DNA from: Octopus bimaculoides
Taxonomy: Eukaryota
Length of the DNA stretch: 64,000 nt
Direction of reading: 5' to 3'
NCBI RefSeq assembly: GCF_001194135.2
Contig: NC_068992.1
Coordinates: 27,799,936-27,863,935, forward strand
A model generated the notes under the pieces. The model saw only the letters and a list, made by a program, of their open reading frames with translations, had not been told where the DNA came from and did no database searches. Positions 1 to 64,000 of this stretch are shown here, piece after piece (position 1 is the first letter of the stretch; the number at the start of each line of letters is the position of its first letter). The position numbers and the translations under genes are program-made.

Positions 1-60
1 ATCTTGACCAGATGTTATTTGCTAAAACAATGATGGACTAGTTGGTGGACAATGATGGTG

Positions 61-91
61 GTGGTAGTGGTGGTGGTGGTGGTGGTGGTGG

Positions 92-122
<31 letters not shown>

Positions 123-140
123 AATGATGATGATGATGAG
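61..140. repeat. Compound trinucleotide microsatellite (GGT)n(GCT)n(GAT)n, one of dozens of TA, CA, TATG, TAGA, AAT and CAT tracts in the window
   Basis: Direct reading; a similar compound tract lies at 50720-50795. Confidence 0.95.
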
Positions 141-498
141 CAATAGTTGTAACCTTTTACCCCCTGTTTCATCTCCTCTAAAATTCCTCGTTTCAAGTGA
201 ATATTAAAGAAACCATTTTCAGAAAGAAAAGAAACTCAACTCACTCAGTAAGGATCCATGCCCCTTGGAACTGGCCATCTGCTTCACGTTGGATATGTTC
301 ACTACACTTTCTTACAGCAGCATCAAAGGAATTTTCCTGCAAACAAATCAAATATCAAGTAATTAGGTTAGTGTCAACATATTTAATTTAATGAGCATTG
401 AAAAATAAACTAATAAGAAATATTTATGTGGTGAAGAAAAGACAGTATTAACTCATTGACTGATATTTCTATTTCAACAATTTTGGTAATTATAGGAG

Positions 499-546
499 AT
501 AACTCCAAATATGTTTCGGCCTTATAAGACCTCTTCAGAGAACTAT
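499..546 (-). ncRNA. Degenerate hammerhead-like motif
   Basis: AUAGUUCU CUGAAGA GGUC-uuauaa-GGCC GAAA cauauuu GGAGUUAU; stems I and II pair (with G-U wobbles); cleavage triplet decayed. Confidence 0.45.
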
Positions 547-1853
547 AGAAAACAGTGATTGTTAAAGTAGTGAAGAGAGAAACACTAAATAAATGTATAT
601 TATTGAACATGAGTGAGTACATTTTGCAGTTAATTTACCAGGAGTCACAAGTGTGATGCAGTCTATCATCAATATAGATTAATTAGACCATTCTTTTTTT
701 TATGGTACTATGGTTGGTCTCATTTGCTGTGACAATCTGTCATGCCAAGCATTCAAGTGGACGTTGAAATACCTTCTCCAGAAACTGCATAGAATACTTG
801 AGGTGGATTTGATCTCACTAACTGGTAATTAGTAGTCCAATGCCTTATTAACTATTTTTGTTCTACAAAGACACAAGACAGTTTTTATAGGATTTTTAAA
901 AAAACTGTGAACTACAGATTTCTTAGTTTTTCTAAAGAAGCAAATTAAAATATTAAATATCTTAATAGTCTTAAAGGCAACAGATAGTCAGAAATGAGCA
1001 AACACCAAACAAAGGGGTTCGCAGTATCTCTTACATCTCATTATTTTCTAATTTCAAATCCCACAGGAGTCAACTTTGTCTTTCATCTCTCTAGGGGTTG
1101 ATAAAAGTATCAATCACATCATCAATCAATCCCCAACTCTACCCACCTCCTGCCCTCCACTCTTAAGAATTGTGGCATTGTGCAAATCTACAACAAATCA
1201 ATATGTATGTTTTTAATTATGAATCATTGCTACAGAGGAAGAGAGAATGGTTTTAAAGGTCTTTCTGTTTTCTTGTTTGCATAATGGCCTCTTTTTTTTA
1301 CTTTTTTCTTTTTCTCTTTTTTTTTTTTCTCTTTTGACAGGCTGTCTCGTACCTAGCTTATAAATAAATATTATTTCCAAATACATCACTGACTGCATAG
1401 GGTGTCGCAATGGGCCACAGGCAACCAGCTGGCCATATGTCATCAAACAGTTCTATTTTGAATAATGATTAGATATGGGTTTCAAACTGTAGTCTGATAA
1501 ATATGTTGAGTTGACCTAAAGGGAAACAGCAGAACATACCTNNNNNNNNNNNNNNNNNNNNNNNNNNNNNNNNNNNNNNNNNNNNNNNNNNNNNNNNNNN
1601 NNNNNNNNNNNNNNNNNNNNNNNNNNNNNNNNNNNNNNNNNNNNNNNNNNNNNNNNNNNNNNNNNNNNNNNNNNNNNNNNNNNNNNNNNNNNNNNNNNNN
1701 NNNNNNNNNNNNNNNNNNNNNNNNNNNNNNNNNNNNNNNNNNNNNNNNNNNNNNNNNNNNNNNNNNNNNNNNNNNNNNNNNNNNNNNNNNNNNNNNNNNN
1801 NNNNNNNNNNNNNNNNNNNNNNNNNNNNNNNNNNNNNNNNNNNNNNNNNNNNG

Positions 1854-1889
<36 letters not shown>

Positions 1890-2447
1890 TGTTCTTTTAT
1901 TCCTTTACTTGTTTCAGGCATTTGACTGAGGCCATGTTGGAACACTGCCTTTAGTAAAAAAAAATCAGCCCCAGGACTTATTCTTTGTAAGCCTAGTACT
2001 TATTCTATCGATGTCTTTTGTTGAACCTCTAAGTTATGGGGATATAAACACACCAGGTGAGGAGACAAGCACCACTGTCCTGTTTTTGTTACCACTTTCT
2101 ACCTATGCAAAAAATCCCAAATTTTATATAATTTGCATTGCAGGAAGGACTGTTTTGATGAAATCGCGTCTTGTCCTTACCTTCAAAACGCAGAGTAGAT
2201 AAAACAGGGGACAACTGCATGTCTCGTTTCTCTGTTTGTTTTTTCGATGTTCAAAAAAAATTTCATTTTTTATGTTTTTGTTTTTTATGTTCTCGTTTCA
2301 CATTCTGTCTAAGTTTTTTTGATGTCCTGTACTCATATATGCATGTATATATACATATGTAGGTATGTACATATATGTATGTATATATGCATGATCAAAT
2401 GCCACACACCCTTTTCCAAGTAAGTTTTATATATATACATATATATA

Positions 2448-2480
<33 letters not shown>

Positions 2481-2983
2481 NNNNNNNNNNNNNNNNNNNN
2501 NNNNNNNNNNNNNNNNNNNNNNNNNNNNNNNNNNNNNNNNNNNNNNNNNNNNNNNNNNNNNNNNNNNNNNNNNNNNNNNNNNNNNNNNNNNNNNNNNNNN
2601 NNNNNNNNNNNNNNNNNNNNNNNNNNNNNNNNNNNNNNNNNNNNNNNNNNNNNNNNNNNNNNNNNNNNNNNNNNNNNNNNNNNNNNNNNNNNNNNNNNNN
2701 NNNNNNNNNNNNNNNNNNNNNNNNNNNNNNNNNNNNNNNNNNNNNNNNNNNNNNNNNNNNNNNNNNNNNNNNNNNNNNNNNNNNNNNNNNNNNNNNNNNN
2801 NNNNNNNNNNNNNNNNNNNNNNNNNNNNNNNNNNNNNNNNNNNNNNNNNNNNNNNNNNNNNNNNNNNNNNNNNNNNNNNNNNNNNNNNNNNNNNNNNNNN
2901 NNNNNNNNNNNNNNNNNNNNNNNNNNNNNNNNNNNNNNNNNNNNNNNNNNNNNNNNNNNNNNNNNNNNNNNNNNNNNNNNNNN

Positions 2984-3029
<46 letters not shown>

Positions 3030-3393
3030 TCTATAGAACTCAAGACAAGCATTACAAAAGATAGCAAAAACAAAGTATATAAAACATAAAAGTTAGTGCT
3101 ATCATGGTTGTTTTACATACATATATGTATATTTATGTATATACATATATATATATTTATTTATGTATATACATACATAAATATATGTATGTATGTATGT
3201 ATATAAATATATATGTATCCATCTAAAAAACAACCACAATAACGATAACTTGTATGTTTTGTATATTCTGCTTTCGTTTTCCGTTTTTTTTTTTTTTATT
3301 CTTAGGTTCCACAGAACGTTGTTTTTTGGGGGGTTTTTTTTGTTTTTTCTCAGGGATTATGTCTGCAAATGTTCAAACTCAATTAAACATTAC

Positions 3394-3523
3394 ATCTTTT
3401 CCTTGAAGTTTGAATCGCTTTTAAAAATGTGCCTTGCTTGCTCCACAAATATCGTTTTGCTTATTGTCGTTGGTAATTGTTTCTGAAATTTCTGGACAGC
3501 CGACTTAATGATGGAGTGTTTGT
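3394..3523 (-). CDS. Candidate exon xKHSIIKSAVQKFQKQLPTTISKTIFVEQARHIFKSDSNFKEK (same gene or a second one)
   Basis: T-rich acceptor ...ggtaattag|, phase 1 in. Ends at AT|gtaatg, or reads on to a stop at 3390. The link to the upstream exons is not established. Confidence 0.4.
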
Positions 3524-3555
3524 CTAATTACCAGACGACAAAAAAAAAAAAAATA

Positions 3556-3586
<31 letters not shown>

Positions 3587-3965
3587 AAACTAAAGAAAAG
3601 AAAATGTAAAGAGCCAAAGCAACACAGTGCATGGTGCTAATACTGTAATAACAACAGTGACAGATGAGAATACAAGATATGTTAGTCCCTTTCAGCAGTA
3701 AGATCACACTATGAAAATATAAAATGGGAATATGGTGACATTAATAACTGGCAATAACACAAAGAAAGCCTTCCACAAAGATTCTAGCAATTAAGCACAG
3801 GCAGACTGTAAGTTTAGGAGAAGGCTGTAGGAAAGAAGTCTGGCAGAGGTTGAGGTTTTTAGTATAAACTATGTTAACCAATCACAGTGAATGTGCATGC
3901 GTGTGTCTGTGTGTATCAAATTAGATATGAGTAGATAAAATATATAGCCAAAATTAGCAATATAT

Positions 3966-4018
<53 letters not shown>

Positions 4019-4027
4019 TACATACAT

Positions 4028-4058
<31 letters not shown>

Positions 4059-4071
4059 TATACACATACAT

Positions 4072-4136
4072 ACATAAATACATATATGAGAGACACAGAC
4101 AGACATACAAGCAAAAACAGACAGATGTGTGTGTGT

Positions 4137-4178
<42 letters not shown>

Positions 4179-4280
4179 TACATAAATACATATATGAGAG
4201 ACACAGGCAGACATACAAGCAGAAACAGACAGATGTGTGTGTGTGTACTATATATATATATATATATGTACACACACACA
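4072..4280. repeat. Tandem duplication of a ~105-bp microsatellite-rich unit
   Basis: Two copies of taaatacatatatgagagacaca...cagatgtgtgtgtgtgtactatatata. Confidence 0.8.
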
Positions 4281-4283
4281 TAC

Positions 4284-4314
<31 letters not shown>

Positions 4315-4773
4315 GGGAGGAAAAGAGAGAGTGTTCACTTTTATGTCTCTTTTTCCATGCAAGCATGGGTTAGATGAATATATTGTTGAGGGCATTGTTT
4401 TTACATTCAGCTGCCCGTCTTAGTATTAACCCGTAACTGTTTCTCAAGTAAGGGATCCCTTATTTCACATGTTTCTAAAGATACAAAGCCAATGGATGAA
4501 TTGTTGACAGAAGAAATGACAACAACACCATTTTTAGCTTGCAATTTTCAAAGTAGTGCAAATGTCAACAGATTCACACACACACACATACATAAATACC
4601 AGGCTTCTTTCTGTTTCCATCTATCAAATCCACTCTCAGAGCTTTGGTCAGCCTGGAGTGATTGCAGAAGACATTTGTCCAGGGTATCACACAGTGGAAC
4701 TGAACTCAAAACTACATGGTTGCAAAGTAAACTGCTCAGCTACACAATTGTGCATGCACAGCACCCTCTCTCC

Positions 4774-4858
<85 letters not shown>

Positions 4859-6755
4859 CAAGCACAGCTGTTTTGTTAGGGCATTGACTTCACAACCATG
4901 TAGTTTCAGGATCGGTGTTGCAGCTTGGGCAAATATCTTCTACTGTAGCCCAGGGCCAACGGGAGCTTTGTGAGCATGCTTGGTAGGTGGGAACTGAAAG
5001 AAGTCTATTGCATGTGTGTGTATTTGTATGCCTGTTTCTCTAGGCGGGGATACAACAATCACACACATCTAGAGACACACTACACAATAATCGTAAACAA
5101 ATGGTACCATCATATAAGCAGTGTTGTTCATTTGCAATCTCCCACAAAAATATGTCCAGCCATTGTGCTGTTTGTGTTGGACAGGACCAGAGGGAGTAAC
5201 TTGCTTGGAAACAAGTAAAAGTTGGCAAGCATGGAAAAGCAGACATTAAAATGAGAAGAGGATGATGATGATGAACGAAGTACATGGACAATAAATTAAT
5301 GGAAAGGACAATAGATAGCTATGGAATGGAAACCGTTGTCAGCCTTGTTATCTGCAATCATAACAGTTTTGGCACTGATAAACACTATTATATAAGGCTA
5401 GAAATGAGAAGCTCTTACTTACACAGACTCAGCTTTGAATAATTAATATTAAGTGCAAATTGTATGGTGTTTGCATACAAAGTGCAACGCTGCATGGTAG
5501 CAGATGTGGCCTTCAATGCAAAAGATTAGTGATGGTACAAAAGAAATGAAGCAAACATGCTCCACTGGACATGTAATGTTTGTGCACATGAATAACAGAG
5601 CACAAAATGAGCTGAGAGGAAAACTAGATATAAGAGGAATCATATGTAGTGTACTAAAGAGAAGACTGTGTTGATATAGATACATATGATGTGTATGAAG
5701 GATGTCAGTTGTATAAATAAGAGCTAAGTGCTCAAAGTGACTGGTATCTATGGAAGAGAGAGACTTAAAAAGACGTGGAATAAAGTAGTGAAGACTGATC
5801 TCAACAAGTTGAACCTCATGCTAAAAATGACAAAAAACTGTGAAAATTGGCAACAAGCAGTGTTACAGAAGGCTTAACCAGTGATACAAAACATGGCAAA
5901 AAGAGTTGTTGAAAAGATGGTGCAGATGGCAGTTAAGATGTCTACATTGGATCTCTTGCATTGTTTATTTGCATTAAAACACCATTTACTTCCTTGTTTG
6001 TTAACCTCTCATCTATCTCTAACCTTCTCTCTTATCATTCTATTGTCCCATGTGTAACAAGGAATGGCATTTCTCTGTCAATACTGAATCCTGCCATCAC
6101 TACCCTTCACTTTATCTTTTTCCTACCCTCACTCATTCTGCCTCTGTTCTATTATGATGCCTCTTGTATGAACAATGTCACTGAATCTGTCCATATCCAG
6201 TAACTTCTACCAACTCTTCTTTATTGCCAGTTATAATTCTTTCTCCCCTCTATACCACCACTCTGACCATTACCTTATCTTTATCACTATCCATCTCTTG
6301 TTCTCTGAATGTAAAGATTCCCTAAGCCATCTGTTATAATTTCATTCATCTCTAGAATGTTTTATAAGAATATTACATCAACTCACATAACTTACGGGTT
6401 TCTTTATTTTACCAATTCCTCAGCCCACACCATCCAGATGATTAAACACTGATTTTGGTAGGATATGAGAACAGAATATAAATGGTTGCAACCAAATCAG
6501 TAGTTCTCAACCAGGGTTCATAGGACCTCTAGGAGTCCATATAAGACATTTGAGGGGGTTCACACAAGCATAGTAAATCACACATCCACAGAAGTATCTT
6601 AAGGGTTCATGAATAAATTTTGCTTTAGATGTATTTATTGCAAGAATCAGCTCAGTTTCTTTCTTTGACATTTTACATAGCTCAACCTACACAAGTTAAG
6701 GAGTGAAGAACAAAATAGAAATTTTGAAAGAAATTTCTATAAACCTAATTTTTAA

Positions 6756-7396
6756 CCCACTCATGCCGAAATTGTTCTGGTGAATGAAATTGCCTGAAAA
6801 TTCACAGATACTATTATTTTGGCCTAAATGACAACTGAAAAAAATTTCATTGAAATCCATTTGATACAGACTCTCTTTACTCTTTTACTTGTTTCAGTCA
6901 TTTGACTGCGGCCATGCTGGGGCACCACCTTTAGTCGAGCAAATCGACCCCTGGACTTATTCTTTGGAAGCCTAGTACTTATTCTATCGGTCTCTTTTGC
7001 CGAACCGCTAAGTTACGGGGACGTAAACACACCAGCATCGGTTGTCAAGCGAAGTTGGGGGGACAAATACAGACACACAAACATACACACACATACATAT
7101 ATATATACATATATATGACGGGCTTCTTTCAGTTTCCATCTACCAAATCCACTCACAAGGCTTTGGTTGGCCCGAGGCTATAGTAGAAGACACTTGCTCA
7201 AGGTGCCACGCAGTGGGACTGAACCGAGAACCATGTGGCTGGTAAGCAAGCTACTTACCACACAGCCTGCATACACATTAAGAACATGTTTCATTCTTTG
7301 ATACAGACCATACACAAGTCATGATTTGTATCAAGTATTTGTTTCATACCCTTATAAATTAAGTGTCAGTTTAAACAGACAATCAGCATGAATGGG
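6756..7396. mobile_element. TTAA-flanked (piggyBac-like) MITE nested in the hAT MITE
   Basis: TTAA|CCCACTCATGCCGA ... TCAGCATGAATGGG|TTAA. Confidence 0.75.
6873..7268 (-). mobile_element. Abundant tRNA-derived SINE with an internal (TA/CA)n tract
   Basis: Near full-length copy. Related pieces at 1885-2062, 4570-4745, 10625-11225, 19250-19480, 23800-23925, 30000-30280, 37450-37845, 39180-39560, 53866-54046 + 54970-55240 and 62355-62520. Confidence 0.85.
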
Positions 7397-7955
7397 TTAA
7401 ACATTGAATGACTGTGACATGTTCACCAGAATAAAATAGTAATCAAAGGGGTCCATAGACAAAAAATGGTTGAGAACCACTGAACTAAATATTTGCAAGC
7501 ACTTTGTCCAATGTTTTAGTGATTCTGTTAATTTACTACCTACGAGATAATTTGGTACTCATTCTTGTTAAAAGCCATAAGTAGTTCCTTCCAGTTTTTT
7601 ATTATAAATAGGAGATCTTTAATTGAAAATAAAGATGAATTTTAATAGAAAGTAGAGAGGGACTTCCCACCAAAACACACTTCTACAGGTAAAAACTTTC
7701 ATAGAAATAATTATAATTTTGCTATTGTTGCTGATGTTGTTTGCTTATTCTTATTCTGAGATCTGGTTGAACAAACTTATGACCATTCATCTCTTGACCT
7801 TTTATTCTGGCATTCATAGTGCATCAAGAAACGTCCTTCCTTTTTGAGGCCAAGCAGAATGGGATTTTGGGAATATTTGGTTGTTATTTCAAGCAATTGA
7901 GTGACTGCATAGAGGCTCCTTGTTTAGTTTGTATGGCTCCCTCATTGATGATGAT

Positions 7956-7987
<32 letters not shown>

Positions 7988-8200
7988 AGGTGGTAAGCTG
8001 GCAGAATCATTAGCACACCAAGCGAAATGCTAAGCAGTATTTCGTTCTGAGTTCAAATTCCACCGAGGTCACCTTTCATCCTTTCAGGGTCGATAGATTA
8101 AGTACCAGTGAAACACTGGGAATTGGTGTAATCGATTAGTTCCCACCTTCCCCAAAATTTCGGCCTTGCATTTATAGTAGAAAGCATTATTATTATTATT

Positions 8201-8748
8201 GAGTGAGAGAGTAGTGCATGCCATCAAAGTGACACTGGGGTAAAATATACGAAGCCCAGTATACCCATCATGATTACTCGTCTGATAAGGGTACACCAGT
8301 CACATGCATCGCAACCATATGTGTGTGACATGATGATTTCCTATCAAGATAAACAGCACATGACCTTGCAGGTGATGACCTATTAGAATTTTCTTCAGTT
8401 CAGGTAGCCAAACCCGCTCAAAAGGTCCCTGAATAAGGGTTGTTTAAGGATGTTGAACGAAACATCCATGTTTCCAGAGGTGAATTATCCAAACCCCAAA
8501 GAATTCCTCTCAACACATGGCTATGACGCTCCCCCACTACTTCTGCTCATGATCAGAGATGCACATATCGTCAGCCACTAAGGGACATGCTCAACTGATT
8601 AAAGTCAAACAAATGACAAGCAAATCTGTGGTATTTAGCAGAATATTTGCTGTAGCCTACCTTTTATCCCAAGACAAAACAACGTACATGATAACACTTC
8701 CGATCAGTTAAGATCAGAAGCCATGAGAGCCACTGCCTGATACTGCTA
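8201..8748 (-). mobile_element. Unclassified ~550-bp element flanked by (ATT)n, probably a non-autonomous retroelement
   Basis: More GC-rich non-coding block between ATT tracts, splitting SINE-family sequence. Family recognised from memory only. Confidence 0.5.
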
Positions 8749-10942
8749 TTATTATATTAGAAAAGAATTTCGTAGAGGCCAACTTTCTGCAGTTCATAAA
8801 ATAAGTATTAGTTGAGTGCTGGAGTTGATGTAACTGACTAGCTCCACCTCCATAAAAAAATTTTGTGGTCTTGTGACTATAGCAGAAAGGATTATTGTTG
8901 TCATAAAAGAAATCATTATCATTATCAATAAGGCGGCGAGCTGGCAGAATCATTAGCACACCGGACAAAATGCTTAGCGTCATTTCGTCTGTGTTCAAAT
9001 TCCGCCCAGGTCGAGTTTGCCTATCATTCTTCGTAATTGACTCACTTGTTCCCTAACATTGCTAGACTTGTGCCAAAACTTGAAAGTAGGAGTAGTATAG
9101 AAGGGATTTAAGAAGTAATCGTTATAAGGACAGACAACTGGAATAAGATAAAACTATAATTCATAATTGATTTCTAGTAAATTGCTGCATTTCAAATGTT
9201 AGAAAACTTAATTATTTTAAGAAATTACCCTCTCTGAAGCAAAATCTATTTTAAATCTGTCAAGGGGATAGGAGTGGGTTGTTTTGGGATTTTTTTTTCT
9301 TTAATATTTCTCTGAATCTTTAATGATTTAATACCAATATTCGTTTCATATAATTTACAACTTCAAGGGAGATAACTAGCAACAACAGTAGTTTCCCATT
9401 ATTAAATGGCAATAAAACTGTTTTAGTAAATTAATTTCTGTGTTACGGAAAATTATAGAATACTTATCAGTAATTATACAATATAAAACTAATAATATGT
9501 AGCCAACCTAGTTTAAATTTTTAAAAAAAGTCATTTATCAAGAAAAGGCATAAATTGTTATTGAAAGTCTCATTTTTTTTAAAACAAAAGTAAAAGTATA
9601 AGGAACTTGAATCTTCGTTTTAATGGCCAGCTGCAGTCTCATTTCTTTTGCATTGTTATGGCCTTTAAAAAATACTTGAAGATTACATAATCCAACCTCT
9701 ACTTTTATATTCAAAACAAAAAGAAGCGGGTTAAATTATATTATGTAAAAATCTAATTTTCTCCACTTATTAACACACGAAACATTGCACGTTTATTTAC
9801 CGAATTTACTCGTGTGCACGTCGCACTATTTTATACTTGATCTTAACTGAAAAAACTGCGGCGCTACTTATACATGGGGCAAAGCTGATTTCAAGTTTGA
9901 TGATGAAGGGAAAAAATTTTGTGCTTGGATTTACACAGTTGCTATTCTTTCGTAACTATTTTGGCCAGTTCGGTTAAGTTTGTCCTTCTTTGAAGTGGTC
10001 CAACAGTACCGAATCATATCCGGGTTTGTATCACTTACTGGAATATTGAAAATAATAGCTATTGTCTTTTCTTCCATGCATTATTCCTAATTAACTTTTT
10101 TTTAATGCTCGTTATATCTCGGGAGGGTCATTACTGCCAATAATAAACACACGCACAGGTCCTATTTCACTTCTTCCTTTTTTTTTGTCTATTAACTATT
10201 TATACCATTTAACTAACTGATTGTTTGATTACTCGTTCGGTCAATCAATCAGCTTTATCAAAATCCTTTCGTTACTAATAGCGACCCCATCAATGACATT
10301 CCTTCTCTGCTCCAAGTCTGCTTCTGGTCTGTTTCCTAGTTTACGGGTTCTATATTTATATAAATATTTTAATGCGCGCTACATTAAATATAATGGTTTC
10401 GACGATGAGCATCTGGTTGTTTGATCATCCAAAATATCTACTCACTCGTTAAATTAAGCTGGTTAGTTACCGTATCAATCCTTGATCATAATTCTCAGCT
10501 TGAATTCGCGTAACATAATATGTGACAAGGTTGGGCCTGTGAATTACAGGTGTAATCTATTTGATAAACTTCCACACAGTTTCCACGTAAGCAATTTCCT
10601 TCACAAGGTTTAGATGAAGAAACTTGATAGGAGCGGCTGTGTTGTTCAGTCCCACAGCGTGGCATCTTGGACAAGTGTCTGCTACTATAGCTTCGGGCCG
10701 ACCAGAGCCTTGTGAGTGGATTTGGTAGACGAAAACTGAAAGAAGCCCGTAGTATATATATATATATATATATATATAAAGTTGTAGTGTATTGTCAACT
10801 TAATGTGACAATCCCAATAAGGGAACACACTACTGCCGTTTAGCCCTAGGAAGCTGGACCGCTTCCTGTCGGCCTTGACACAATTACTGTGTCCTTAAGT
10901 TTGCGAGGGGGAGACAAGCTCCTCCACCCAGCCTAGCCAGCA

Positions 10943-10985
10943 TTCAGGGACATGTTTCTGAGTCTTTGCTCGTCATCAGCATGAA
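10943..10985 (-). ncRNA. Minimal hammerhead-ribozyme-like motif
   Basis: UUCAUG CUGAUGA cGAG-caaaga-CUCa GAA ACAUGU C^ CCUGAA: intact core, palindromic stem III, GUC cleavage triplet. Confidence 0.65.
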
Positions 10986-12335
10986 GTAGCTTGCCATATA
11001 TATGTATGTATGTATGTATTTGTTATCTGTGTTTGTCACCTCCACCATCACTTGACAACCGGTGTTGGTGTGTTTACGTCCCCGTCACTTACCGGTTCGG
11101 CAAAAAGACACCATATAGAATAAGTACTAGGCTTACAAAGAATAAGTCCTGGGGTCAATTTGTTCGACTAAAAGGCGGTGCTCCAGCATGGCCGCAGTCA
11201 AATGAACGAAGCGCGTAAAAGAATATGCGATACTGAAATCCTGTTCCAAATTATGCCACCCTCACAGAAAGACAATTGAAACGATTCTGCCGATTGAAGT
11301 GGCAATAAATATTGATGAAGGAGCAACACTGAAAAGGAAGAAATCCTGTTGATGAGAATTAACACAATTAAAGGGAAGTTGGTGTTGGACCACATAGACG
11401 AGTCCAACACCTTACCACGAACGACCAACAGTAGTGTCTCTATGTAAGGTACATAACTCTGTTTACTCTAATTTCACTGTCTTCACAGTTGAAAAGTTGA
11501 TAGTGGAAAGAATACCTAACTGTAAATACAACTTTTCGAAAAGATAAGCGACGAGTGTTAATGTGGTCGTTAGATACGCTAGAAACAGCAGCCAGATCTC
11601 TCACAAATCACATTTTAACATTGTAGAAAACGAAAGTGACACTGGGCAATATAAAAAAAAAGATCAGCAAGCCATGCTTAAAATGCCTTTGAGGATTCCT
11701 TCATTCAATGCTAACCTGGGGTTAAATAACAACTGCTTTAACAAACAAAAAATACCCCAATACATGTAAACACGCAAAAATTAATACAAAACAATAAAAA
11801 TTGACAAATCAAAACTCAGAGTGAAGTTCACTTTTTTTTATGCTTTTTTTTTTCCACATGACTGATAATTATAAATAAAAATACTTAAAATGTTCATTTA
11901 CTTTTAATTAGAAAATTAGCTGAAGTGTACAGCATTTTTTATTAAAACTATATGACCCTCACCACTTTCAACAATGGAGATTTTGCAGGGAAGTTCTGGG
12001 TAGACCCAGTCAGTTTTTAGTGAGCGGATTCATGTGATTTATTAAATCAATATACAGTGACTGTGGCAGCATGCCATTACTATGTATTTCTTGATAAAAG
12101 AGAAGTTGATCGATCATTACCGGATTCCAGCAGTAAACATATCTATTAAATTACAGTGTTCGATAGCATAAAAGAGACATAAACATATTAGATTCAACCC
12201 ACTTTCAGCAGTATATACCTAGGAAAAAAAATTTTTTTAGTGCATTAAAACATGTATTATAGGCACAAATTTGCATATAGGACTCAGAATGATTTTTTTT
12301 TTTTTGAGACATATTTTTGGAAAGAAATGTCTTAC

Positions 12336-12401
12336 ATGCCACGAAATACAGTAAACAATTATGAAACTTGAGACGCCTCTGTATTTTTAGGTATGTTTCA
12401 A
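12336..12401 (-). CDS. 66-nt exon (F)ETYLKIQRRLKFHNCLLYFVA
   Basis: Acceptor attctttttcag|, donor T|gtaaga; phase 1-1. Confidence 0.6.
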
Positions 12402-12748
12402 CTGAAAAAGAATTCTTTATCATTTGGGATTTTAACCTGTAAACCTTCACTACAGTCAACAGAAGATTTTGGTGGAGAATTAAAAGACAGCTTTGCCACC
12501 AATGTTACATGTTGCTGTGCTCCACATTGTTCCTATTATTAAGGAATGGATACCAATACTTTTAGAGATGAATTTGCTAACATAGGCCTTCCCTTTAGTT
12601 CCTGATTACTAAGTTGTCAAAATGGTAAGAGGTTGGAACATGCAAATCTGACAATTACAATAACAGGGATCTGAAATATTTTATTATCAATACATTAACA
12701 ATTTGTTTTTTGCAAAATTGCATCCAAATTTTACATATATCAGTAATA

Positions 12749-12780
<32 letters not shown>

Positions 12781-12970
12781 CTCCATCCTTACAGAGTTCA
12801 CTTTATTACCATATAGTCTTGAATTCTATCTCACAGTACAGCACCTTGAACAAGTGTTTCCTTCAGTTGCCTAGGGCCAAGCAATTCTATGTAAGTGAAA
12901 TTGACAAGCTGCATGGAAACCCATCATGTGTGTGTGTGTGTGTGTGTGTGCGTATATATATATATATATA

Positions 12971-13829
12971 NNNNNNNNNNNNNNNNNNNNNNNNNNNNNN
13001 NNNNNNNNNNNNNNNNNNNNNNNNNNNNNNNNNNNNNNNNNNNNNNNNNNNNNNNNNNNNNNNNNNNNNNNNNNNNNNNNNNNNNNNNNNNNNNNNNNNN
13101 NNNNNNNNNNNNNNNNNNNNNNNNNNNNNNNNNNNNNNNNNNNNNNNNNNNNNNNNNNNNNNNNNNNNNNNNNNNNNNNNNNNNNNNNNNNNNNNNNNNN
13201 NNNNNNNNNNNNNNNNNNNNNNNNNNNNNNNNNNNNNNNNNNNNNNNNNNNNNNNNNNNNNNNNNNNNNNNNNNNNNNNNNNNNNNNNNNNNNNNNNNNN
13301 NNNNNNNNNNNNNNNNNNNNNNNNNNNNNNNNNNNNNNNNNNNNNNNNNNNNNNNNNNNNNNNNNNNNNNNNNNNNNNNNNNNNNNNNNNNNNNNNNNNN
13401 NNNNNNNNNNNNNNNNNNNNNNNNNNNNNNNNNNNNNNNNNNNNNNNNNNNNNNNNNNNNNNNNNNNNNNNNNNNNNNNNNNNNNNNNNNNNNNNNNNNN
13501 NNNNNNNNNNNNNNNNNNNNNNNNNNNNNNNNNNNNNNNNNNNNNNNNNNNNNNNNNNNNNNNNNNNNNNNNNNNNNNNNNNNNNNNNNNNNNNNNNNNN
13601 NNNNNNNNNNNNNNNNNNNNNNNNNNNNNNNNNNNNNNNNNNNNNNNNNNNNNNNNNNNNNNNNNNNNNNNNNNNNNNNNNNNNNNNNNNNNNNNNNNNN
13701 NNNNNNNNNNNNNNNNNNNNNNNNNNNNNNNNNNNNNNNNNNNNNNNNNNNNNNNNNNNNNNNNNNNNNNNNNNNNNNNNNNNNNNNNNNNNNNNNNNNN
13801 NNNNNNNNNNNNNNNNNNNNNNNNNNNNN

Positions 13830-13830
<1 letters not shown>
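12971..13830. other. Assembly gap (largest). Other gaps at about 1542, 2481, 19760, 23928, 38725, 54260 and 58735, plus several short N runs
   Basis: N runs, mostly bordered by (TA)n; exons could be hidden in them. Confidence 0.98.
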
Positions 13831-13860
<30 letters not shown>

Positions 13861-13867
<7 letters not shown>

Positions 13868-13969
13868 AAACTGAAAGATAGAAAAAGTAGGCTTTAATCA
13901 CAAATCACAGAAACAAATGTCGTGATTTGTGATTAAAGCCTGCTTATTCTATCTTCCAGTTTCATAAAT
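13861..13969. repeat. Hairpin, 48-bp arms with about 4 mismatches and a 13-nt loop
   Basis: 13861-13908 pairs with 13922-13969. Confidence 0.9.
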
Positions 13970-13990
13970 TTTTACATCAATTCTGCATAC

Positions 13991-14057
13991 ACTGTAGATA
14001 TCCAATAAAAGCAGTAATCCTGCTGCTGGCATATGGTAAATGATAACCATATAGAAA
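13991..14057 (-). CDS. 67-nt exon FLYGYHLPYASSRITAFIGYLQ(F)
   Basis: Acceptor catttcaaag|, donor T|gtatgc; phase 0 in, phase 1 out. Confidence 0.45.
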
Positions 14058-16279
14058 CTTTGAAATGCGCTTTATGAAGTTGTTATCCAGATAATATTAA
14101 ATGTGTATGTTTATGTGCACATGTGATTGTACATGCTTGTGTGAATGATTATATTCCTTGTTTAAAAAAATGTTGAACTAAAACAGTAATGCTTGTTGAC
14201 ATTACCTATCCTGATACTAAATGCCTCTAGCTTTTTGAAGATAAGTAAAAAAAATCCCTTACTTGAAAAATATTGATAGAAAGAGCATTTGGTAGCAAAA
14301 TAATGCACATAATATGTACTTATCCAACCCATGCTAGCATGGAAAAATAAAACAAACAAACATATACACACAAAATCATCAACAGTTGCTGTCAGCTTTC
14401 CATGGTGGTATGGGTTGGACTAGTTGTTATGGTCCAAGTTAGTTCTTATTCAGAGCTACTATACTCCAAGGAAGGTTAGGGACCATGTCTTGCTTATAGA
14501 TTTTATTTTTTACATGGTTTCTATAGTTGGATGATCTGTCTAACATCAACCTCTTTACTGGGTGCTTCTTATCATGGCACCAGCCCTAGTGAGATTGTCA
14601 TGTCCTAGACATGACTAACAAGTCCTCTCAACCTTATTTGGCAATCACTCTACAGAGTGTACTTGATGCATTTTATCACAACATCAGCACTACTTTGGTC
14701 GCTTTGTAATTCACAATGCAAAATATTCCTCCAATTCTATGTTGTCTTTGTTCATTCAGGGCAACAAGAACTACAGAAAGGGTCACAGAGAAGTAAACTG
14801 CAGCAGGTGAAGGAGTGAGAAGGAAAAAGAAGCTAGAGTATAATGAAGAGAATGAAGTGAGTAGGGTAAGAGGGTTGAAGGAGAAGGGATGAGAGACAGT
14901 GTTAGGAGTGATGAAAGAAAGACAGTAAAAGGAGAGAGAGAAAGAAAGAGAGAGAGTGTGTGTGTGTGGTGGTCAGTCATAGAAATAACCAGAAGTAAGA
15001 GAGTGTGCTGGATGTTATTAAAAAGTCCCTTGGACATGGGGATGGTTGGCTGCAGTATAGAAAGATGATATTAGTGAGTAAAAAAAAAAAGCATAAGGGA
15101 TGAACAGACATGATAAAGATGAAAATAGTGTGACAGATATCAATAAGAATGAGCTAAGAAGAGAGAGTAATAGTTGGCCTGATAGCAGGGTAAATAGAAG
15201 GGTATATCAGATATACCCTTCAGATCCTCATAACTTATGCATTGTAATAGGAGAAGGAGAGAGATATGAATGGTGGAGGGGAATAAGTATGCCCAGATCT
15301 AATGTTTTCCATCATGGCATGGGTAGCAGTGATTAGGAGAGTGGACTACAGAGAGATGAGAGGGTGTGTGTTAGGCAAGAGAGTCAGCAGAAAGAGACTA
15401 AGAGGTATAAGGTGGGTAAAAGGCTCAGAGGTGTCTATAAATGGACTGGCTACTTGATTCTCTAGGATTGGTCAAGTAATATAGACACCTCTAATGATAC
15501 CCCAATAAGGGTCAAAAATCGATTGAGGTTGTTCATCATTTTTTTCATTTAATGGATAAATTTGACATGTTTCTGTCGATTATATATGTTTACATAGATT
15601 CACCACTCATTCCGTTTTAATGCATGTTTTGCTATGCTTGCACAAATGCTTGAGTCTTCTCTAGCACTGCATTATGTCATTGTCACAATCCTTTGTCATC
15701 TCCTTTGCAAGAGTCTACACCATTCTGTCCTAAGTTACCTTCAGTCTCCTTCTACCCCAGATTCCATTCACTTTTGACTGCTTATCACCCTCCATACACA
15801 TTATACGCCTGTCCAGTAGTTTGTTTCCTCTCTTGTACACTACACTTCATTTCACTCTCAGGTCATCTGTACTTCATTGCTCATGCATACTAACATGACA
15901 CATCCAGCAGAGCATGTTCACTTCATTTCTTTCTAGTCTTCAAAAATCCTCTGCATCCAAAGCTCACGTCTCACTGCCTTGCAGCATTTCCTTTCATACT
16001 TAAGCCTCGTGTAATCTTAATTTCACTCTGAAAAAAGAAGCTCTTCATTACCAGCAGACATAACAACACCCTCAGCTTCTTCCAGCCCATGTTTATTCTG
16101 GCCACTATCCTTTCAGATCGTCCCACCAATAATGCTTAGGTTACCTAGGTAACAAAAGCTATCAGCCACAACTAGGAAGCCTTCTAGACATTTGAGAAAA
16201 TTTATTTCCCGAATGCTTTTATAGAATAAGGATACACACATACATGCATGCATGCATATGTACATATATTATCTACATT

Positions 16280-16636
16280 CCAACAATGAGTGTGGCCGTT
16301 GCCAGTACCGCCTGACTGGCCTTCGTAGGATTTTCGAGCGAGATCGTTGCCAGTGCCCCTGGACTGGCTCTTGTGCGGGTGGCACATAAAATGCACCATT
16401 TTGAGCATGGCCGTTGCCAGTACCACCTGACTGGCCTTCGTGCGGGTGACACGTAAAAGCACCCACTACACTCTCTGAGTGGTTGGCGTTAGGAAGGGCA
16501 TCCAGCTGTAGAAACTCTGCCAAATCAGATTGGAGCCTGGTGTTGCCATCCGGTTTCACCAGTCCTCAGTCAAATCGTCCAACCCATGCTAGCATGGAAA
16601 GCGGACGTTAAACGACGATGATGATGATGATGATGA
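16280..16636 (+). mobile_element. RTE LINE 3'UTR fragment with (GAT)n tail
   Basis: Same 3' end as 35230-35700. Further copies at 30851-31056 (+), 33367-33826 (-) and 50480-50720 (+, diverged). Confidence 0.85.
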
Positions 16637-16858
16637 AGCTTTGTATCTTTGATAGAAACCTGACTGTTCCTTACAGGAAGATTTCAAACAATTAAAAACA
16701 AAAGAAAATATTCATCCTTACATACATAGATCAAGATTACTTAAACATTTCTAATGTAATATATTTTTTACATGTATAATATGTAATGTTCCCTCTACAT
16801 TGCTATCACCTTCTATAACACAATGTGTTTCTACACACACCCACACACAAACACACAC

Positions 16859-16921
16859 CCTTATTATTGCAACAGGAAATACAAAGCTATCACGGAGTGC
16901 CCTGACCAGTGTGTCAAACAT
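16859..16921 (-). CDS. 63-nt exon MFDTLVRALRDSFVFPVAIIR
   Basis: Acceptor ttttgttgatccaag|, weaker donor AGG|gtgtgt; phase 0-0. Confidence 0.5.
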
Positions 16922-17869
16922 CTTGGATCAACAAAACCCGCTCTAATTATTCTTTTCTTTAAAAAGGAAAAAAAAGGAAAAAAAGAAAAAACAGAAAAGG
17001 ACATTAACAAGTTAGTAATATATATTATGGATAAAAAAAAATACAAGAGTATGTAAGACTATGATTAAGTGTGCCTGTGTGCGTGTGTGTGTATGTGTGT
17101 GTTTGAAGTTCTCCAAATATCAAAAGGAAAAGAAAAAAAAAAACATCTCTCCAATTCAATAACATTGTTAATTAAAAACACCGAACTAAACTGAAACTTC
17201 CTTATTTCAAAAACCAACACTCAGCGACTTCCTCTTCCCCTCCTCCTCTACTACCACCGCCATCGCACTAACACAACATTAGTGATTGATTATTAATCAG
17301 GGTTGCTTCTTTTGTTTTGTGAACACTTTGTTTTCTTTTGACTTCCATCCACTGTCTCAATGAAGGAGCCTTTATGTGGTCACTTGGCCTACTAGAAGTA
17401 GCAACCAAATTTCCTTAAAATCACACTCAACTGTCTTTGAAGAAGAAAAGAAAAAGGATACATTGAGTAATGTAACCCTAGGTATACTGTGGTGGAATGC
17501 TCCTTTAAAAGTGACCAATGAAAGCTGAATCAGTCATCGACACCCTGGAGAACACTCCTACCACTTCTGAACTATATTTCAGAGTGAAGAAGAGACCATC
17601 AGCAACATTGCATGGTTATTGACACTAAGTGAGTCCTCATTTCTTGGGTTAGAAAATTTGAATGCTGAGCCAACAGAGAGGAGTTACAACTGGATGAAAT
17701 CTCCAAGTAGTTTAAATGCACAAGTTTCCAATATCCAAGAGGATAAAGAGTGTTGGCAGAAGGGCACCTAGGAGTCATAACCTGGATGCGACCCAGCCCC
17801 CTTAGAGTGTAAGAAGGGCTGAGACAGTTGCCTGAGGAGGGTTTCTTCTCTGAAGATATTCAGCTGTTC

Positions 17870-18665
17870 AGCTCTCTTTTGAGTGAGTTACCACTTAGAC
17901 TGCACTATCGTAGCCTGCATGTATGGAGCACTCTCTGACCCCTACACTGTCAATTCTGGGAGTACCCCAAGTTTTGTCTTTGTCTTCTACACTCCTCCTT
18001 CTAACCTCCATCAACTCAAACAACACTCATATCCAGATGACACCACCTCTCATTCATCCCTAATTTTTTCATACCCATGCACCATCCCCATGACATATTC
18101 ACATTAATTCCATGTACAGAGACCCCAAAAACATCCTGCAAAAGGGGGACTTTGCCAATCTTAATTCCGTCAACATCTAAAAACCACAACCACTCATTAT
18201 ATCATGAAAATAATATTCCCATTTTAGGCCTCATTCACATTAAGGATCTCTCTTTTCTAAATGTACATCTTTATAAATGTACAACTTTATAAAGAAGACA
18301 TCACAATGACTGGCCCCCCTTTTAAGGCCAGAAAAAGCACCCACCCACACACAGCCAATAAACTAACACAACAAAGTTCAAATGAGACCCACAAAGTAGC
18401 ACTGCTCACTCCCATCCCTGGGATAGTGCTGCTGTTACAGCTACACGTACAGATATATTAAATGCTCACATGAAAAAAATATAAAAGGTAACTCTTCCCC
18501 CCAACCCTTTATCTACAATCCTTCTTCCCTAAATCATTGGCCCTCTGGAATGCACTTCCTGCTCATGCTTTTCCTACAGCTGTCTCTGGTCCTGGAGGTC
18601 CATTAATGGGTGATAGTCACAGCTTCTTCATATACATCAATTAAAAGCAATAAAAAACAATAAAA
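17870..18665 (+). mobile_element. Highly degenerate CR1/L2-like LINE 3' portion
   Basis: VNSG(V)PQ, HSYPDDTT (YADD relic) and SFFPKSLALWNALP motifs; A-rich tail at about 18650. Confidence 0.7.
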
Positions 18666-19023
18666 CCAAAACATGTCTGCAGTTGTTGCCATAGTTACCA
18701 AAGATCTGACTCACTCCCCACTCCCTCTATATACTGTCATAGTTGTCTCCCTTGTCTGTTGTGACAAGAATTAATTATTAAAGTTAATGATTTTTTTTTT
18801 TCCTCTTCACACTTGGTGAAATTTTAATTAAATAATATTGGATAGAGAAGATACTCGTTACATTAACGAGCATACTAGTAACTTAATCAGACCAAGTTTT
18901 AGATAACTAAAAAACATTATCTCAAGTTACTAAAACTCTTTTGTCCCCCACCCCCATCTCTTTTATCTCATGTGAAGTGAGGTGGGTGGTGGAGAGTGAA
19001 GCAGTGTCCCCAAGGTGACCTAC

Positions 19024-19056
19024 ATGAAGAAATCCTACAACCACTGACATCGGGTT
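19024..19056 (-). CDS. 33-nt exon NPMSVVVGFLH
   Basis: Acceptor ctttaaagtag|, donor |gtaggt; phase 0-0. Confidence 0.55.
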
Positions 19057-19683
19057 CTACTTTAAAGTATTTGAATATGTCAACCAACGTGTGCATATGT
19101 GTGCGAGACTACACACATAGGTGTAGTGTTTGTGTATATACACATATGTATGTTTTGTGTGTGACGTATGTGTAGATAAAATTTATTGTAGGTCAGCTGA
19201 CTTTCCAATGTGTATTTTCAAATGAAACAAAGTGAAATCTTTTGTCCTTTTATCTTTTACTTGTTTCAGTCATTAGACTGTGGCCATGCTGGGGCACCGC
19301 CTTGAAGAACTTTTAGCTGAACGAATTGACCTAAGCACTTATTACTTTTGAAAGGAGCTTGGTACTTATTCTATCAGTTGCTTTGCCAAACTGCTTAGTT
19401 ACAGAGACATAAACACAACACAGGTTGCCAAGTAGCAGTGGGGGACAAACACAGACACAAAGACACACACACACACACATTATATAAAAAAACATACATA
19501 CATACATACATATATATATAAAGCCTCATGATAGCAAAGGAGAATGGGCAACAGCCAGCCAGCCCAAAGGTTGGGGTGGGCTGCACCTGCCTACCTTGGT
19601 TGCAATGGCATTGAGGTAGATCCGGTCACCCCCATTAACGGGGACAAAACCCAGATTTAAAATACTGGATGATGATGATGATG

Positions 19684-19739
<56 letters not shown>

Positions 19740-20250
19740 GTATATATATATATATATATNNNNNNNNNNNNNNNNNNNNNNNNNNNNNNNNNNNNNNNNN
19801 NNNNNNNNNNNNNNNNNNNNNNNNNNNNNNNNNNNNNNNNNNNNNNNNNNNNNNNNNNNNNNNNNNNNNNNNNNNNNNNNNNNNNNNNNNNNNNNNNNNN
19901 NNNNNNNNNNNNNNNNNNNNNNNNNNNNNNNNNNNNNNNNNNNNNNNNNNNNNNNNNNNNNNNNNNNNNNNNNNNNNNNNNNNNNNNNNNNNNNNNNNNN
20001 NNNNNNNNNNNNNNNNNNNNNNNNNNNNNNNNNNNNNNNNNNNNNNNNNNNNNNNNNNNNNNNNNNNNNNNNNNNNNNNNNNNNNNNNNNNNNNNNNNNN
20101 NNNNNNNNNNNNNNNNNNNNNNNNNNNNNNNNNNNNNNNNNNNNNNNNNNNNNNNNNNNNNNNNNNNNNNNNNNNNNNNNNNNNNNNNNNNNNNNNNNNN
20201 NNNNNNNNNNNNNNNNNNNNNNNNNNNNNNNNNNNNNNNNNNNNNNNNNN

Positions 20251-21097
20251 ACGGGCAACACTTGTTTTCTTAACGAAACACTTTCAAACTTGGGATACTG
20301 GTAGAATGTGTCATATAAAACATCTTTTTCTCTTAGCCTTCTTAACAAAAATTAGTTCTTAAGTTATTTCATGTTAAAGTTTTCGTATTTGTGTAATTTC
20401 AACCAATCACCGACGTCTATTGAGGTGAAAACAATTACTGCTGTAGAATGTAAACAACATATTCTAACAGTGTTATGGGATCTTTTCCCTTGAATAAAAT
20501 TAGTGCCGTTGTTTGTCAACAACAACTATCGGTGGTAGTTATTTATAACATCGTTCGTGCGTTTGGGTTAGGGTTCGGGTTTTAGAGTTAGGGTTAGGGT
20601 TTGAGTTGGGGTTAGGGTTAGGGTTATGGTTATGAGTTATAGGGTTTTAGGGTTAGGGTTAGGATTATGAGTGAGGTTATGGCAAAAATAATCATAACCC
20701 TAACCGTAACCCTAAAACTAACTTTAACTCTAAAACCGGAACCCTAACCCTAAAACCCTAAAGCTAAAACCAGTACAAACGCACAAACGATGTTATAAAT
20801 AACAGTACTGCCAATAGTTGTTGTTGACAAACAACAGCACTAATTTTATTCAGGGGAAAAGATCCCATAACACTGTTAGAATATGTTGTTTAGATTCTAT
20901 GGCAGTAATTGTTTTCACCTTGATAGACGTCAGTGATTGGTTGAAATTACCGAAATACGACAACTTTTTACATGCAATAACTTCGAATACAAAAATTTTT
21001 ATCTGTTCTATAACACAAAATATACAAGTATACGAAGTTTGAAAGTGTTTCGGTACCAAAAACACTACATAAAACATAAATGAGAAATGTTGCCCGT
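20251..21097. repeat. ~850-bp foldback inverted repeat with internal head-to-head (TTAGGG)n/(CCCTAA)n
   Basis: ACGGGCAACA at 20251 and TGTTGCCCGT at 21097; arms pair throughout with mismatches; centre at about 20678-20691. Confidence 0.9.
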
Positions 21098-21603
21098 CAA
21101 ACCAAAAAGATCCTAATGTTGTCTTGAAACAATAAATTTCTATAGAAATTAGGATTTAAATTCCAATCTATGAAAAGTTTCCATTCTACAATATTCTTAA
21201 AGGAACAAAAAATTATCCAGCAACTTGGGCTAATACGACTGAGCCTGCTAAAGTGTAAAGGACTGACATCTCTTGTAAAGAGTACAGGTGACAGCTAGGT
21301 CGCTGATGTTTGTTGTGCACTTTGCCATCATTATTTGATTGCTGTTACTCTGTGCCTCTGTGTGTATAAAGATCAGTTGTGTTTTGCAGAGTTGCTTTAT
21401 TTTTACCCTTAACATAGGGCTAGATATAAAAAATAAGCCATTTAGAGCAAGAAATATAGTGGAAAAATGTGAAATTCTTCAAGCAAACATGTGTCTTATG
21501 TGAAATCTGTGATGGGCCCGAGTGATGAAATCTGTGATGAGCCCAAGTGACGTTGATGACCTGGAGTCGCCTCAAATAAATAAATAAATACATACATACA
21601 TAC

Positions 21604-21880
21604 ATGGTGGTTGTCTACTCCTTACACAGAGTTTGACCACCTCCTGCACCTACACCTTAGCCCTTTCATGGTGTCTGATGTGGCTTTTTAAACCAGACAA
21701 TGTTTTGAAAAAACACCCACACAGATTGCACCTCTGATTTGTACTACCAATACCTGCAGGTAAGTTCTGCTCATTGTGGATCCTAACATGTCTTTTAAGA
21801 CCCCCATTGGATTAGCAAGCCTTCTGGCACACACCACATTCAAACGTGTGCACAGACATATAATCAGAATATGTATTATA
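21604..21880 (-). mobile_element. Second copy of the C2H2-finger LINE 3' end
   Basis: FECGVCQKAC*SNGGLKRHVRIH and RCNLCGCVFKTLSGLKSHIRHH; same 3'UTR (ggaggtggtcaaactctg...gagtagacaaccacca) and (TATG)n tail. Confidence 0.75.
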
Positions 21881-21914
21881 CATACATACATACATACAGA
21901 CAGACAGAGATATG

Positions 21915-21972
<58 letters not shown>

Positions 21973-22116
21973 TAAGAATTATATATAACAAGGGCACTAA
22001 GAAGCACCAGCTTTGCTAAAAATAGGAGTCAAAAATACTCCAAAGCCACAAGAATTAACACTAGATTTTTACAGCATGGTTGGAAAAAAACTAAGTGAAT
22101 AAGGATTGCGTCTTAC

Positions 22117-22150
22117 CTCTGCAAAATTGCAAGAAGGAATGCCAGTTAAC
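22117..22150 (-). CDS. 34-nt exon (R)LTGIPSCNFAE
   Basis: Acceptor atgctatcag|, donor GAG|gtaaga; phase 2 in, phase 0 out. Confidence 0.65.
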
Positions 22151-22222
22151 CTGATAGCATGATTTTGAATTTAGGGCCAAAAGCACTTGATTCTCTTCAA
22201 CCAAGTCTACTAATAACAATAC

Positions 22223-22303
22223 CTCCCAAATGCTCTTACATGATGGATGGCGAAATTGAGATGAGCAAATCCAAGCTCACCCAAGCAGACAATGTTGAAA
22301 CAC
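22223..22303 (-). CDS. 81-nt exon (G)CFNIVCLGELGFAHLNFAIHHVRAFG(R)
   Basis: Acceptor catgtcaag|, donor AG|gtattg; phase 2-2; followed by a 72-nt intron. Confidence 0.65.
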
Positions 22304-22559
22304 CTTGACATGATTAATGACAAAAGGTTCCTTTTTAGAGAACCTTTATCATATTTTGTGATATGGTGATAGTGTTAACATTATCTATTATGAAGGACAG
22401 ACAGGATATAATTAATGATGTGTTTAGGGATGGTTTAAAGAGTTGCTAAACAAAGTTACTGACAGTCCTTAATTTGGACTTAATGTAATTGGTTCCAAAT
22501 TTCGGAGTAAGGCCAGTAATTTTGGGATGTGAGTAAGTTGATTACATCAACCCCAGTGC

Positions 22560-22916
22560 AAGCAGGTAGAAACGTTAGCACGCCGGGTGAAATGGTTAGT
22601 GGTATTTTGTCTGTCTTTACATTCTGAGTTCAAATTCCTCTGAGGTCGACTTTGCCTTTCATCCTTTCGGGGGTCGATAAATTAAGTACCAGTTGTGTAC
22701 TGGGGTTGATCTAATTGACTGGCCCTCTCCTGAAAAATTTCGAGCCTTGTGCCTAAAGTAGAAAAGGTTAATTATTTTATCAACCTCAAGAGGATGAAAA
22801 GCAAGGTCAACCTTCAAACTCAGTTGACCAGAACTTGAACTCAGAACATAAAGACTGATGAAATGCCACTAAGCATTTTGCTTGGTCTGCTAATGATTCT
22901 GTAAGCTCACTGCCTT
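22560..22916. mobile_element. Inverted (tail-to-tail) pair of short SINEs
   Basis: 22560-22765 is forward and 22770-22916 is the reverse complement of the same family. Confidence 0.75.
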
Positions 22917-24531
22917 AGATTTAAATACAATTGTTATTGAACATAACATCCCTGGCAAATGATCGGCATGCTACTGGAGTCTTGCAAATAGGTCTGTTTC
23001 TCTTCTTTCAAAACTGGTGCTTATATCTTCAAATTTTACCCTAATGCCCCTAATTAGTAATTTCAGCTCTAAAGTTTGCACCTTACTGTTTATTTAAGAA
23101 CAAATTTCATTTCCCAATTTTTTTATTTCATTTATTTCATATTAACATTTGTTTGCTTTAAATAAAATATGAGTGCCACAAACACTTCTTTCAAAAAATC
23201 ATACAGAAAGATATAATGGATACCGACTGTAGTTGAACAGTTGACCAAATGGCTAAAAAATAAAAACCCAAATATTAAGGTACTAGTGGCGGGGAGTACA
23301 GGGAATAAAAATGATAATAATAATAATAATAGTAATAATGTTGAAATGAGTTTGTGGATGATTGATCACTTTGAGAGTGACAGCTGTAATGACGTCATCA
23401 CCCAGAACAGATGTGTACCAGACTGCAGACAACAGTTGTTTACACTTAAAACAACTTGTGTGTATGCATGTGTGTGTGTATTATTGTTTAACCCCCAGAT
23501 CAACCTGAATAAACTTATGATGACAGCTACAACTATTCAACCATCTGTTTCCTTTTACTTCAGGGACTACATGGTCAATATTCTTCTCATTTTACATTTT
23601 TTTTTTTTTTTTCTAAGATAGTGGAATATGATTTGAGAAAAGTTTGACAGTTATTTCTAGCAGGCTGAGTGACTCCACAGAGCAGTGTTTCTCAACCCCT
23701 TTAATATCTGGACTAGATCCAAAACCTGGATTTTTTTTAGGGGCCTGCATCAAAAAAAGTAAAACACAAGTCAACCAAACAAAAATTTATTATATTTATA
23801 GGCATGGCTGTGTGGTAAAAAACTTGCGTTCCAACCATATGGTTCCCAGTTCAGTCCCACTGCATGACACTTTGAGCAGGTGTCTTTTACTATAGCCTTG
23901 GGCCAACCAAAGCCTTGTGAGTGGATANNNNNNNNNNNNNNNNNNNNNNNNNNNNNNNNNNNNNNNNNNNNNNNNNNNNNNNNNNNNNNNNNNNNNNNNN
24001 NNNNNNNNNNNNNNNNNNNNNNNNNNNNNNNNNNNNNNNNNNNNNNNNNNNNNNNNNNNNNNNNNNNNNNNNNNNNNNNNNNNNNNNNNNNNNNNNNNNN
24101 NNNNNNNNNNNNNNNNNNNNNNNNNNNNNNNNNNNNNNNNNNNNNNNNNNNNNNNNNNNNNNNNNNNNNNNNNNNNNNNNNNNNNNNNNNNNNNNNNNNN
24201 NNNNNNNNNNNNNNNNNNNNNNNNNNNNNNNNNNNNNNNNNNNNNNNNNNNNNNNNNNNNNNNNNNNNNNNNNNNNNNNNNNNNNNNNNNNNNNNNNNNN
24301 NNNNNNNNNNNNNNNNNNNNNNNNNNNNNNNNNNNNNNNNNNNNNNNNNNNNNNNNNNNNNNNNNNNNNNNNNNNNNNNNNNNNNNNNNNNNNNNNNNNN
24401 NNNNNNNNNNNNNNNNNNNNNNNNNNNNNNNNNNNNNNNNNNNNNNNNNNNNNNNNNNNNNNNNNNNNNNNNNNNNNNNNNNNNNNNNNNNNNNNNNNNN
24501 NNNNNNNNNNNNNNNNNNNNNNNNNTGGTAT

Positions 24532-24578
<47 letters not shown>

Positions 24579-26763
24579 TTCAAATAAAGGTTACAAACTT
24601 CAATAAAGGATAATAAGATCCAATGAAAATACTGGTTAGTTACCTATTTAAAGAGTGTTGAATATTTATAATTAATAAACATATCCTTAGTTGTCACCTG
24701 GTTTTTTAACAAATATTAGATTTTTGTCTCCATAGCATGAATTTTTAAATCATTATGTAAGCATACATCAGTAAATAATTTCTTTGCTGAATTTTATAAA
24801 CAAGAGTCACAAACTCTTGTTCAATTCATTAGTTTGGGTTGCCATTGCCTGATGAGATACAATGATGCTGAAACACTGGGTGTCAGAGTCCACTAACACC
24901 AATGAATCAAGTGTGTTATGGACACATATTTGTCTTAAAGGAGTAGTTGTTCTCCAGTGAAGAAACACAACAGTGCTTAGCATATTTCTATTCAAATATG
25001 CTGGAATATATTAAAAATAAAGTCTCCAAGTCATCACGAGTATTACATTTTTTGTGAAATTGATCCTTAATTTCTTGAAATTATCTCCCCTTCCTTTTGA
25101 AGAGCTGCTAACACATTTATTTTCCTTCTTTGACTAAGAGGCAAAGTTCTGCACATTACCACATACCTCAATTATCTAAAATCATGTCATTGGCTCATTT
25201 GAATTATTTCCCTTAGCTCACTTTCTATAATAGAAATCTAGAAGTTTCTCCATCTCCAACGAGACTTTATTTTTAAGAAGATAAGCTTAGCTCTGGTCTT
25301 TATAGCAATCTTCACTGCTACTACAATATACTTTTTCATTTAATACTCAGTGTAATCAGCATTAAATGATGTCCATACACCAGTGAAGACCTCTCTGTTT
25401 ATTTGTTTTCTGCCTTTCTTGATGTATTTCTCTTCAGCCTATTTCATATCTTTCACAATAAGTAGCCAGGCTTCATGATCATGCACTATGCACTATCAAA
25501 CTCCTTACACATTCTTTTATATATATTCATTAAAATTAACCAAAATTTTAGGGAAAATTACTTTTAGAGATAAGCTTAACGATTAACTGTCTTAGAAAAT
25601 ACAAAAGTCTCACTTGGAACAAGATTTCTAGGACCATTTACACTCTTTGAAGCAAGTGACATTGAGAAGGGCATCCAGCCATACAAACCATACCAAAACT
25701 GACATTGGACCTCATCACAGCCCTACAGCTTGCCAAATCCTGTCAAATTATCCAAACTATGCCAGCAGGGAAAAATGAAGTTAAATGAAGAGCATCTACA
25801 ATCCCAAAAACTCTACAAAAGTTCCACTTAACTAGAAAAAAAAAAAAGACGATATATATTGCAGAAACAATATACATTACTCCAAAACAAATACCTAAAA
25901 CTAAACCTTAAGTATAGGCAATATATTTATTTCAAAAATAAAATATTCTAAACACAGCCTTTTAAAACATCTGCTTTATATATAGATTTCCTTTGTTGTG
26001 TGTGTGTGTATGTGTGTGTGTGTATGAATACACACATACTCACTTGCATGTGTTTGTATATACATACACAGACAGACACACACACGTGTGTGTGTCTGTC
26101 TGTCTACGTAGGTGGTTATTGTTAATGAATATATGGGAGTGACAAATGACAATGCTTCATAATCTTTTTATATTTAATCACATTTCTATTTTCTACTGTA
26201 CAAGACTGTTAAGTAATCTTGTGTTCTTCATACTATGTGCATGCACACATACATAGAGTGTGTGTGTACGTGTGTACACTGTGTGTGATAATATTGATTA
26301 CATTGTCATGCCTTTGCTCTACATAATGCTATCTGTTAATACCAACGTGTGTAAACAGAATGCACTGGACAACTGTTGCCAAGGTGATAATGAATCTCAG
26401 AAAAGATTTAAGTCACCTAATTACATTTTCAGTTATCAATTAGAATTTGGTTAATATAGAAGTTATAGTTAAAACTCAACATATTATATCATATATTACT
26501 AAACCAGAATTTCTTTTTTCACTAGCCTTCATAATTGACTAATTCTTGAAAAATTAACAACTCATTATTTTTTTTAATTTACAGAATTGGCAAGGGTCAG
26601 AAAAACAGTAAAGATAATATAGGGCTTTGACTAAAGATTAATGAAATGAGAGCTTTGATTGAATATAAATGAAGATTTATATGCTTAAAACATCAGAGAT
26701 TATGAATCACGAAAATTATTACGAGAAATTTCATTTTTTGTTCTTTTTCTCCACCTACCTCAC

Positions 26764-26797
26764 CCTGTCTCTACAAATGGCAGTAATTTTTGATTTC
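26764..26797 (-). CDS. 34-nt exon (R)NQKLLPFVET(G)
   Basis: Acceptor cttctttccaaacaaataccag|, donor GG|gtgagg; phase 1 in, phase 2 out. Confidence 0.5.
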
Positions 26798-27098
26798 CTG
26801 GTATTTGTTTGGAAAGAAGATGGTGAACTTGCAGAATTGTTAACACACCAGGCAAAATGTTAGTGGCATTCCATCTGTCATTTCATGCTGAGTTCAAATC
26901 TTGTTACGGTTGACTTTGCTTTTTATCTTTTCGAGGTCGATAAAATAAGTACCACTTTAGCACTAGAGTCAATATAAACCTCCCCTGAAATTACTGGCTT
27001 TGTGCCAAAATTTGAAACCAATATTTATTCTAGGAAGATATTTGTCAACAAAGACACACACACTAATACAGGTGCAACATATCACACACACACACACA

Positions 27099-27428
27099 CA
27101 TGGCTCAGTGGTTACAGCGTCAGGCTCACAATCATGAGGTAGTGAGTTTGATTTCTGGACCAGGTTGTGTTGTGTTCTTGAGCAAGACACTTTATTTCAC
27201 GTTACTCCAGTTCACTCAGCTGTAGAAATGAGTTGCAACGTCATCGATGCCAAGCTGTATCAGCCTTTCCCTTTCCCTTAGATAACATTTGTGGTGTGGA
27301 GAGGAGAAGCTGGTATGGATGGGCAACTGCTAGTCTTCCATGAACAACCTTACCCAGACTTGTGCCTAGGAGGGTAACTTTATAGGTGCAATCCCATGGT
27401 CATTCATGACCAAAGGGAGCCTTTACCC
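27099..27428 (+). mobile_element. tRNA-derived SINE (third family); related copies at 56824-57113 and, in part on the minus strand, 52600-52830
   Basis: GGCTCAGTGGTT...GAGTT(T/C)(G/A)ATT head followed by a shared body. Confidence 0.8.
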
Positions 27429-27988
27429 TATATATACAGGGTGCGATAGGTAAATTGCCACCATTTTATATTTTAAATTTTACGCATGCACATTGTTTGT
27501 TTTTGATTTTGTTGACTACACAATACAGTAGGGTCAGTTGGGCACTGTCTGTGAGAAAAACAGTACCATGACGCAGTTCACTCTGCCAGAAATTTGGAAA
27601 CGACATGCTGCATTCACATCGGAAACTCCAATACGAACATTTCAGAGTGTTTGGGTGTCGATCTAAGGACAGTGCAACCTGAGGACATGTACCGAGAATG
27701 ATAAAAATCAAACATCCAGTCAACATCATGGTGTTTGGAGTGATCACTAGTGAAGTACCTGGAGGAGGTAGTTCTGCCCTGGGTCAAGAGGGTGGCTGCT
27801 GGAAGATCCCGTATCTGGCAACAGAGATCTGCACCATGCCACACAAGCAGGAGAACCCAGTCATGGCTGTCAGACAATTTCTGTGACCACACCACCCCTA
27901 ACATCTGGCCACCTAATTCCCCAGACTGCAACCCTCTTGATTATTATGTGTGGAGTGCAGTGGAGCAAGAGACCAACAAAACTCCTTG

Positions 27989-29405
27989 CACATTGTGCCC
28001 AGGCTAGCTAATTCAGGGAAAAAATCATATCTTGGGTTAAAATAATCACCTGATAATGGTTGAGGGCTCGTTTGAACCACAATTTTAAGGACTAACAGCT
28101 GGAACCAAAATTATTTGTTTTTTTCTTTGTTTATGGGGGTCTGGGTCCAAATAACCAAATCAGGGCATATCAACCAAAATTGCCTTTTTGGTGCATTGTG
28201 GTTAACAATGATTATCTGCAAGATTTCACCAGCTTTCAATCAAGGATAACATCCATGACACTTTTAGAAGAATGTTCATCATGTCGCATCCAGCAATTGC
28301 TTCAAAACATCCCAGCCCAAGTTGTCCTGTTTGTGGTGAAGTTGGTCACACAGCTTGTTCTTTAAAACATAAGGTGTCTGCTTTGACAGAACAATCAAGA
28401 ATCAAATCCCTATATTACTGACTGGTCCATGTTACGCATATTTATTGTTTGGCATTGTTGTTTCAATATTTGTTGTGAATAATAAGCGACCAGTTTTCAC
28501 AATTTAATGCAAATGATTCTGATTTTCTTTGTGAATCAAGGGGGAGGGTGGTTCGTTGTATTTTTCCTTGTGGGGTGGGAGACTATGGTAATGTTTCAAT
28601 CCAGGGATTTGTTGGGAATATTTTCTTTTTGTTATCTCGTGTTTTGGCTCTTCTTCAATTTCAGCGTTAGCAAGGCAAAATCCTCCAAACCGGAATCTGA
28701 TCTTCCTAATCAGATTTTTACCCATAAAATAGGCTAAATACCAAAAAAAGGGTATTTAAGATCAATTATTTCAAGAAATTTATTAGGTTTTAGGTCTATT
28801 TTATGTTTCCTCTTTTTATACCTGTTTAATCACATTGGGGGTCAATAACTACCGATTTTACCCAATTTTGGTTGGTTTTGATGTTTGATACCCAAATTGG
28901 AATTTTACTTTCTGTTTGGCCTTTTAACCCCTTTGAACTGATTTTTTTTCCACAGTTTACATAAAATGTTGAGGATGTCAAATATGTTAGCCCTTAATAT
29001 GTCAAAATTTGTCATTTTTTTTTGTAAATTATCAAGTTTGAGGGGGTTTTACAAAAAATTTGGATATTTTTCATGCATCCCCTATTTTCTCAAATTTATG
29101 TTGGCCTATGTACTCAAAGCTGTTGCTTGACTGAAAGACAATAAAAATTCTTCTAAATAAGTTCAAACAGGTTAAAAATCTTTTTTGTGAAAGAAAATAT
29201 GTTCAATCATATAATACTAAAAAAAATGTAAATTTCGTTAAAATGGCCGACTTTAAAGAGCTATAAAAATTGAACCATACATTATTTTAAACTCAGGTTT
29301 TTTTGCTTTGTAATCTCTTAAGTTTAGAGAACTAGAAAATATGTATTTTAAACATCTGGAGGGAAACTTCTAAAGATGATAAATTCCCACTCTGAGCACA
29401 ATGTG
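27989..29405 (+). mobile_element. Transib/RAG-like DNA transposon relic, 1417 bp
   Basis: TIRs CACATTGTGCCCAG and (reverse complement) CACATTGTGCTCAG match 13/14. Exact 5-bp TSD CCTTG at 27984-27988 and 29406-29410. Confidence 0.75.
28135..28421 (+). pseudogene. Frameshifted RAG1L/Transib-like transposase C-terminal remnant
   Basis: GGLGPNNQIRAY (frame +1), then LSARFHQLSIKDNIHDTFRRMFIMSHPAIASKHPSPSCPVCGEVGHTAC (frame +3). Resemblance is from my recall of the family motif, not from a search. Confidence 0.55.
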
Positions 29406-31306
29406 CCTTGTAACACCAAAGATGAACTTCAAGGATTATGGCAGCATTCACCAACTTAAATAAGGAGATCGTTCAGAAGAGTTACAGGAGATTTCAAAGT
29501 TGTCTATAGGTCATGGTTGAAGCCAATGGCAATTTTGTTCAATAAATTTACTCTTTAGTATTTCAAGATATTTTTATGTAGGTAAATATAACTGTTAAAA
29601 TGAGATGTCAGTGTTATTTTCATTTTTACGTAATTTAGACAACAGTTTATTCACCACACCCTGTATATATGTAAAAGTGCAAATGTAAATGTTAACAAAT
29701 TATTGCAAATCATAGGGTATGCTTTGAGGGAGACTTGACAGCTGTTTCAAACACATCAAGCAACCAAGTAGAGCTCCTTCATTGAAATTGTTTTCACTGC
29801 TATCATAATTGTTTGACATAAATATCCACTCATGGATGTGTGGTTAAGAAGCTAGTTTTGCAAGCATGTGGTTTCAGGTTCAGTACCACTGTACAGTATC
29901 TTGAACAAGTGTCTTCTACAGTAGCTTCAGACCAACCAATGCTTCATCAGTGAAATTGGTAAATGGAAATTGTGTAGAAACTTATCATGTGCATGTCTAT
30001 GTGCATGTGTGTATGTGTGTGTGTTTTTGTGTCTGTGTATGTCACTTCTGCCTGCTATTTGACAACTGGTGTTGGTTTGTTTATATCTCTGTGACTCAGT
30101 GCTTCAGCAAAAGAGATCAATAGAATTGGCAGTACCCCAGCTCTTGAGCTGAAACTAGTAAAAAAGTAAAAGAAAAGAAAGACTTAAAAGAATAAATAAG
30201 TACTAGGGCCAATTTGTCCAACTAAACCCTTCAAGGCAGTGCCCCAGCATGGTCACAGTCCAATGACTGACACAAAGTAAGGGATACAAGATATGTGTGT
30301 CCGCCTGTGTGCGTGTGTAGAATGGACAAAACGTTATTGGTAGATGAAAAGTGTATGGAAGCACCTTGTGTGTATGTGTGTGTGTGTGCGTGCGTGTTAA
30401 CATTCCATGTCCTTGTTATCTAAGTAAAACACTGATAAGATGGTTACGCTGCTTGTTGCCATCACAACTGGTGATTCTGCACTTTCAGAAACCAGTGGAA
30501 TATGAAAAAGAAATTCCTTACTTAAAAAGCCAGGTAAGGGTTGGCTACAGGAAGAGCACCTGGCTATCAAATACTGCCTCAAATGATTCTGTGTCCAACC
30601 CATGCTAACATGGAAGAACACATGATGAACAAAAGAATGATCTCATTCTTACAGATATACCTGATAATGGTGACCAATTTATAGAACTGGTCTACCAAAA
30701 CGGATACTTTAACCCCCTGTGCATTTTAAGGAGAAGGACTTAGCTCTGACTTCAAAGCACTGAGCAAACAAGAGAAAATAATCACCTCTCAGAGTCTATT
30801 GTAAGATTAGTGCAGAAAATGATGATGATAATGGGGTACACTATTTTCAAGAGTTCACGTAAAAGCACCCACTACACTCTCGGAGTGGTTGATGTTAGGA
30901 AGGGCATCCAGCTGTAGAAACTCTGCCAAATCAGATTGGAGTCTGGTATAACCATCTGGTTCACCAGTCCTCAGTCAAATCGTCGAACCCATGCCAGCAT
31001 GGAAAGCGGACGTTAAACGATGATGATGTTGATGATGATGATGATGATGATGATGAAAAGGGCTGAAGTAATAAAAGGTACCAGAAACACATCAAAATAC
31101 CTGAAGTAAGCAAACTTTTCTCAGTTCAAATATGCTTGGGATATATTTGATCGGTAAAGAAGCATTTTCACTGTGGTTGCCATGGGAAAAAAAAATGTTT
31201 GCTTTAGGTCAAAGATGTTAAGTCCATAAAGGGATGTTCTGAAGTGAATTTGGTGTTTTTAACACCTTTTGCCAAAATCAAGAATTTTTCTCCATAGCAA
31301 ACTGCT

Positions 31307-31521
31307 TTAACCCTCTGAAACCAGCTCTGGCTCTGTAGTACAAATGTCTTGTTTACATAAGTTTTAAATTAAAATTTTCCACCAAACCTTAATCACAATT
31401 TATTTTCCTAACACCTAGCTTAATGATAACTAAGTTATTTTACTAAATTCTTTGTTATATTTACAATTAATTGAAAGAAATACAGAATATCTCAAAATAA
31501 ATATAGTGACAAAAGGGTTAA
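31307..31521. mobile_element. TTAA MITE, inverted copy of 34500-34727
   Basis: TTAA|CCCT...AGGG|TTAA; the body is the reverse complement of 34500-34727. Confidence 0.8.
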
Positions 31522-32792
31522 ATTGATCAAAAGTTTGCTTAATTTACAATATTGCCTTAAGCACAACCCATACACCAGAAGTAAATTTGAAACACATCAC
31601 AGAATATTTTCCCATTGCTAACAAGAAGTCCAAACTTAAAACTTCTTTTTTTCCTTTTTGCGAAGTATCAGCTTTGGTTAAGTATTTTAATTCAGAGTAA
31701 GTTTTTAATAGCTAGATTTCCATCCTAGTGTTAAATTCTTACCTCATAAATGAAACAAAAAAAATTAAGTTAAAAAAGTACCAAACAATCAACAAAGTGG
31801 TTGCTAATTTATCTCTTGTCACTGACACTGAACTGTGTTCATGTCCAAAACATTTAACATCCAAATGCCCCAGTCTACTGAGCTGTAAGTAGGTAGCAAC
31901 AACTCATAACCATTAACAGCAGCAGCAGCTCTGTAAAATCTCCTGTGTCTTGCCTTAATATTGCAATGCAGTATGCTATTCTGCTTGCAGGAAAATTCAC
32001 TTGCAACAGACTCATATTCTATCCAGCAGCAGAAGTTACCTCTCAATCGATTCATATTATAGAAACTGGAGATGAACACCAACTCAGTGGAATGATTTAG
32101 TCTCAACTAAAGAATGGCTTCTGGGTTTGGCAGAGGAAAGGAAGCAAGAAACCACATGATTCATGGGTTTATACTGAGGTTGGAAACCATGTCTGAATGA
32201 TTCCAACAGACAAGACTCCACTAAAGACACTCAAAACCCAGATGGTGATGTGACAACAGGCTACACATTAATACCTTTAGTCATTAATCACAGAAACTGA
32301 CTGAAGTCGTTGAACTTGCTTTGAGAATTAACACAGTGGTATTGTTTGGATTATGTTGTCATGGATTCTGATAAACAATCCAGTAGTTTAATTATTCTTC
32401 CATCATATCTGCTTGAAAATATAATTAATAAACATTGAGCAGTGAGTAATTTTTAACACTTTAAAGAAAATATTCACATGTAGAATTTTACTTCTGTCTA
32501 TGATGATGTCATCACTGTTGCTGAATAAATTCTTTGATTTCAGCCAAATAATAAATCTAGTTTATTTCATATTATAAATCTAAGAGTCTTGAGATTTATG
32601 ACAATTATCAATCTGTATCTTCCTTTACATCATCTATTTTTATCACCTTTGTTTATTGTTCTTCAGAATTCCTCACTGCCATTTTGATTGACATGTTACT
32701 TGACTAAACATCCTTCAACTGAGTCACCTCTCTCCTTCCCAGCTAACCACATCAGCTCCCTTTGCTTTCTTGCTCCTTCCCTTCCTACTTAC

Positions 32793-32802
32793 TACATTGC
32801 AC
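32793..32802 (-). CDS. 10-nt microexon GTGCAATGTA (VQC + first base of R)
   Basis: Strong acceptor ttttcttttaatttatacag| and consensus donor |gtaagt. Supplies the phase 0->1 shift needed to join 37878 to 26797. Confidence 0.5.
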
Positions 32803-34231
32803 CTGTATAAATTAAAAGAAAATATTAGCTGTTACAATTACCACTATCCATGAAATATTTCATTGGTGATATTAGTTGCATTAACAACTACAAAATTACA
32901 TTAGCATTAGGCATTAGCATTAGGCAGAGTTCCAATATTTATACTATAGTTAGTATTAGCTCTCTCAGCTTCAGAGTAACTAATACAATCTGATAATACA
33001 TCCGACAGTAAACACTACTTTTATCTGCTCTCGTTGAATAAACTTATAGTTAACAAAAGGTTTACAGCTAAACAAATATTGCAATAGCATCTGTTGATAT
33101 ATTTGTAGTAGAAGCAGCTCAAAGAGACCTATAATGAATTGGGAAAGCGAGATCAGATATGAGCAAACTAAGCTGACATTTTCCATGATAATTCCTGATC
33201 TTACTGACAAGAACACCCATCACAGAATATTACCAAAAGTCTTGAGTGTGAGGTTTAGCCATATGCTGTTGCAGATCTAGCCAACCCAATCATGGGAAAT
33301 CAGACATGATGATGATGATAGCAGCAATGACAAAGACGATGACAATGATGATATACATTAATACACATCATCATCATCGTTTAATGTCCGCTTTCCATGC
33401 TAGCATGGATTGGACGACTTGACTGAGGACTGGTGAAACCAGATGGCTACACCAGGCTCCAATCTGAATTGGCAGAGTTTCTACAGCTGGATGCCCTTCC
33501 TAACGCCAACCACTCAGAGAGTGTAGTGGGTGCTTTTACGTGTCACCTGCACGAAGGCCAGTCAGGCGGTACTGGCAACGGCCATGCTCAAAATGGTGTA
33601 TTTTACGTGCCACCCACACAAGAGCCAGTCCAGGGGCACTGGCAATGATCTTGCTCGAAAGTCCTTACACATGCCACGGGCACAAGTGCCAGAAAGGCGA
33701 CACTGGGCACAGGTGCCATCACAATTTCGCTTGCGCTTGCCCCAACAGGTCTTCGCAAGCTGAGTTTCGTGTCCAATGAAGGAGACGACATTGGCATGGG
33801 TGCCAGTCATCGAATTTAGTACGATTTCGAATATACACGATATCCAAATAAAATATCTATTGTTGCACTTGAGTCTAGTGATCCCTCTGAGTAGCACCAA
33901 TCACTATGGTTTTGAAAGATAAAGATTGAAACTAACCTTAACCCCTAACAAAAACTTAGCCAGGTTCCCCTCTCACTGGTTTAGCTTCTGTTCTATCTTC
34001 TAGTAAACTGGTAAGCTAAAGTATTTCCTATGAAAGCACTCATAATGGAGCATTTCTCTTACTTTCTGCCTTTCTTAGCTCAGTGATCTCCTTTCTACTT
34101 CCTTCACCTTTACTCATATTCACACCATTCTTCATGAAACATCACCAAACCAAACCAACAAAGAAGCCTTTAAGTAGTCATTAGAGAAGCATGATATAGC
34201 ATCCAAATCTCCCTCTGATTGCACCCAACAG

Positions 34232-34489
34232 CAGTACTTCTCAACTAGGGTCTATATAACCCTGGGTCCATATAACTAGGGTCCATATAAGATTTTGTTG
34301 TTAAAGTTTATGTGCAATAAATCACTTATATTTCTACAATACGCAAAATAGCTTAATTTCTTTATACAATTCCTAATAATTATTTAATTACAAAAATAGA
34401 ACAAGATTTTTTTTTTTAACATGGGAATCCAGTAGAGCAAAATAGGTATCAAAAGGGGTCCACATGTGAAAAATGGTTGAGAACCATTG
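34232..34489. mobile_element. hAT-type MITE, same family as 6498-7482
   Basis: CAGTACTTCTCAAC / GTTGAGAACCATTG ends; TSD cccaacag/ccctacag. Confidence 0.8.
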
Positions 34490-34499
34490 CCCTACAGTC

Positions 34500-34727
34500 T
34501 TAACCCTTTCGTTACTGTATTTATTTTGAGATGCTCTGTGTTTCTTTCAGTTACTTTAAATATAACAAAGAATTTAGTAAAATAACTTAGTTATCATTCA
34601 GCAAGTGTTAGGAATATAAATTGTGACTAAGGTTTGGTGGAAGATTTTAATTCAAAACTTATGGAAACAAGACATTTGTAACCAGAGCCAGAGCCAGTTC
34701 CAGCCAGGTTGGTAACGAAAAGGTTAA
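34500..34727. mobile_element. TTAA MITE
   Basis: TTAA|CCCTTTCGTTAC ... GTAACGAAAAGG|TTAA. Confidence 0.8.
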
Positions 34728-35229
34728 AGCAGGAAAGGACACAATGGGTGATTTGATCTGGGATATACTGTGGTGAGAAAGATGCTTAAAAATAGATTTT
34801 ATTTGGTCAGAGATGACCATGGGCTAAATAATAATAACAACATGTAATCATCGAGATNNNNNNNNNNCCTCAACTGACAACCCTGTCTCTGTTCTACAGT
34901 GCAGTGTAGCTACAAAGACAGAAGTTGCTTAAAAAATGTAATAAAAGTTTAAACGTGGTCACATATTTTTATCACATTAATGTCATGCTCCAGACAATTA
35001 TGCACACTATGGATAAGCAAGTGTAGAAAATAGGTAGTTGTGTTTGTTGTTGCAGTTATGTAGTCCTGATCAGACCTCAATTAAAGAGTCCTGTGGCAGT
35101 TGGTCGAACAACTAATTTCAATCAACAGATTCTAAACTCCTGAACTATTGTGTCTATAATTGAGGACAACACAACACATTGTGATATGCAGTAAGTTTAT
35201 CATAAAGGATGTAGTGTAGCACTCTAGCC

Positions 35230-36787
35230 ATCATCATCATCACCATCGTTTAACGTCCGCTTTCCATGCTGGCATGGGTTGGACGGTTTGACTGAGGACT
35301 GGTGAGCCAGATGGCTGCACCAGGCTCCAATCTGATCTGGCAGAGTTTCTACAGCTAGATGCCCTTCCCAACGCCAACCACTCCGAGAGTGTAGTGGGTG
35401 CTTTTACATGCCACCAGCACGAGGGCCAGTCAGGTGGTATTGGCAATGGCCATGCTCAAATGGTGTTTTTACGTGTCACCTGCACAAGAGCCAGTCCAGT
35501 GGCACCGGCAACGCCCTCGCTCAAATGTTGTTTTCCATGTACCACCAACACAAGTACCAATAAAGCGGTGCTTTTTACGTGCCACCAGCACGGGGGCCAG
35601 TCAGCGGCGCTGGCGACAATCACGCTCAGATGGTGCTCTTAGCACTCCACTAGCACAGATGCCTGTCATGCAGTGCTGTCATCGAATTTGATTTTGATTT
35701 CGATTTCACTTGCCTCAACAGGTCTTCACAAGCAGAGTTTAGTGTCCAATGAAAGAAAGGTATGCCTAAGTGGGCTGGTTACACCACTGGCATAGGCCAC
35801 AGGTTATGGTCACACTTAGCTTGCCGGGTCTTCTCAAGCACAGCATATTTCCAAAGGTCTCGGTCACTAGTCATTGCCTTGGTGAGGCCTAATGTTCGAA
35901 GGTCATGCTTCACCACCTCATCCCAGGTCTTCCTAGGTCTACCTCTTTCACAGTTTCCCTCAACCGCTAAGGTGTGACACTTTTTCACAGCTATCCTTAT
36001 CCATTCGTACCACATGACCATACCAGCGCAGTCGTCTATCTTACACACCACAACTGATGCTTCTTAGGTCCAACTTTTCTCTCAAGGTACTTATACTCTG
36101 TCTAGTATGCACACTAACATTACACATCCAGCAGAGCATACTGGCTTTGTTCCTTGCAAGCTTACGCATGTCTTCAGTGGTCACGGCCCATGTTTCACTG
36201 CCATGTAGCACGGCTGTTTGTACACATGCATCATACAGTCTGCCTTTTACTCTGAGCAAGAGGCCTTTTGTCACCAGTAGAGGTAGGAGCTCTCTGAACT
36301 TTGCCCAGAGTATTCTTATTCTAGCAGCTACACTTTCAGAGCACCCACCCCCACTACTAACTTGGTCACCTAGGTAATGGAAGCTATCAACTACTTGTAG
36401 TTTTTTCTCCCTGGAATGTGGTAGAAGTTGTTCTCTACACATTTTCAGTGTTTATTGCTCCTGAGCATCTGGCACATACAAAAACTATCTTCCTATTTAG
36501 CCTTCCTTTGATATTGCTGCACCTCTTATGTGTCCATAGCTTACACTGGGTACATCTTATAGAGTTTCTACCTACGCCTTTTCTACAGATCGAGCAGGGC
36601 CATCTACATGAAGGGGTTTGTGGTTTGTTTGCCTTTCTACTTATTAGGACTTTGGTTTTAGCTAAGTTGACTCTAAGGCTCTTCGATTCTAATCCTTGCT
36701 TCCACACCTGAAACTTTTCATCTGGTTCTGATAGTGACTCAGCAATTAGAGCAAGGTCATCAGCATAGAGGAGCTCCCATTGCAAAT
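35230..36787 (-). mobile_element. 5'-truncated RTE-clade LINE (RT from the YADD motif to a (GAT)n tail)
   Basis: ELLYADDLALIAES...KTKVL, VDSFHYLG, RVKGRLYDACVQTAVLHGSETW; frameshifted; 3' tail of CAT repeats on the plus strand at about 35230. Confidence 0.92.
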
Positions 36788-36889
36788 AAATATAAATAAT
36801 ATAGAAATATACTGGTTCCAAATTTTGACACCAGGCCAGCAATTTCTGAGGAGTGAGTAAGCTAATTGCATTAATCCCAGTGCACAACA

Positions 36890-37440
36890 GGTATTTATTT
36901 TATCGACCCTGAAAAGATGAAAGGTGAAGTCGACCTCAGCAGAATTTGAACTCAGAATGTAAAGATGAATGAAAAGCTACTAAGCATTTTGCCCAGTGTG
37001 CTTACAATTCTGCCAGCCCACTGCCTTAATAGAGTAGAAACATATTCTTCTCTACTCTAGGTACAAGGCCCGAAATTTTGGGGGAGGGGACCAGTCAATT
37101 AGATCAACCCTAGTATGCAACTGGTACTTAATTTATCGACCCTGAAAGGATGAAAGGCAAAGTTGACCTTGGTGGAATTTGAACTCAGAACGTAAAGACA
37201 GACGAAATATCGCTAAACGTTTCACCCAGCATACTAACATTTCTGCCAGCTCGCTGCCTTTAATCTTTTCTACTCTAGGCACAAGGCCTGAAATTTTGGG
37301 GAAGGTGACCAATTGATTAGATTGACTACAGTATGCAACTGGTAGTTAACTTATCGACCCCGAAGGGATAAAAGGCAAAGTCGACCCCAGCGGAATTTGA
37401 ACTCAGAATGTAAAGACAGACAAAATACAGCTAACCATTT
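36890..37440 (-). mobile_element. Three tandem copies of a short tRNA-derived SINE
   Basis: Repeated ...tttatcgaccc(t/c)gaa...gaatttgaactcagaa... units. Same family at 7990-8185, 8930-9030, 22560-22916, 26810-27010, 51235-51370 and 61075-61205. Confidence 0.8.
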
Positions 37441-37877
37441 TGCTCTCTTTTTTTTTTTCTTTTACTTGTTTCAGTCATTTGACTGCAGCCATACTGGAGC
37501 ACCACCTTTAGTTGAGCAAATCAACCTTGGGAATTATTCTTTGTAAGCCTAGTACTTATTCTATCAGTCTCTTTTGCCGAACCGCTAAGTGGCTGGGACG
37601 TAAACACACCAGCATTGGTTGTCAAGCAATGCAAGGAGGACAAACACACACACACACACAAACACACACATATATATATATATATATATACATATATACG
37701 ACGCTTCTTTCAGTTTCCGTCTACCAAATCCACTCACAAGGCTTTGGTTGGCCCGAGGCTACAGTAGAAGATACTTGCCCAAGATGCCATGCAGTGGGAC
37801 TGAACCCGGAACCATGTGGTTGGTAAGCAAGCTACTTACCACACTATATTAGCAGCACATCTGTCATACATCCTTAC

Positions 37878-37928
37878 TGTTTGTCTATAAAGTGTACTCA
37901 ACAACTCATTTATCCCTTCAGCACCAAA
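37878..37928 (-). CDS. 51-nt exon FGAEGINELLSTLYRQT
   Basis: Acceptor gtatttag|, donor |gtaagg; phase 0-0; open. Confidence 0.7.
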
Positions 37929-38524
37929 CTAAATACTACATAGTATACTTTGAGCAGACAAACACACACAATACTATCTTCACTATTCATGAACAATACA
38001 CAACTAAATTCATTACACTCCATATAAAAAACAGGACCTATGTCTGATAACCTTAAATGGTGACCATGGATTTTAGACAACTTAAACAAGCCAAAACTAA
38101 TTGATTTACTAGATTTAGATCATAAATCTTTGAATTGCTACTCAACTTAAAAGTTATTAATGGTTTAAAGCCATAAAACATGTTAGATAACCTATGGGAT
38201 AAACCTAAATACTGCATATGATAAATGAATGATTTAACCGGAAGTCAAATTCCTCCTGCAATAATCTAAATGTTTTCTATGATCAAGAATGCAGCAGGAC
38301 AATAGGAAACCTCTACATATTTGGTCAACTTGTTAGAAATAGCAACCAAATCTCCTAACATCATATCCTATCACTTTAAAAAAAAGAAAGAACACATTGA
38401 ACAATGTTGTCCTGAATATAGTATGGCTGAAAACAAAGTTGGGATGGTCATGGTTGGAATAGGTTTGATTTTGGAAGCTATTGAGTCAAAATCAACTTGG
38501 TCGTATCAATATGTTTATTTAAGA

Positions 38525-38559
<35 letters not shown>

Positions 38560-39105
38560 GCATTACTACAGAATAATGCCACAATGCCCTTATATAAATA
38601 TAAACAAATAATTATATTCTTGGGAATAGAAATTTCCCCTATGAATTTTTTTACACACTGGCTTCCTGATAAAATTCTTGTAAAAGATTTTTATCCTTTT
38701 TTGAATTTATATATTTATATATATNNNNNNNNNNNNNNNNNNNNNNNNNNNNNNNNNNNNNNNNNNNNNNNNNNNNNNNNNNNNNNNNNNNNNNNNNNNN
38801 NNNNNNNNNNNNNNNNNNNNNNNNNNNNNNNNNNNNNNNNNNNNNNNNNNNNNNNNNNNNNNNNNNNNNNNNNNNNNNNNNNNNNNNNNNNNNNNNNNNN
38901 NNNNNNNNNNNNNNNNNNNNNNNNNNNNNNNNNGCAATACCTGCTCTGACAAAGTTTCTATGGCTGGATACCTTTCCAAACACCAACCACTTTGCAGAGT
39001 ATACTGGATTGCTTTGCATGGCACAGGCACCAGAGTGATCACCAAGTAACTCTCAAGATTTTTGAGCAGTAAGGAATAGCTTCAAGAATCAAAATCTTCT
39101 ACATA

Positions 39106-39158
<53 letters not shown>

Positions 39159-39816
39159 TGTATGTGCATGTGTGTGTGTGGCTGTGTGGTAAGAAGTTTG
39201 CTTCCCAACCACATGATTCTGGCTTCGGTCCCACTACACAGCACCTTCAAGCTGACCAAAGCCTTGTGAGTGGATTTGGTAGATGGAAACTAAAAAAAGC
39301 CTGTCCTATATACATTTATATATATCTATGAGTGCGTGCATCTTTGTGTCTGTGTTTGTCCCCCACTACTGCTTGACAACAGTTATTAGTATGTTTATGT
39401 CCCCATAACTTAGCTGTTTGGCAAAAGAGTCCAATAGAATAAGTACCAGGCTTTACAAATAAAAAAATATGTAATAAGTCCTGGGGTCAATTTGTTCAAC
39501 TAAAATTCCTCAAAGTAGTGCCCTAGCATGGCCACACTCAAATAACTGAAACAAGATAAAAAATACACATACAAACATATAACAACAGGTTGAGTTACTG
39601 TGATCTAAGAAAACTTAATAATGTATTAAATTTTAAATTAATGTTTTTTTAAGTTACTTAATCTTGAGGGGAGGTCAGTTTCCATGACTCTTTATAGAGT
39701 CCTATAAGACTGGTGGGGGGAGGGAGGAATGTATCCTTGAACCAAGACTTGGCCTAATTCCTAGAACTAGAGTCTTCAATAAAAGCATGAAAGATTGGTT
39801 CACTTCAGTCAGGGCT

Positions 39817-40198
39817 GTTGGCACTCTGTTGCTTACGACATCGAGGGTTCCAGTTGATCCGACCAACGGAACAGCCTGCTCGTGAAATTAACGTGCAAGT
39901 GGCTGAGCATTCCACAGACACGTGTACCCTTAACGTAGTTCTCAGGGATATTCAGCATGACACAGTGTGACAAGGCTGACCCTTTGAATTACAGGCACAA
40001 CAGAAACAGGAAGTAAGAGTGAGAGAAAGTTGTGGTGGAAGAGTACAGCAGAGTTCGCCACCATCCCCTGCCGGAGCCTCGTGGAGCTTTAGGTGTTTTC
40101 ACTCAATAAACACTCACAACGCCCGGTCTGGGAATCAAAACCGCGATTCTATGACTGCGAGTCCGCTGCCCTAACCACTGGGCCATTGCGCCTCCACA
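39817..40198 (-). mobile_element. Full-length tRNA-derived SINE with a 12-bp TSD
   Basis: Head GTGGAGGCGCAATGGCCCAGTGGTTAGGG with A/B boxes; TSD TCAGTCAGGGCT at 39805-39816 and 40199-40210. Confidence 0.9.
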
Positions 40199-40375
40199 TC
40201 AGTCAGGGCTAACCAAGGACAAACGATAACATAGTCATTAGATATCCATCTGCTTTTTGTCTTTTCGTTGCTTTTAAACCCTTTTGATACTAACCCACTC
40301 AAAACTGCCTCCAATTCTATGATACAAACTTCTTTTAAAGTAATCTAAATGGTAACCATCCTTCAAAATCTCATG

Positions 40376-40603
40376 TTAACCCTTTAGCATTCAGATAACT
40401 CTGTCAAATGTAATCCTTACTTATTCACATTGTTTTCAATGAATCATGCATTATCTTGCAGCTTCAAGATTCTGACGACGTGACTGTATATTTTTAGAAT
40501 AACATTGCAGAGTAGGTATGAGAGGCCAAATCTGGCCAGTTTGAACATAAAACAGGCAGAATAATTTGGCTGAATATAGCTGATTTAAATGCTAAAGGGA
40601 TAA
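40376..40603. mobile_element. TTAA MITE (second family)
   Basis: TTAA|CCCTTTAGCATT ... AATGCTAAAGGG|ATAA. Confidence 0.75.
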
Positions 40604-41201
40604 AGAATGTACCAAACACCACCTGAGTAATGACAAAGTTAGTTTTAAAAATTTTTCATTATTTTCAAAATCATTTAAAATTAAGATAAAGGTAATGTAT
40701 TTCAACAGAAATATGGTAAGAAATGGGTTGAAGACAGTAAAANNNNNNNNNNNNNGTTGGTTTGATGATTTTGATGGACAGCTTAGAGAACTGAAGGTCA
40801 ATGTCAGCAGGAAAATACTTGTCAGGGTTAGAACTCTACAGGGTTTGAGGGCTGCAGGCCAGGGAAGGAATGACTGCTAAAATATTTTATGTGGGGGTTA
40901 ATGGTGGGGGAGGGGGGTCAGAGAGAATAAGGGGTGGGAAGGGATATGGAGAGGGTATGCAGCAGTAAATTAGTACAAAAAGATCAAAGACCATTGTAGT
41001 AGCATTAGATAAGACAGACAGACATGAAAACAGACAGACAGACAGACAGACAGGTTTACAGGCAGACAGACCGACAGGTGGATAGATGGATGAATGGATG
41101 GACAGAGAGAAAAACCCATGCATTTGTGAGTCAGAGTTTGAAGACGTGCTAAAGAAATTCCTTCAACTTTGTGTAAAGGTACTTTTTCACAAATGTCACC
41201 T

Positions 41202-41634
41202 TTAACCCTTCAGCATTCAGGTTACTCTGTCAAATGTTCATCATCATCATCATCGTTTAACGTCCGCTTTCCATGCTAGCATGGGTTAGACAATTTGACT
41301 GAGGACTGGTCAAACCAGATGGCTACACCAGGCTCCAATCTGATTTGGCAGAGTTTCTACAGCTGGATGCCCTTCCTAACGCTAACCACTCAGAGAGTGT
41401 AGTGGGTGCTTTTACGTGCCACTGGCACGAAGGCCAGTCAGGCGGTACTGGCTATTCACATTGTTTTGAATTAATTATGCATTATCTTGTAGCTTTGAAA
41501 TTTTGATGAAGTAACTGTTAATTTTTAGAATTATATTGTAGGGTTGGTGTGTGAGGTCAGATCTGGCCAATTTGAACATAAAACACCTGGAATATTTTGG
41601 CCAGATATGGTCACTTTAAATGCTAATGGGTTAA
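41202..41634. mobile_element. TTAA MITE (second family) interrupted by an RTE 3' fragment at about 41238-41452
   Basis: Matches 40376-40603 on both sides of the LINE fragment. Confidence 0.75.
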
Positions 41635-41900
41635 TATGTACACCTAGATATTCCCTTTTACTGACATTTGTATGTTAAAAAATTAAGTCGGCCAATCATT
41701 ATGATTTATATTCTAGATGGTTCTAACATCAACTCTTAAATACTAAATGTCACTGAGATCTGGTTAAATTGAATTTCTGAAAAGTTTTAGGATATTTTAC
41801 ATCAATGTTTTTGTACAACTTAAATGGATGACATTCAATATTTACTTATTGATTACTGAATGTCATTTCAATGGTTCACAGAGATAGAGATTGAACTTAC

Positions 41901-41948
41901 TACAATGAAGATATCTTTCTCCAATGCAGCTACAGTTTCAAAGGGCAT
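41901..41948 (-). CDS. 48-nt exon MPFETVAALEKDIFIV
   Basis: Acceptor tttttgcttttag|, donor |gtaagt; phase 0-0; open. Confidence 0.7.
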
Positions 41949-42084
41949 CTAAAAGCAAAAATTTAATCCCCAAGTCTTGTAGAGTAACAGATAAGATAAA
42001 AAGTACAACGTGGTTTCAACTCCTAGTTAAAACTCTCTCACTCAGTTACACTGCTAATATCTTTTGAATAAGTCCTGAACACAC

Positions 42085-42290
42085 AGCCACAAACTCTTGT
42101 TAGAATCATCAGTCCAGGGTGCCTTTGGCTGATGAGGTACAACAAAATTAAAACACCAAGTGTCCCAGAGTCCCCTTGTGATAATGAATCAATTGTGTTA
42201 TGAGCACACCTTTGTTGAGAGGAGTTGTTCTTTGATGAAACAAAATAGTGATTAGCATATTTAGGCTTGAATCTGCCAGAATGTATTAAG
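42085..42290 (+). repeat. Dispersed repeat with a degenerate hammerhead (42123-42170); paralogue at 24805-25020
   Basis: CUUUGG CUGAUGA ... (A)AAA CAC-caa-GUG UC^ CCAGAG. The paralogue keeps CUGAUGA...GAAA CAC-ugg-GUG UC. Confidence 0.55.
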
Positions 42291-42502
42291 AATAAACATA
42301 CAAATCATCGTTTTGATTCTTGCTGTTCACCAAGTATTAAATGATTTATAATACACATTATGCTTTCATTAACCCATTAGCACCTAAATTATCACTCTAA
42401 AGAAAAAAATAATCTATTGATCTTTTTTTAGCTTGTTTAACACTAAGGAATATTTGAAGCCAAAATATAAAAAAATTTTTACACATGCACACATACAAAC
42501 AT

Positions 42503-42540
<38 letters not shown>

Positions 42541-45500
42541 CATCATCATTTAAGACTGACTTTTTCATGGTTGCATGTATCAGATGGAATTTGCTGAGGC
42601 AGGTTTTCAACAGCTGGATGCTCTTCCTGTCACCAACTCTCACCAGTTCCCAAGCAAGGTAATATCTCCTCTCGTCCTTCAAACACTAGAGGCACAAGGG
42701 CTGGAAGATGGCAGACAAATGACATCATTTGTATGACAGTGACATTCTTCACAACCAGTATGTGATATGAAAACAAAGATACATAAGCACACAAACACAC
42801 ACACATTATCATCATGATTTTTATGTCCACTTTCCTGGTGGTTTGACAGAAGCCAGCATATGGCCCCAGTGTTATACTTTTGACATGATTTCTATAGTTA
42901 GATGCCCTCCCTAATGCCAGCTACTTTATAAAGTGTACTGGGTACTTTTTTCATAACACCAGCACTAATAAGGATGCCTTGTAACTTGCAAGACCAAAGA
43001 GCCCCTCAAATGAGAAGAAGGTTAAGATATAGGTTAGAATTTTTAAAGTGTTAAAAGGTTAAAGAATGATGGGAAGAACAGGTTTACTATTTGTCGAGTA
43101 GATTCATGACTACTTCATATTTTAGTTGGGTGGACAGGAGGAGCTGGAGTGGGGCACAAACAAAGGTAAATACAGTAATAACGAAGTATTAGAATGCACC
43201 CTCATGGTAACATGTCCAAGATAGGTGTAGAAGAGAATGTAGACACAAAAATATCAGAGAGAGTGGTGGGCAAAGTTGTATGAAAGAAGAGGGAGTGAAT
43301 ATGAAAATGGGATGAAAAAAGTCAGATATATAAAAGAGATGAACAGAGGTGAAATGGTCTCTATGATTGGGTACAATAAGAACGATGACTGGGAGTAGTA
43401 GTACAAAGGATAGTAAGTGGTGGCTAGCAACACAGAGATGGAGATATGATATGGTATATAGTAACAGGCCCGGTTTTCATTTTATGCAGCAGCAGAATAA
43501 TACAGTAGACAGGAAAGTGATATAGGAATGCATGTTAGAGGCTGCAACTGGAGAAAGAGTGGCGAAATAGATACCAACAAGTATGGGGTTGGGGTCGCTG
43601 ATGCTATGAATGAGGAATGGATGTCAATGGGAAACAGTTGGGGGAGAGGGGCTCAGTTGTGTGGGTGGGTGCAAGGAGAATCAGTTGTGTAGGTGGAAGA
43701 AGGGAATTGTTTTGTTCCTAGAGTACAGATACACAGATACATTATGCTTTGAGAGCGTTAGTCATGGTGTGCTAGCTTGACTTGGTGATTCTTCTCAAGT
43801 ACTGCATATCACCAATCATCACAGTCTTTTTCATCTCTTCCACAAGTCTCAATCAGCTTTCCCCACCTCATTTCACATTTTCTTGAGTCTCCTTCTTCCT
43901 CAGGTCCTATCTACTATGAGTGATCAGGAATCCTATATACAGCGGCCTTCATCTATACACTTCACATTCCCAAACCAGTGCAGTTTCACATCTGGTTCCA
44001 CTCTCTCTCTGTCATTAGGGAGGGCAGCCAACTATAAAAAACACACCGGACAACAAGCAGTAGGGCTAGGTGCAGTCCTCTGGCTTGCCTTCTATCGATC
44101 CGTTCAAGCCATGCCAGCATGGGAGGCGGGCATTAAATAATGATGATGATGATGTATGCCATCAACATCATTTAATGCCCCCTTCACCAAGCTGGATGCC
44201 CTTCCTAATGTCAAGCTTTTTTTCATGGCACCAGCGTTAATGAGGTCATCAAATATTCATAAGACAAACCCCTCAACCAAGAGGGGTTTCACATTGAAGG
44301 AAGCGAAAGTATGGTAGAGGAGTAAAAATAGGTGTCTTGCTGAAGAGAAGAATTTATGGCTACTCCAGCCAGAAAGAAAGAGATGGTGAAGGTATACCCT
44401 GAAGGTGCAGGGTGAATATGAATGAGAGAATAAAAATAGAAGAACAGAAAGGCTGCATGGGTAGGTAAGTACACTAGAGTGGGAAAAGAGTGTGACAGCT
44501 GATTGGAGGGGAGATTGATGCCAATGCAATGAATATTAGTTTGAGGGAAGGGGGAAAGAATTAGGAGTGGGTCAGAGAGGAAAAGGATGTAATAAGGGAC
44601 AGTAATAGGGATACAATATGAAGAGGATAAATTACAGAACCTGAGTGCATAGTACCACAGTTAGGAGATTGATGGAGGGATGGATGTTAGATGGGGAGTT
44701 GTGGGAGAGTGTTTGACAGGACCTCAATTTTGCTGAGATGAACAAGTCTTCTCAAGCACAGCTTATTGCCATTCATCTTGGTTCTTTGCCATTTCCTCTA
44801 GGGGGTTCAACATTCACTTCATCCCACATCTACCTGCATCTGATGTCCTTCCTAGCTGATGCAGGGATGATTTATCATCATCTTCCAATATATGTAATAT
44901 TTTAAAACACAGTACATCCATAAGAGGAGATGTTACCTCAAACAAATACCACTGTAACTTGCCTGTTAACCAAGGGCCAGTTTTAACCTAGATATATTCA
45001 AATTGAGTCCCATGCCAAGAGAGGGCTCCATGCTCATGCTCAAGCAGATGATGCTATGATGACTTTTTGGTATATCATTGTGGCTAAGATGTTGAAACCT
45101 CAAGCCCTCAATGTCTTTTGGTTGGGACTGGCGTATTACATGAAGCATGAACATCAATCTTCAGCTTTTGTAGAGAGGAGGGCCCCACTGACAATTCTCT
45201 AATGGGCCCTGCAATTCCTAGCATCAGCCCTGCTGTTAACAATGCATATACATTAAGTATGATGCATAGATGGCTATTTTAATTTAATACTGCTTCTATT
45301 ATGTATAATGGTATTATCATTATCTTTATCATTAACAACCGGAAGCAAAAACATAATAATAATAATGAGTCTATTGTATGCAATGTTCAGGTACATTGCA
45401 TACAAATGATCAATAAATCTTGTTCAGCAATTCTTTTCACACAGTTAATTGTGTAGCAAAGTATCTACCTTCACCTAGGCCTGTATTTCTTTATATAGTG

Positions 45501-45658
45501 ACAGAGTGTGCATACATGTTTGTCCTTTTTTTTCCTATGGTTTTAACGGCTGGTTGCCCTTCCTGTCACCAACCATATTATAGTGTGGACTTATGTTAGT
45601 CGTAGTCAGGTTTTATACAGTGAAACTAAATACAGATAAAATAAATGATTTCACATAC

Positions 45659-45708
45659 CTTGGTGTACAAGGTCAAACTTCTAGAAGACAGATAGTCCTT
45701 TGAATCAT
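45659..45708 (-). CDS. 50-nt exon (D)DSKDYLSSRSLTLYTK
   Basis: Acceptor tattttag|, donor AAG|gtatgt; phase 1 in, phase 0 out. The other two frames contain stops. Confidence 0.65.
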
Positions 45709-46428
45709 CTAAAATATGAATGATACTTTATGATCTCAAACGAACGAAAGGTAAAAATTCACCCTAATGGAATTTGTACCCAGACCATAATTAAATACTG
45801 TATGGCCCTATATACAATGTCTGCTCATTATAATTCCATTCACATCTAGGATGCTTTATAGAAATATTATACAAACCCTCAGTATTTAACTGGTACTGAG
45901 TTAATAAAATGGAAACTCAGAGGGATGAAAAGTAAAATTAATTTTGGCAGGATTTGAAATAAGAATGTAATGGTCTATAAACTAAAGACCACAACACTAA
46001 AGTCAAATGTTCAAACGATTTTGTCAATCCATGCGTCAATATTACTAAGTAATAATGTTCACATGACAGTATCTGGCATTCTGCTTGTTGTAGTTGATTA
46101 ATCAGGTCAGCCTGATTGAACAGATCTATAATCGAAATCATACTAACCATGACAACCTGTAGTTTTAGTAGTATTGTAAGACTACATTACCTAACGTAGT
46201 CTTATTTAAGACTACATTATTTAAGATAGCAGGGTGTGGTTTGTAGGCAATTTGGCTGCGATTTCTAGCATATAGAACGACCACTAAGATGATCCTTCAT
46301 TGGCTCGCCTTCACCTTATTTCATTCATTTACGAAACATTTGATTAGAAATAATTTCAACGTAGGATTTGGGTTTTTGCGTTTTACTTTCTGAAGTTCCA
46401 GTATTGATTTATTGTAGAAACCAATTAC

Positions 46429-46522
46429 CTATGACACTGATGTAACACATGGTGGTCTGGTATGCTCGTTCAGCTGGTGGCCCCAGTAACAGAAGATTGG
46501 CCAAACGAGCAATGTTTGACAT
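46429..46522 (-). CDS. Candidate alternative first coding exon (isoform B)
   Basis: Reads MSNIARLANLLLLGPPAERAYQTTMCYISVI+G; donor ATAG|GTAATT, phase 1, matches the 45708 exon. An in-frame upstream ATG exists at 46657. Confidence 0.55.
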
Positions 46523-47469
46523 CGGGTCTGGCAGGTGAGTCACGACTGAAGTGACGTAAAAAGTAATGTGGAATGCGAATGCAACGAGATGCTTGGGTGG
46601 AAGTGATGTTATGACTGGCAAGTTGAGATGAGCAAAGGCAGTTGTAGTAGTGGTCATAGATGAGTCACAGAGAACAAGTTATCCTCGTTCGAAAATTCTA
46701 TGAAGTAAACTAACTACAAAAACACATGCGAACAACTTCTTCTATGTAAATAAATGCAGACCTAGCTAAGTGCAACTAGAAACTTCAGTACTCAGTTTGC
46801 TGTGTAAAAAAGGAAAGTATTTCCCCCTTTATGTTTTACTTCCTGGTTGTTCGTTATACAATCAATGGAACTAAGTTCTAAGACTGATATAGTGCATACC
46901 TCAGCATCTCTGTTTACCTTTCGCTACAATGGCAATATTTCAGACCATTATATCATAATATATTAACAGTAATGTTCAGTAAAAATAAACTTAGGACGGA
47001 TCGAGGGACCCGCACCAGCTTTTTTTTAAATATGTATTTTTCTGGTTATGACTTTTCATAGTATTTACATCGTTTATACACTTGAGGGAAACCATTAATG
47101 CCACATCTCATTTCAGCTACCCTATCCTTAAGATATTTGGTTTCATGCCTATTATCGAACAGATGACCCCCTTTTGAACGGATCGATATATTGATAAATA
47201 CGTAACCACTTCTATAATATAACGAAAAGGTAACTGGAAAAAAAAAAGTAGATGTGTAGGTGTGCAAAAATAACTATTGGTGGAGAGATGAGAGAAGAAA
47301 AAAAATGAGATAGAAAGGAAACAAGGGTAAATGTATTGTTATATGAATCGTTTAAAAGTGGGATAATTATGCTGTGATAAATAAGGTGAGTGAATGTGAG
47401 CGGCATAGAGATAAGATCAATGTGAAATACAACATAAGAGTAGTGGACAAGTATGGTAAATCCTCTTAC

Positions 47470-47838
47470 CTTGTAACTAAAAAATAAATCGCATGCTTCA
47501 TCCGTCCGGACAATGTTCTGTTTCTTGGATGTTCTACTACTTGTACTCAAAGTACTCCTTCGACTGTATGTACTTCCTGGTCGACTTCTGTTGAGGTTGG
47601 GATCCGTGGCCATAGCTTGATTGTCGATGGGGGTCGATGCATGTTGTTCATTTCTAATAAACGGATGACCATCTGTAATATCATTGCTGCTGCCATGGTA
47701 GGTGTGTACTCCGATATAACCAGAACTTGTTGGTTTCAAACTTAGGGTGGCACCGACAAACTCACCTTCCTTTTCATCTGCCGATGACAGATGTTCGTCA
47801 CTTAGGTATTCAGATACGAATTTATCATCGGTCATCAT
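47470..47838 (-). CDS. First coding exon (isoform A) of an unidentified host gene, 123 aa
   Basis: ATG at 47838; reads MMTDDKFVSEYLSDE...IVRTDEACDLFFSYK with natural amino-acid composition; ends at AAG|GTAAGA, phase 0. Confidence 0.7.
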
Positions 47839-48139
47839 TTTGAACACGATTCTGTTGTGCACTGACTTCTTTTTATAATGTCACCTACCAACGATCACTA
47901 CACTGTTGTTCGAGGGTGTGTATAGTGTCGCGTGTGTATATATATATATATATATAAGTAGAGCTGTAGAGATAACAAAGAAGAAAGTATTAATTGGGAA
48001 ATGACAACTAAATTGACATTACGGAATTAATATACATTATTATATACATTCACATTTCTGAAAGAAAAAGTCAACATATTGTTTACTATATTGGTTCGAT
48101 CACGTGTTCAACTGATCGATACGAATTACGAAGAAATAC

Positions 48140-48212
<73 letters not shown>

Positions 48213-48238
48213 TATATATATATATGGTTGAAATTTAT

Positions 48239-48276
<38 letters not shown>

Positions 48277-48744
48277 ATGTACACTAGTATACAGACGTAG
48301 CGAATTGCGTTTGGAATTGGTAAAATGGCTTGAGTCTTAAGTGTCCGAAGGATGGTAACATTTTCTATGCCAATAACACTCCCCACATATATATGTATAT
48401 ACACACACACATATACGGAGAGAGAAAGATCTAGTAAACATGAAGTTTATTTAAATAAATTAAATAATCTTACCAAAAGAAACTCTATTTTCTATAGGCC
48501 TATATAATGTAATGTTTGTCAAAATGTTAATTCTATTGTTTCAGTTTATGTGTGATAAGAAGAGAGAAATAATGTGTGCCTCATCACGACGAATAATAAT
48601 TTACTTAACTTTCGTTTCTAGATAAAACTTAGTTTAGTTGCCACTGCTTGCTAAGTTGTAGGTGCACCTAAGTTAGCGAGAGAGAGAGAGAGTTCTCGCC
48701 ATGTACAAACAAACATGCGTAAATCAACAAAGCAGACTTCTTAC

Positions 48745-49010
48745 CTCGTCGTCTTTATTGATAGTTACTAGTTAATAATATTATTTTAACTACTAGTAGT
48801 TCCTTCTTGTCCTCACATAGTAGTAAAATAGAGTTGGGTGTTCAATAAATGAGATATAATGAAACGACAACCTAGTATCTAAGTAAAGTGAAAATAACTT
48901 GTCTACTGTGGGTGGCGGTGAGGCAGAAAATACAAGAAATAAATACAAATTCCTCTGCCCTCTCCTGCTAGTGCTGCTGCTGCTGATGACAGGTGATGTC
49001 ACATTCTGGA
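48745..49010 (-). other. Candidate 5'UTR exon of the minus-strand host gene
   Basis: Donor GACGAG|GTAAGA at 48745/48744 in unique, non-repeat sequence upstream of the first coding exon. The 5' boundary is approximate. Confidence 0.4.
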
Positions 49011-49412
49011 ATATCTCTCACTAATCGTTCTTTATTCCCATGTGGTTTCACCGAACTATCATTCTATAATTCTATAATTCCGTTGTTCTGTTAATTACAT
49101 AAACTTGACAACGCCTTTTGTTTTATTGTTTTACAGTATTCTCTTTGTTTTATTTTCAATTTCTCCTTGTTTTATTTTCATTTTCTCTTTGTTTTCTTTT
49201 CTTTTGTTTCCCCACTTTTTTTTTCACAAAGTCTTCCTTTATTTCCTCCCAAAATAAACTCAACTAAATAATTGGACATTGACAAGGAATTTTTTCTGAA
49301 CATTTGTTTCTTTGAATTAAAAAAAATTCGCATAACTATTTTTTTTTTTTACTCATTTCAGTGATTGAACTATTGCCATACTAGGGCATCGAATTATTAT
49401 TATTATTATTAT

Positions 49413-49763
49413 TTTATGTTTGACTTTTGTTTTGCATTTGTACAAGTCTCACCCAGAGACCTCAAGAGACAACAAGTTAGAAGTTCATGTAGGTGTTATG
49501 CCTAGGGTACCATATATTTGGATTTGTACAGTTTTGTTCTAGTGAATGTTTAAGAAACCATAAGAAAATTATGTGTTTGTTTTAAAATTTGAGATCACAT
49601 AGGCAGTATTTTACGTAGGATATGGGCAGTTCCCATGAGCACTATCTTTTGAACTTCAACCATTTTGGGGTTTCCTGGTATCTGAGCTAGGTAGTAATCA
49701 GCCCGTTTCGCTGTCATTCCCAGGGCACCTATGACAATAGGTATTGTTTTCATCTTCAGACGA
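49413..49763 (-). mobile_element. R4/Dong/NeSL-type (RLE endonuclease) LINE 3' end inserted in (TAA)n
   Basis: KTIPIVIGALGMTAKRADYYLAQIPGNPKMVEVQKIVLMGTAHILRKIL*; (ATT)n tracts on both flanks. Confidence 0.8.
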
Positions 49764-50749
49764 AATTATTATTATTATNNNNNNNNNNACAATTTGTTTC
49801 GAAATAATTATAATTCCATTCCCAGCTTGCATGTAGGACTATCAAATCGTCCTCAGTACTGACTGGTATTTTGTTTTAATGACTCTGAAACCCTGGAGGG
49901 ATTTGAACTCGAAACGTAAATAGTTGGGCTGAGTTTTGGAATAACTGTCGATCAAAGGCACATACCTCATAGGGGAAAAAAAAGAATAACAGCAAAAACG
50001 CAAAACAAATTGAAATTTTTGGAAAAAATTTTTTTTCAGAATTTTAATTTCCATAGGGACTTCAATGGACAGTTGATGCAAAACTCCACCAATCTCCATA
50101 ACTTAATTCCACAAGGAAATGTAACAGATGATCTCCTGATTCTTCCAGTTCACTGCTTGAGATGCATTGTTAAATCTTTTTATTCTTTTAAGCTTGACAA
50201 ATTTCATCCAAATGTTAAACTTGTACAGATGTTGGGTTTGGGCCCAGGTCAGATTTAATCAAGCAAATCTCTCTAGTCAAAGACATTCCAGTCGCAACTC
50301 TTCTAATTTTTTTTCTGACACAGTACATCTAAGATTGTATTATCCAATGTGTCTCATTCTCTTATGACAGCTTGTAATTTGAGTGAAATTTAGCAGCTAT
50401 TTCCAGCAAGGTCAAGTGACCATGTAGATGTGTCTTTGTTGGTCAGGAAAGAATAAGTTTTAATTTGGCAACCCTGAACAGATTTATGATCAAAGATGCC
50501 ACATAAAAAGCATTGGTGTGGGAGCCGGTGCCATTTAAGAAGCATAGGTGATGGTGCCACATAAAAAAGCTCCAGTACACTGGTGAAAGTGGTTGGTGTT
50601 AGGAAGGGCATCCAGGTATAGAGACCAAGCCAAATCAGACTATGGAATCTGGTACAGCCCTTGTCCTCACCAGTTACTGCCAAACCCTCCAACCCATGCC
50701 AGCATAGAAAATGGACATTAAATGGTGGTGGTGGTGCTGCTGCTGCTGC

Positions 50750-50789
<40 letters not shown>

Positions 50790-53243
50790 AATGATGGTAC
50801 TTCATTCTCTTATATTGTTCTCACATAATCTATGTCTATCATCAGCCTCATTAGCAGCATCCATGTTCTTACTGGCATGAGTTGCCTAATACAATATGCT
50901 TTTTTTCCCCCTTTTTTTCTTTCTTTTTTGACATGGTAGGAAATGATTTGAAGATTTGGCCAAGCTTTGTGTGATGGCTGCTACTTCAACACGCTGTTCA
51001 TAAGACTAGTTGCTTGCATGTATCTTGAACACATACAGGTTTGGCCTTTTAAACCCAGCACTCCATTGCCCAGCATAATTTAAATCTGTACCTTGTTCTA
51101 TTGTGTTTGGTTTTAGATTATATATTCCATGAAGCAAAATCTTTTTTTTGAAGTATTGTTAGTCTTATTTCCTGCATGAATCTTTTTTTTTTTTTTTTTG
51201 CTATAAGACATCAATATATATTTAGAGCAAAATGTGATGAGCTGGCAGAATCATTAGCACGTGGGACAAAATGCTTAGCAGCATTTTGTCCATCTTTACA
51301 TTCTGAGTTCAAATNNNNNNNNNNNNNNNNNNNNNCTTGAAATTGCTGGCCTTGTGTCAAAATTTGAAATTAGTATATACTTAGAGCGAAATAGCAGGAC
51401 TATATTCACATAGGGAATCTTGTTAGGAATCAATTTCTGTTTTCCAGTATTCTTCCGTGATTCAACAAAGGCCAAGTCCCAAAGTTATCAAACTTAAGAG
51501 GCCCAACTTGTAGTTTTAAAACCTCAAATACCCTTGTAACCTTAACTGTTGGTATCTACATTAAACATTCAGTGAAATAAGGAGCTGATCACATTGAGTT
51601 GGAGTAAACATTTTATTTTCAAACGTTTAAAAATTAAAAAAATCAAACATGATAAATATATCAAAATTAAGGTAAAAAGTTGAAGAGAATAAGGAAATTA
51701 TTATCTGTCACCACTTTCATTCCTTTATTCATCATTTTGGTCATGCTTCCCTTGAGCTCACAGAGATGAGACAACATTGAGAAGAGAGGATTCTTTAGTG
51801 TTGTAAGAGACAAGGCAACCTCTTTAGTGCTGGTGCTGTGATAAAATAAGCTGAATACACTTTGTAAAGTGGATGGTGCTAGGAAGAGCAGCCAGTGATA
51901 GAAATCAGGTCATAATATAATATAATACAAGTGAGACATTGTCCACAATTCATCTGGAAGTGGGGAAATGGTTGTAACTCAAAATATAAAGTGACTCAAG
52001 TTATAAAAAATTATTCAGCCCATTCCAGCATAAAAAAAGAAGATGAGATGAAAAGGATAAGGATAAATTGAAAGGTGGACGTATTTTCTTTTCATTTTGT
52101 GAATTTTCAGTTATACCAAGTTTTTTTCTTTTTCTTTGCTTTTTTTTTTCTAGATAACATTATGGTGTTTTAGCTGAGAGGAGTTTGTCAAAGAGACACA
52201 AAGTTTGTTTTGCATTCTACTTCCTTCTATTATGAATCTGTGATCCTGCTGCACTGCCTACATTTTCTCTCATAGCTCCTGATCTCTCATCAAAATCATC
52301 CTTGCCTTGACCATACAACATACCTGTTGTCGTTCTTTCAGGCATAGTGTATTAAGACCAGGCTATCAAATATGTCCTTCCTTTAAAAAAAACATCTAGT
52401 TTGACTTAAGGGAAATCTGGGTAGCATTTCTAATAGATTAAGCAGATTAAGACTGGAGTCTGGAGCAGTCCCTCAGCTTACCAGCCTTGGTCAAACTCTC
52501 CAACTCATGCCAGCATGGACAACAGAAGTTAAATGATGATGATGATGATGATAAGCAATTGTTTAGAAGAGGTAATAAAATCAAGTACAATCTCATGTCC
52601 TAGGATAAATAGGGCCAGTCACCTGGTTTCCATGAAGTATAAGTGACAAAGATTACAACATTGCCTCCTCAACAGAATATCAGTCCACCATAGGGTTACT
52701 CATTCACAGCTGAACCAAACAGAGCAACATAAAATAGAGTGTTTTGCTCAAGAACACAATACATTGATTGGTTCAGGAATCAAAACTATGATCTTGAAAT
52801 TTTGAGTGCAACACCCTAACCACAAAGCCCATACAACTTTGTAGGAGAAATAAGAAACCTTTTTATTATTTGGAGAAAATTGCAAGTACATAGAATCAGT
52901 AAAAGTACATCTGTATGGAGACATATTAGTAAAGTTGCCCTCTAATTACAATCCTAACATTTTAGATAAGGAATGGACATATAGAATTGCATTGCCCCCA
53001 CCCACCAAGAAGAGAAATAAGATGGTTACAGCTGGAATGTTTTTGATCATGGGTTTGTTTAATTAAAGCTGACCTGAGACTAAACAACAATGAAAAATGT
53101 TCTTTATGAAAATGTTTGGGTTTATTTTGCTTTCAACAGAAGAAAATGATGTTGTTTTGACATCAGTTATTCTTATGACAAAGATCATCTGAAAACCTTT
53201 TTCACATATCAACCATTGTTACACAAAAGTAATCGTAATAATG

Positions 53244-53308
<65 letters not shown>

Positions 53309-54047
53309 GTGGCTGTGCAAGTATAAATGTAATCGAAATATTTTGTTATGACATTTAATAAACTTATGTCTAGTTTCTAGTTACTGGACAAACAAAAAGA
53401 AAACTTAGGCACATCTAAGCAGTCAATCGCCTTGCAAGAAATAGCAGCCAAATTCTCTTCATAGCAATTTTTAAACAATGCACTTCAAGGTATCAGCTTA
53501 TGACAATGGTATCCCAAACACATTTCAAATTTTTTAAAATATTATTTAAGACTAAAAAGTTCATATTAATCATTGAAAAATGAATTGACCATTGTTTTTG
53601 CTAAACATAAATATACCAATAAGTCAAAGAAATTGAGAATCTCTATTTATTCTTAAATTTTACAAAGCAGAGGTTTGCTACTTAGATTACTGGTATGCTC
53701 TTCAAATTTAACAAGGAGGGCTTTATGTGACCACTGGAGCTGCTTGAAATAACAGCCTAAATATCATCAATGAGCATTTTCAAACTTGAGTGTGTATTAG
53801 AATTTCGCTTAAAGCAAGTAGAGGGTCCCATTGTCTTCATTGTTGTTTGGCCCCATTTTCAAGAGTGTGGCTGTGTGGTAAGAAGATTGCTTCCCAACCA
53901 TACTGTTCTGGATTCAATCCCACTGCGTGGCACCTTTGGCAAGTGTCTTATACTATAGCCTCAGGTCAACCAAAATCTTGTGAGTGGATTTGATAGACAG
54001 AAACTGAAAGAAGCCTGTCATCTATATATATATATATATATATATAT

Positions 54048-54970
54048 GGGAGAATATGCAAATAATAACAACAGACGAGGACAGGTGGTGTAAATAACAA
54101 AAGGATATATTAGTATGACGCTCGGGAATACGGAAAGTCTTTGACGTTTCGAGCTACGCTCTTCAACAGAAAGAATACGGAGACAAGGAGAAAACACGGA
54201 GAAAAAAAAAAAATTGAATAGTGTTCAGTCAACGGTCAATCATGTGTGTGTATATATATNNNNNNNNNNNNNNNNNNNNNNNNNNNNNNNNNNNNNNNNN
54301 NNNNNNNNNNNNNNNNNNNNNNNNNNNNNNNNNNNNNNNNNNNNNNNNNNNNNNNNNNNNNNNNNNNNNNNNNNNNNNNNNNNNNNNNNNNNNNNNNNNN
54401 NNNNNNNNNNNNNNNNNNNNNNNNNNNNNNNNNNNNNNNNNNNNNNNNNNNNNNNNNNNNNNNNNNNNNNNNNNNNNNNNNNNNNNNNNNNNNNNNNNNN
54501 NNNNNNNNNNNNNNNNNNNNNNNNNNNNNNNNNNNNNNNNNNNNNNNNNNNNNNNNNNNNNNNNNNNNNNNNNNNNNNNNNNNNNNNNNNNNNNNNNNNN
54601 NNNNNNNNNNNNNNNNNNNNNNNNNNNNNNNNNNNNNNNNNNNNNNNNNNNNNNNNNNNNNNNNNNNNNNNNNNNNNNNNNNNNNNNNNNNNNNNNNNNN
54701 NNNNNNNNNNNNNNNNNNNNNNNNNNNNNNNNNNNNNNNNNNNNNNNNNNNNNNNNNNNNNNNNNNNNNNNNNNNNNNNNNNNNNNNNNNNNNNNNNNNN
54801 NNNNNNNNNNNNNNNNNNNNNNNNNNNNNNNNNNNNNNNNNNNNNNNNNNNNNNNNNNNNNNNNTATATATATATATATATATATATGGGAGAATATGCA
54901 AATAATAACAACAGACGAGGACAGGTGGTGTAAATAACAAAAGTATATATTAGTATGACGCTCGGGAATA
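54048..54970. repeat. 83-bp direct repeats (54048-54130 and 54888-54970) flanking an N gap, within (TA)n
   Basis: Offset 840 bp, one mismatch seen. Confidence 0.8.
54138..54174 (-). ncRNA. Minimal hammerhead-like motif (A6U variant)
   Basis: UCUUU CUGUUGA A GAGC-gua-GCUC GAAA C GUC^ AAAGA. Confidence 0.55.
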
Positions 54971-55259
54971 TATATATATATATATGTATGTATGTCTATA
55001 CCTATGTGTGTGTGCATCTTTGTGACTGTGTTCCCCCCCACCATCACCGCTTGACAACCGGTGTTGGTGTGTATACGTGCCCATAACTTAGCGGTTTGGC
55101 AAAAATGACTGATAGAATAAGTACCAGGCTTTTAAAAAAGATATGTCTTGGAGTTGAGTTGTTGAACTAAAAACCCCTTCAAGGCAGTGCTCCAGCATGG
55201 TCACAGTCAACTGACTGAAACAAGTAAAAGAATAAAAGAATAAATGTGTTCGAGCCTTA

Positions 55260-55684
55260 CCCATCCAGTCTTATGCATATCTTGGACTACATTGTTCATT
55301 GTGCTCTTCATGTAGTGATACAATCACACAACTTTCCATAATTGTACATTCAGGTCAGATGTGGGGGCATGCACTATTGTGGAGTTTTGCTGCATTTATC
55401 ATTTGTTGGTATATATCCGGGTCCTCCCAGGTGACCCCTCAACCAGAATCCCAATCAGTCTCGATCTCCATGAGATCCATGATCAGCTGCTGTGCCCATG
55501 TGCAGATTTGTATGCTTTGATTTATGTATGTATTCTCATGCATATCATTGCATGTCTAGACATGAGCATATATACTTAAATGATAAACTTCTGGAAAGGC
55601 TTACGGATTGTTACAGTTCCAGTGATGGTTTGGATCTGTAGTCTTCAAATCAGCTTTCTCCTTTCTGGTTTTGAGAAGCCTAAT
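55260..55684 (-). mobile_element. Further 3' fragment of the same RLE-type LINE
   Basis: 55495-55684 aligns by eye to 56466-56655 with scattered mismatches. Confidence 0.6.
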
Positions 55685-55790
55685 ATGTATGAATGTATGC
55701 ATGTATGTATGTATGTATGTATGTATGTATGTATGTATGTATGTATGCATGCATACATGCATGGATGTATGTCTGTATGTAATTATTATG

Positions 55791-56290
55791 TGTGAAGTGG
55801 AGTGAAAGTATTTGAAGAGACCAGGATAACGCATACAAGACTCAAGAGAGATTTAAAGAAGAATATTATGATCAAGAAGGTGAATCACAATGACCTTTTT
55901 GTCTGCACAGTTGGTGACAGACCATGCCTTTCTTTTGCTGGGCTTAAATCTCATTTGCGAACCCATGGAAAACAAACCTCCACCAACTATTCTGCCTATA
56001 TGTCTGTGCACACCTTTCAGTGCAATGTATGCCAGAAGGTCAGCAAATCTAACGGAGGCCTCAAAAGATATTTTAAGATCCACAAATATTAGAACTTAAC
56101 AGCAGCTCTTGGTGGTCCAGATCAGATATGCAATCGACATGGGTGTCTTTTCAAAACATTGCCTGGTTTTAAAAGCCACTTCAAATGCCATGATGGTTCT
56201 AAGGTGTAAGCACAGGAGGTGGTCAAACTCTGCACAGGAGGTGGTCAAACTCTGCACAGGAGTAGACAACCACCAAACAACCACCAATTA
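55791..56290 (+). mobile_element. LINE 3' end (probably RTE) encoding three C2H2 zinc fingers, set in (TATG)n
   Basis: FVCTVGDRPCLSFAGLKSHLRTH, FQCNVCQKVSKSNGGLKRYFKIH, ICNRHGCLFKTLPGFKSHFKCH; one internal stop; short 3'UTR and (TATG)n tail; second copy at 21604-21880. Confidence 0.7.
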
Positions 56291-56465
56291 TGTTTCTATG
56301 TATGTATGTATGTATGTGTGTCATTATTCTGTTTCATTTCCAAATGTATTGCCAATAGAAAAAGAGCTCATTCCTAATCTCAGTCCAAGTTCTTCATTGG
56401 AATTTCAACAATATCAATGCGGTAGTGTTGTATGTATGTATTTATATGTGCAGTATTTGGAGTCA

Positions 56466-56812
56466 GTGCATGTGCAGATATGTATGTCTTGATTTATGTA
56501 TGTATTCTCATGCATATAGTTGCATTTCTAGACATACTCATACATACTTAAATAATAAACTTCTGGAAAGTCTTACAGACTTTTACAGTTCCAGTGATGG
56601 TTGAGATCTGTAGTCTTTAAACCAGCTTCCTTCTTTCTGGTTTTGAGAAGCCTAATTTCTCAAAATTGGTGCTTAGGTAGTGTGTTACATATCCCAGGGC
56701 TTCAAAAATTACAGATATAAATCTGAACTTGTAATCTGGATAGAATAACTGCAGATTTCTCAATAGTTCAGCTTAGGGATTTTCCTTTTAGCTAATCTTT
56801 AGCTTTATGTTA
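56466..56812 (-). mobile_element. RLE-type LINE 3' end (second family)
   Basis: [49 protein letters not shown], degenerate; about 190 bp is repeated at 55495-55684. Confidence 0.7.
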
Positions 56813-57383
56813 TGAAAGCACATGGCTCAGTGATTAGAGCTTCAGGTTCACAATCATGAGGTAGTGAGTTCAATTCCCAGACCAGGCTGTGCTGTGTTCT
56901 TGGGTAAGACACTTTATTTCATGTTGCTCCAGTTCACTCAGCTGTAGAAATAAGTTATGATGTCACTGGTGCCAAGCTGTATCGGCCTTTCCCTTGGATA
57001 ATATCAGTGGCATGGATTGGGGAGACTAGTATGGATGGGCAACTTTTGGTCTTCCATAAACAACCTTACCCAACATTTTGCTTTGGAGGGAAACTTTCTA
57101 GGTGCAATTCCATGACTGTTTTACCCCAGCTTTTTGTTAATATCTGCTGGGCAGCTGATTTCTACTACTGTACACAATTTCTCTTTTCTGCCCCAAATCA
57201 CTATGTCTGGTTTATTATGTTTACCATTTTATTGAGGTTTTCACTGGGACATTTCACTGGTATATCTTATTATGAGGGGCTATGGCCTCTAACATACTGT
57301 GGATTCTTATTTCTTTCATTTCAGGTTTATCTTTCTGACAAATCTCATCATACAGTGTCCTGGCTATGTATGTATATATGTAT

Positions 57384-57761
57384 GTTGTTGTTGTTGGCAC
57401 TCCGTCGCTTACGACGTCAAGAGTTCCAGTTGATCCGATCAACGGAACAGCCTGCTCGTGAAATTAACATGCAAGTGGCTGAGCACTCCACAGACACGTG
57501 TACCCTTAACGTAGTTCTCGAGGATATTCAGCGTGACACAGTGTGACAAGGCTGACCCTTTGAATTACAGGCACAACAGAAACAGAAAGTAAGAGTGAGA
57601 GAAAGTTGTGGTGAAAGAGTACAGCAGGGTTCGCCACCATCCCCTGCCGGAGTCTCGTGGGCGTTGTCAATAAACACTCACAACGCCCGGTCTGGGAATC
57701 GAAACTGCGATCCTATGACTGCGAGTCCGCTGCCCTAACCACTGGGCCATTGTGCCTCCAC
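57384..57761 (-). mobile_element. Second copy of the 39817 SINE family
   Basis: High identity to 39817-40198 with a small deletion; (CAA)n tail. Confidence 0.9.
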
Positions 57762-58299
57762 TGTATGTATGTATGCATGTACATATACATGCCTGTGTTT
57801 TTCTGTTGTCTTAGAGAGAGTGAAAGTTTAAAAAAGGGTAGTGTGTATATGTGTGTGTGTGTTTATACAAACCAGGCTGAGTAACTAGCCACTGGCTTGT
57901 TCCAGCTTTACTCTGGGGCTAATTTCTAAGCATAGCTTTTTAAATACTACTACAAAACAAGCTCTGGGAGAGAATCTATTGGATGGTTGCTAGTTGGTCT
58001 GTTATAACCAATCAAAATAGAAACAAACTTGATCTATATTAGATTGGTTTTTACTTTGGTGTAAATGTATACATAAAGCAAACTGGCCAGTCTGAATGTT
58101 GTTTAGCAGTTTCTGCTGTAACTGATGGCTTGTAGAATTATATCTAACAGATAAATAATGGTTGGTTAAGACCAAACTTAGTGGGAGCCGAGATTTTCAT
58201 AGAGTTAACGTTTGTGCGGTTATATTTGACTGTACGTGAGTGGATAAAAGACTAACAGAAAGAAATAAGTATGGAAGGCTAGCAACAGCAAATTGTACA

Positions 58300-58336
<37 letters not shown>

Positions 58337-59110
58337 TTCATTCTGAGTTACAGATTGCGTTTTGAAGATTTCCTATTTTTTCCAACAATTCTCTCTTTCA
58401 TCATTGAGAACTAGCTTTAAAATAGTATGACTATTGTTTCATCTCTTACCTAAACTTAACTAATGACATACACACATACTTGTATACACACATACATACA
58501 TACATACATACATCATCCTCATCCTCATCCTCATCATCATTATCATCATCATATACATCTCTGCAGTCTTGGAGGTTGAGCAAAGCTCATGGCTACTGCA
58601 CCCTTCAACTGAATAAACCTAAGCCATCTATTTTTAAAGAAAAAATCATTACACTCATTATCAAAATTAAATCTTTGAAGTAATATTTAAACATCTGATC
58701 TTCATAGAAAATACAGGCTAACTGACCCTCACCANNNNNNNNNNNNNNNNNNNNNNNNNNNNNNNNNNNNNNNNNNNNNNNNNNNNNNNNNNNNNNNNNN
58801 NNNNNNNNNNNNNNNNNNNNNNNNNNNNNNNNNNNNNNNNNNNNNNNNNNNNNNNNNNNNNNNNNNNNNNNNNNNNNNNNNNNNNNNNNNNNNNNNNNNN
58901 NNNNNNNNNNNNNNNNNNNNNNNNNNNNNNNNNNNNNNNNNNNNNNNNNNNNNNNNNNNNNNNNNNNNNNNNNNNNNNNNNNNNNNNNNNNNNNNNNNNN
59001 NNNNNNNNNNNNNNNNNNNNNNNNNNNNNNNNNNNNNNNNNNNNNNNNNNNNNNNNNNNNNNNNNNNNNNNNNNNNNNNNNNNNNNNNNNNNNNNNNNNN
59101 NNNNNNNNNN

Positions 59111-59219
59111 AACACACGCACTGGTTCAGTCCTTTATTAATTTATAAACAGTATATAGTTTTTTGTTAAATCATTTAACTGTTTATAAATTAATAAAGGA
59201 CTGAACCAGTGCATGTGTT
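59111..59219. repeat. Hairpin, 42-bp arms with 1 mismatch and a 25-nt loop
   Basis: 59111-59152 pairs with 59178-59219; the left end abuts an N gap. Confidence 0.9.
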
Positions 59220-59313
59220 TATTACCGGCATAATGCCTCTCTCAAGGTTTAATTGTATTTCTTTCAACACACGTATCCATATCAAGAATCTTGCACACGA
59301 AATACACATACAA

Positions 59314-59403
<90 letters not shown>

Positions 59404-59414
59404 AGCATATATCC

Positions 59415-60710
59415 TAATTCCTAATGTGGATTTCAGGCTGGAATAGGCACAGCTGTCATGATTTTTGCCCTTCAGCAAGTTCAAGAAAAAGCATGTAATC
59501 AAAATATTGACTTGTACCAAGTCTTTGTCAACTTGACCAGTGAATCATTAGGCACTCTGGAAAATTTTGTCAAAAGTTGGTCATCCTGATAAAATGATAA
59601 GGGTTATAGTATCTCAGCACAAAGGAATGATGGCAACAGTGTTCAGAGGTATTTACTGTTCCCACTGGAACCAAACAGGGTCATNNNNNNNNNNTTTTTT
59701 TTTTTTTTTTTTTCCATATTTTCAACATGCTTTTAGGGATTACCATGAAAGTGTAAAATTTCAATTTTGCACAGGAGGTCTACTAAACCTAAAAGGGCAA
59801 TGTTTCAGATTAAAGAAAAAGACCAAAGAAGAGATTCTATATGACTTTCTGTCTGCTGATGATTGCATTTTGATTCCTCATGCATTTGAGGGAATTCAGG
59901 AAATAATTGACAGGTTTGCTGTGTCAGCTTCTGCATTTGAACTTACTATCAGCATCAAGAAGACTGAAGTTTTATTCCAACCAAAACATGGGGCAGAACA
60001 TATTCAAGGGTCAAATGTGATGAGTGACAACAAGCCACTCAAATGGGTCAGGTCATTTAAATATCTTGGAAAAACAATAAACGTTAAGAGTACTCGTGAT
60101 GAGGAAATCAATGTTAGAATATCTAAGGCAACAAGTGCTTTTGGAAAACTTACCCATCGTTTGTGGGATGAACATAGTGTTAGTCTGAAAACTAAAATAA
60201 GTGTATGCAAATCTTGTATTTTGAGCACACTTTTGTATGGGGTAGAAGCACGGACTCCCTACTACAAACATATAAAGAAACTTGGAACCTTTCACATGTG
60301 CTGTCTGTGCAATATCTGTAACATAAGATATCAAATAGCAAGACAAGATATCAAATGTCAAAATCTTAAAAAAAAATGTAATATCTCCAGCATCAAACAC
60401 ATGCTGCTGAGAATTCAGTGCAGATGGTTAGGATGTTGTTTGAACAAAAGATGACTACATTCCGAAAATTCTTTTGTAAGACTAATAAGCAGAGGGACAC
60501 TACAATAAGGGAAGACCTATCCCCAGACACAAAAATAAGTTGAAGTAATTGCTAAAGTCTATACAACTTGATTTGAGATCTTGAGAAAGTCATTGCCTAG
60601 ATCGATCTGCATGGTGTAAAATGTGTCATGATGCACCCAATCTGAGTTGAAGAAGCAGAGCTATAAAAGAATTATATCCTGATATCAACAGACACATTTG
60701 TCCAATTCCA
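59415..60710 (+). mobile_element. Degenerate RTE/BovB-type LINE reverse transcriptase fragment
   Basis: CGFQAGIGTAVMIFALQQVQEK, FLSADDC, TISIKKTEV, FKYLG, RISKATSAFGKL, LSTLLYG motifs. Confidence 0.9.
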
Positions 60711-60974
60711 GGCAAAATCAAAATCATCAATGATCCAGGAGTGGACAAGGATTCTGTACTGGGGTCAATAAAATTAACTTCATCCTCCCAAAAATTGCTG
60801 ATCTTATGCCAAAATTTGAAACCATTATTATTAGTATTATCATTATTATTATTATCATCATCATCATCATCATCATCATTATTGTTATATTTATTATTAT
60901 TATTATNNNNNNNNNNGAGAGTGTCATTATTATTATTATCATCATCATCATCATCATCATCATTATTGTTATAT

Positions 60975-61011
<37 letters not shown>

Positions 61012-61205
61012 TATTATCATCATCATTATCATCATCGTTATTATTATTGTTGTTATTATTATTGTTATTATATTTCGCCAAGGTCGACTTCACCTTTCAT
61101 CCTTTTGGGGGTCAATAAAATAAGTACCAGTTCTGTACTGGGGTTAATGTAATCGATTACCCACTTCCCCAGAATTTCAGGCCTTGTGCCTTTAGTAGAA
61201 AGGAC

Positions 61206-61241
<36 letters not shown>

Positions 61242-63219
61242 CTTAGGCTGTTTTGCATCCATTTTCCATGGTTTATTTGTTCAAATCAATGCTTTCATTA
61301 CTGGATACTCAGTCTAGTGCAAGCCACACACACACATATATATATATATATACATATATTTATATATCATGTTTAGTCTTTAAATCCAACTAGAGAAAAC
61401 AACAAACTTACTTCAGCCTTATTAAATTTCCTCAACGAAGTATATTCTATTTAACTGGCAAGAATAAAAGAGATCAATAATCAATAATATATACACACAG
61501 CAATAATGGTGATGCAGTGATATTGATTATGAATATCTACCATGGGGTTCAGGGGAAATACCTCAAGGGAACATTCTACATAGTTCAGCCCACATATTCT
61601 CTCCCTAACATTCCCTAAGCTCATTCCATCTCAAAAGACCTTACCAAAACTTCTTCTGCCTCTTGTGTTCCTTCTCTCCCACCCCACTCATACATATTCA
61701 TAAGTTATGTACTTTTATCTTCTTGCATTTTTCTTTTTTCTTTTAATTGCTTCAGTTATTAGGCTGTGGCCATGCTGGGGCACTGCCTTGAAGAATTTAA
61801 ACCAAAAGGCATCAAAGTCAGTACTTATTCTTTTGTTAACCCTGGTACTTATGTTATTGTGTGTGTCTTCGTGTCTGTATTTATCCACTACCACTGCTTG
61901 GCAATTGGTGTTAAGCTACAGGGACATAAGTTACACCAACACCAATTGCCAAGTAATGGTGGGGGTACATGAACACACACACACACACACACACACACAG
62001 ATATCATCATCATCATCATCTAATGCCTGGTTTCCTTGCTGGCATGGGTTGGACAGTTTGACAAGGGGCTGGCAAGCAGGGAGCTGTCCAGACTCCAATT
62101 GTCTGTTGTGGCAAGGCTTCTATGGCCTAATGCCAACCACTAAATAGAGTGTGCTGGGAGCTTTTAACGTCCACTGGCATGGAAAAATTGAGAGTTAGCA
62201 CATGTGGGAATTGAACTCACATCTCTTATTTCCACGACAAAAATACAGACCTATTACACCAACATAGACACACACACACACACATATGCACACACACACA
62301 CATGCACACGCACGCATGCACACGCACAAACACACATATACACATGCACATACACATATATATGTATATATACAATGAGCTTCTTTCAGTTTCCATTTAC
62401 CAAATCCACTCACAAGGCTTTGGTCAGCCTAAGGCTATAGTAGAAGATACTTGCACAAGGTGCCACACAGTGGGACTGAACCCGGAACCCTGCAGCTGGG
62501 AAGCAATCTTCTTACCACACAGCTACATCTGTGCCTGTATTGTCCGATTCATAAGAGATAACTGAATAGTGAATGGATGGCTGAACTGCCAAGCTCAAAA
62601 TAAACGACCTTGAGCTGAGTTAATCAATGAATTAAAATGCATCGATGATATCACTTGAGAGCAAGTATGATCCTTCGGAATGGAAACAGTACATTGTATG
62701 ATCAATTGAGTGAAAGACAGAAAAAAAAAGAGGAAAACAATGAAATCTATTGATTGGTTTTGTGGTTCAGAAGAAATTGGAAATGAATGCTGATAGTCAA
62801 TTGGATTATTGTAAGTAATGCGTAGCTTAGTTACCATAGCAACAGCACCGTGATAATGTTTCAGTACAATAATTATTAATTTTTCCAGATATGTTTTAAT
62901 GTTTGTAGCAATTAATGGCTATTATCTCTTGACTAATTGATTTCATTGATAATTACAACTGTCTCAGTTTCTTCTTTAATATTAGAGGTCTTTATGTTGT
63001 ACTCAATCTATTAGAAATAGTAATCAAATTTCATTCAAATTATAAAAAAGGAAGGACATATTAGATAATGTAGTCCCTGTTATACAAATTAATGGGATGG
63101 TTATGGCAGGAAGGCTTTTAATTATAAGTCTGCTTCATCAGGTCTGCTTGATTGGGAAATACAGCTTTTAATAAACTGAGCCAATGAGAGAGTCATTCAA
63201 TAGTCAGGCAACGTCTTAT

Positions 63220-63712
63220 CTTAAACTAGGGTTTGCAGGACATCCTTGTCGAGTTCTACATATCTTCTAGGATGAGGCTCGTCTTCTAGCTGTAGTTTCC
63301 AGCTCGGAATTTCTGGAACCACCATTGACAATGGCATACGCCTAATGTTTGATCCCCGTATACTGTATTAATATTCCTCACACTTTCCATTGCATTGTTA
63401 CCTTTATTATATTCACAAAGCAAAAAATGCTGAATATGCTCCTTTGCCACTTCCATTATAGCTTCGAAAAAATAACTGTTAAAATCAAAAACTGCACTCT
63501 TCAAAACTTGCACTAAGAATAAGGGCAAGGTAAAATTACTACCTGCTTTTACAACAAGTTGATAGAGGTAATTTATCCCATCCCCTTCCAACTTTTAATT
63601 CATGCAACTGAAAAAACCACATTATTTATGGGATGATTCAATATTTATACATATGCATGCAACCACTGAAAATTTCTGAACTGGAGTTCAATAAAAAGTT
63701 AGGGACCTTAGA
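63220..63712 (-). mobile_element. Mariner transposase N-terminal (HTH) remnant
   Basis: MEVAKEHIQHFLLCEYNKGNNAMESVRNINTVYGDQ...WFQKFRAGNYS, then a frameshift, then EDEPHPRRYVELDKDVLQTLV (63222-63456). The 5' boundary is approximate. Confidence 0.85.
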
Positions 63713-64000
63713 TCTGTGATCTTTCAGTCAAAGTCTACATTTATTCGATCCATTCATATGAGGAATGGATTTCTCAACTACTTTCCATTTAATCACATGC
63801 GGTGTTTCATTATCATCCAATTTCGAAAAGAGACATATGTATATAATTTATATCCAGATATATATATATATACATGCTTGTATATCCATGTATATATACC
63901 TTTATATCCATGTACACACGTGCAACTAGTTGGTATATATGATTATATATCCACATATACATACATGTAACTATTTGGTAGTTTTTTAATATTTAAGTTG

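Follow-up and report, generated by a model that had tools for sequence, protein, structure and literature searches.

A very probable internally deleted Transib transposon nested in a mariner relic of an octopus-like genome

The 64-kb stretch of DNA analysed here (the window) contains a 1417-bp insertion at positions 27989-29405, with a GC content of 33%, which we interpret as a non-autonomous, internally deleted transposon of the Transib superfamily nested within an older Tc1/mariner relic. We assign this interpretation a probability of about 0.92. The ends of the insertion, a block in its 5' subterminal region and the tail of a transposase gene each have a match in autonomous Transibs, and thus three independent parts are homologous at corresponding places. 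Among transposon enzymes, Transib transposases are the nearest relatives of the V(D)J recombinase's catalytic subunit, RAG1. The find is solid but fairly ordinary, and its main point is the host, an octopus-like genome.

The features that place the element in this superfamily are transposase homology, a target-site duplication (TSD) of 5 bp, CAC heptamers at the ends, and the existence of autonomous relatives with matching ends. Both TSD length and the sequence of the terminal inverted repeats (TIRs) vary within Transib (bioRxiv 10.64898/2026.08.26.747230). These two traits are therefore supporting rather than defining, and the transposase remnant weighs more than the end signatures.

A precisely bounded insertion in a mariner relic

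The host of the insertion is a decayed Tc1/mariner (DDE_3) transposase gene, recognized from its homologues and from alignment with a second locus (L001). Its upstream part lies at 27476-27988 (+ strand), and the downstream part of the same copy lies at 29411-29649 (+ strand). The interrupted protein has 45 homologues, several of which carry the DDE_3 domain (PF13358) and thereby identify the host as Tc1/mariner; the best named relative is an Octopus bimaculoides protein. Several SINE-like repeats in the window have matches of 75-91% at a chromosome locus of O. bimaculoides, and a locus of equal length from a different assembly has the mariner alone in common with the window. Together with the O. 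bimaculoides mariner protein, these observations make an octopod origin plausible, short of proof. The window belongs to a gap-rich draft eukaryotic assembly. Matches resembling mir-466 at 26000-26110, returned by an Rfam/Pfam scan, are microsatellite artefacts and were rejected.

The sequence CCTTG abuts both ends of the element, at 27984-27988 and 29406-29410, and forms an exact 5-bp TSD as measured on this one insertion. Immediately inside the left copy is the 5' TIR, CACATTGTGCCCAG (27989-28002, + strand), whose heptamer CACATTG occupies 27989-27995. The 3' TIR, which reads CACATTGTGCTCAG as its reverse complement (29392-29405, - strand), places its heptamer at 29399-29405. The two repeats agree at 13 of 14 positions and, when written in inverted orientation, share the form CACATTGTGC[C/T]CAG.

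Removal of the element and one CCTTG in silico yields ...WPPNSPDCNPLDYYVWSAVEQETNKTPCNTKDEL, with a single reading frame across the junction. The homologous DDE_3 transposases P0002, P0005 and, from O. bimaculoides, P0013 read ETNKTPCNTKDEL at this place, with no gap at the junction. A DNA-level counterpart is provided by L001, a paralogous mariner copy that retains the empty site. Window positions 27752-27988 align with 10069-10305 of this locus and window positions 29406-29649 with its 10301-10551, such that the two flank alignments have exactly 5 bp in common, and these are the duplicated target. Because the protein homologues and the DNA paralogue are both uninterrupted, the event can be defined to the base as an insertion of 1417 bp accompanied by a 5-bp duplication. 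The preliminary description of this region had reported CACATTG at both ends, TIRs matching at 13 of 14 positions, an exact CCTTG duplication and a host transposase frame that is restored by excision. Each of these statements is confirmed, the last by the in silico excision, by the protein homologues and by L001. In its inverted CAC ends and 5-bp stagger, the arrangement is that of a cut-and-paste-type insertion into a mariner relic.

A sceptical reading would hold that no mobile element is present, and that a chance combination of inverted and direct repeats, or an assembly artefact within the mariner copy, gives the appearance of one. The gap-rich draft state of the assembly lends some room to an artefact, and the terminal 14-mer is only modestly more frequent than chance allows: with up to two mismatches it occurs at two sites in 64 kb, which are the two element ends, against an expectation of 0.34, and five of 100 shuffled sequences reach a count of at least two. 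The strong evidence is the presence of inverted ends at a precisely restored empty site, rather than the 14-mer count. An insertion bounded exactly at the 5-bp overlap of the L001 empty site, together with three independent Transib homologies (TIRs, subterminal block and transposase tail) drawn from unrelated data sets, reduces the chance or artefact explanation to a negligible likelihood. Neither the 64-kb window nor 41 kb of related loci yielded a second copy of the element.

A transposase remnant and the extent of the internal deletion

The part of the element that carries most weight for the Transib assignment is a remnant of a transposase gene at 28212-28421 (+ strand), which comprises the last 69 codons and the stop codon (LSARFHQLSIKDNIHDTFRRMFIMSHPAIASKHPSPSCPVCGEVGHTACSLKHKVSALTEQSRIKSLYY*) and is supported by profile, phmmer and tblastn comparisons. 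This open stretch ends in ...CPVCGEVGHTAC...SLYY*, resembles the C-terminus of a Mnemiopsis leidyi Transib, and carries a CxxCxxxGHxxC zinc motif in its tail. The starting point was an M. leidyi Transib locus published in the supplement to Tao et al. 2022. Its translated and stitched protein retrieved seven transposases, which pass the Pfam RAG1 model (PF12940) and carry RAG1_RNase_H (PF26100), and a profile was built from these seven. Against frame +1 of the element, the profile scored 17.8 bits over nodes 603-668 of 669 (window 28212-28418). The match reaches both the end of the profile and the stop codon of the open reading frame (ORF), and thus the remnant aligns C-terminus to C-terminus. 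No other such match occurs in the 64-kb window, and the best of 2000 dinucleotide-preserving shuffles scored 5.0 bits.

When 1.84 billion representative proteins were exhaustively searched by profile, 4961 family members emerged, and the best 150 of these were compared with the remnant. Among these 150, P0128 (702 aa) matched it with a phmmer score of 73 bits. When seven family transposases were aligned with the window by tblastn, the sole region of similarity was 28215-28415 (+ strand), and it always involved their last 60-70 residues; the best alignment covers residues 630-698 of the 702 in P0128, with 58% identity and an E-value of 8e-19. The homology of the remnant surfaced after the profile search had brought in these closer relatives. 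A search of a word-indexed database of 5.8 billion proteins, using the joined six-frame segments of at least 30 aa from the element, returned no relatives, and the remnant has zero exact 5-residue words in common with its closest relative. Likewise, a PDB search with the remnant ORF alone gave weak zinc-finger noise (KCMF1, E of about 1) and no match to Transib or RAG1. Pfam and Rfam scans of the element returned nothing, and its longest ORF is 76 aa.

Upstream of the remnant, a 5' subterminal block at 28130-28189 (+ strand) is common to the element and two relatives, L008 and L009, as detected by blastn. Element positions 142-201 match L008 positions 197-257 with 77% identity over 61 nt (E 2e-7), and L009 matches as well at its positions 144-199. 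In both relatives the block lies upstream of the transposase gene, in the same orientation as in the element, and the region with 77% identity is that upstream of the gene for P0202. One conceptual translation upstream of the remnant, 'LWGSGSK*PNQGISTK...', had been read as decayed coding sequence for the catalytic E. This reading was dropped because the DNA of the stretch proved homologous to the non-coding 5' subterminal region of the relatives. Downstream of the remnant is a 3' non-coding region of about 0.96 kb (28422-29377, + strand) in which ORFs do not exceed 76 aa and neither Pfam nor Rfam gives a match; comparison with the 3' regions of the relatives revealed no DNA similarity.

From these comparisons, the breakpoint of the internal deletion is placed between about 28190 and 28212. 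Judged against the relatives, roughly 2.7 kb holding nearly the whole transposase gene has been lost. The parts that have been kept are both TIRs, about 200 bp of 5' subterminal sequence, the last 69 codons and, on the 3' side, a stretch of about 1 kb. The catalytic core is deleted from the window copy. With its transposase lost, the element is unable to move unaided. By analogy with other members of the family, it would have been mobilized in trans by a Transib transposase, a DDE enzyme resembling the RAG1 core, and such mobilization might conceivably still occur.

Autonomous relatives and RSS-like ends

Full-length relatives were drawn from marine metagenomes and sequencing runs, outside the genome of the window. 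The most informative is P0121 (716 aa), whose only PDB match at a cut-off of E <= 1e-3 is the HzTransib structure 6PQN (E 4e-15), in an alignment that extends into the C-terminal stretch surviving in the window element. The two contigs that encode this protein, L010 and L011, derive from two sequencing runs, are 100% identical and represent a complete element of 3715 bp. Its end sequence, CACAGTGCGCCCAGAA, begins at base 1, and the inverted partner finishes at the last base. The termini read CACAGTGCGCCCAGA at both ends and agree with the 5' TIR of the window at 12 of 15 positions. A second relative encodes P0202, which passes the Pfam RAG1 model PF12940; the 3' end of this element (L007) lies at position 3936 with the sequence CACAGTGTGCCCAGGG, and its terminus, CACAGTGTGCCCAGG, agrees with the 5' end of the window copy at 14 of 15 positions.

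Agreement extends beyond the repeats themselves. Over the outermost 22 nt of the 3' end, read as reverse complement, the window copy (CACATTGTGCTCAGAGTGGGAA) and L011 (CACAGTGCGCCCAGAGGTGGAA) are identical at 17 positions. A degenerate consensus, CACAKTGYGCYCAGR, was found across the fetched loci only at termini. Ends of the form CACAKTGYGCYCAG are the terminal form expected of an autonomous partner. The contig of the nearest relative, P0128 (L006), does not have the same terminal sequence; a candidate 3' end there (CACACTGGG...) was set aside because it differs from the terminus of the family. Three further loci (L012-L014) have no recognizable family terminus. A scan of JGI metagenomes with the 22-nt 3'-TIR pattern returned eight loci. 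In none of them could homology to a transposase, a second TIR or a legible TSD be recognized, and only L016 is clearly of the same family as L007.

The ends of these elements resemble recombination signal sequences (RSSs). The published consensus for Transib TIRs is CACAATG-N22/23-AAAAAAATC (Kapitonov & Jurka 2005, PMC1131882), and the heptamer at both ends of the window copy, CACATTG, agrees with CACAATG at six of seven positions. The relatives carry CACAGTG, the canonical RSS heptamer, in place of the CACATTG of the window copy. At the 5' end of the window element, a nonamer-like sequence, GAAAAAATC (28018-28026, + strand), begins 22 nt inside the heptamer in an RSS23-like arrangement, agrees with AAAAAAATC at eight of nine positions and stands at the spacing of the published consensus. 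L011 has an A-rich sequence, GAAAAAACT, after a spacer of 21 nt at its 5' end. At the 3' end of the window element, a weak and degenerate nonamer-like sequence that reads GAATTTATC as its reverse complement (29378-29386, - strand; five of nine positions) lies 12 nt inside the heptamer in an RSS12-like arrangement. Sequences that likewise follow a 12-nt spacer and start with GAA are found at this position in L007 (GAAAAAATT) and L011 (GAAACAACC), and the 3' nonamer of the window copy is, by sequence comparison, a decayed one. Spacers are thus 21-22 nt at the 5' ends and 12 nt at the 3' ends (window and L011, with L007 contributing its 3' end). Because the sequences behind these end motifs are few and related to one another, this 12/23-like asymmetry is an observation rather than a proven functional rule.

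If the element moved as the biochemistry of HzTransib and RAG would predict, a Transib transposase would have bound the CAC heptamers together with the A-rich nonamer-like motifs. Nicks at the heptamer borders, followed by hairpin formation on the flanking DNA, would have released the element, and insertion of its 3'-OH ends 5 bp apart would have produced the CCTTG duplication.

The same end features might suggest a deletion derivative of a RAGL/ProtoRAG-type transposon, descended from an ancestor with a convergent pair of RAG1-like and RAG2-like genes. CAC termini and a 5-bp TSD are found in RAGL transposons too, RAG1L proteins share with Transibs a C-terminal tail of the CCGHC type, and RAGL elements are present in other molluscs. 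However, L011, the one complete relative, has a single long ORF of 716 aa in its 3715 bp, with no second gene and no space for a RAG2-like gene, and the six frames of the window element contain no RAG2 Pfam signal. Its ends, CACATTGTGCCCAGG, depart from CACTWMCAAACKTYKBB, the RAGL consensus for protostomes, in which positions 8-10 are AAA. TIR positions 4-10 are ATTGTGC rather than the TWMCAAA of this consensus, and a TR2-type TIR is absent. Moreover, P0121 matches HzTransib and has no RAG1 or RAG1L chain among its PDB matches at E <= 1e-3, and the survey of Martin et al. 2020, which included O. bimaculoides, reported no cephalopod RAGL. We therefore consider a RAGL origin very unlikely.

Of the 'RAG-like/Transib' label in the preliminary description, the Transib half stands, along with the internal deletion, the heptamer-like ends and the 5-bp TSD; it is borne out by the transposase tail, by relatives whose matching ends flank an HzTransib-like enzyme and by the common subterminal block. 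The RAG-like/ProtoRAG half is unsupported, given the single ORF of L011, the missing RAG2 signal, the TIR mismatch and the PDB result for P0121. The description had also held that a non-Transib transposase encoded by the full-length consensus would count against its reading, and the enzyme found in a full-length relative is a Transib (P0121, similar to HzTransib).

Another CAC-ended superfamily (CACTA/EnSpm, Mirage or Chapaev) could be invoked if its TSD were atypically 5 bp long. CAC termini are common to this CMC group, and one insertion amounts to one measurement of TSD length. The TSDs of CMC elements are 2-4 bp (bioRxiv 10.64898/2026.08.26.747230), in contrast to the 5 bp seen here, and both the coding remnant and the relatives with matching TIRs are of the Transib type, not CMC. 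The probability of a CMC origin is accordingly minute, and the Transib assignment is retained in what follows.

Distribution and comparison with known systems

Transibs have already been recorded in the mollusc Aplysia, in an annelid and in many other animals. Most animal genomes lack autonomous copies, which are rare even in the genomes that have them (PMC4411706). In molluscs Transibs are rare, and a survey encountered a single intact Transib ORF (PMC10294476). We found no description of a cephalopod Transib in the literature searched. The copy in the window is a fossil, yet it shows that Transibs made their way into an octopus-like genome, and it led to intact relatives with CACAGTG heptamers and asymmetric ends of the 12/22 type. 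Such an architecture is relevant to the debated question of whether the origin of RSSs lies in Transib or in RAGL ends. For annotation, the element offers a clean nested insertion with exact bounds and a seed for a family consensus.

A bolder proposal, which we regard as possible but rather doubtful, is that octopus-like cephalopod genomes carry an undescribed Transib lineage with highly RSS-like ends, and that marine animals may still harbour active, intact autonomous members of it. In the relatives this end arrangement comprises CACAGTG heptamers, 12-nt versus 21-22-nt spacers and A-rich nonamers, and the intact members would include L011, which was recovered in identical form from two sequencing runs. 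Such a lineage, if real, would offer a tractable test of whether a Transib enzyme lacking RAG2 already obeys the 12/23 rule.

Among known systems, RAGL/ProtoRAG elements of amphioxus, echinoderms, bivalves and nemerteans resemble the window element in their CAC termini, their 5-bp TSD and a transposase superfamily related to the RAG1 core. What sets them apart is a RAG2-like gene together with TIRs of the TR2 type, and neither is seen here. MleTransib_2823 and other ctenophore Transibs (Tao et al. 2022) share the C-terminal layout ending in CxxCxxxGHxxxxC and are the source of the profile that detected the remnant. They are far more distant, however, as reflected by the profile score of 17.8 bits compared with 73 bits for P0128.

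HzTransib of Helicoverpa zea (6PQN) is homologous to P0121, and its family is characterized by ends with a CAC heptamer and by a 5-bp TSD. Unlike this enzyme, the window element has no catalytic part. P0121 is also longer, with 716 aa compared with the 497-residue crystallized chain, and the similarity between the two is patchy (58 bits).

The closest parallels in end architecture include Transib5 of Drosophila melanogaster and Transib2_AG and TransibN1-N3_AG of Anopheles (Kapitonov & Jurka 2005), which have the same order of heptamer, spacer and A-rich nonamer. They pair a spacer of about 12 nt at one end with one of about 22-23 nt at the other, like the window element, L011 and L007. In these insect families the RSS12-like end is the 5' end, whereas here the 5' spacer is 21-22 nt and the 3' spacer 12 nt. 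Their hosts are insects rather than an octopus-like mollusc, and the 3' nonamer of the window copy, unlike theirs, is decayed.

Kodama and Nozomi of D. melanogaster (bioRxiv 10.64898/2026.08.26.747230) belong to another lineage and another host, but offer a parallel for the relationship between a deleted copy and its partner. Kodama is non-autonomous and depends on the autonomous Transib Nozomi and, like the window element, it has a single internal deletion, retains both ends and is flanked by a 5-bp TSD.

Repeats and assembly gaps around the element

Long runs of N interrupt the window at positions 1500-1900, 2450-3000, 12960-13850, 19740-20250, 23930-24560, 38720-38940, 54260-54900 and 58730-59110, and microsatellites of the types (TA)n, (TATG)n and (TG)n border them. 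The N runs are assembly gaps at simple repeats, a pattern typical of a short-read draft. Rfam matches to mir-466 and mir-297 at 26000-26110 fall in the same kind of microsatellite and were rejected as microRNA genes.

Two short SINE-like repeat families are each represented by several copies in the window, the first at 6874-7026, 37459-37603, 11074-11221, 1896-2042 and 55074-55236, and the second at 37670-37769, 7093-7193 and 53943-54047. Both match an O. bimaculoides chromosome locus (L002, positions 11250-11402 and 18515-18621) at 75-91%, the strongest pointer to an octopus source. Open reading frames (ORFs) of 133-295 amino acids at 36041-36887 (minus strand) and 59567-60454 (plus strand) look, on inspection by eye, like fragments of non-LTR retrotransposon reverse transcriptases. 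A 150-amino-acid ORF among these putative reverse-transcriptase ORFs also includes a cysteine-rich stretch.

The zinc-motif tail of the transposase remnant

The surviving transposase tail of the internally deleted Transib carries a CxxCxxxGHxxC motif (CPVCGEVGHTAC) at 28320-28355 on the plus strand. Its last cysteine is replaced by arginine or serine in the closest relatives, P0128 and P0121, and more distant relatives place the final cysteine two residues later (CxxCxxxGHxxxxC). The zinc-binding tail may be variable within the clade, or the final cysteine in the window may be a coincidental substitution.

Termini of Transib relatives

Upstream of the P0202 transposase gene, two contigs (L008, positions 183-460, and L009, positions 1-240) contain internally repeated blocks, with about 82% agreement between L008 226-454 and L009 1-236. 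The contigs part ways upstream of L008 183 and L009 125, and no 5ʹ terminus was found. The blocks may represent subterminal tandem repeats or assembly breaks.

A sequence beginning with CACATTGTGCCCAGGGTTGGAAAG is present in three JGI metagenome contigs (L015, L017 and L021), each time preceded by the identical flank (G)TGGG. The contigs lack transposase homology, and no partner end lies nearby. They could belong to an unrelated repeat that shares the 15-nucleotide terminus by chance; alternatively, a distantly related member of the family could have one of its ends here, lying within a larger repeat.

The P0121 element is represented by a complete, apparently intact Transib of 3715 base pairs (L011 1-3715, Logan ERR10705273) that encodes a single transposase ORF of 716 amino acids. 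An assembly from another sequencing run (L010 3-3717, ERR10705261) is 100% identical. Both contigs end exactly at the element termini, as expected for a multi-copy, possibly active element. Its two termini carry the canonical heptamer of the V(D)J recombination signal, CACAGTG, followed at the 5ʹ end by a 21-nucleotide spacer and GAAAAAACT, and at the 3ʹ end by a 12-nucleotide spacer and GAAACAACC.

What the first reader, a model, noticed from the sequence alone, without database searches (positions are those of the whole stretch)
28135..28421. Degenerate RAG1L-type C-terminus with a CTT-like CxxCxxxGH motif
Seen: GGLGPNNQIRAY, then after a frameshift LSARFHQLSIKDNIHDTFRRMFIMSHPAIAS followed by CPVCGEVGHTAC. 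Established, from recall: the Transib/RAG1 C-terminus has the pattern E..NK.iR..r...AR.....n..Dvf.Rl...S[DH]P, and invertebrate RAG1L proteins carry a C-terminal tail CX2CX3GHX4C. The motif here is CX2CX3GHX2C at the expected position. That would lean towards RAG1L over a plain Transib.
Basis: partly seen in the sequence, partly recalled or inferred. Interest (0 to 1): 0.75.

Follow-up and report, generated by a model that had tools for sequence, protein, structure and literature searches.

The report
Dead, internally deleted Transib transposon copy
The peptide is the last ~69 codons of a Transib "cut-and-paste" transposase left in a 1.4-kb gutted transposon copy that landed inside another dead transposon; it is a relative of the RAG1 family but not a RAG1-like gene, and it is ordinary genomic debris.

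Summary
Window 28215-28421 (+) is the true C-terminus of a RAG1/Transib-superfamily transposase: tblastn E down to 7e-22 to a family of about 700-730-aa proteins, whose profile hits HzTransib at E=1.4e-50. "GGLGPNNQIRAY" (28135-28170) is translated non-coding 5' subterminal DNA. No frameshift links it to the rest: a roughly 2.3-kb internal deletion removed the whole catalytic core, including the real E-x2-NK motif.

The element spans 27989-29405 (1417 bp). It has CACATTGTGC terminal inverted repeats (TIRs) and a perfect 5-bp target-site duplication (TSD), CCTTG, and it sits inside a decayed Tc1/mariner-like transposase ORF. Full-length relatives (4.0-5.0 kb, each with its own 5-bp TSD) carry one transposase gene and no RAG2-like gene or RING N-terminus. 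They score far better against HzTransib (175.7 bits) than against amphioxus RAG1L (79.8).

The zinc knuckle is real and family-wide, and about half the members have canonical CX2CX3GHX4C. Published work already reports this tail in Transibs, so it does not favour RAG1L. The window's last Cys replaces a conserved Arg. Verdict: a non-autonomous Transib fossil, of low interest.

The parts
27984..27988 (.). 5' target-site duplication, CCTTG
   Evidence: The identical 5-mer flanks both ends. Joining the flanks restores a continuous mariner-like reading frame ...ETNKTPCNTKDEL....
27989..28038 (+). 5' terminal inverted repeat. Heptamer-like CACATTG at 27989-27995, conserved TGCCCAG next to it, and a second A-rich box GGGAAAAAAT at 28016-28025 (20 nt after the heptamer).
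   Evidence: Aligns with the 5' ends of L002, L004 and L005, which start CACAGTGTGCCCAG.
27989..28200 (+). 5' subterminal non-coding region.
   Evidence: blastn to L001 7641-7842 and to the L005 5' subterminal repeats. There is no similarity to the transposase end beyond chance. In full copies the ORF starts 700-860 bp after the TIR.
28192..28215 (+). Internal deletion junction. About 2.3 kb is missing relative to L001 7842-10118, which is the whole DDE core and the E-x2-NK motif.
   Evidence: blastn co-linearity breaks here. tblastn finds no other transposase fragment anywhere in the window.
28215..28421 (+). Remnant of the transposase C-terminus: the last ~69 codons plus the stop. It covers the end of the C-terminal domain (..SAR..QLSIKDNIHDxFRRMxIxSHPxIAS) and the tail.
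   Evidence: tblastn E to 7e-22. It aligns to HzTransib ...SRQASNEDILNMLIISSDPLISFTRPK through the family profile. The stop is at the same position as in family members (...SMYY*).
28323..28358 (+). Zinc-knuckle-like motif CPVCGEVGHTAC. The family form is CxxCGEVGHTARS..H; the canonical form in other clades is CX2CX3GHX4C.
   Evidence: Survey of 51 family tails. Window TGT against L001 CGG at the Arg position.
28422..29355 (+). 3' non-coding region of the element
   Evidence: 62-74% DNA identity to L001 10328-11507 in all frames. No coding signal is conserved across subfamilies.
29356..29405 (-). 3' terminal inverted repeat. The reverse complement reads CACATTGTGCTCAGAGTGGGAATTTAT. Heptamer at 29399-29405; second box at 29379-29388, 10 nt after the heptamer.
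29406..29410 (.). 3' target-site duplication, CCTTG
27480..27983 (+). Left part of the decayed Tc1/mariner-like transposase remnant into which the element inserted (...WPPNSPDCNPLDYYVWSAVEQETNKTP)
   Evidence: Pfam DDE_3, weak and below threshold; motif reading
29411..29545 (+). Right part of the same mariner-like remnant (CNTKDEL..RIMAAFTNLNKEIVQKSYRRFQSCL*VMVEANGNFVQ*)

Best explanation
Window 27989-29405 is a 1417-bp, internally deleted, non-autonomous copy of a Transib DNA transposon. A Transib transposase supplied by another copy cut it out and pasted it into a Tc1/mariner-like element, creating the 5-bp duplication CCTTG.

The copy keeps both ends. The TIRs read CACATTGTGC..., and a second A/T-rich box lies 10 bp further in on the 5' end than on the 3' end. 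It also keeps about 200 bp of 5' subterminal DNA, the last ~69 codons of the transposase, and the ~1-kb 3' untranslated part. The ~2.3 kb encoding the DDE catalytic core is gone, so the copy cannot encode an enzyme.

Shown: element boundaries, TSD, TIRs, the deletion, homology to Transib, and absence of RAG2L in full-length relatives.

Inferred:
- The deletion arose by abortive gap repair, before or after this insertion.
- In intact family members the knuckle tail helps to clamp the TIR next to the heptamer (the invariant TGCCCAG), as the CTT* of amphioxus RAG1L does.
- The window's terminal Cys is an Arg-to-Cys substitution with no function.
For: - Perfect 5-bp TSDs and CAC-heptamer TIRs occur at four independent insertions: window CCTTG, L002 TAATG, L004 CATTT, L005 CGATG.
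- Joining the flanks gives an empty site that restores the mariner ORF.
- Co-linearity with L001 shows a 2.3-kb gap.
- tblastn hits only 28212-28418 in the window, with E to 7e-22.
- The family profile against PDB gives HzTransib E=1.1e-36, rising to 1.4e-50 with the larger profile, well ahead of BbRAG1L at 1.3e-9 and then 1.4e-21.
- The AF2 model has pLDDT 87.6. All 49 significant Foldseek hits are RAG1, BbRAGL or HzTransib, and HzTransib has the highest target TM-score, 0.83.
- Full elements contain only the transposase ORF. Their 3' regions show no conserved coding signal.
- The knuckle is conserved in 50 of 51 tails surveyed.
- The literature reports 5-bp TSDs and RSS-like TIRs as Transib features (PMC8355894) and CTT1/CCGHC tails in Transibs (PMC9435367, PMC10462144).
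Against: - Only about 70 residues of the protein survive in the window, so the family assignment rests on relatives 60-78% identical in DNA or protein, from unnamed ENA assemblies.
- RAGL transposons also make 5-bp TSDs and have CAC TIRs, so those two features alone do not exclude RAGL.
- Absence of RAG2L was judged from ORF lists and tblastx, not from a kelch/RAG2 profile scan of the non-coding parts.
- No phylogeny with curated RAG1L and Transib sets was made.
Confidence: 0.93

Rival explanations
1. It is a decayed RAG1-like (RAG1L) gene, a fossil of a RAGL/ProtoRAG-type transposon.
For: The tail carries a CxxCxxxGH knuckle of the type that defines CTT* of invertebrate RAG1L (PMC7204232). 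Family members have a GRP motif in the N-terminal part, like the RAG1 nonamer-binding domain. They also keep a ~46-aa stretch after the ZnC2 CxxC that HzTransib lacks and that aligns with BbRAG1L. Foldseek matches RAG1 as strongly by E-value as it matches HzTransib.
Against: Sequence profiles favour HzTransib by about 96 bits. The proteins are 700-730 aa with no RING/ZDD. Elements of 4-5 kb hold no second gene. The CCGHC tail, the GRP motif and asymmetric TIRs are all already reported in Transibs (PMC10462144, PMC9435367).
Confidence: 0.03
2. The CPVCGEVGHTAC motif is a retroelement gag zinc knuckle, unrelated to the upstream peptide.
For: The pattern C-x2-C-x4-H resembles zf-CCHC, and Pfam zf-CCHC gives weak hits on family tails (14.8 and 13.2 bits). 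The window contains retroelement debris elsewhere.
Against: The hits are below the cut-off of 20.8 bits. The knuckle is contiguous, in frame, with the Transib C-terminal domain in about 50 independent proteins. It lies inside a TIR/TSD-bounded DNA transposon. No gag, protease or RT lies adjacent.
Confidence: 0.01
3. The remnant is an exapted or domesticated short ORF (for example MFIMSHP...SLYY, 28272-28421) that the host expresses as a small zinc-binding peptide.
For: 69 codons are free of stops, and the stop codon is kept at the ancestral position.
Against: Sixty-nine open codons is unremarkable for a relatively young copy. The conserved Arg has mutated. The fragment lacks the N-terminal 90% of the protein. 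It sits in a TE-in-TE context with no detected promoter or exon evidence, and no orthologous conserved copy was found.
Confidence: 0.02

Closest known systems
Transib superfamily DNA transposons (Kapitonov & Jurka 2005); the structurally solved member is Helicoverpa zea HzTransib (PDB 6pqn and related entries)
   Same: RAG1-core-like DDE transposase fold (profile E=1.4e-50; Foldseek target TM-score 0.83). Single-gene element, 5-bp TSD, and TIRs beginning with an RSS-like CAC heptamer (the family consensus CACAGTG is identical to the RSS heptamer). The same C-terminal-domain motif ...D(I/L)(F/L)xxxxIxS(H/D)P.I(A/S).
   Different: Compared with HzTransib, family proteins are about 200 aa longer at the N-terminus, with a GRP-containing region. 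They keep a ~46-aa stretch after the ZnC2 CxxC that HzTransib lacks. They end in a CCGH(C) zinc knuckle rather than the HzTransib-type tail. The window copy has lost everything except the last 69 codons.
Subgroup I Transibs of Tao et al. 2022 (PMC9435367)
   Same: They are described as Transibs that keep the CTT1 (CCGHC) tail, the alpha11-alpha12 region and asymmetric TIRs. This family shows a CCGHC tail, a segment in the corresponding position and 12/22-type TIR asymmetry.
   Different: Membership was not tested by phylogeny.
Invertebrate RAG1L of RAGL/ProtoRAG transposons (amphioxus BbRAG1L, PDB 6b40; protostome RAG1L, PMC7204232)
   Same: Same superfamily and fold, 5-bp TSD, CAC TIRs, and a C-terminal CX2CX3GHX4C tail that in BbRAG1L clamps TIR DNA.
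   Different: No partner RAG2L gene, no RING/ZDD N-terminal region, about 700 aa rather than about 1100 aa, and a much weaker sequence match (79.8 against 175.7 bits).

Membership tests
Transib DNA transposon | Transposase homologous to the RAG1 core / Transib DDE transposase | tested here: met
   Window remnant: tblastn E to 7e-22 to the family. Family profile against HzTransib: E=1.4e-50. Pfam RAG1 PF12940: 24.8 bits, just under the cut-off of 25. Foldseek: all 49 significant hits are RAG1, RAGL or Transib. The window itself keeps only the last ~69 codons.
Transib DNA transposon | 5-bp target-site duplication | tested here: met
   Window CCTTG/CCTTG, L002 TAATG, L004 CATTT, L005 CGATG. The empty-site join restores the mariner ORF.
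Transib DNA transposon | TIRs starting with a CAC (RSS-heptamer-like) sequence | tested here: met
   CACATTGTGC at both window ends. The family consensus is CACAGTGTGCCCAG.
Transib DNA transposon | A single transposase gene, with no RAG2-like partner | tested here: met
   In L002, L004 and L005, no ORF above about 125 aa lies between the TIRs apart from the transposase. There is no conserved coding signal in the 3' regions. No kelch/RAG2 profile scan of the non-coding DNA was done.
RAG1L / RAGL (ProtoRAG-type) transposon | Convergent RAG2L (kelch propeller) gene inside the same TIRs | tested here: not met
RAG1L / RAGL (ProtoRAG-type) transposon | Long N-terminal region with a RING/ZDD domain and C1-C3 cysteine pairs (protein of about 1000 aa or more) | tested here: not met
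   Full-length members are 700-730 aa. Pfam finds no RING or zinc-finger dimerisation domain.
RAG1L / RAGL (ProtoRAG-type) transposon | CTT* with Cx2Cx3GHx4C | tested here: inconclusive
   The canonical motif is present in 23 of 51 family tails. The window's clade has CxxCxxxGH with Ser at the fourth-Cys position and a His 6-7 residues on. The window's own 'x2C' is an Arg-to-Cys change. The feature is not exclusive to RAG1L (PMC9435367, PMC10462144).
RAG1L / RAGL (ProtoRAG-type) transposon | Closer in sequence to RAG1L/RAG1 than to Transib | tested here: not met
   175.7 bits on HzTransib, 79.8 on BbRAG1L and about 75 on RAG1. The smaller profile gives the same order, and so does the single L001 sequence, for which HzTransib was the only hit.
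Subgroup I Transib (Tao et al. 2022) | CTT1 tail, retained alpha11-alpha12 region, asymmetric TIRs, and phylogenetic placement | tested here: inconclusive
   The tail is met. A 46-aa segment absent from HzTransib aligns to BbRAG1L. The TIR second box is offset by exactly 10 bp between the two ends. Phylogenetic placement was not tested.
Retroelement gag zinc knuckle (Pfam zf-CCHC PF00098) | Above-threshold zf-CCHC match in a gag context | tested here: not met
   10.5-14.8 bits against a cut-off of 20.8. The window peptide gave no zf-CCHC hit. The context is a Transib transposase tail.

The most novel reading that the evidence does not exclude
The family to which this fossil belongs may be a little-described animal Transib lineage that combines four features in a one-gene element: a GRP-type nonamer-binding-like N-terminal region, the CCGHC DNA-clamp tail, the RAG2-contact-region equivalent that HzTransib has lost, and 12/22-asymmetric TIRs whose heptamer is the exact RSS consensus CACAGTG. 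That is close to the proposed Transib ancestor of RAG before it captured RAG2L. Some copies look recently active; L002 has an intact main ORF, 14-nt identical TIR tips and a perfect TSD. Such a lineage could serve as an experimental stand-in for that ancestor. The window's own copy would still be a dead derivative.
Probability: 0.3. Interest if true: 0.45.

Novelty: new member of a known kind. Interest (0 to 1): 0.15.

Why it matters
For this window it matters little. It is a correct transposable-element annotation: a non-autonomous Transib nested in a mariner-like remnant. It also removes a tempting but wrong RAG1L call.

The wider family is mildly useful for work on RAG evolution. It shows, in apparently intact elements, that a CCGHC tail, a GRP motif and 12/22-type asymmetric RSS-like ends can coexist in a Transib with no RAG2L. 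This agrees with published models (Tao 2022; Martin 2023) and does not change them.

Tried and rejected
- Pfam on the window peptide alone gave nothing useful: only a sub-threshold HMBD hit at 18-19 bits, and no RAG1 hit. The peptide is too short, so relatives were needed.
- A gag or zf-CCHC origin was considered and rejected; all hits are below threshold and the context is wrong.
- I considered whether 'GGLGPNNQIRAY' could be a frameshifted E-x2-NK motif or an internal duplication of the transposase end. It resembles NKHVRAF of relatives at the peptide level. This was rejected by DNA homology to the 5' subterminal region and by the shuffle test.
- I looked for RAG2L or any conserved coding signal in the 3' regions with tblastx and ORF lists and found none.
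- I looked for further transposase fragments or further copies of the element in the window and found none.
- The precomputed label PF26100.1 on several family proteins could not be reproduced with the local Pfam copy, so it was not used.
- A phylogeny with named RAG1L and Transib references could not be made. All three homologue searches returned only unnamed family members, apart from one krill protein.

Full report
**1. What is in the sequence**

Frame 0 gives FVYGGLGPNNQIRAYQPKLPFW from 28135. Another frame gives LSARFHQLSIKDNIHDTFRRMFIMSHPAIASKHPSPSCPVCGEVGHTACSLKHKVSALTEQSRIKSLYY*, ending at 28421. Immediately upstream (about 27480-27983) lies a decayed Tc1/mariner-like transposase remnant (WPPNSPDCNPLDYYVW...ETNKTP). 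It gives only a weak Pfam DDE_3 hit. Pfam on the short peptide itself was uninformative.

**2. Relatives**

A database search with the joined peptide found one protein, P0001 (108 aa, 65% identical, E=4e-22). It lies on an ENA assembly contig, fetched as L001.

L001 carries a fuller but frameshifted copy of the same gene (8470-10327), with three recognisable RAG1/Transib landmarks:
- KFGVDGSGSH
- GDSGTFCHLCHATR
- HQMCAHSWELF...ESWNKHVWSF...ARSCQLSIKDNIQDIFRRMLIMSHPVIASKRPHPSCSVCGEVGHTARS...MYY*

The L001 conceptual protein hits only HzTransib in the PDB (E=1.8e-9). Searching with its C-terminal half returned 45 relatives. A profile search then gave 119, many of them intact proteins of 700-730 aa. 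The only one from a named organism is from the krill Meganyctiphanes norvegica.

**3. Anatomy of the window copy**

blastn of L001 against the window gives three co-linear blocks:

| L001 | Window | Identity |
|---|---|---|
| 7641-7842 | 27991-28191 | 67% |
| 10118-10355 | 28218-28443 | 74-78% |
| 10642-11507 | 28620-29414 | 62% |

About 2.3 kb of L001, the whole catalytic core including ESWNK, has no counterpart in the window. tblastn of ten family proteins finds only 28212-28418 in the entire 64 kb.

The ends of the element are sharp. The 5' side reads ...AACT CCTTG|CACATTGTGCCCAGGC... The reverse complement of the 3' side reads ...CAAGG|CACATTGTGCTCAGAGTGGG.... The element is therefore 27989-29405 (1417 bp), flanked by the 5-bp direct repeat CCTTG.

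Joining the flanks restores a continuous mariner-like reading frame ...ETNKTPCNTKDEL..., which runs on to ...RIMAAFTNLNKEIVQKSYRRFQSCL.VMVEANGNFVQ*. This is a nested insertion with a verifiable empty site.

**4. The same architecture in relatives**

| Element | Coordinates | Length | TSD |
|---|---|---|---|
| L002 | 2018-5973 | 3956 bp | TAATG |
| L004 | 8518-13524 | 5007 bp | CATTT |
| L005 | 7087-11411 | 4325 bp | CGATG |

All three start and end with CACAGTGTGCCCAG, and the first seven bases equal the consensus RSS heptamer. A second A/T-rich box, G[GA]GAA[AT][AT][AT]AT, starts 20 nt after the heptamer at the 5' end and 10 nt after it at the 3' end, in all four elements with both ends intact (window, L002, L004, L005). 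In L002 the two TIRs differ by a clean 10-bp insertion. This is a 12/22-type asymmetry, of the kind already reported for some Transibs (PMC8355894).

Between the TIRs the only substantial ORFs are the transposase pieces. No other ORF exceeds about 125 aa. The 3' regions share no coding signal between subfamilies. There is therefore no RAG2-like gene.

**5. The first peptide segment is not coding**

The DNA giving GGLGPNNQIRAY aligns with the 5' subterminal region of L001 (there it reads RGLNPDNHIWAY) and with weaker counterparts in L004 and L005. In full copies this region lies 700-860 bp upstream of the start codon. L001 has this segment and, 2.3 kb downstream, its real ESWNKHVW motif.

A shuffle test shows that the window segment matches the L001 5' region (score 37 against 8.6 ± 1.6). 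It does not match the transposase end (9 against 8.9). The resemblance to E..NK.iR is coincidental, and the 'frameshift' is the deletion junction.

**6. Transib or RAG1L?**

| Profile | HzTransib | BbRAG1L | Vertebrate RAG1 |
|---|---|---|---|
| 10 sequences | E=1.1e-36, 129.6 bits | 1.3e-9 | about 5e-7 |
| 38 sequences | 1.4e-50, 175.7 bits | 1.4e-21, 79.8 bits | about 4e-20 |

Pfam RAG1 is just sub-threshold (24.8 against 25 bits), and no RING domain is found.

An AlphaFold2 model of P0048 (pLDDT 87.6) matches only RAG1, BbRAGL and HzTransib structures. The highest target-normalised TM-score is for HzTransib (0.83, rmsd 4.1 Å).

Taken together, protein size, the single-gene architecture, the TSD and TIRs, and sequence proximity place the family in Transib.

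Three features of the family are shared with RAG1 or RAG1L:
- a nearly invariant GRP motif near residue 100
- a 46-aa stretch after the ZnC2 CxxC that HzTransib lacks and that aligns with BbRAG1L
- the C-terminal knuckle

Tao et al. 2022 (PMC9435367) describe this combination for 'Subgroup I' Transibs: the CTT1 tail, the alpha11-alpha12 region and asymmetric TIRs. Martin et al. [quoted passage not shown] The knuckle is therefore not evidence for RAG1L.

**7. The knuckle itself**

| Tail form | Count (of 51) | Note |
|---|---|---|
| Canonical CX2CX3GHX4C | 23 | for example CKRCEKYGHTVRSC |
| CX2C-x4/5-H-x4-C | 2 | |
| CxxCGEVGHTARS-x2/3-H | 25 | fourth Cys replaced, usually by Ser; a His 6-7 residues after the first His |
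| Truncated | 1 | |

The window belongs to the third clade, as do L001 and the closest proteins. The window's 'GHTAC' has TGT where L001 has CGG and where the clade has Arg. The apparent 'X2C' is a substitution in a dead copy, not a variant ligand spacing.

By analogy with BbRAG1L CTT*, which clamps the TIR just inside the heptamer (PMC7204232, PMC10462144), I infer that the intact tail binds the invariant TGCCCAG next to the heptamer. This was not tested.

**8. Verdict**

The finding is a genuine fossil of a RAG1/Transib-superfamily C-terminus. It belongs to an internally deleted, non-autonomous Transib nested in a mariner-like remnant. It is not a RAG1L gene, and its first segment and its 'X2C' are coincidences.

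It is a new member of a known kind. Interest is low for the window and modest for the family.

Noticed in passing
window 27480-27983 and 29411-29545: A decayed Tc1/mariner-like transposase remnant (WPPNSPDCNPLDYYVW ... MAAFTNLNKEIVQKSYRRFQSCL) is split by the Transib insertion. It carries its own stops and frameshifts and gives only a weak Pfam DDE_3 match.
   Followed up: partly
L002 2018-2060 and 5930-5973; also L004, L005 and window 27989-28025 / 29379-29405: The family TIRs are asymmetric in a 12/22 manner. The heptamer is CACAGTG, identical to the RSS consensus. A second A/T-rich box lies exactly 10 bp further in at the 5' end than at the 3' end. In L002 the two TIRs differ by one clean 10-bp insertion.
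   Followed up: partly
L005 7085-7177, 7263-7313, 7440-7490: The 5' subterminal sequence corresponding to window 27987-28079 is present in three tandem-like copies in L005. These may be subterminal transposase-binding repeats.
   Followed up: no
alignment A4, residues 99-101 of P0048: A nearly invariant GRP(x)K motif sits in the N-terminal region of the family transposases. It is reminiscent of the GRPR/K motif of the RAG1 nonamer-binding domain.
   Followed up: partly
family proteins P0017, P0023, P0030, P0058 and others: The database lists a precomputed Pfam domain PF26100.1 for many family proteins. The local Pfam-A scan does not return this accession even at E<=10, so its identity is unknown.
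   Followed up: partly
L005 6407-7138 and 11409-12682: The Transib copy in L005 appears to have inserted into another ORF-bearing element (...CTVCP | VRCESCPGREGLKNF..., FFATSHGKSPCDGIGG...). That element was not identified.
   Followed up: no
window 36041-36887 (-) and 59567-60454 (+): ORFs of 133-295 aa look like fragments of non-LTR retrotransposon reverse transcriptase (for example YADDLALIAES, and LSADDCILIPHAFEGIQEIIDRF). They were judged by eye only.
   Followed up: no
window, 14 N runs (for example 12971-13829, 23928-24525, 54260-54864): There are 4026 N in assembly gaps. Most gaps are flanked by (TA)n/(TATATG)-like or (CA)n microsatellites, which indicates a draft, repeat-rich, AT-rich animal genome.
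   Followed up: no
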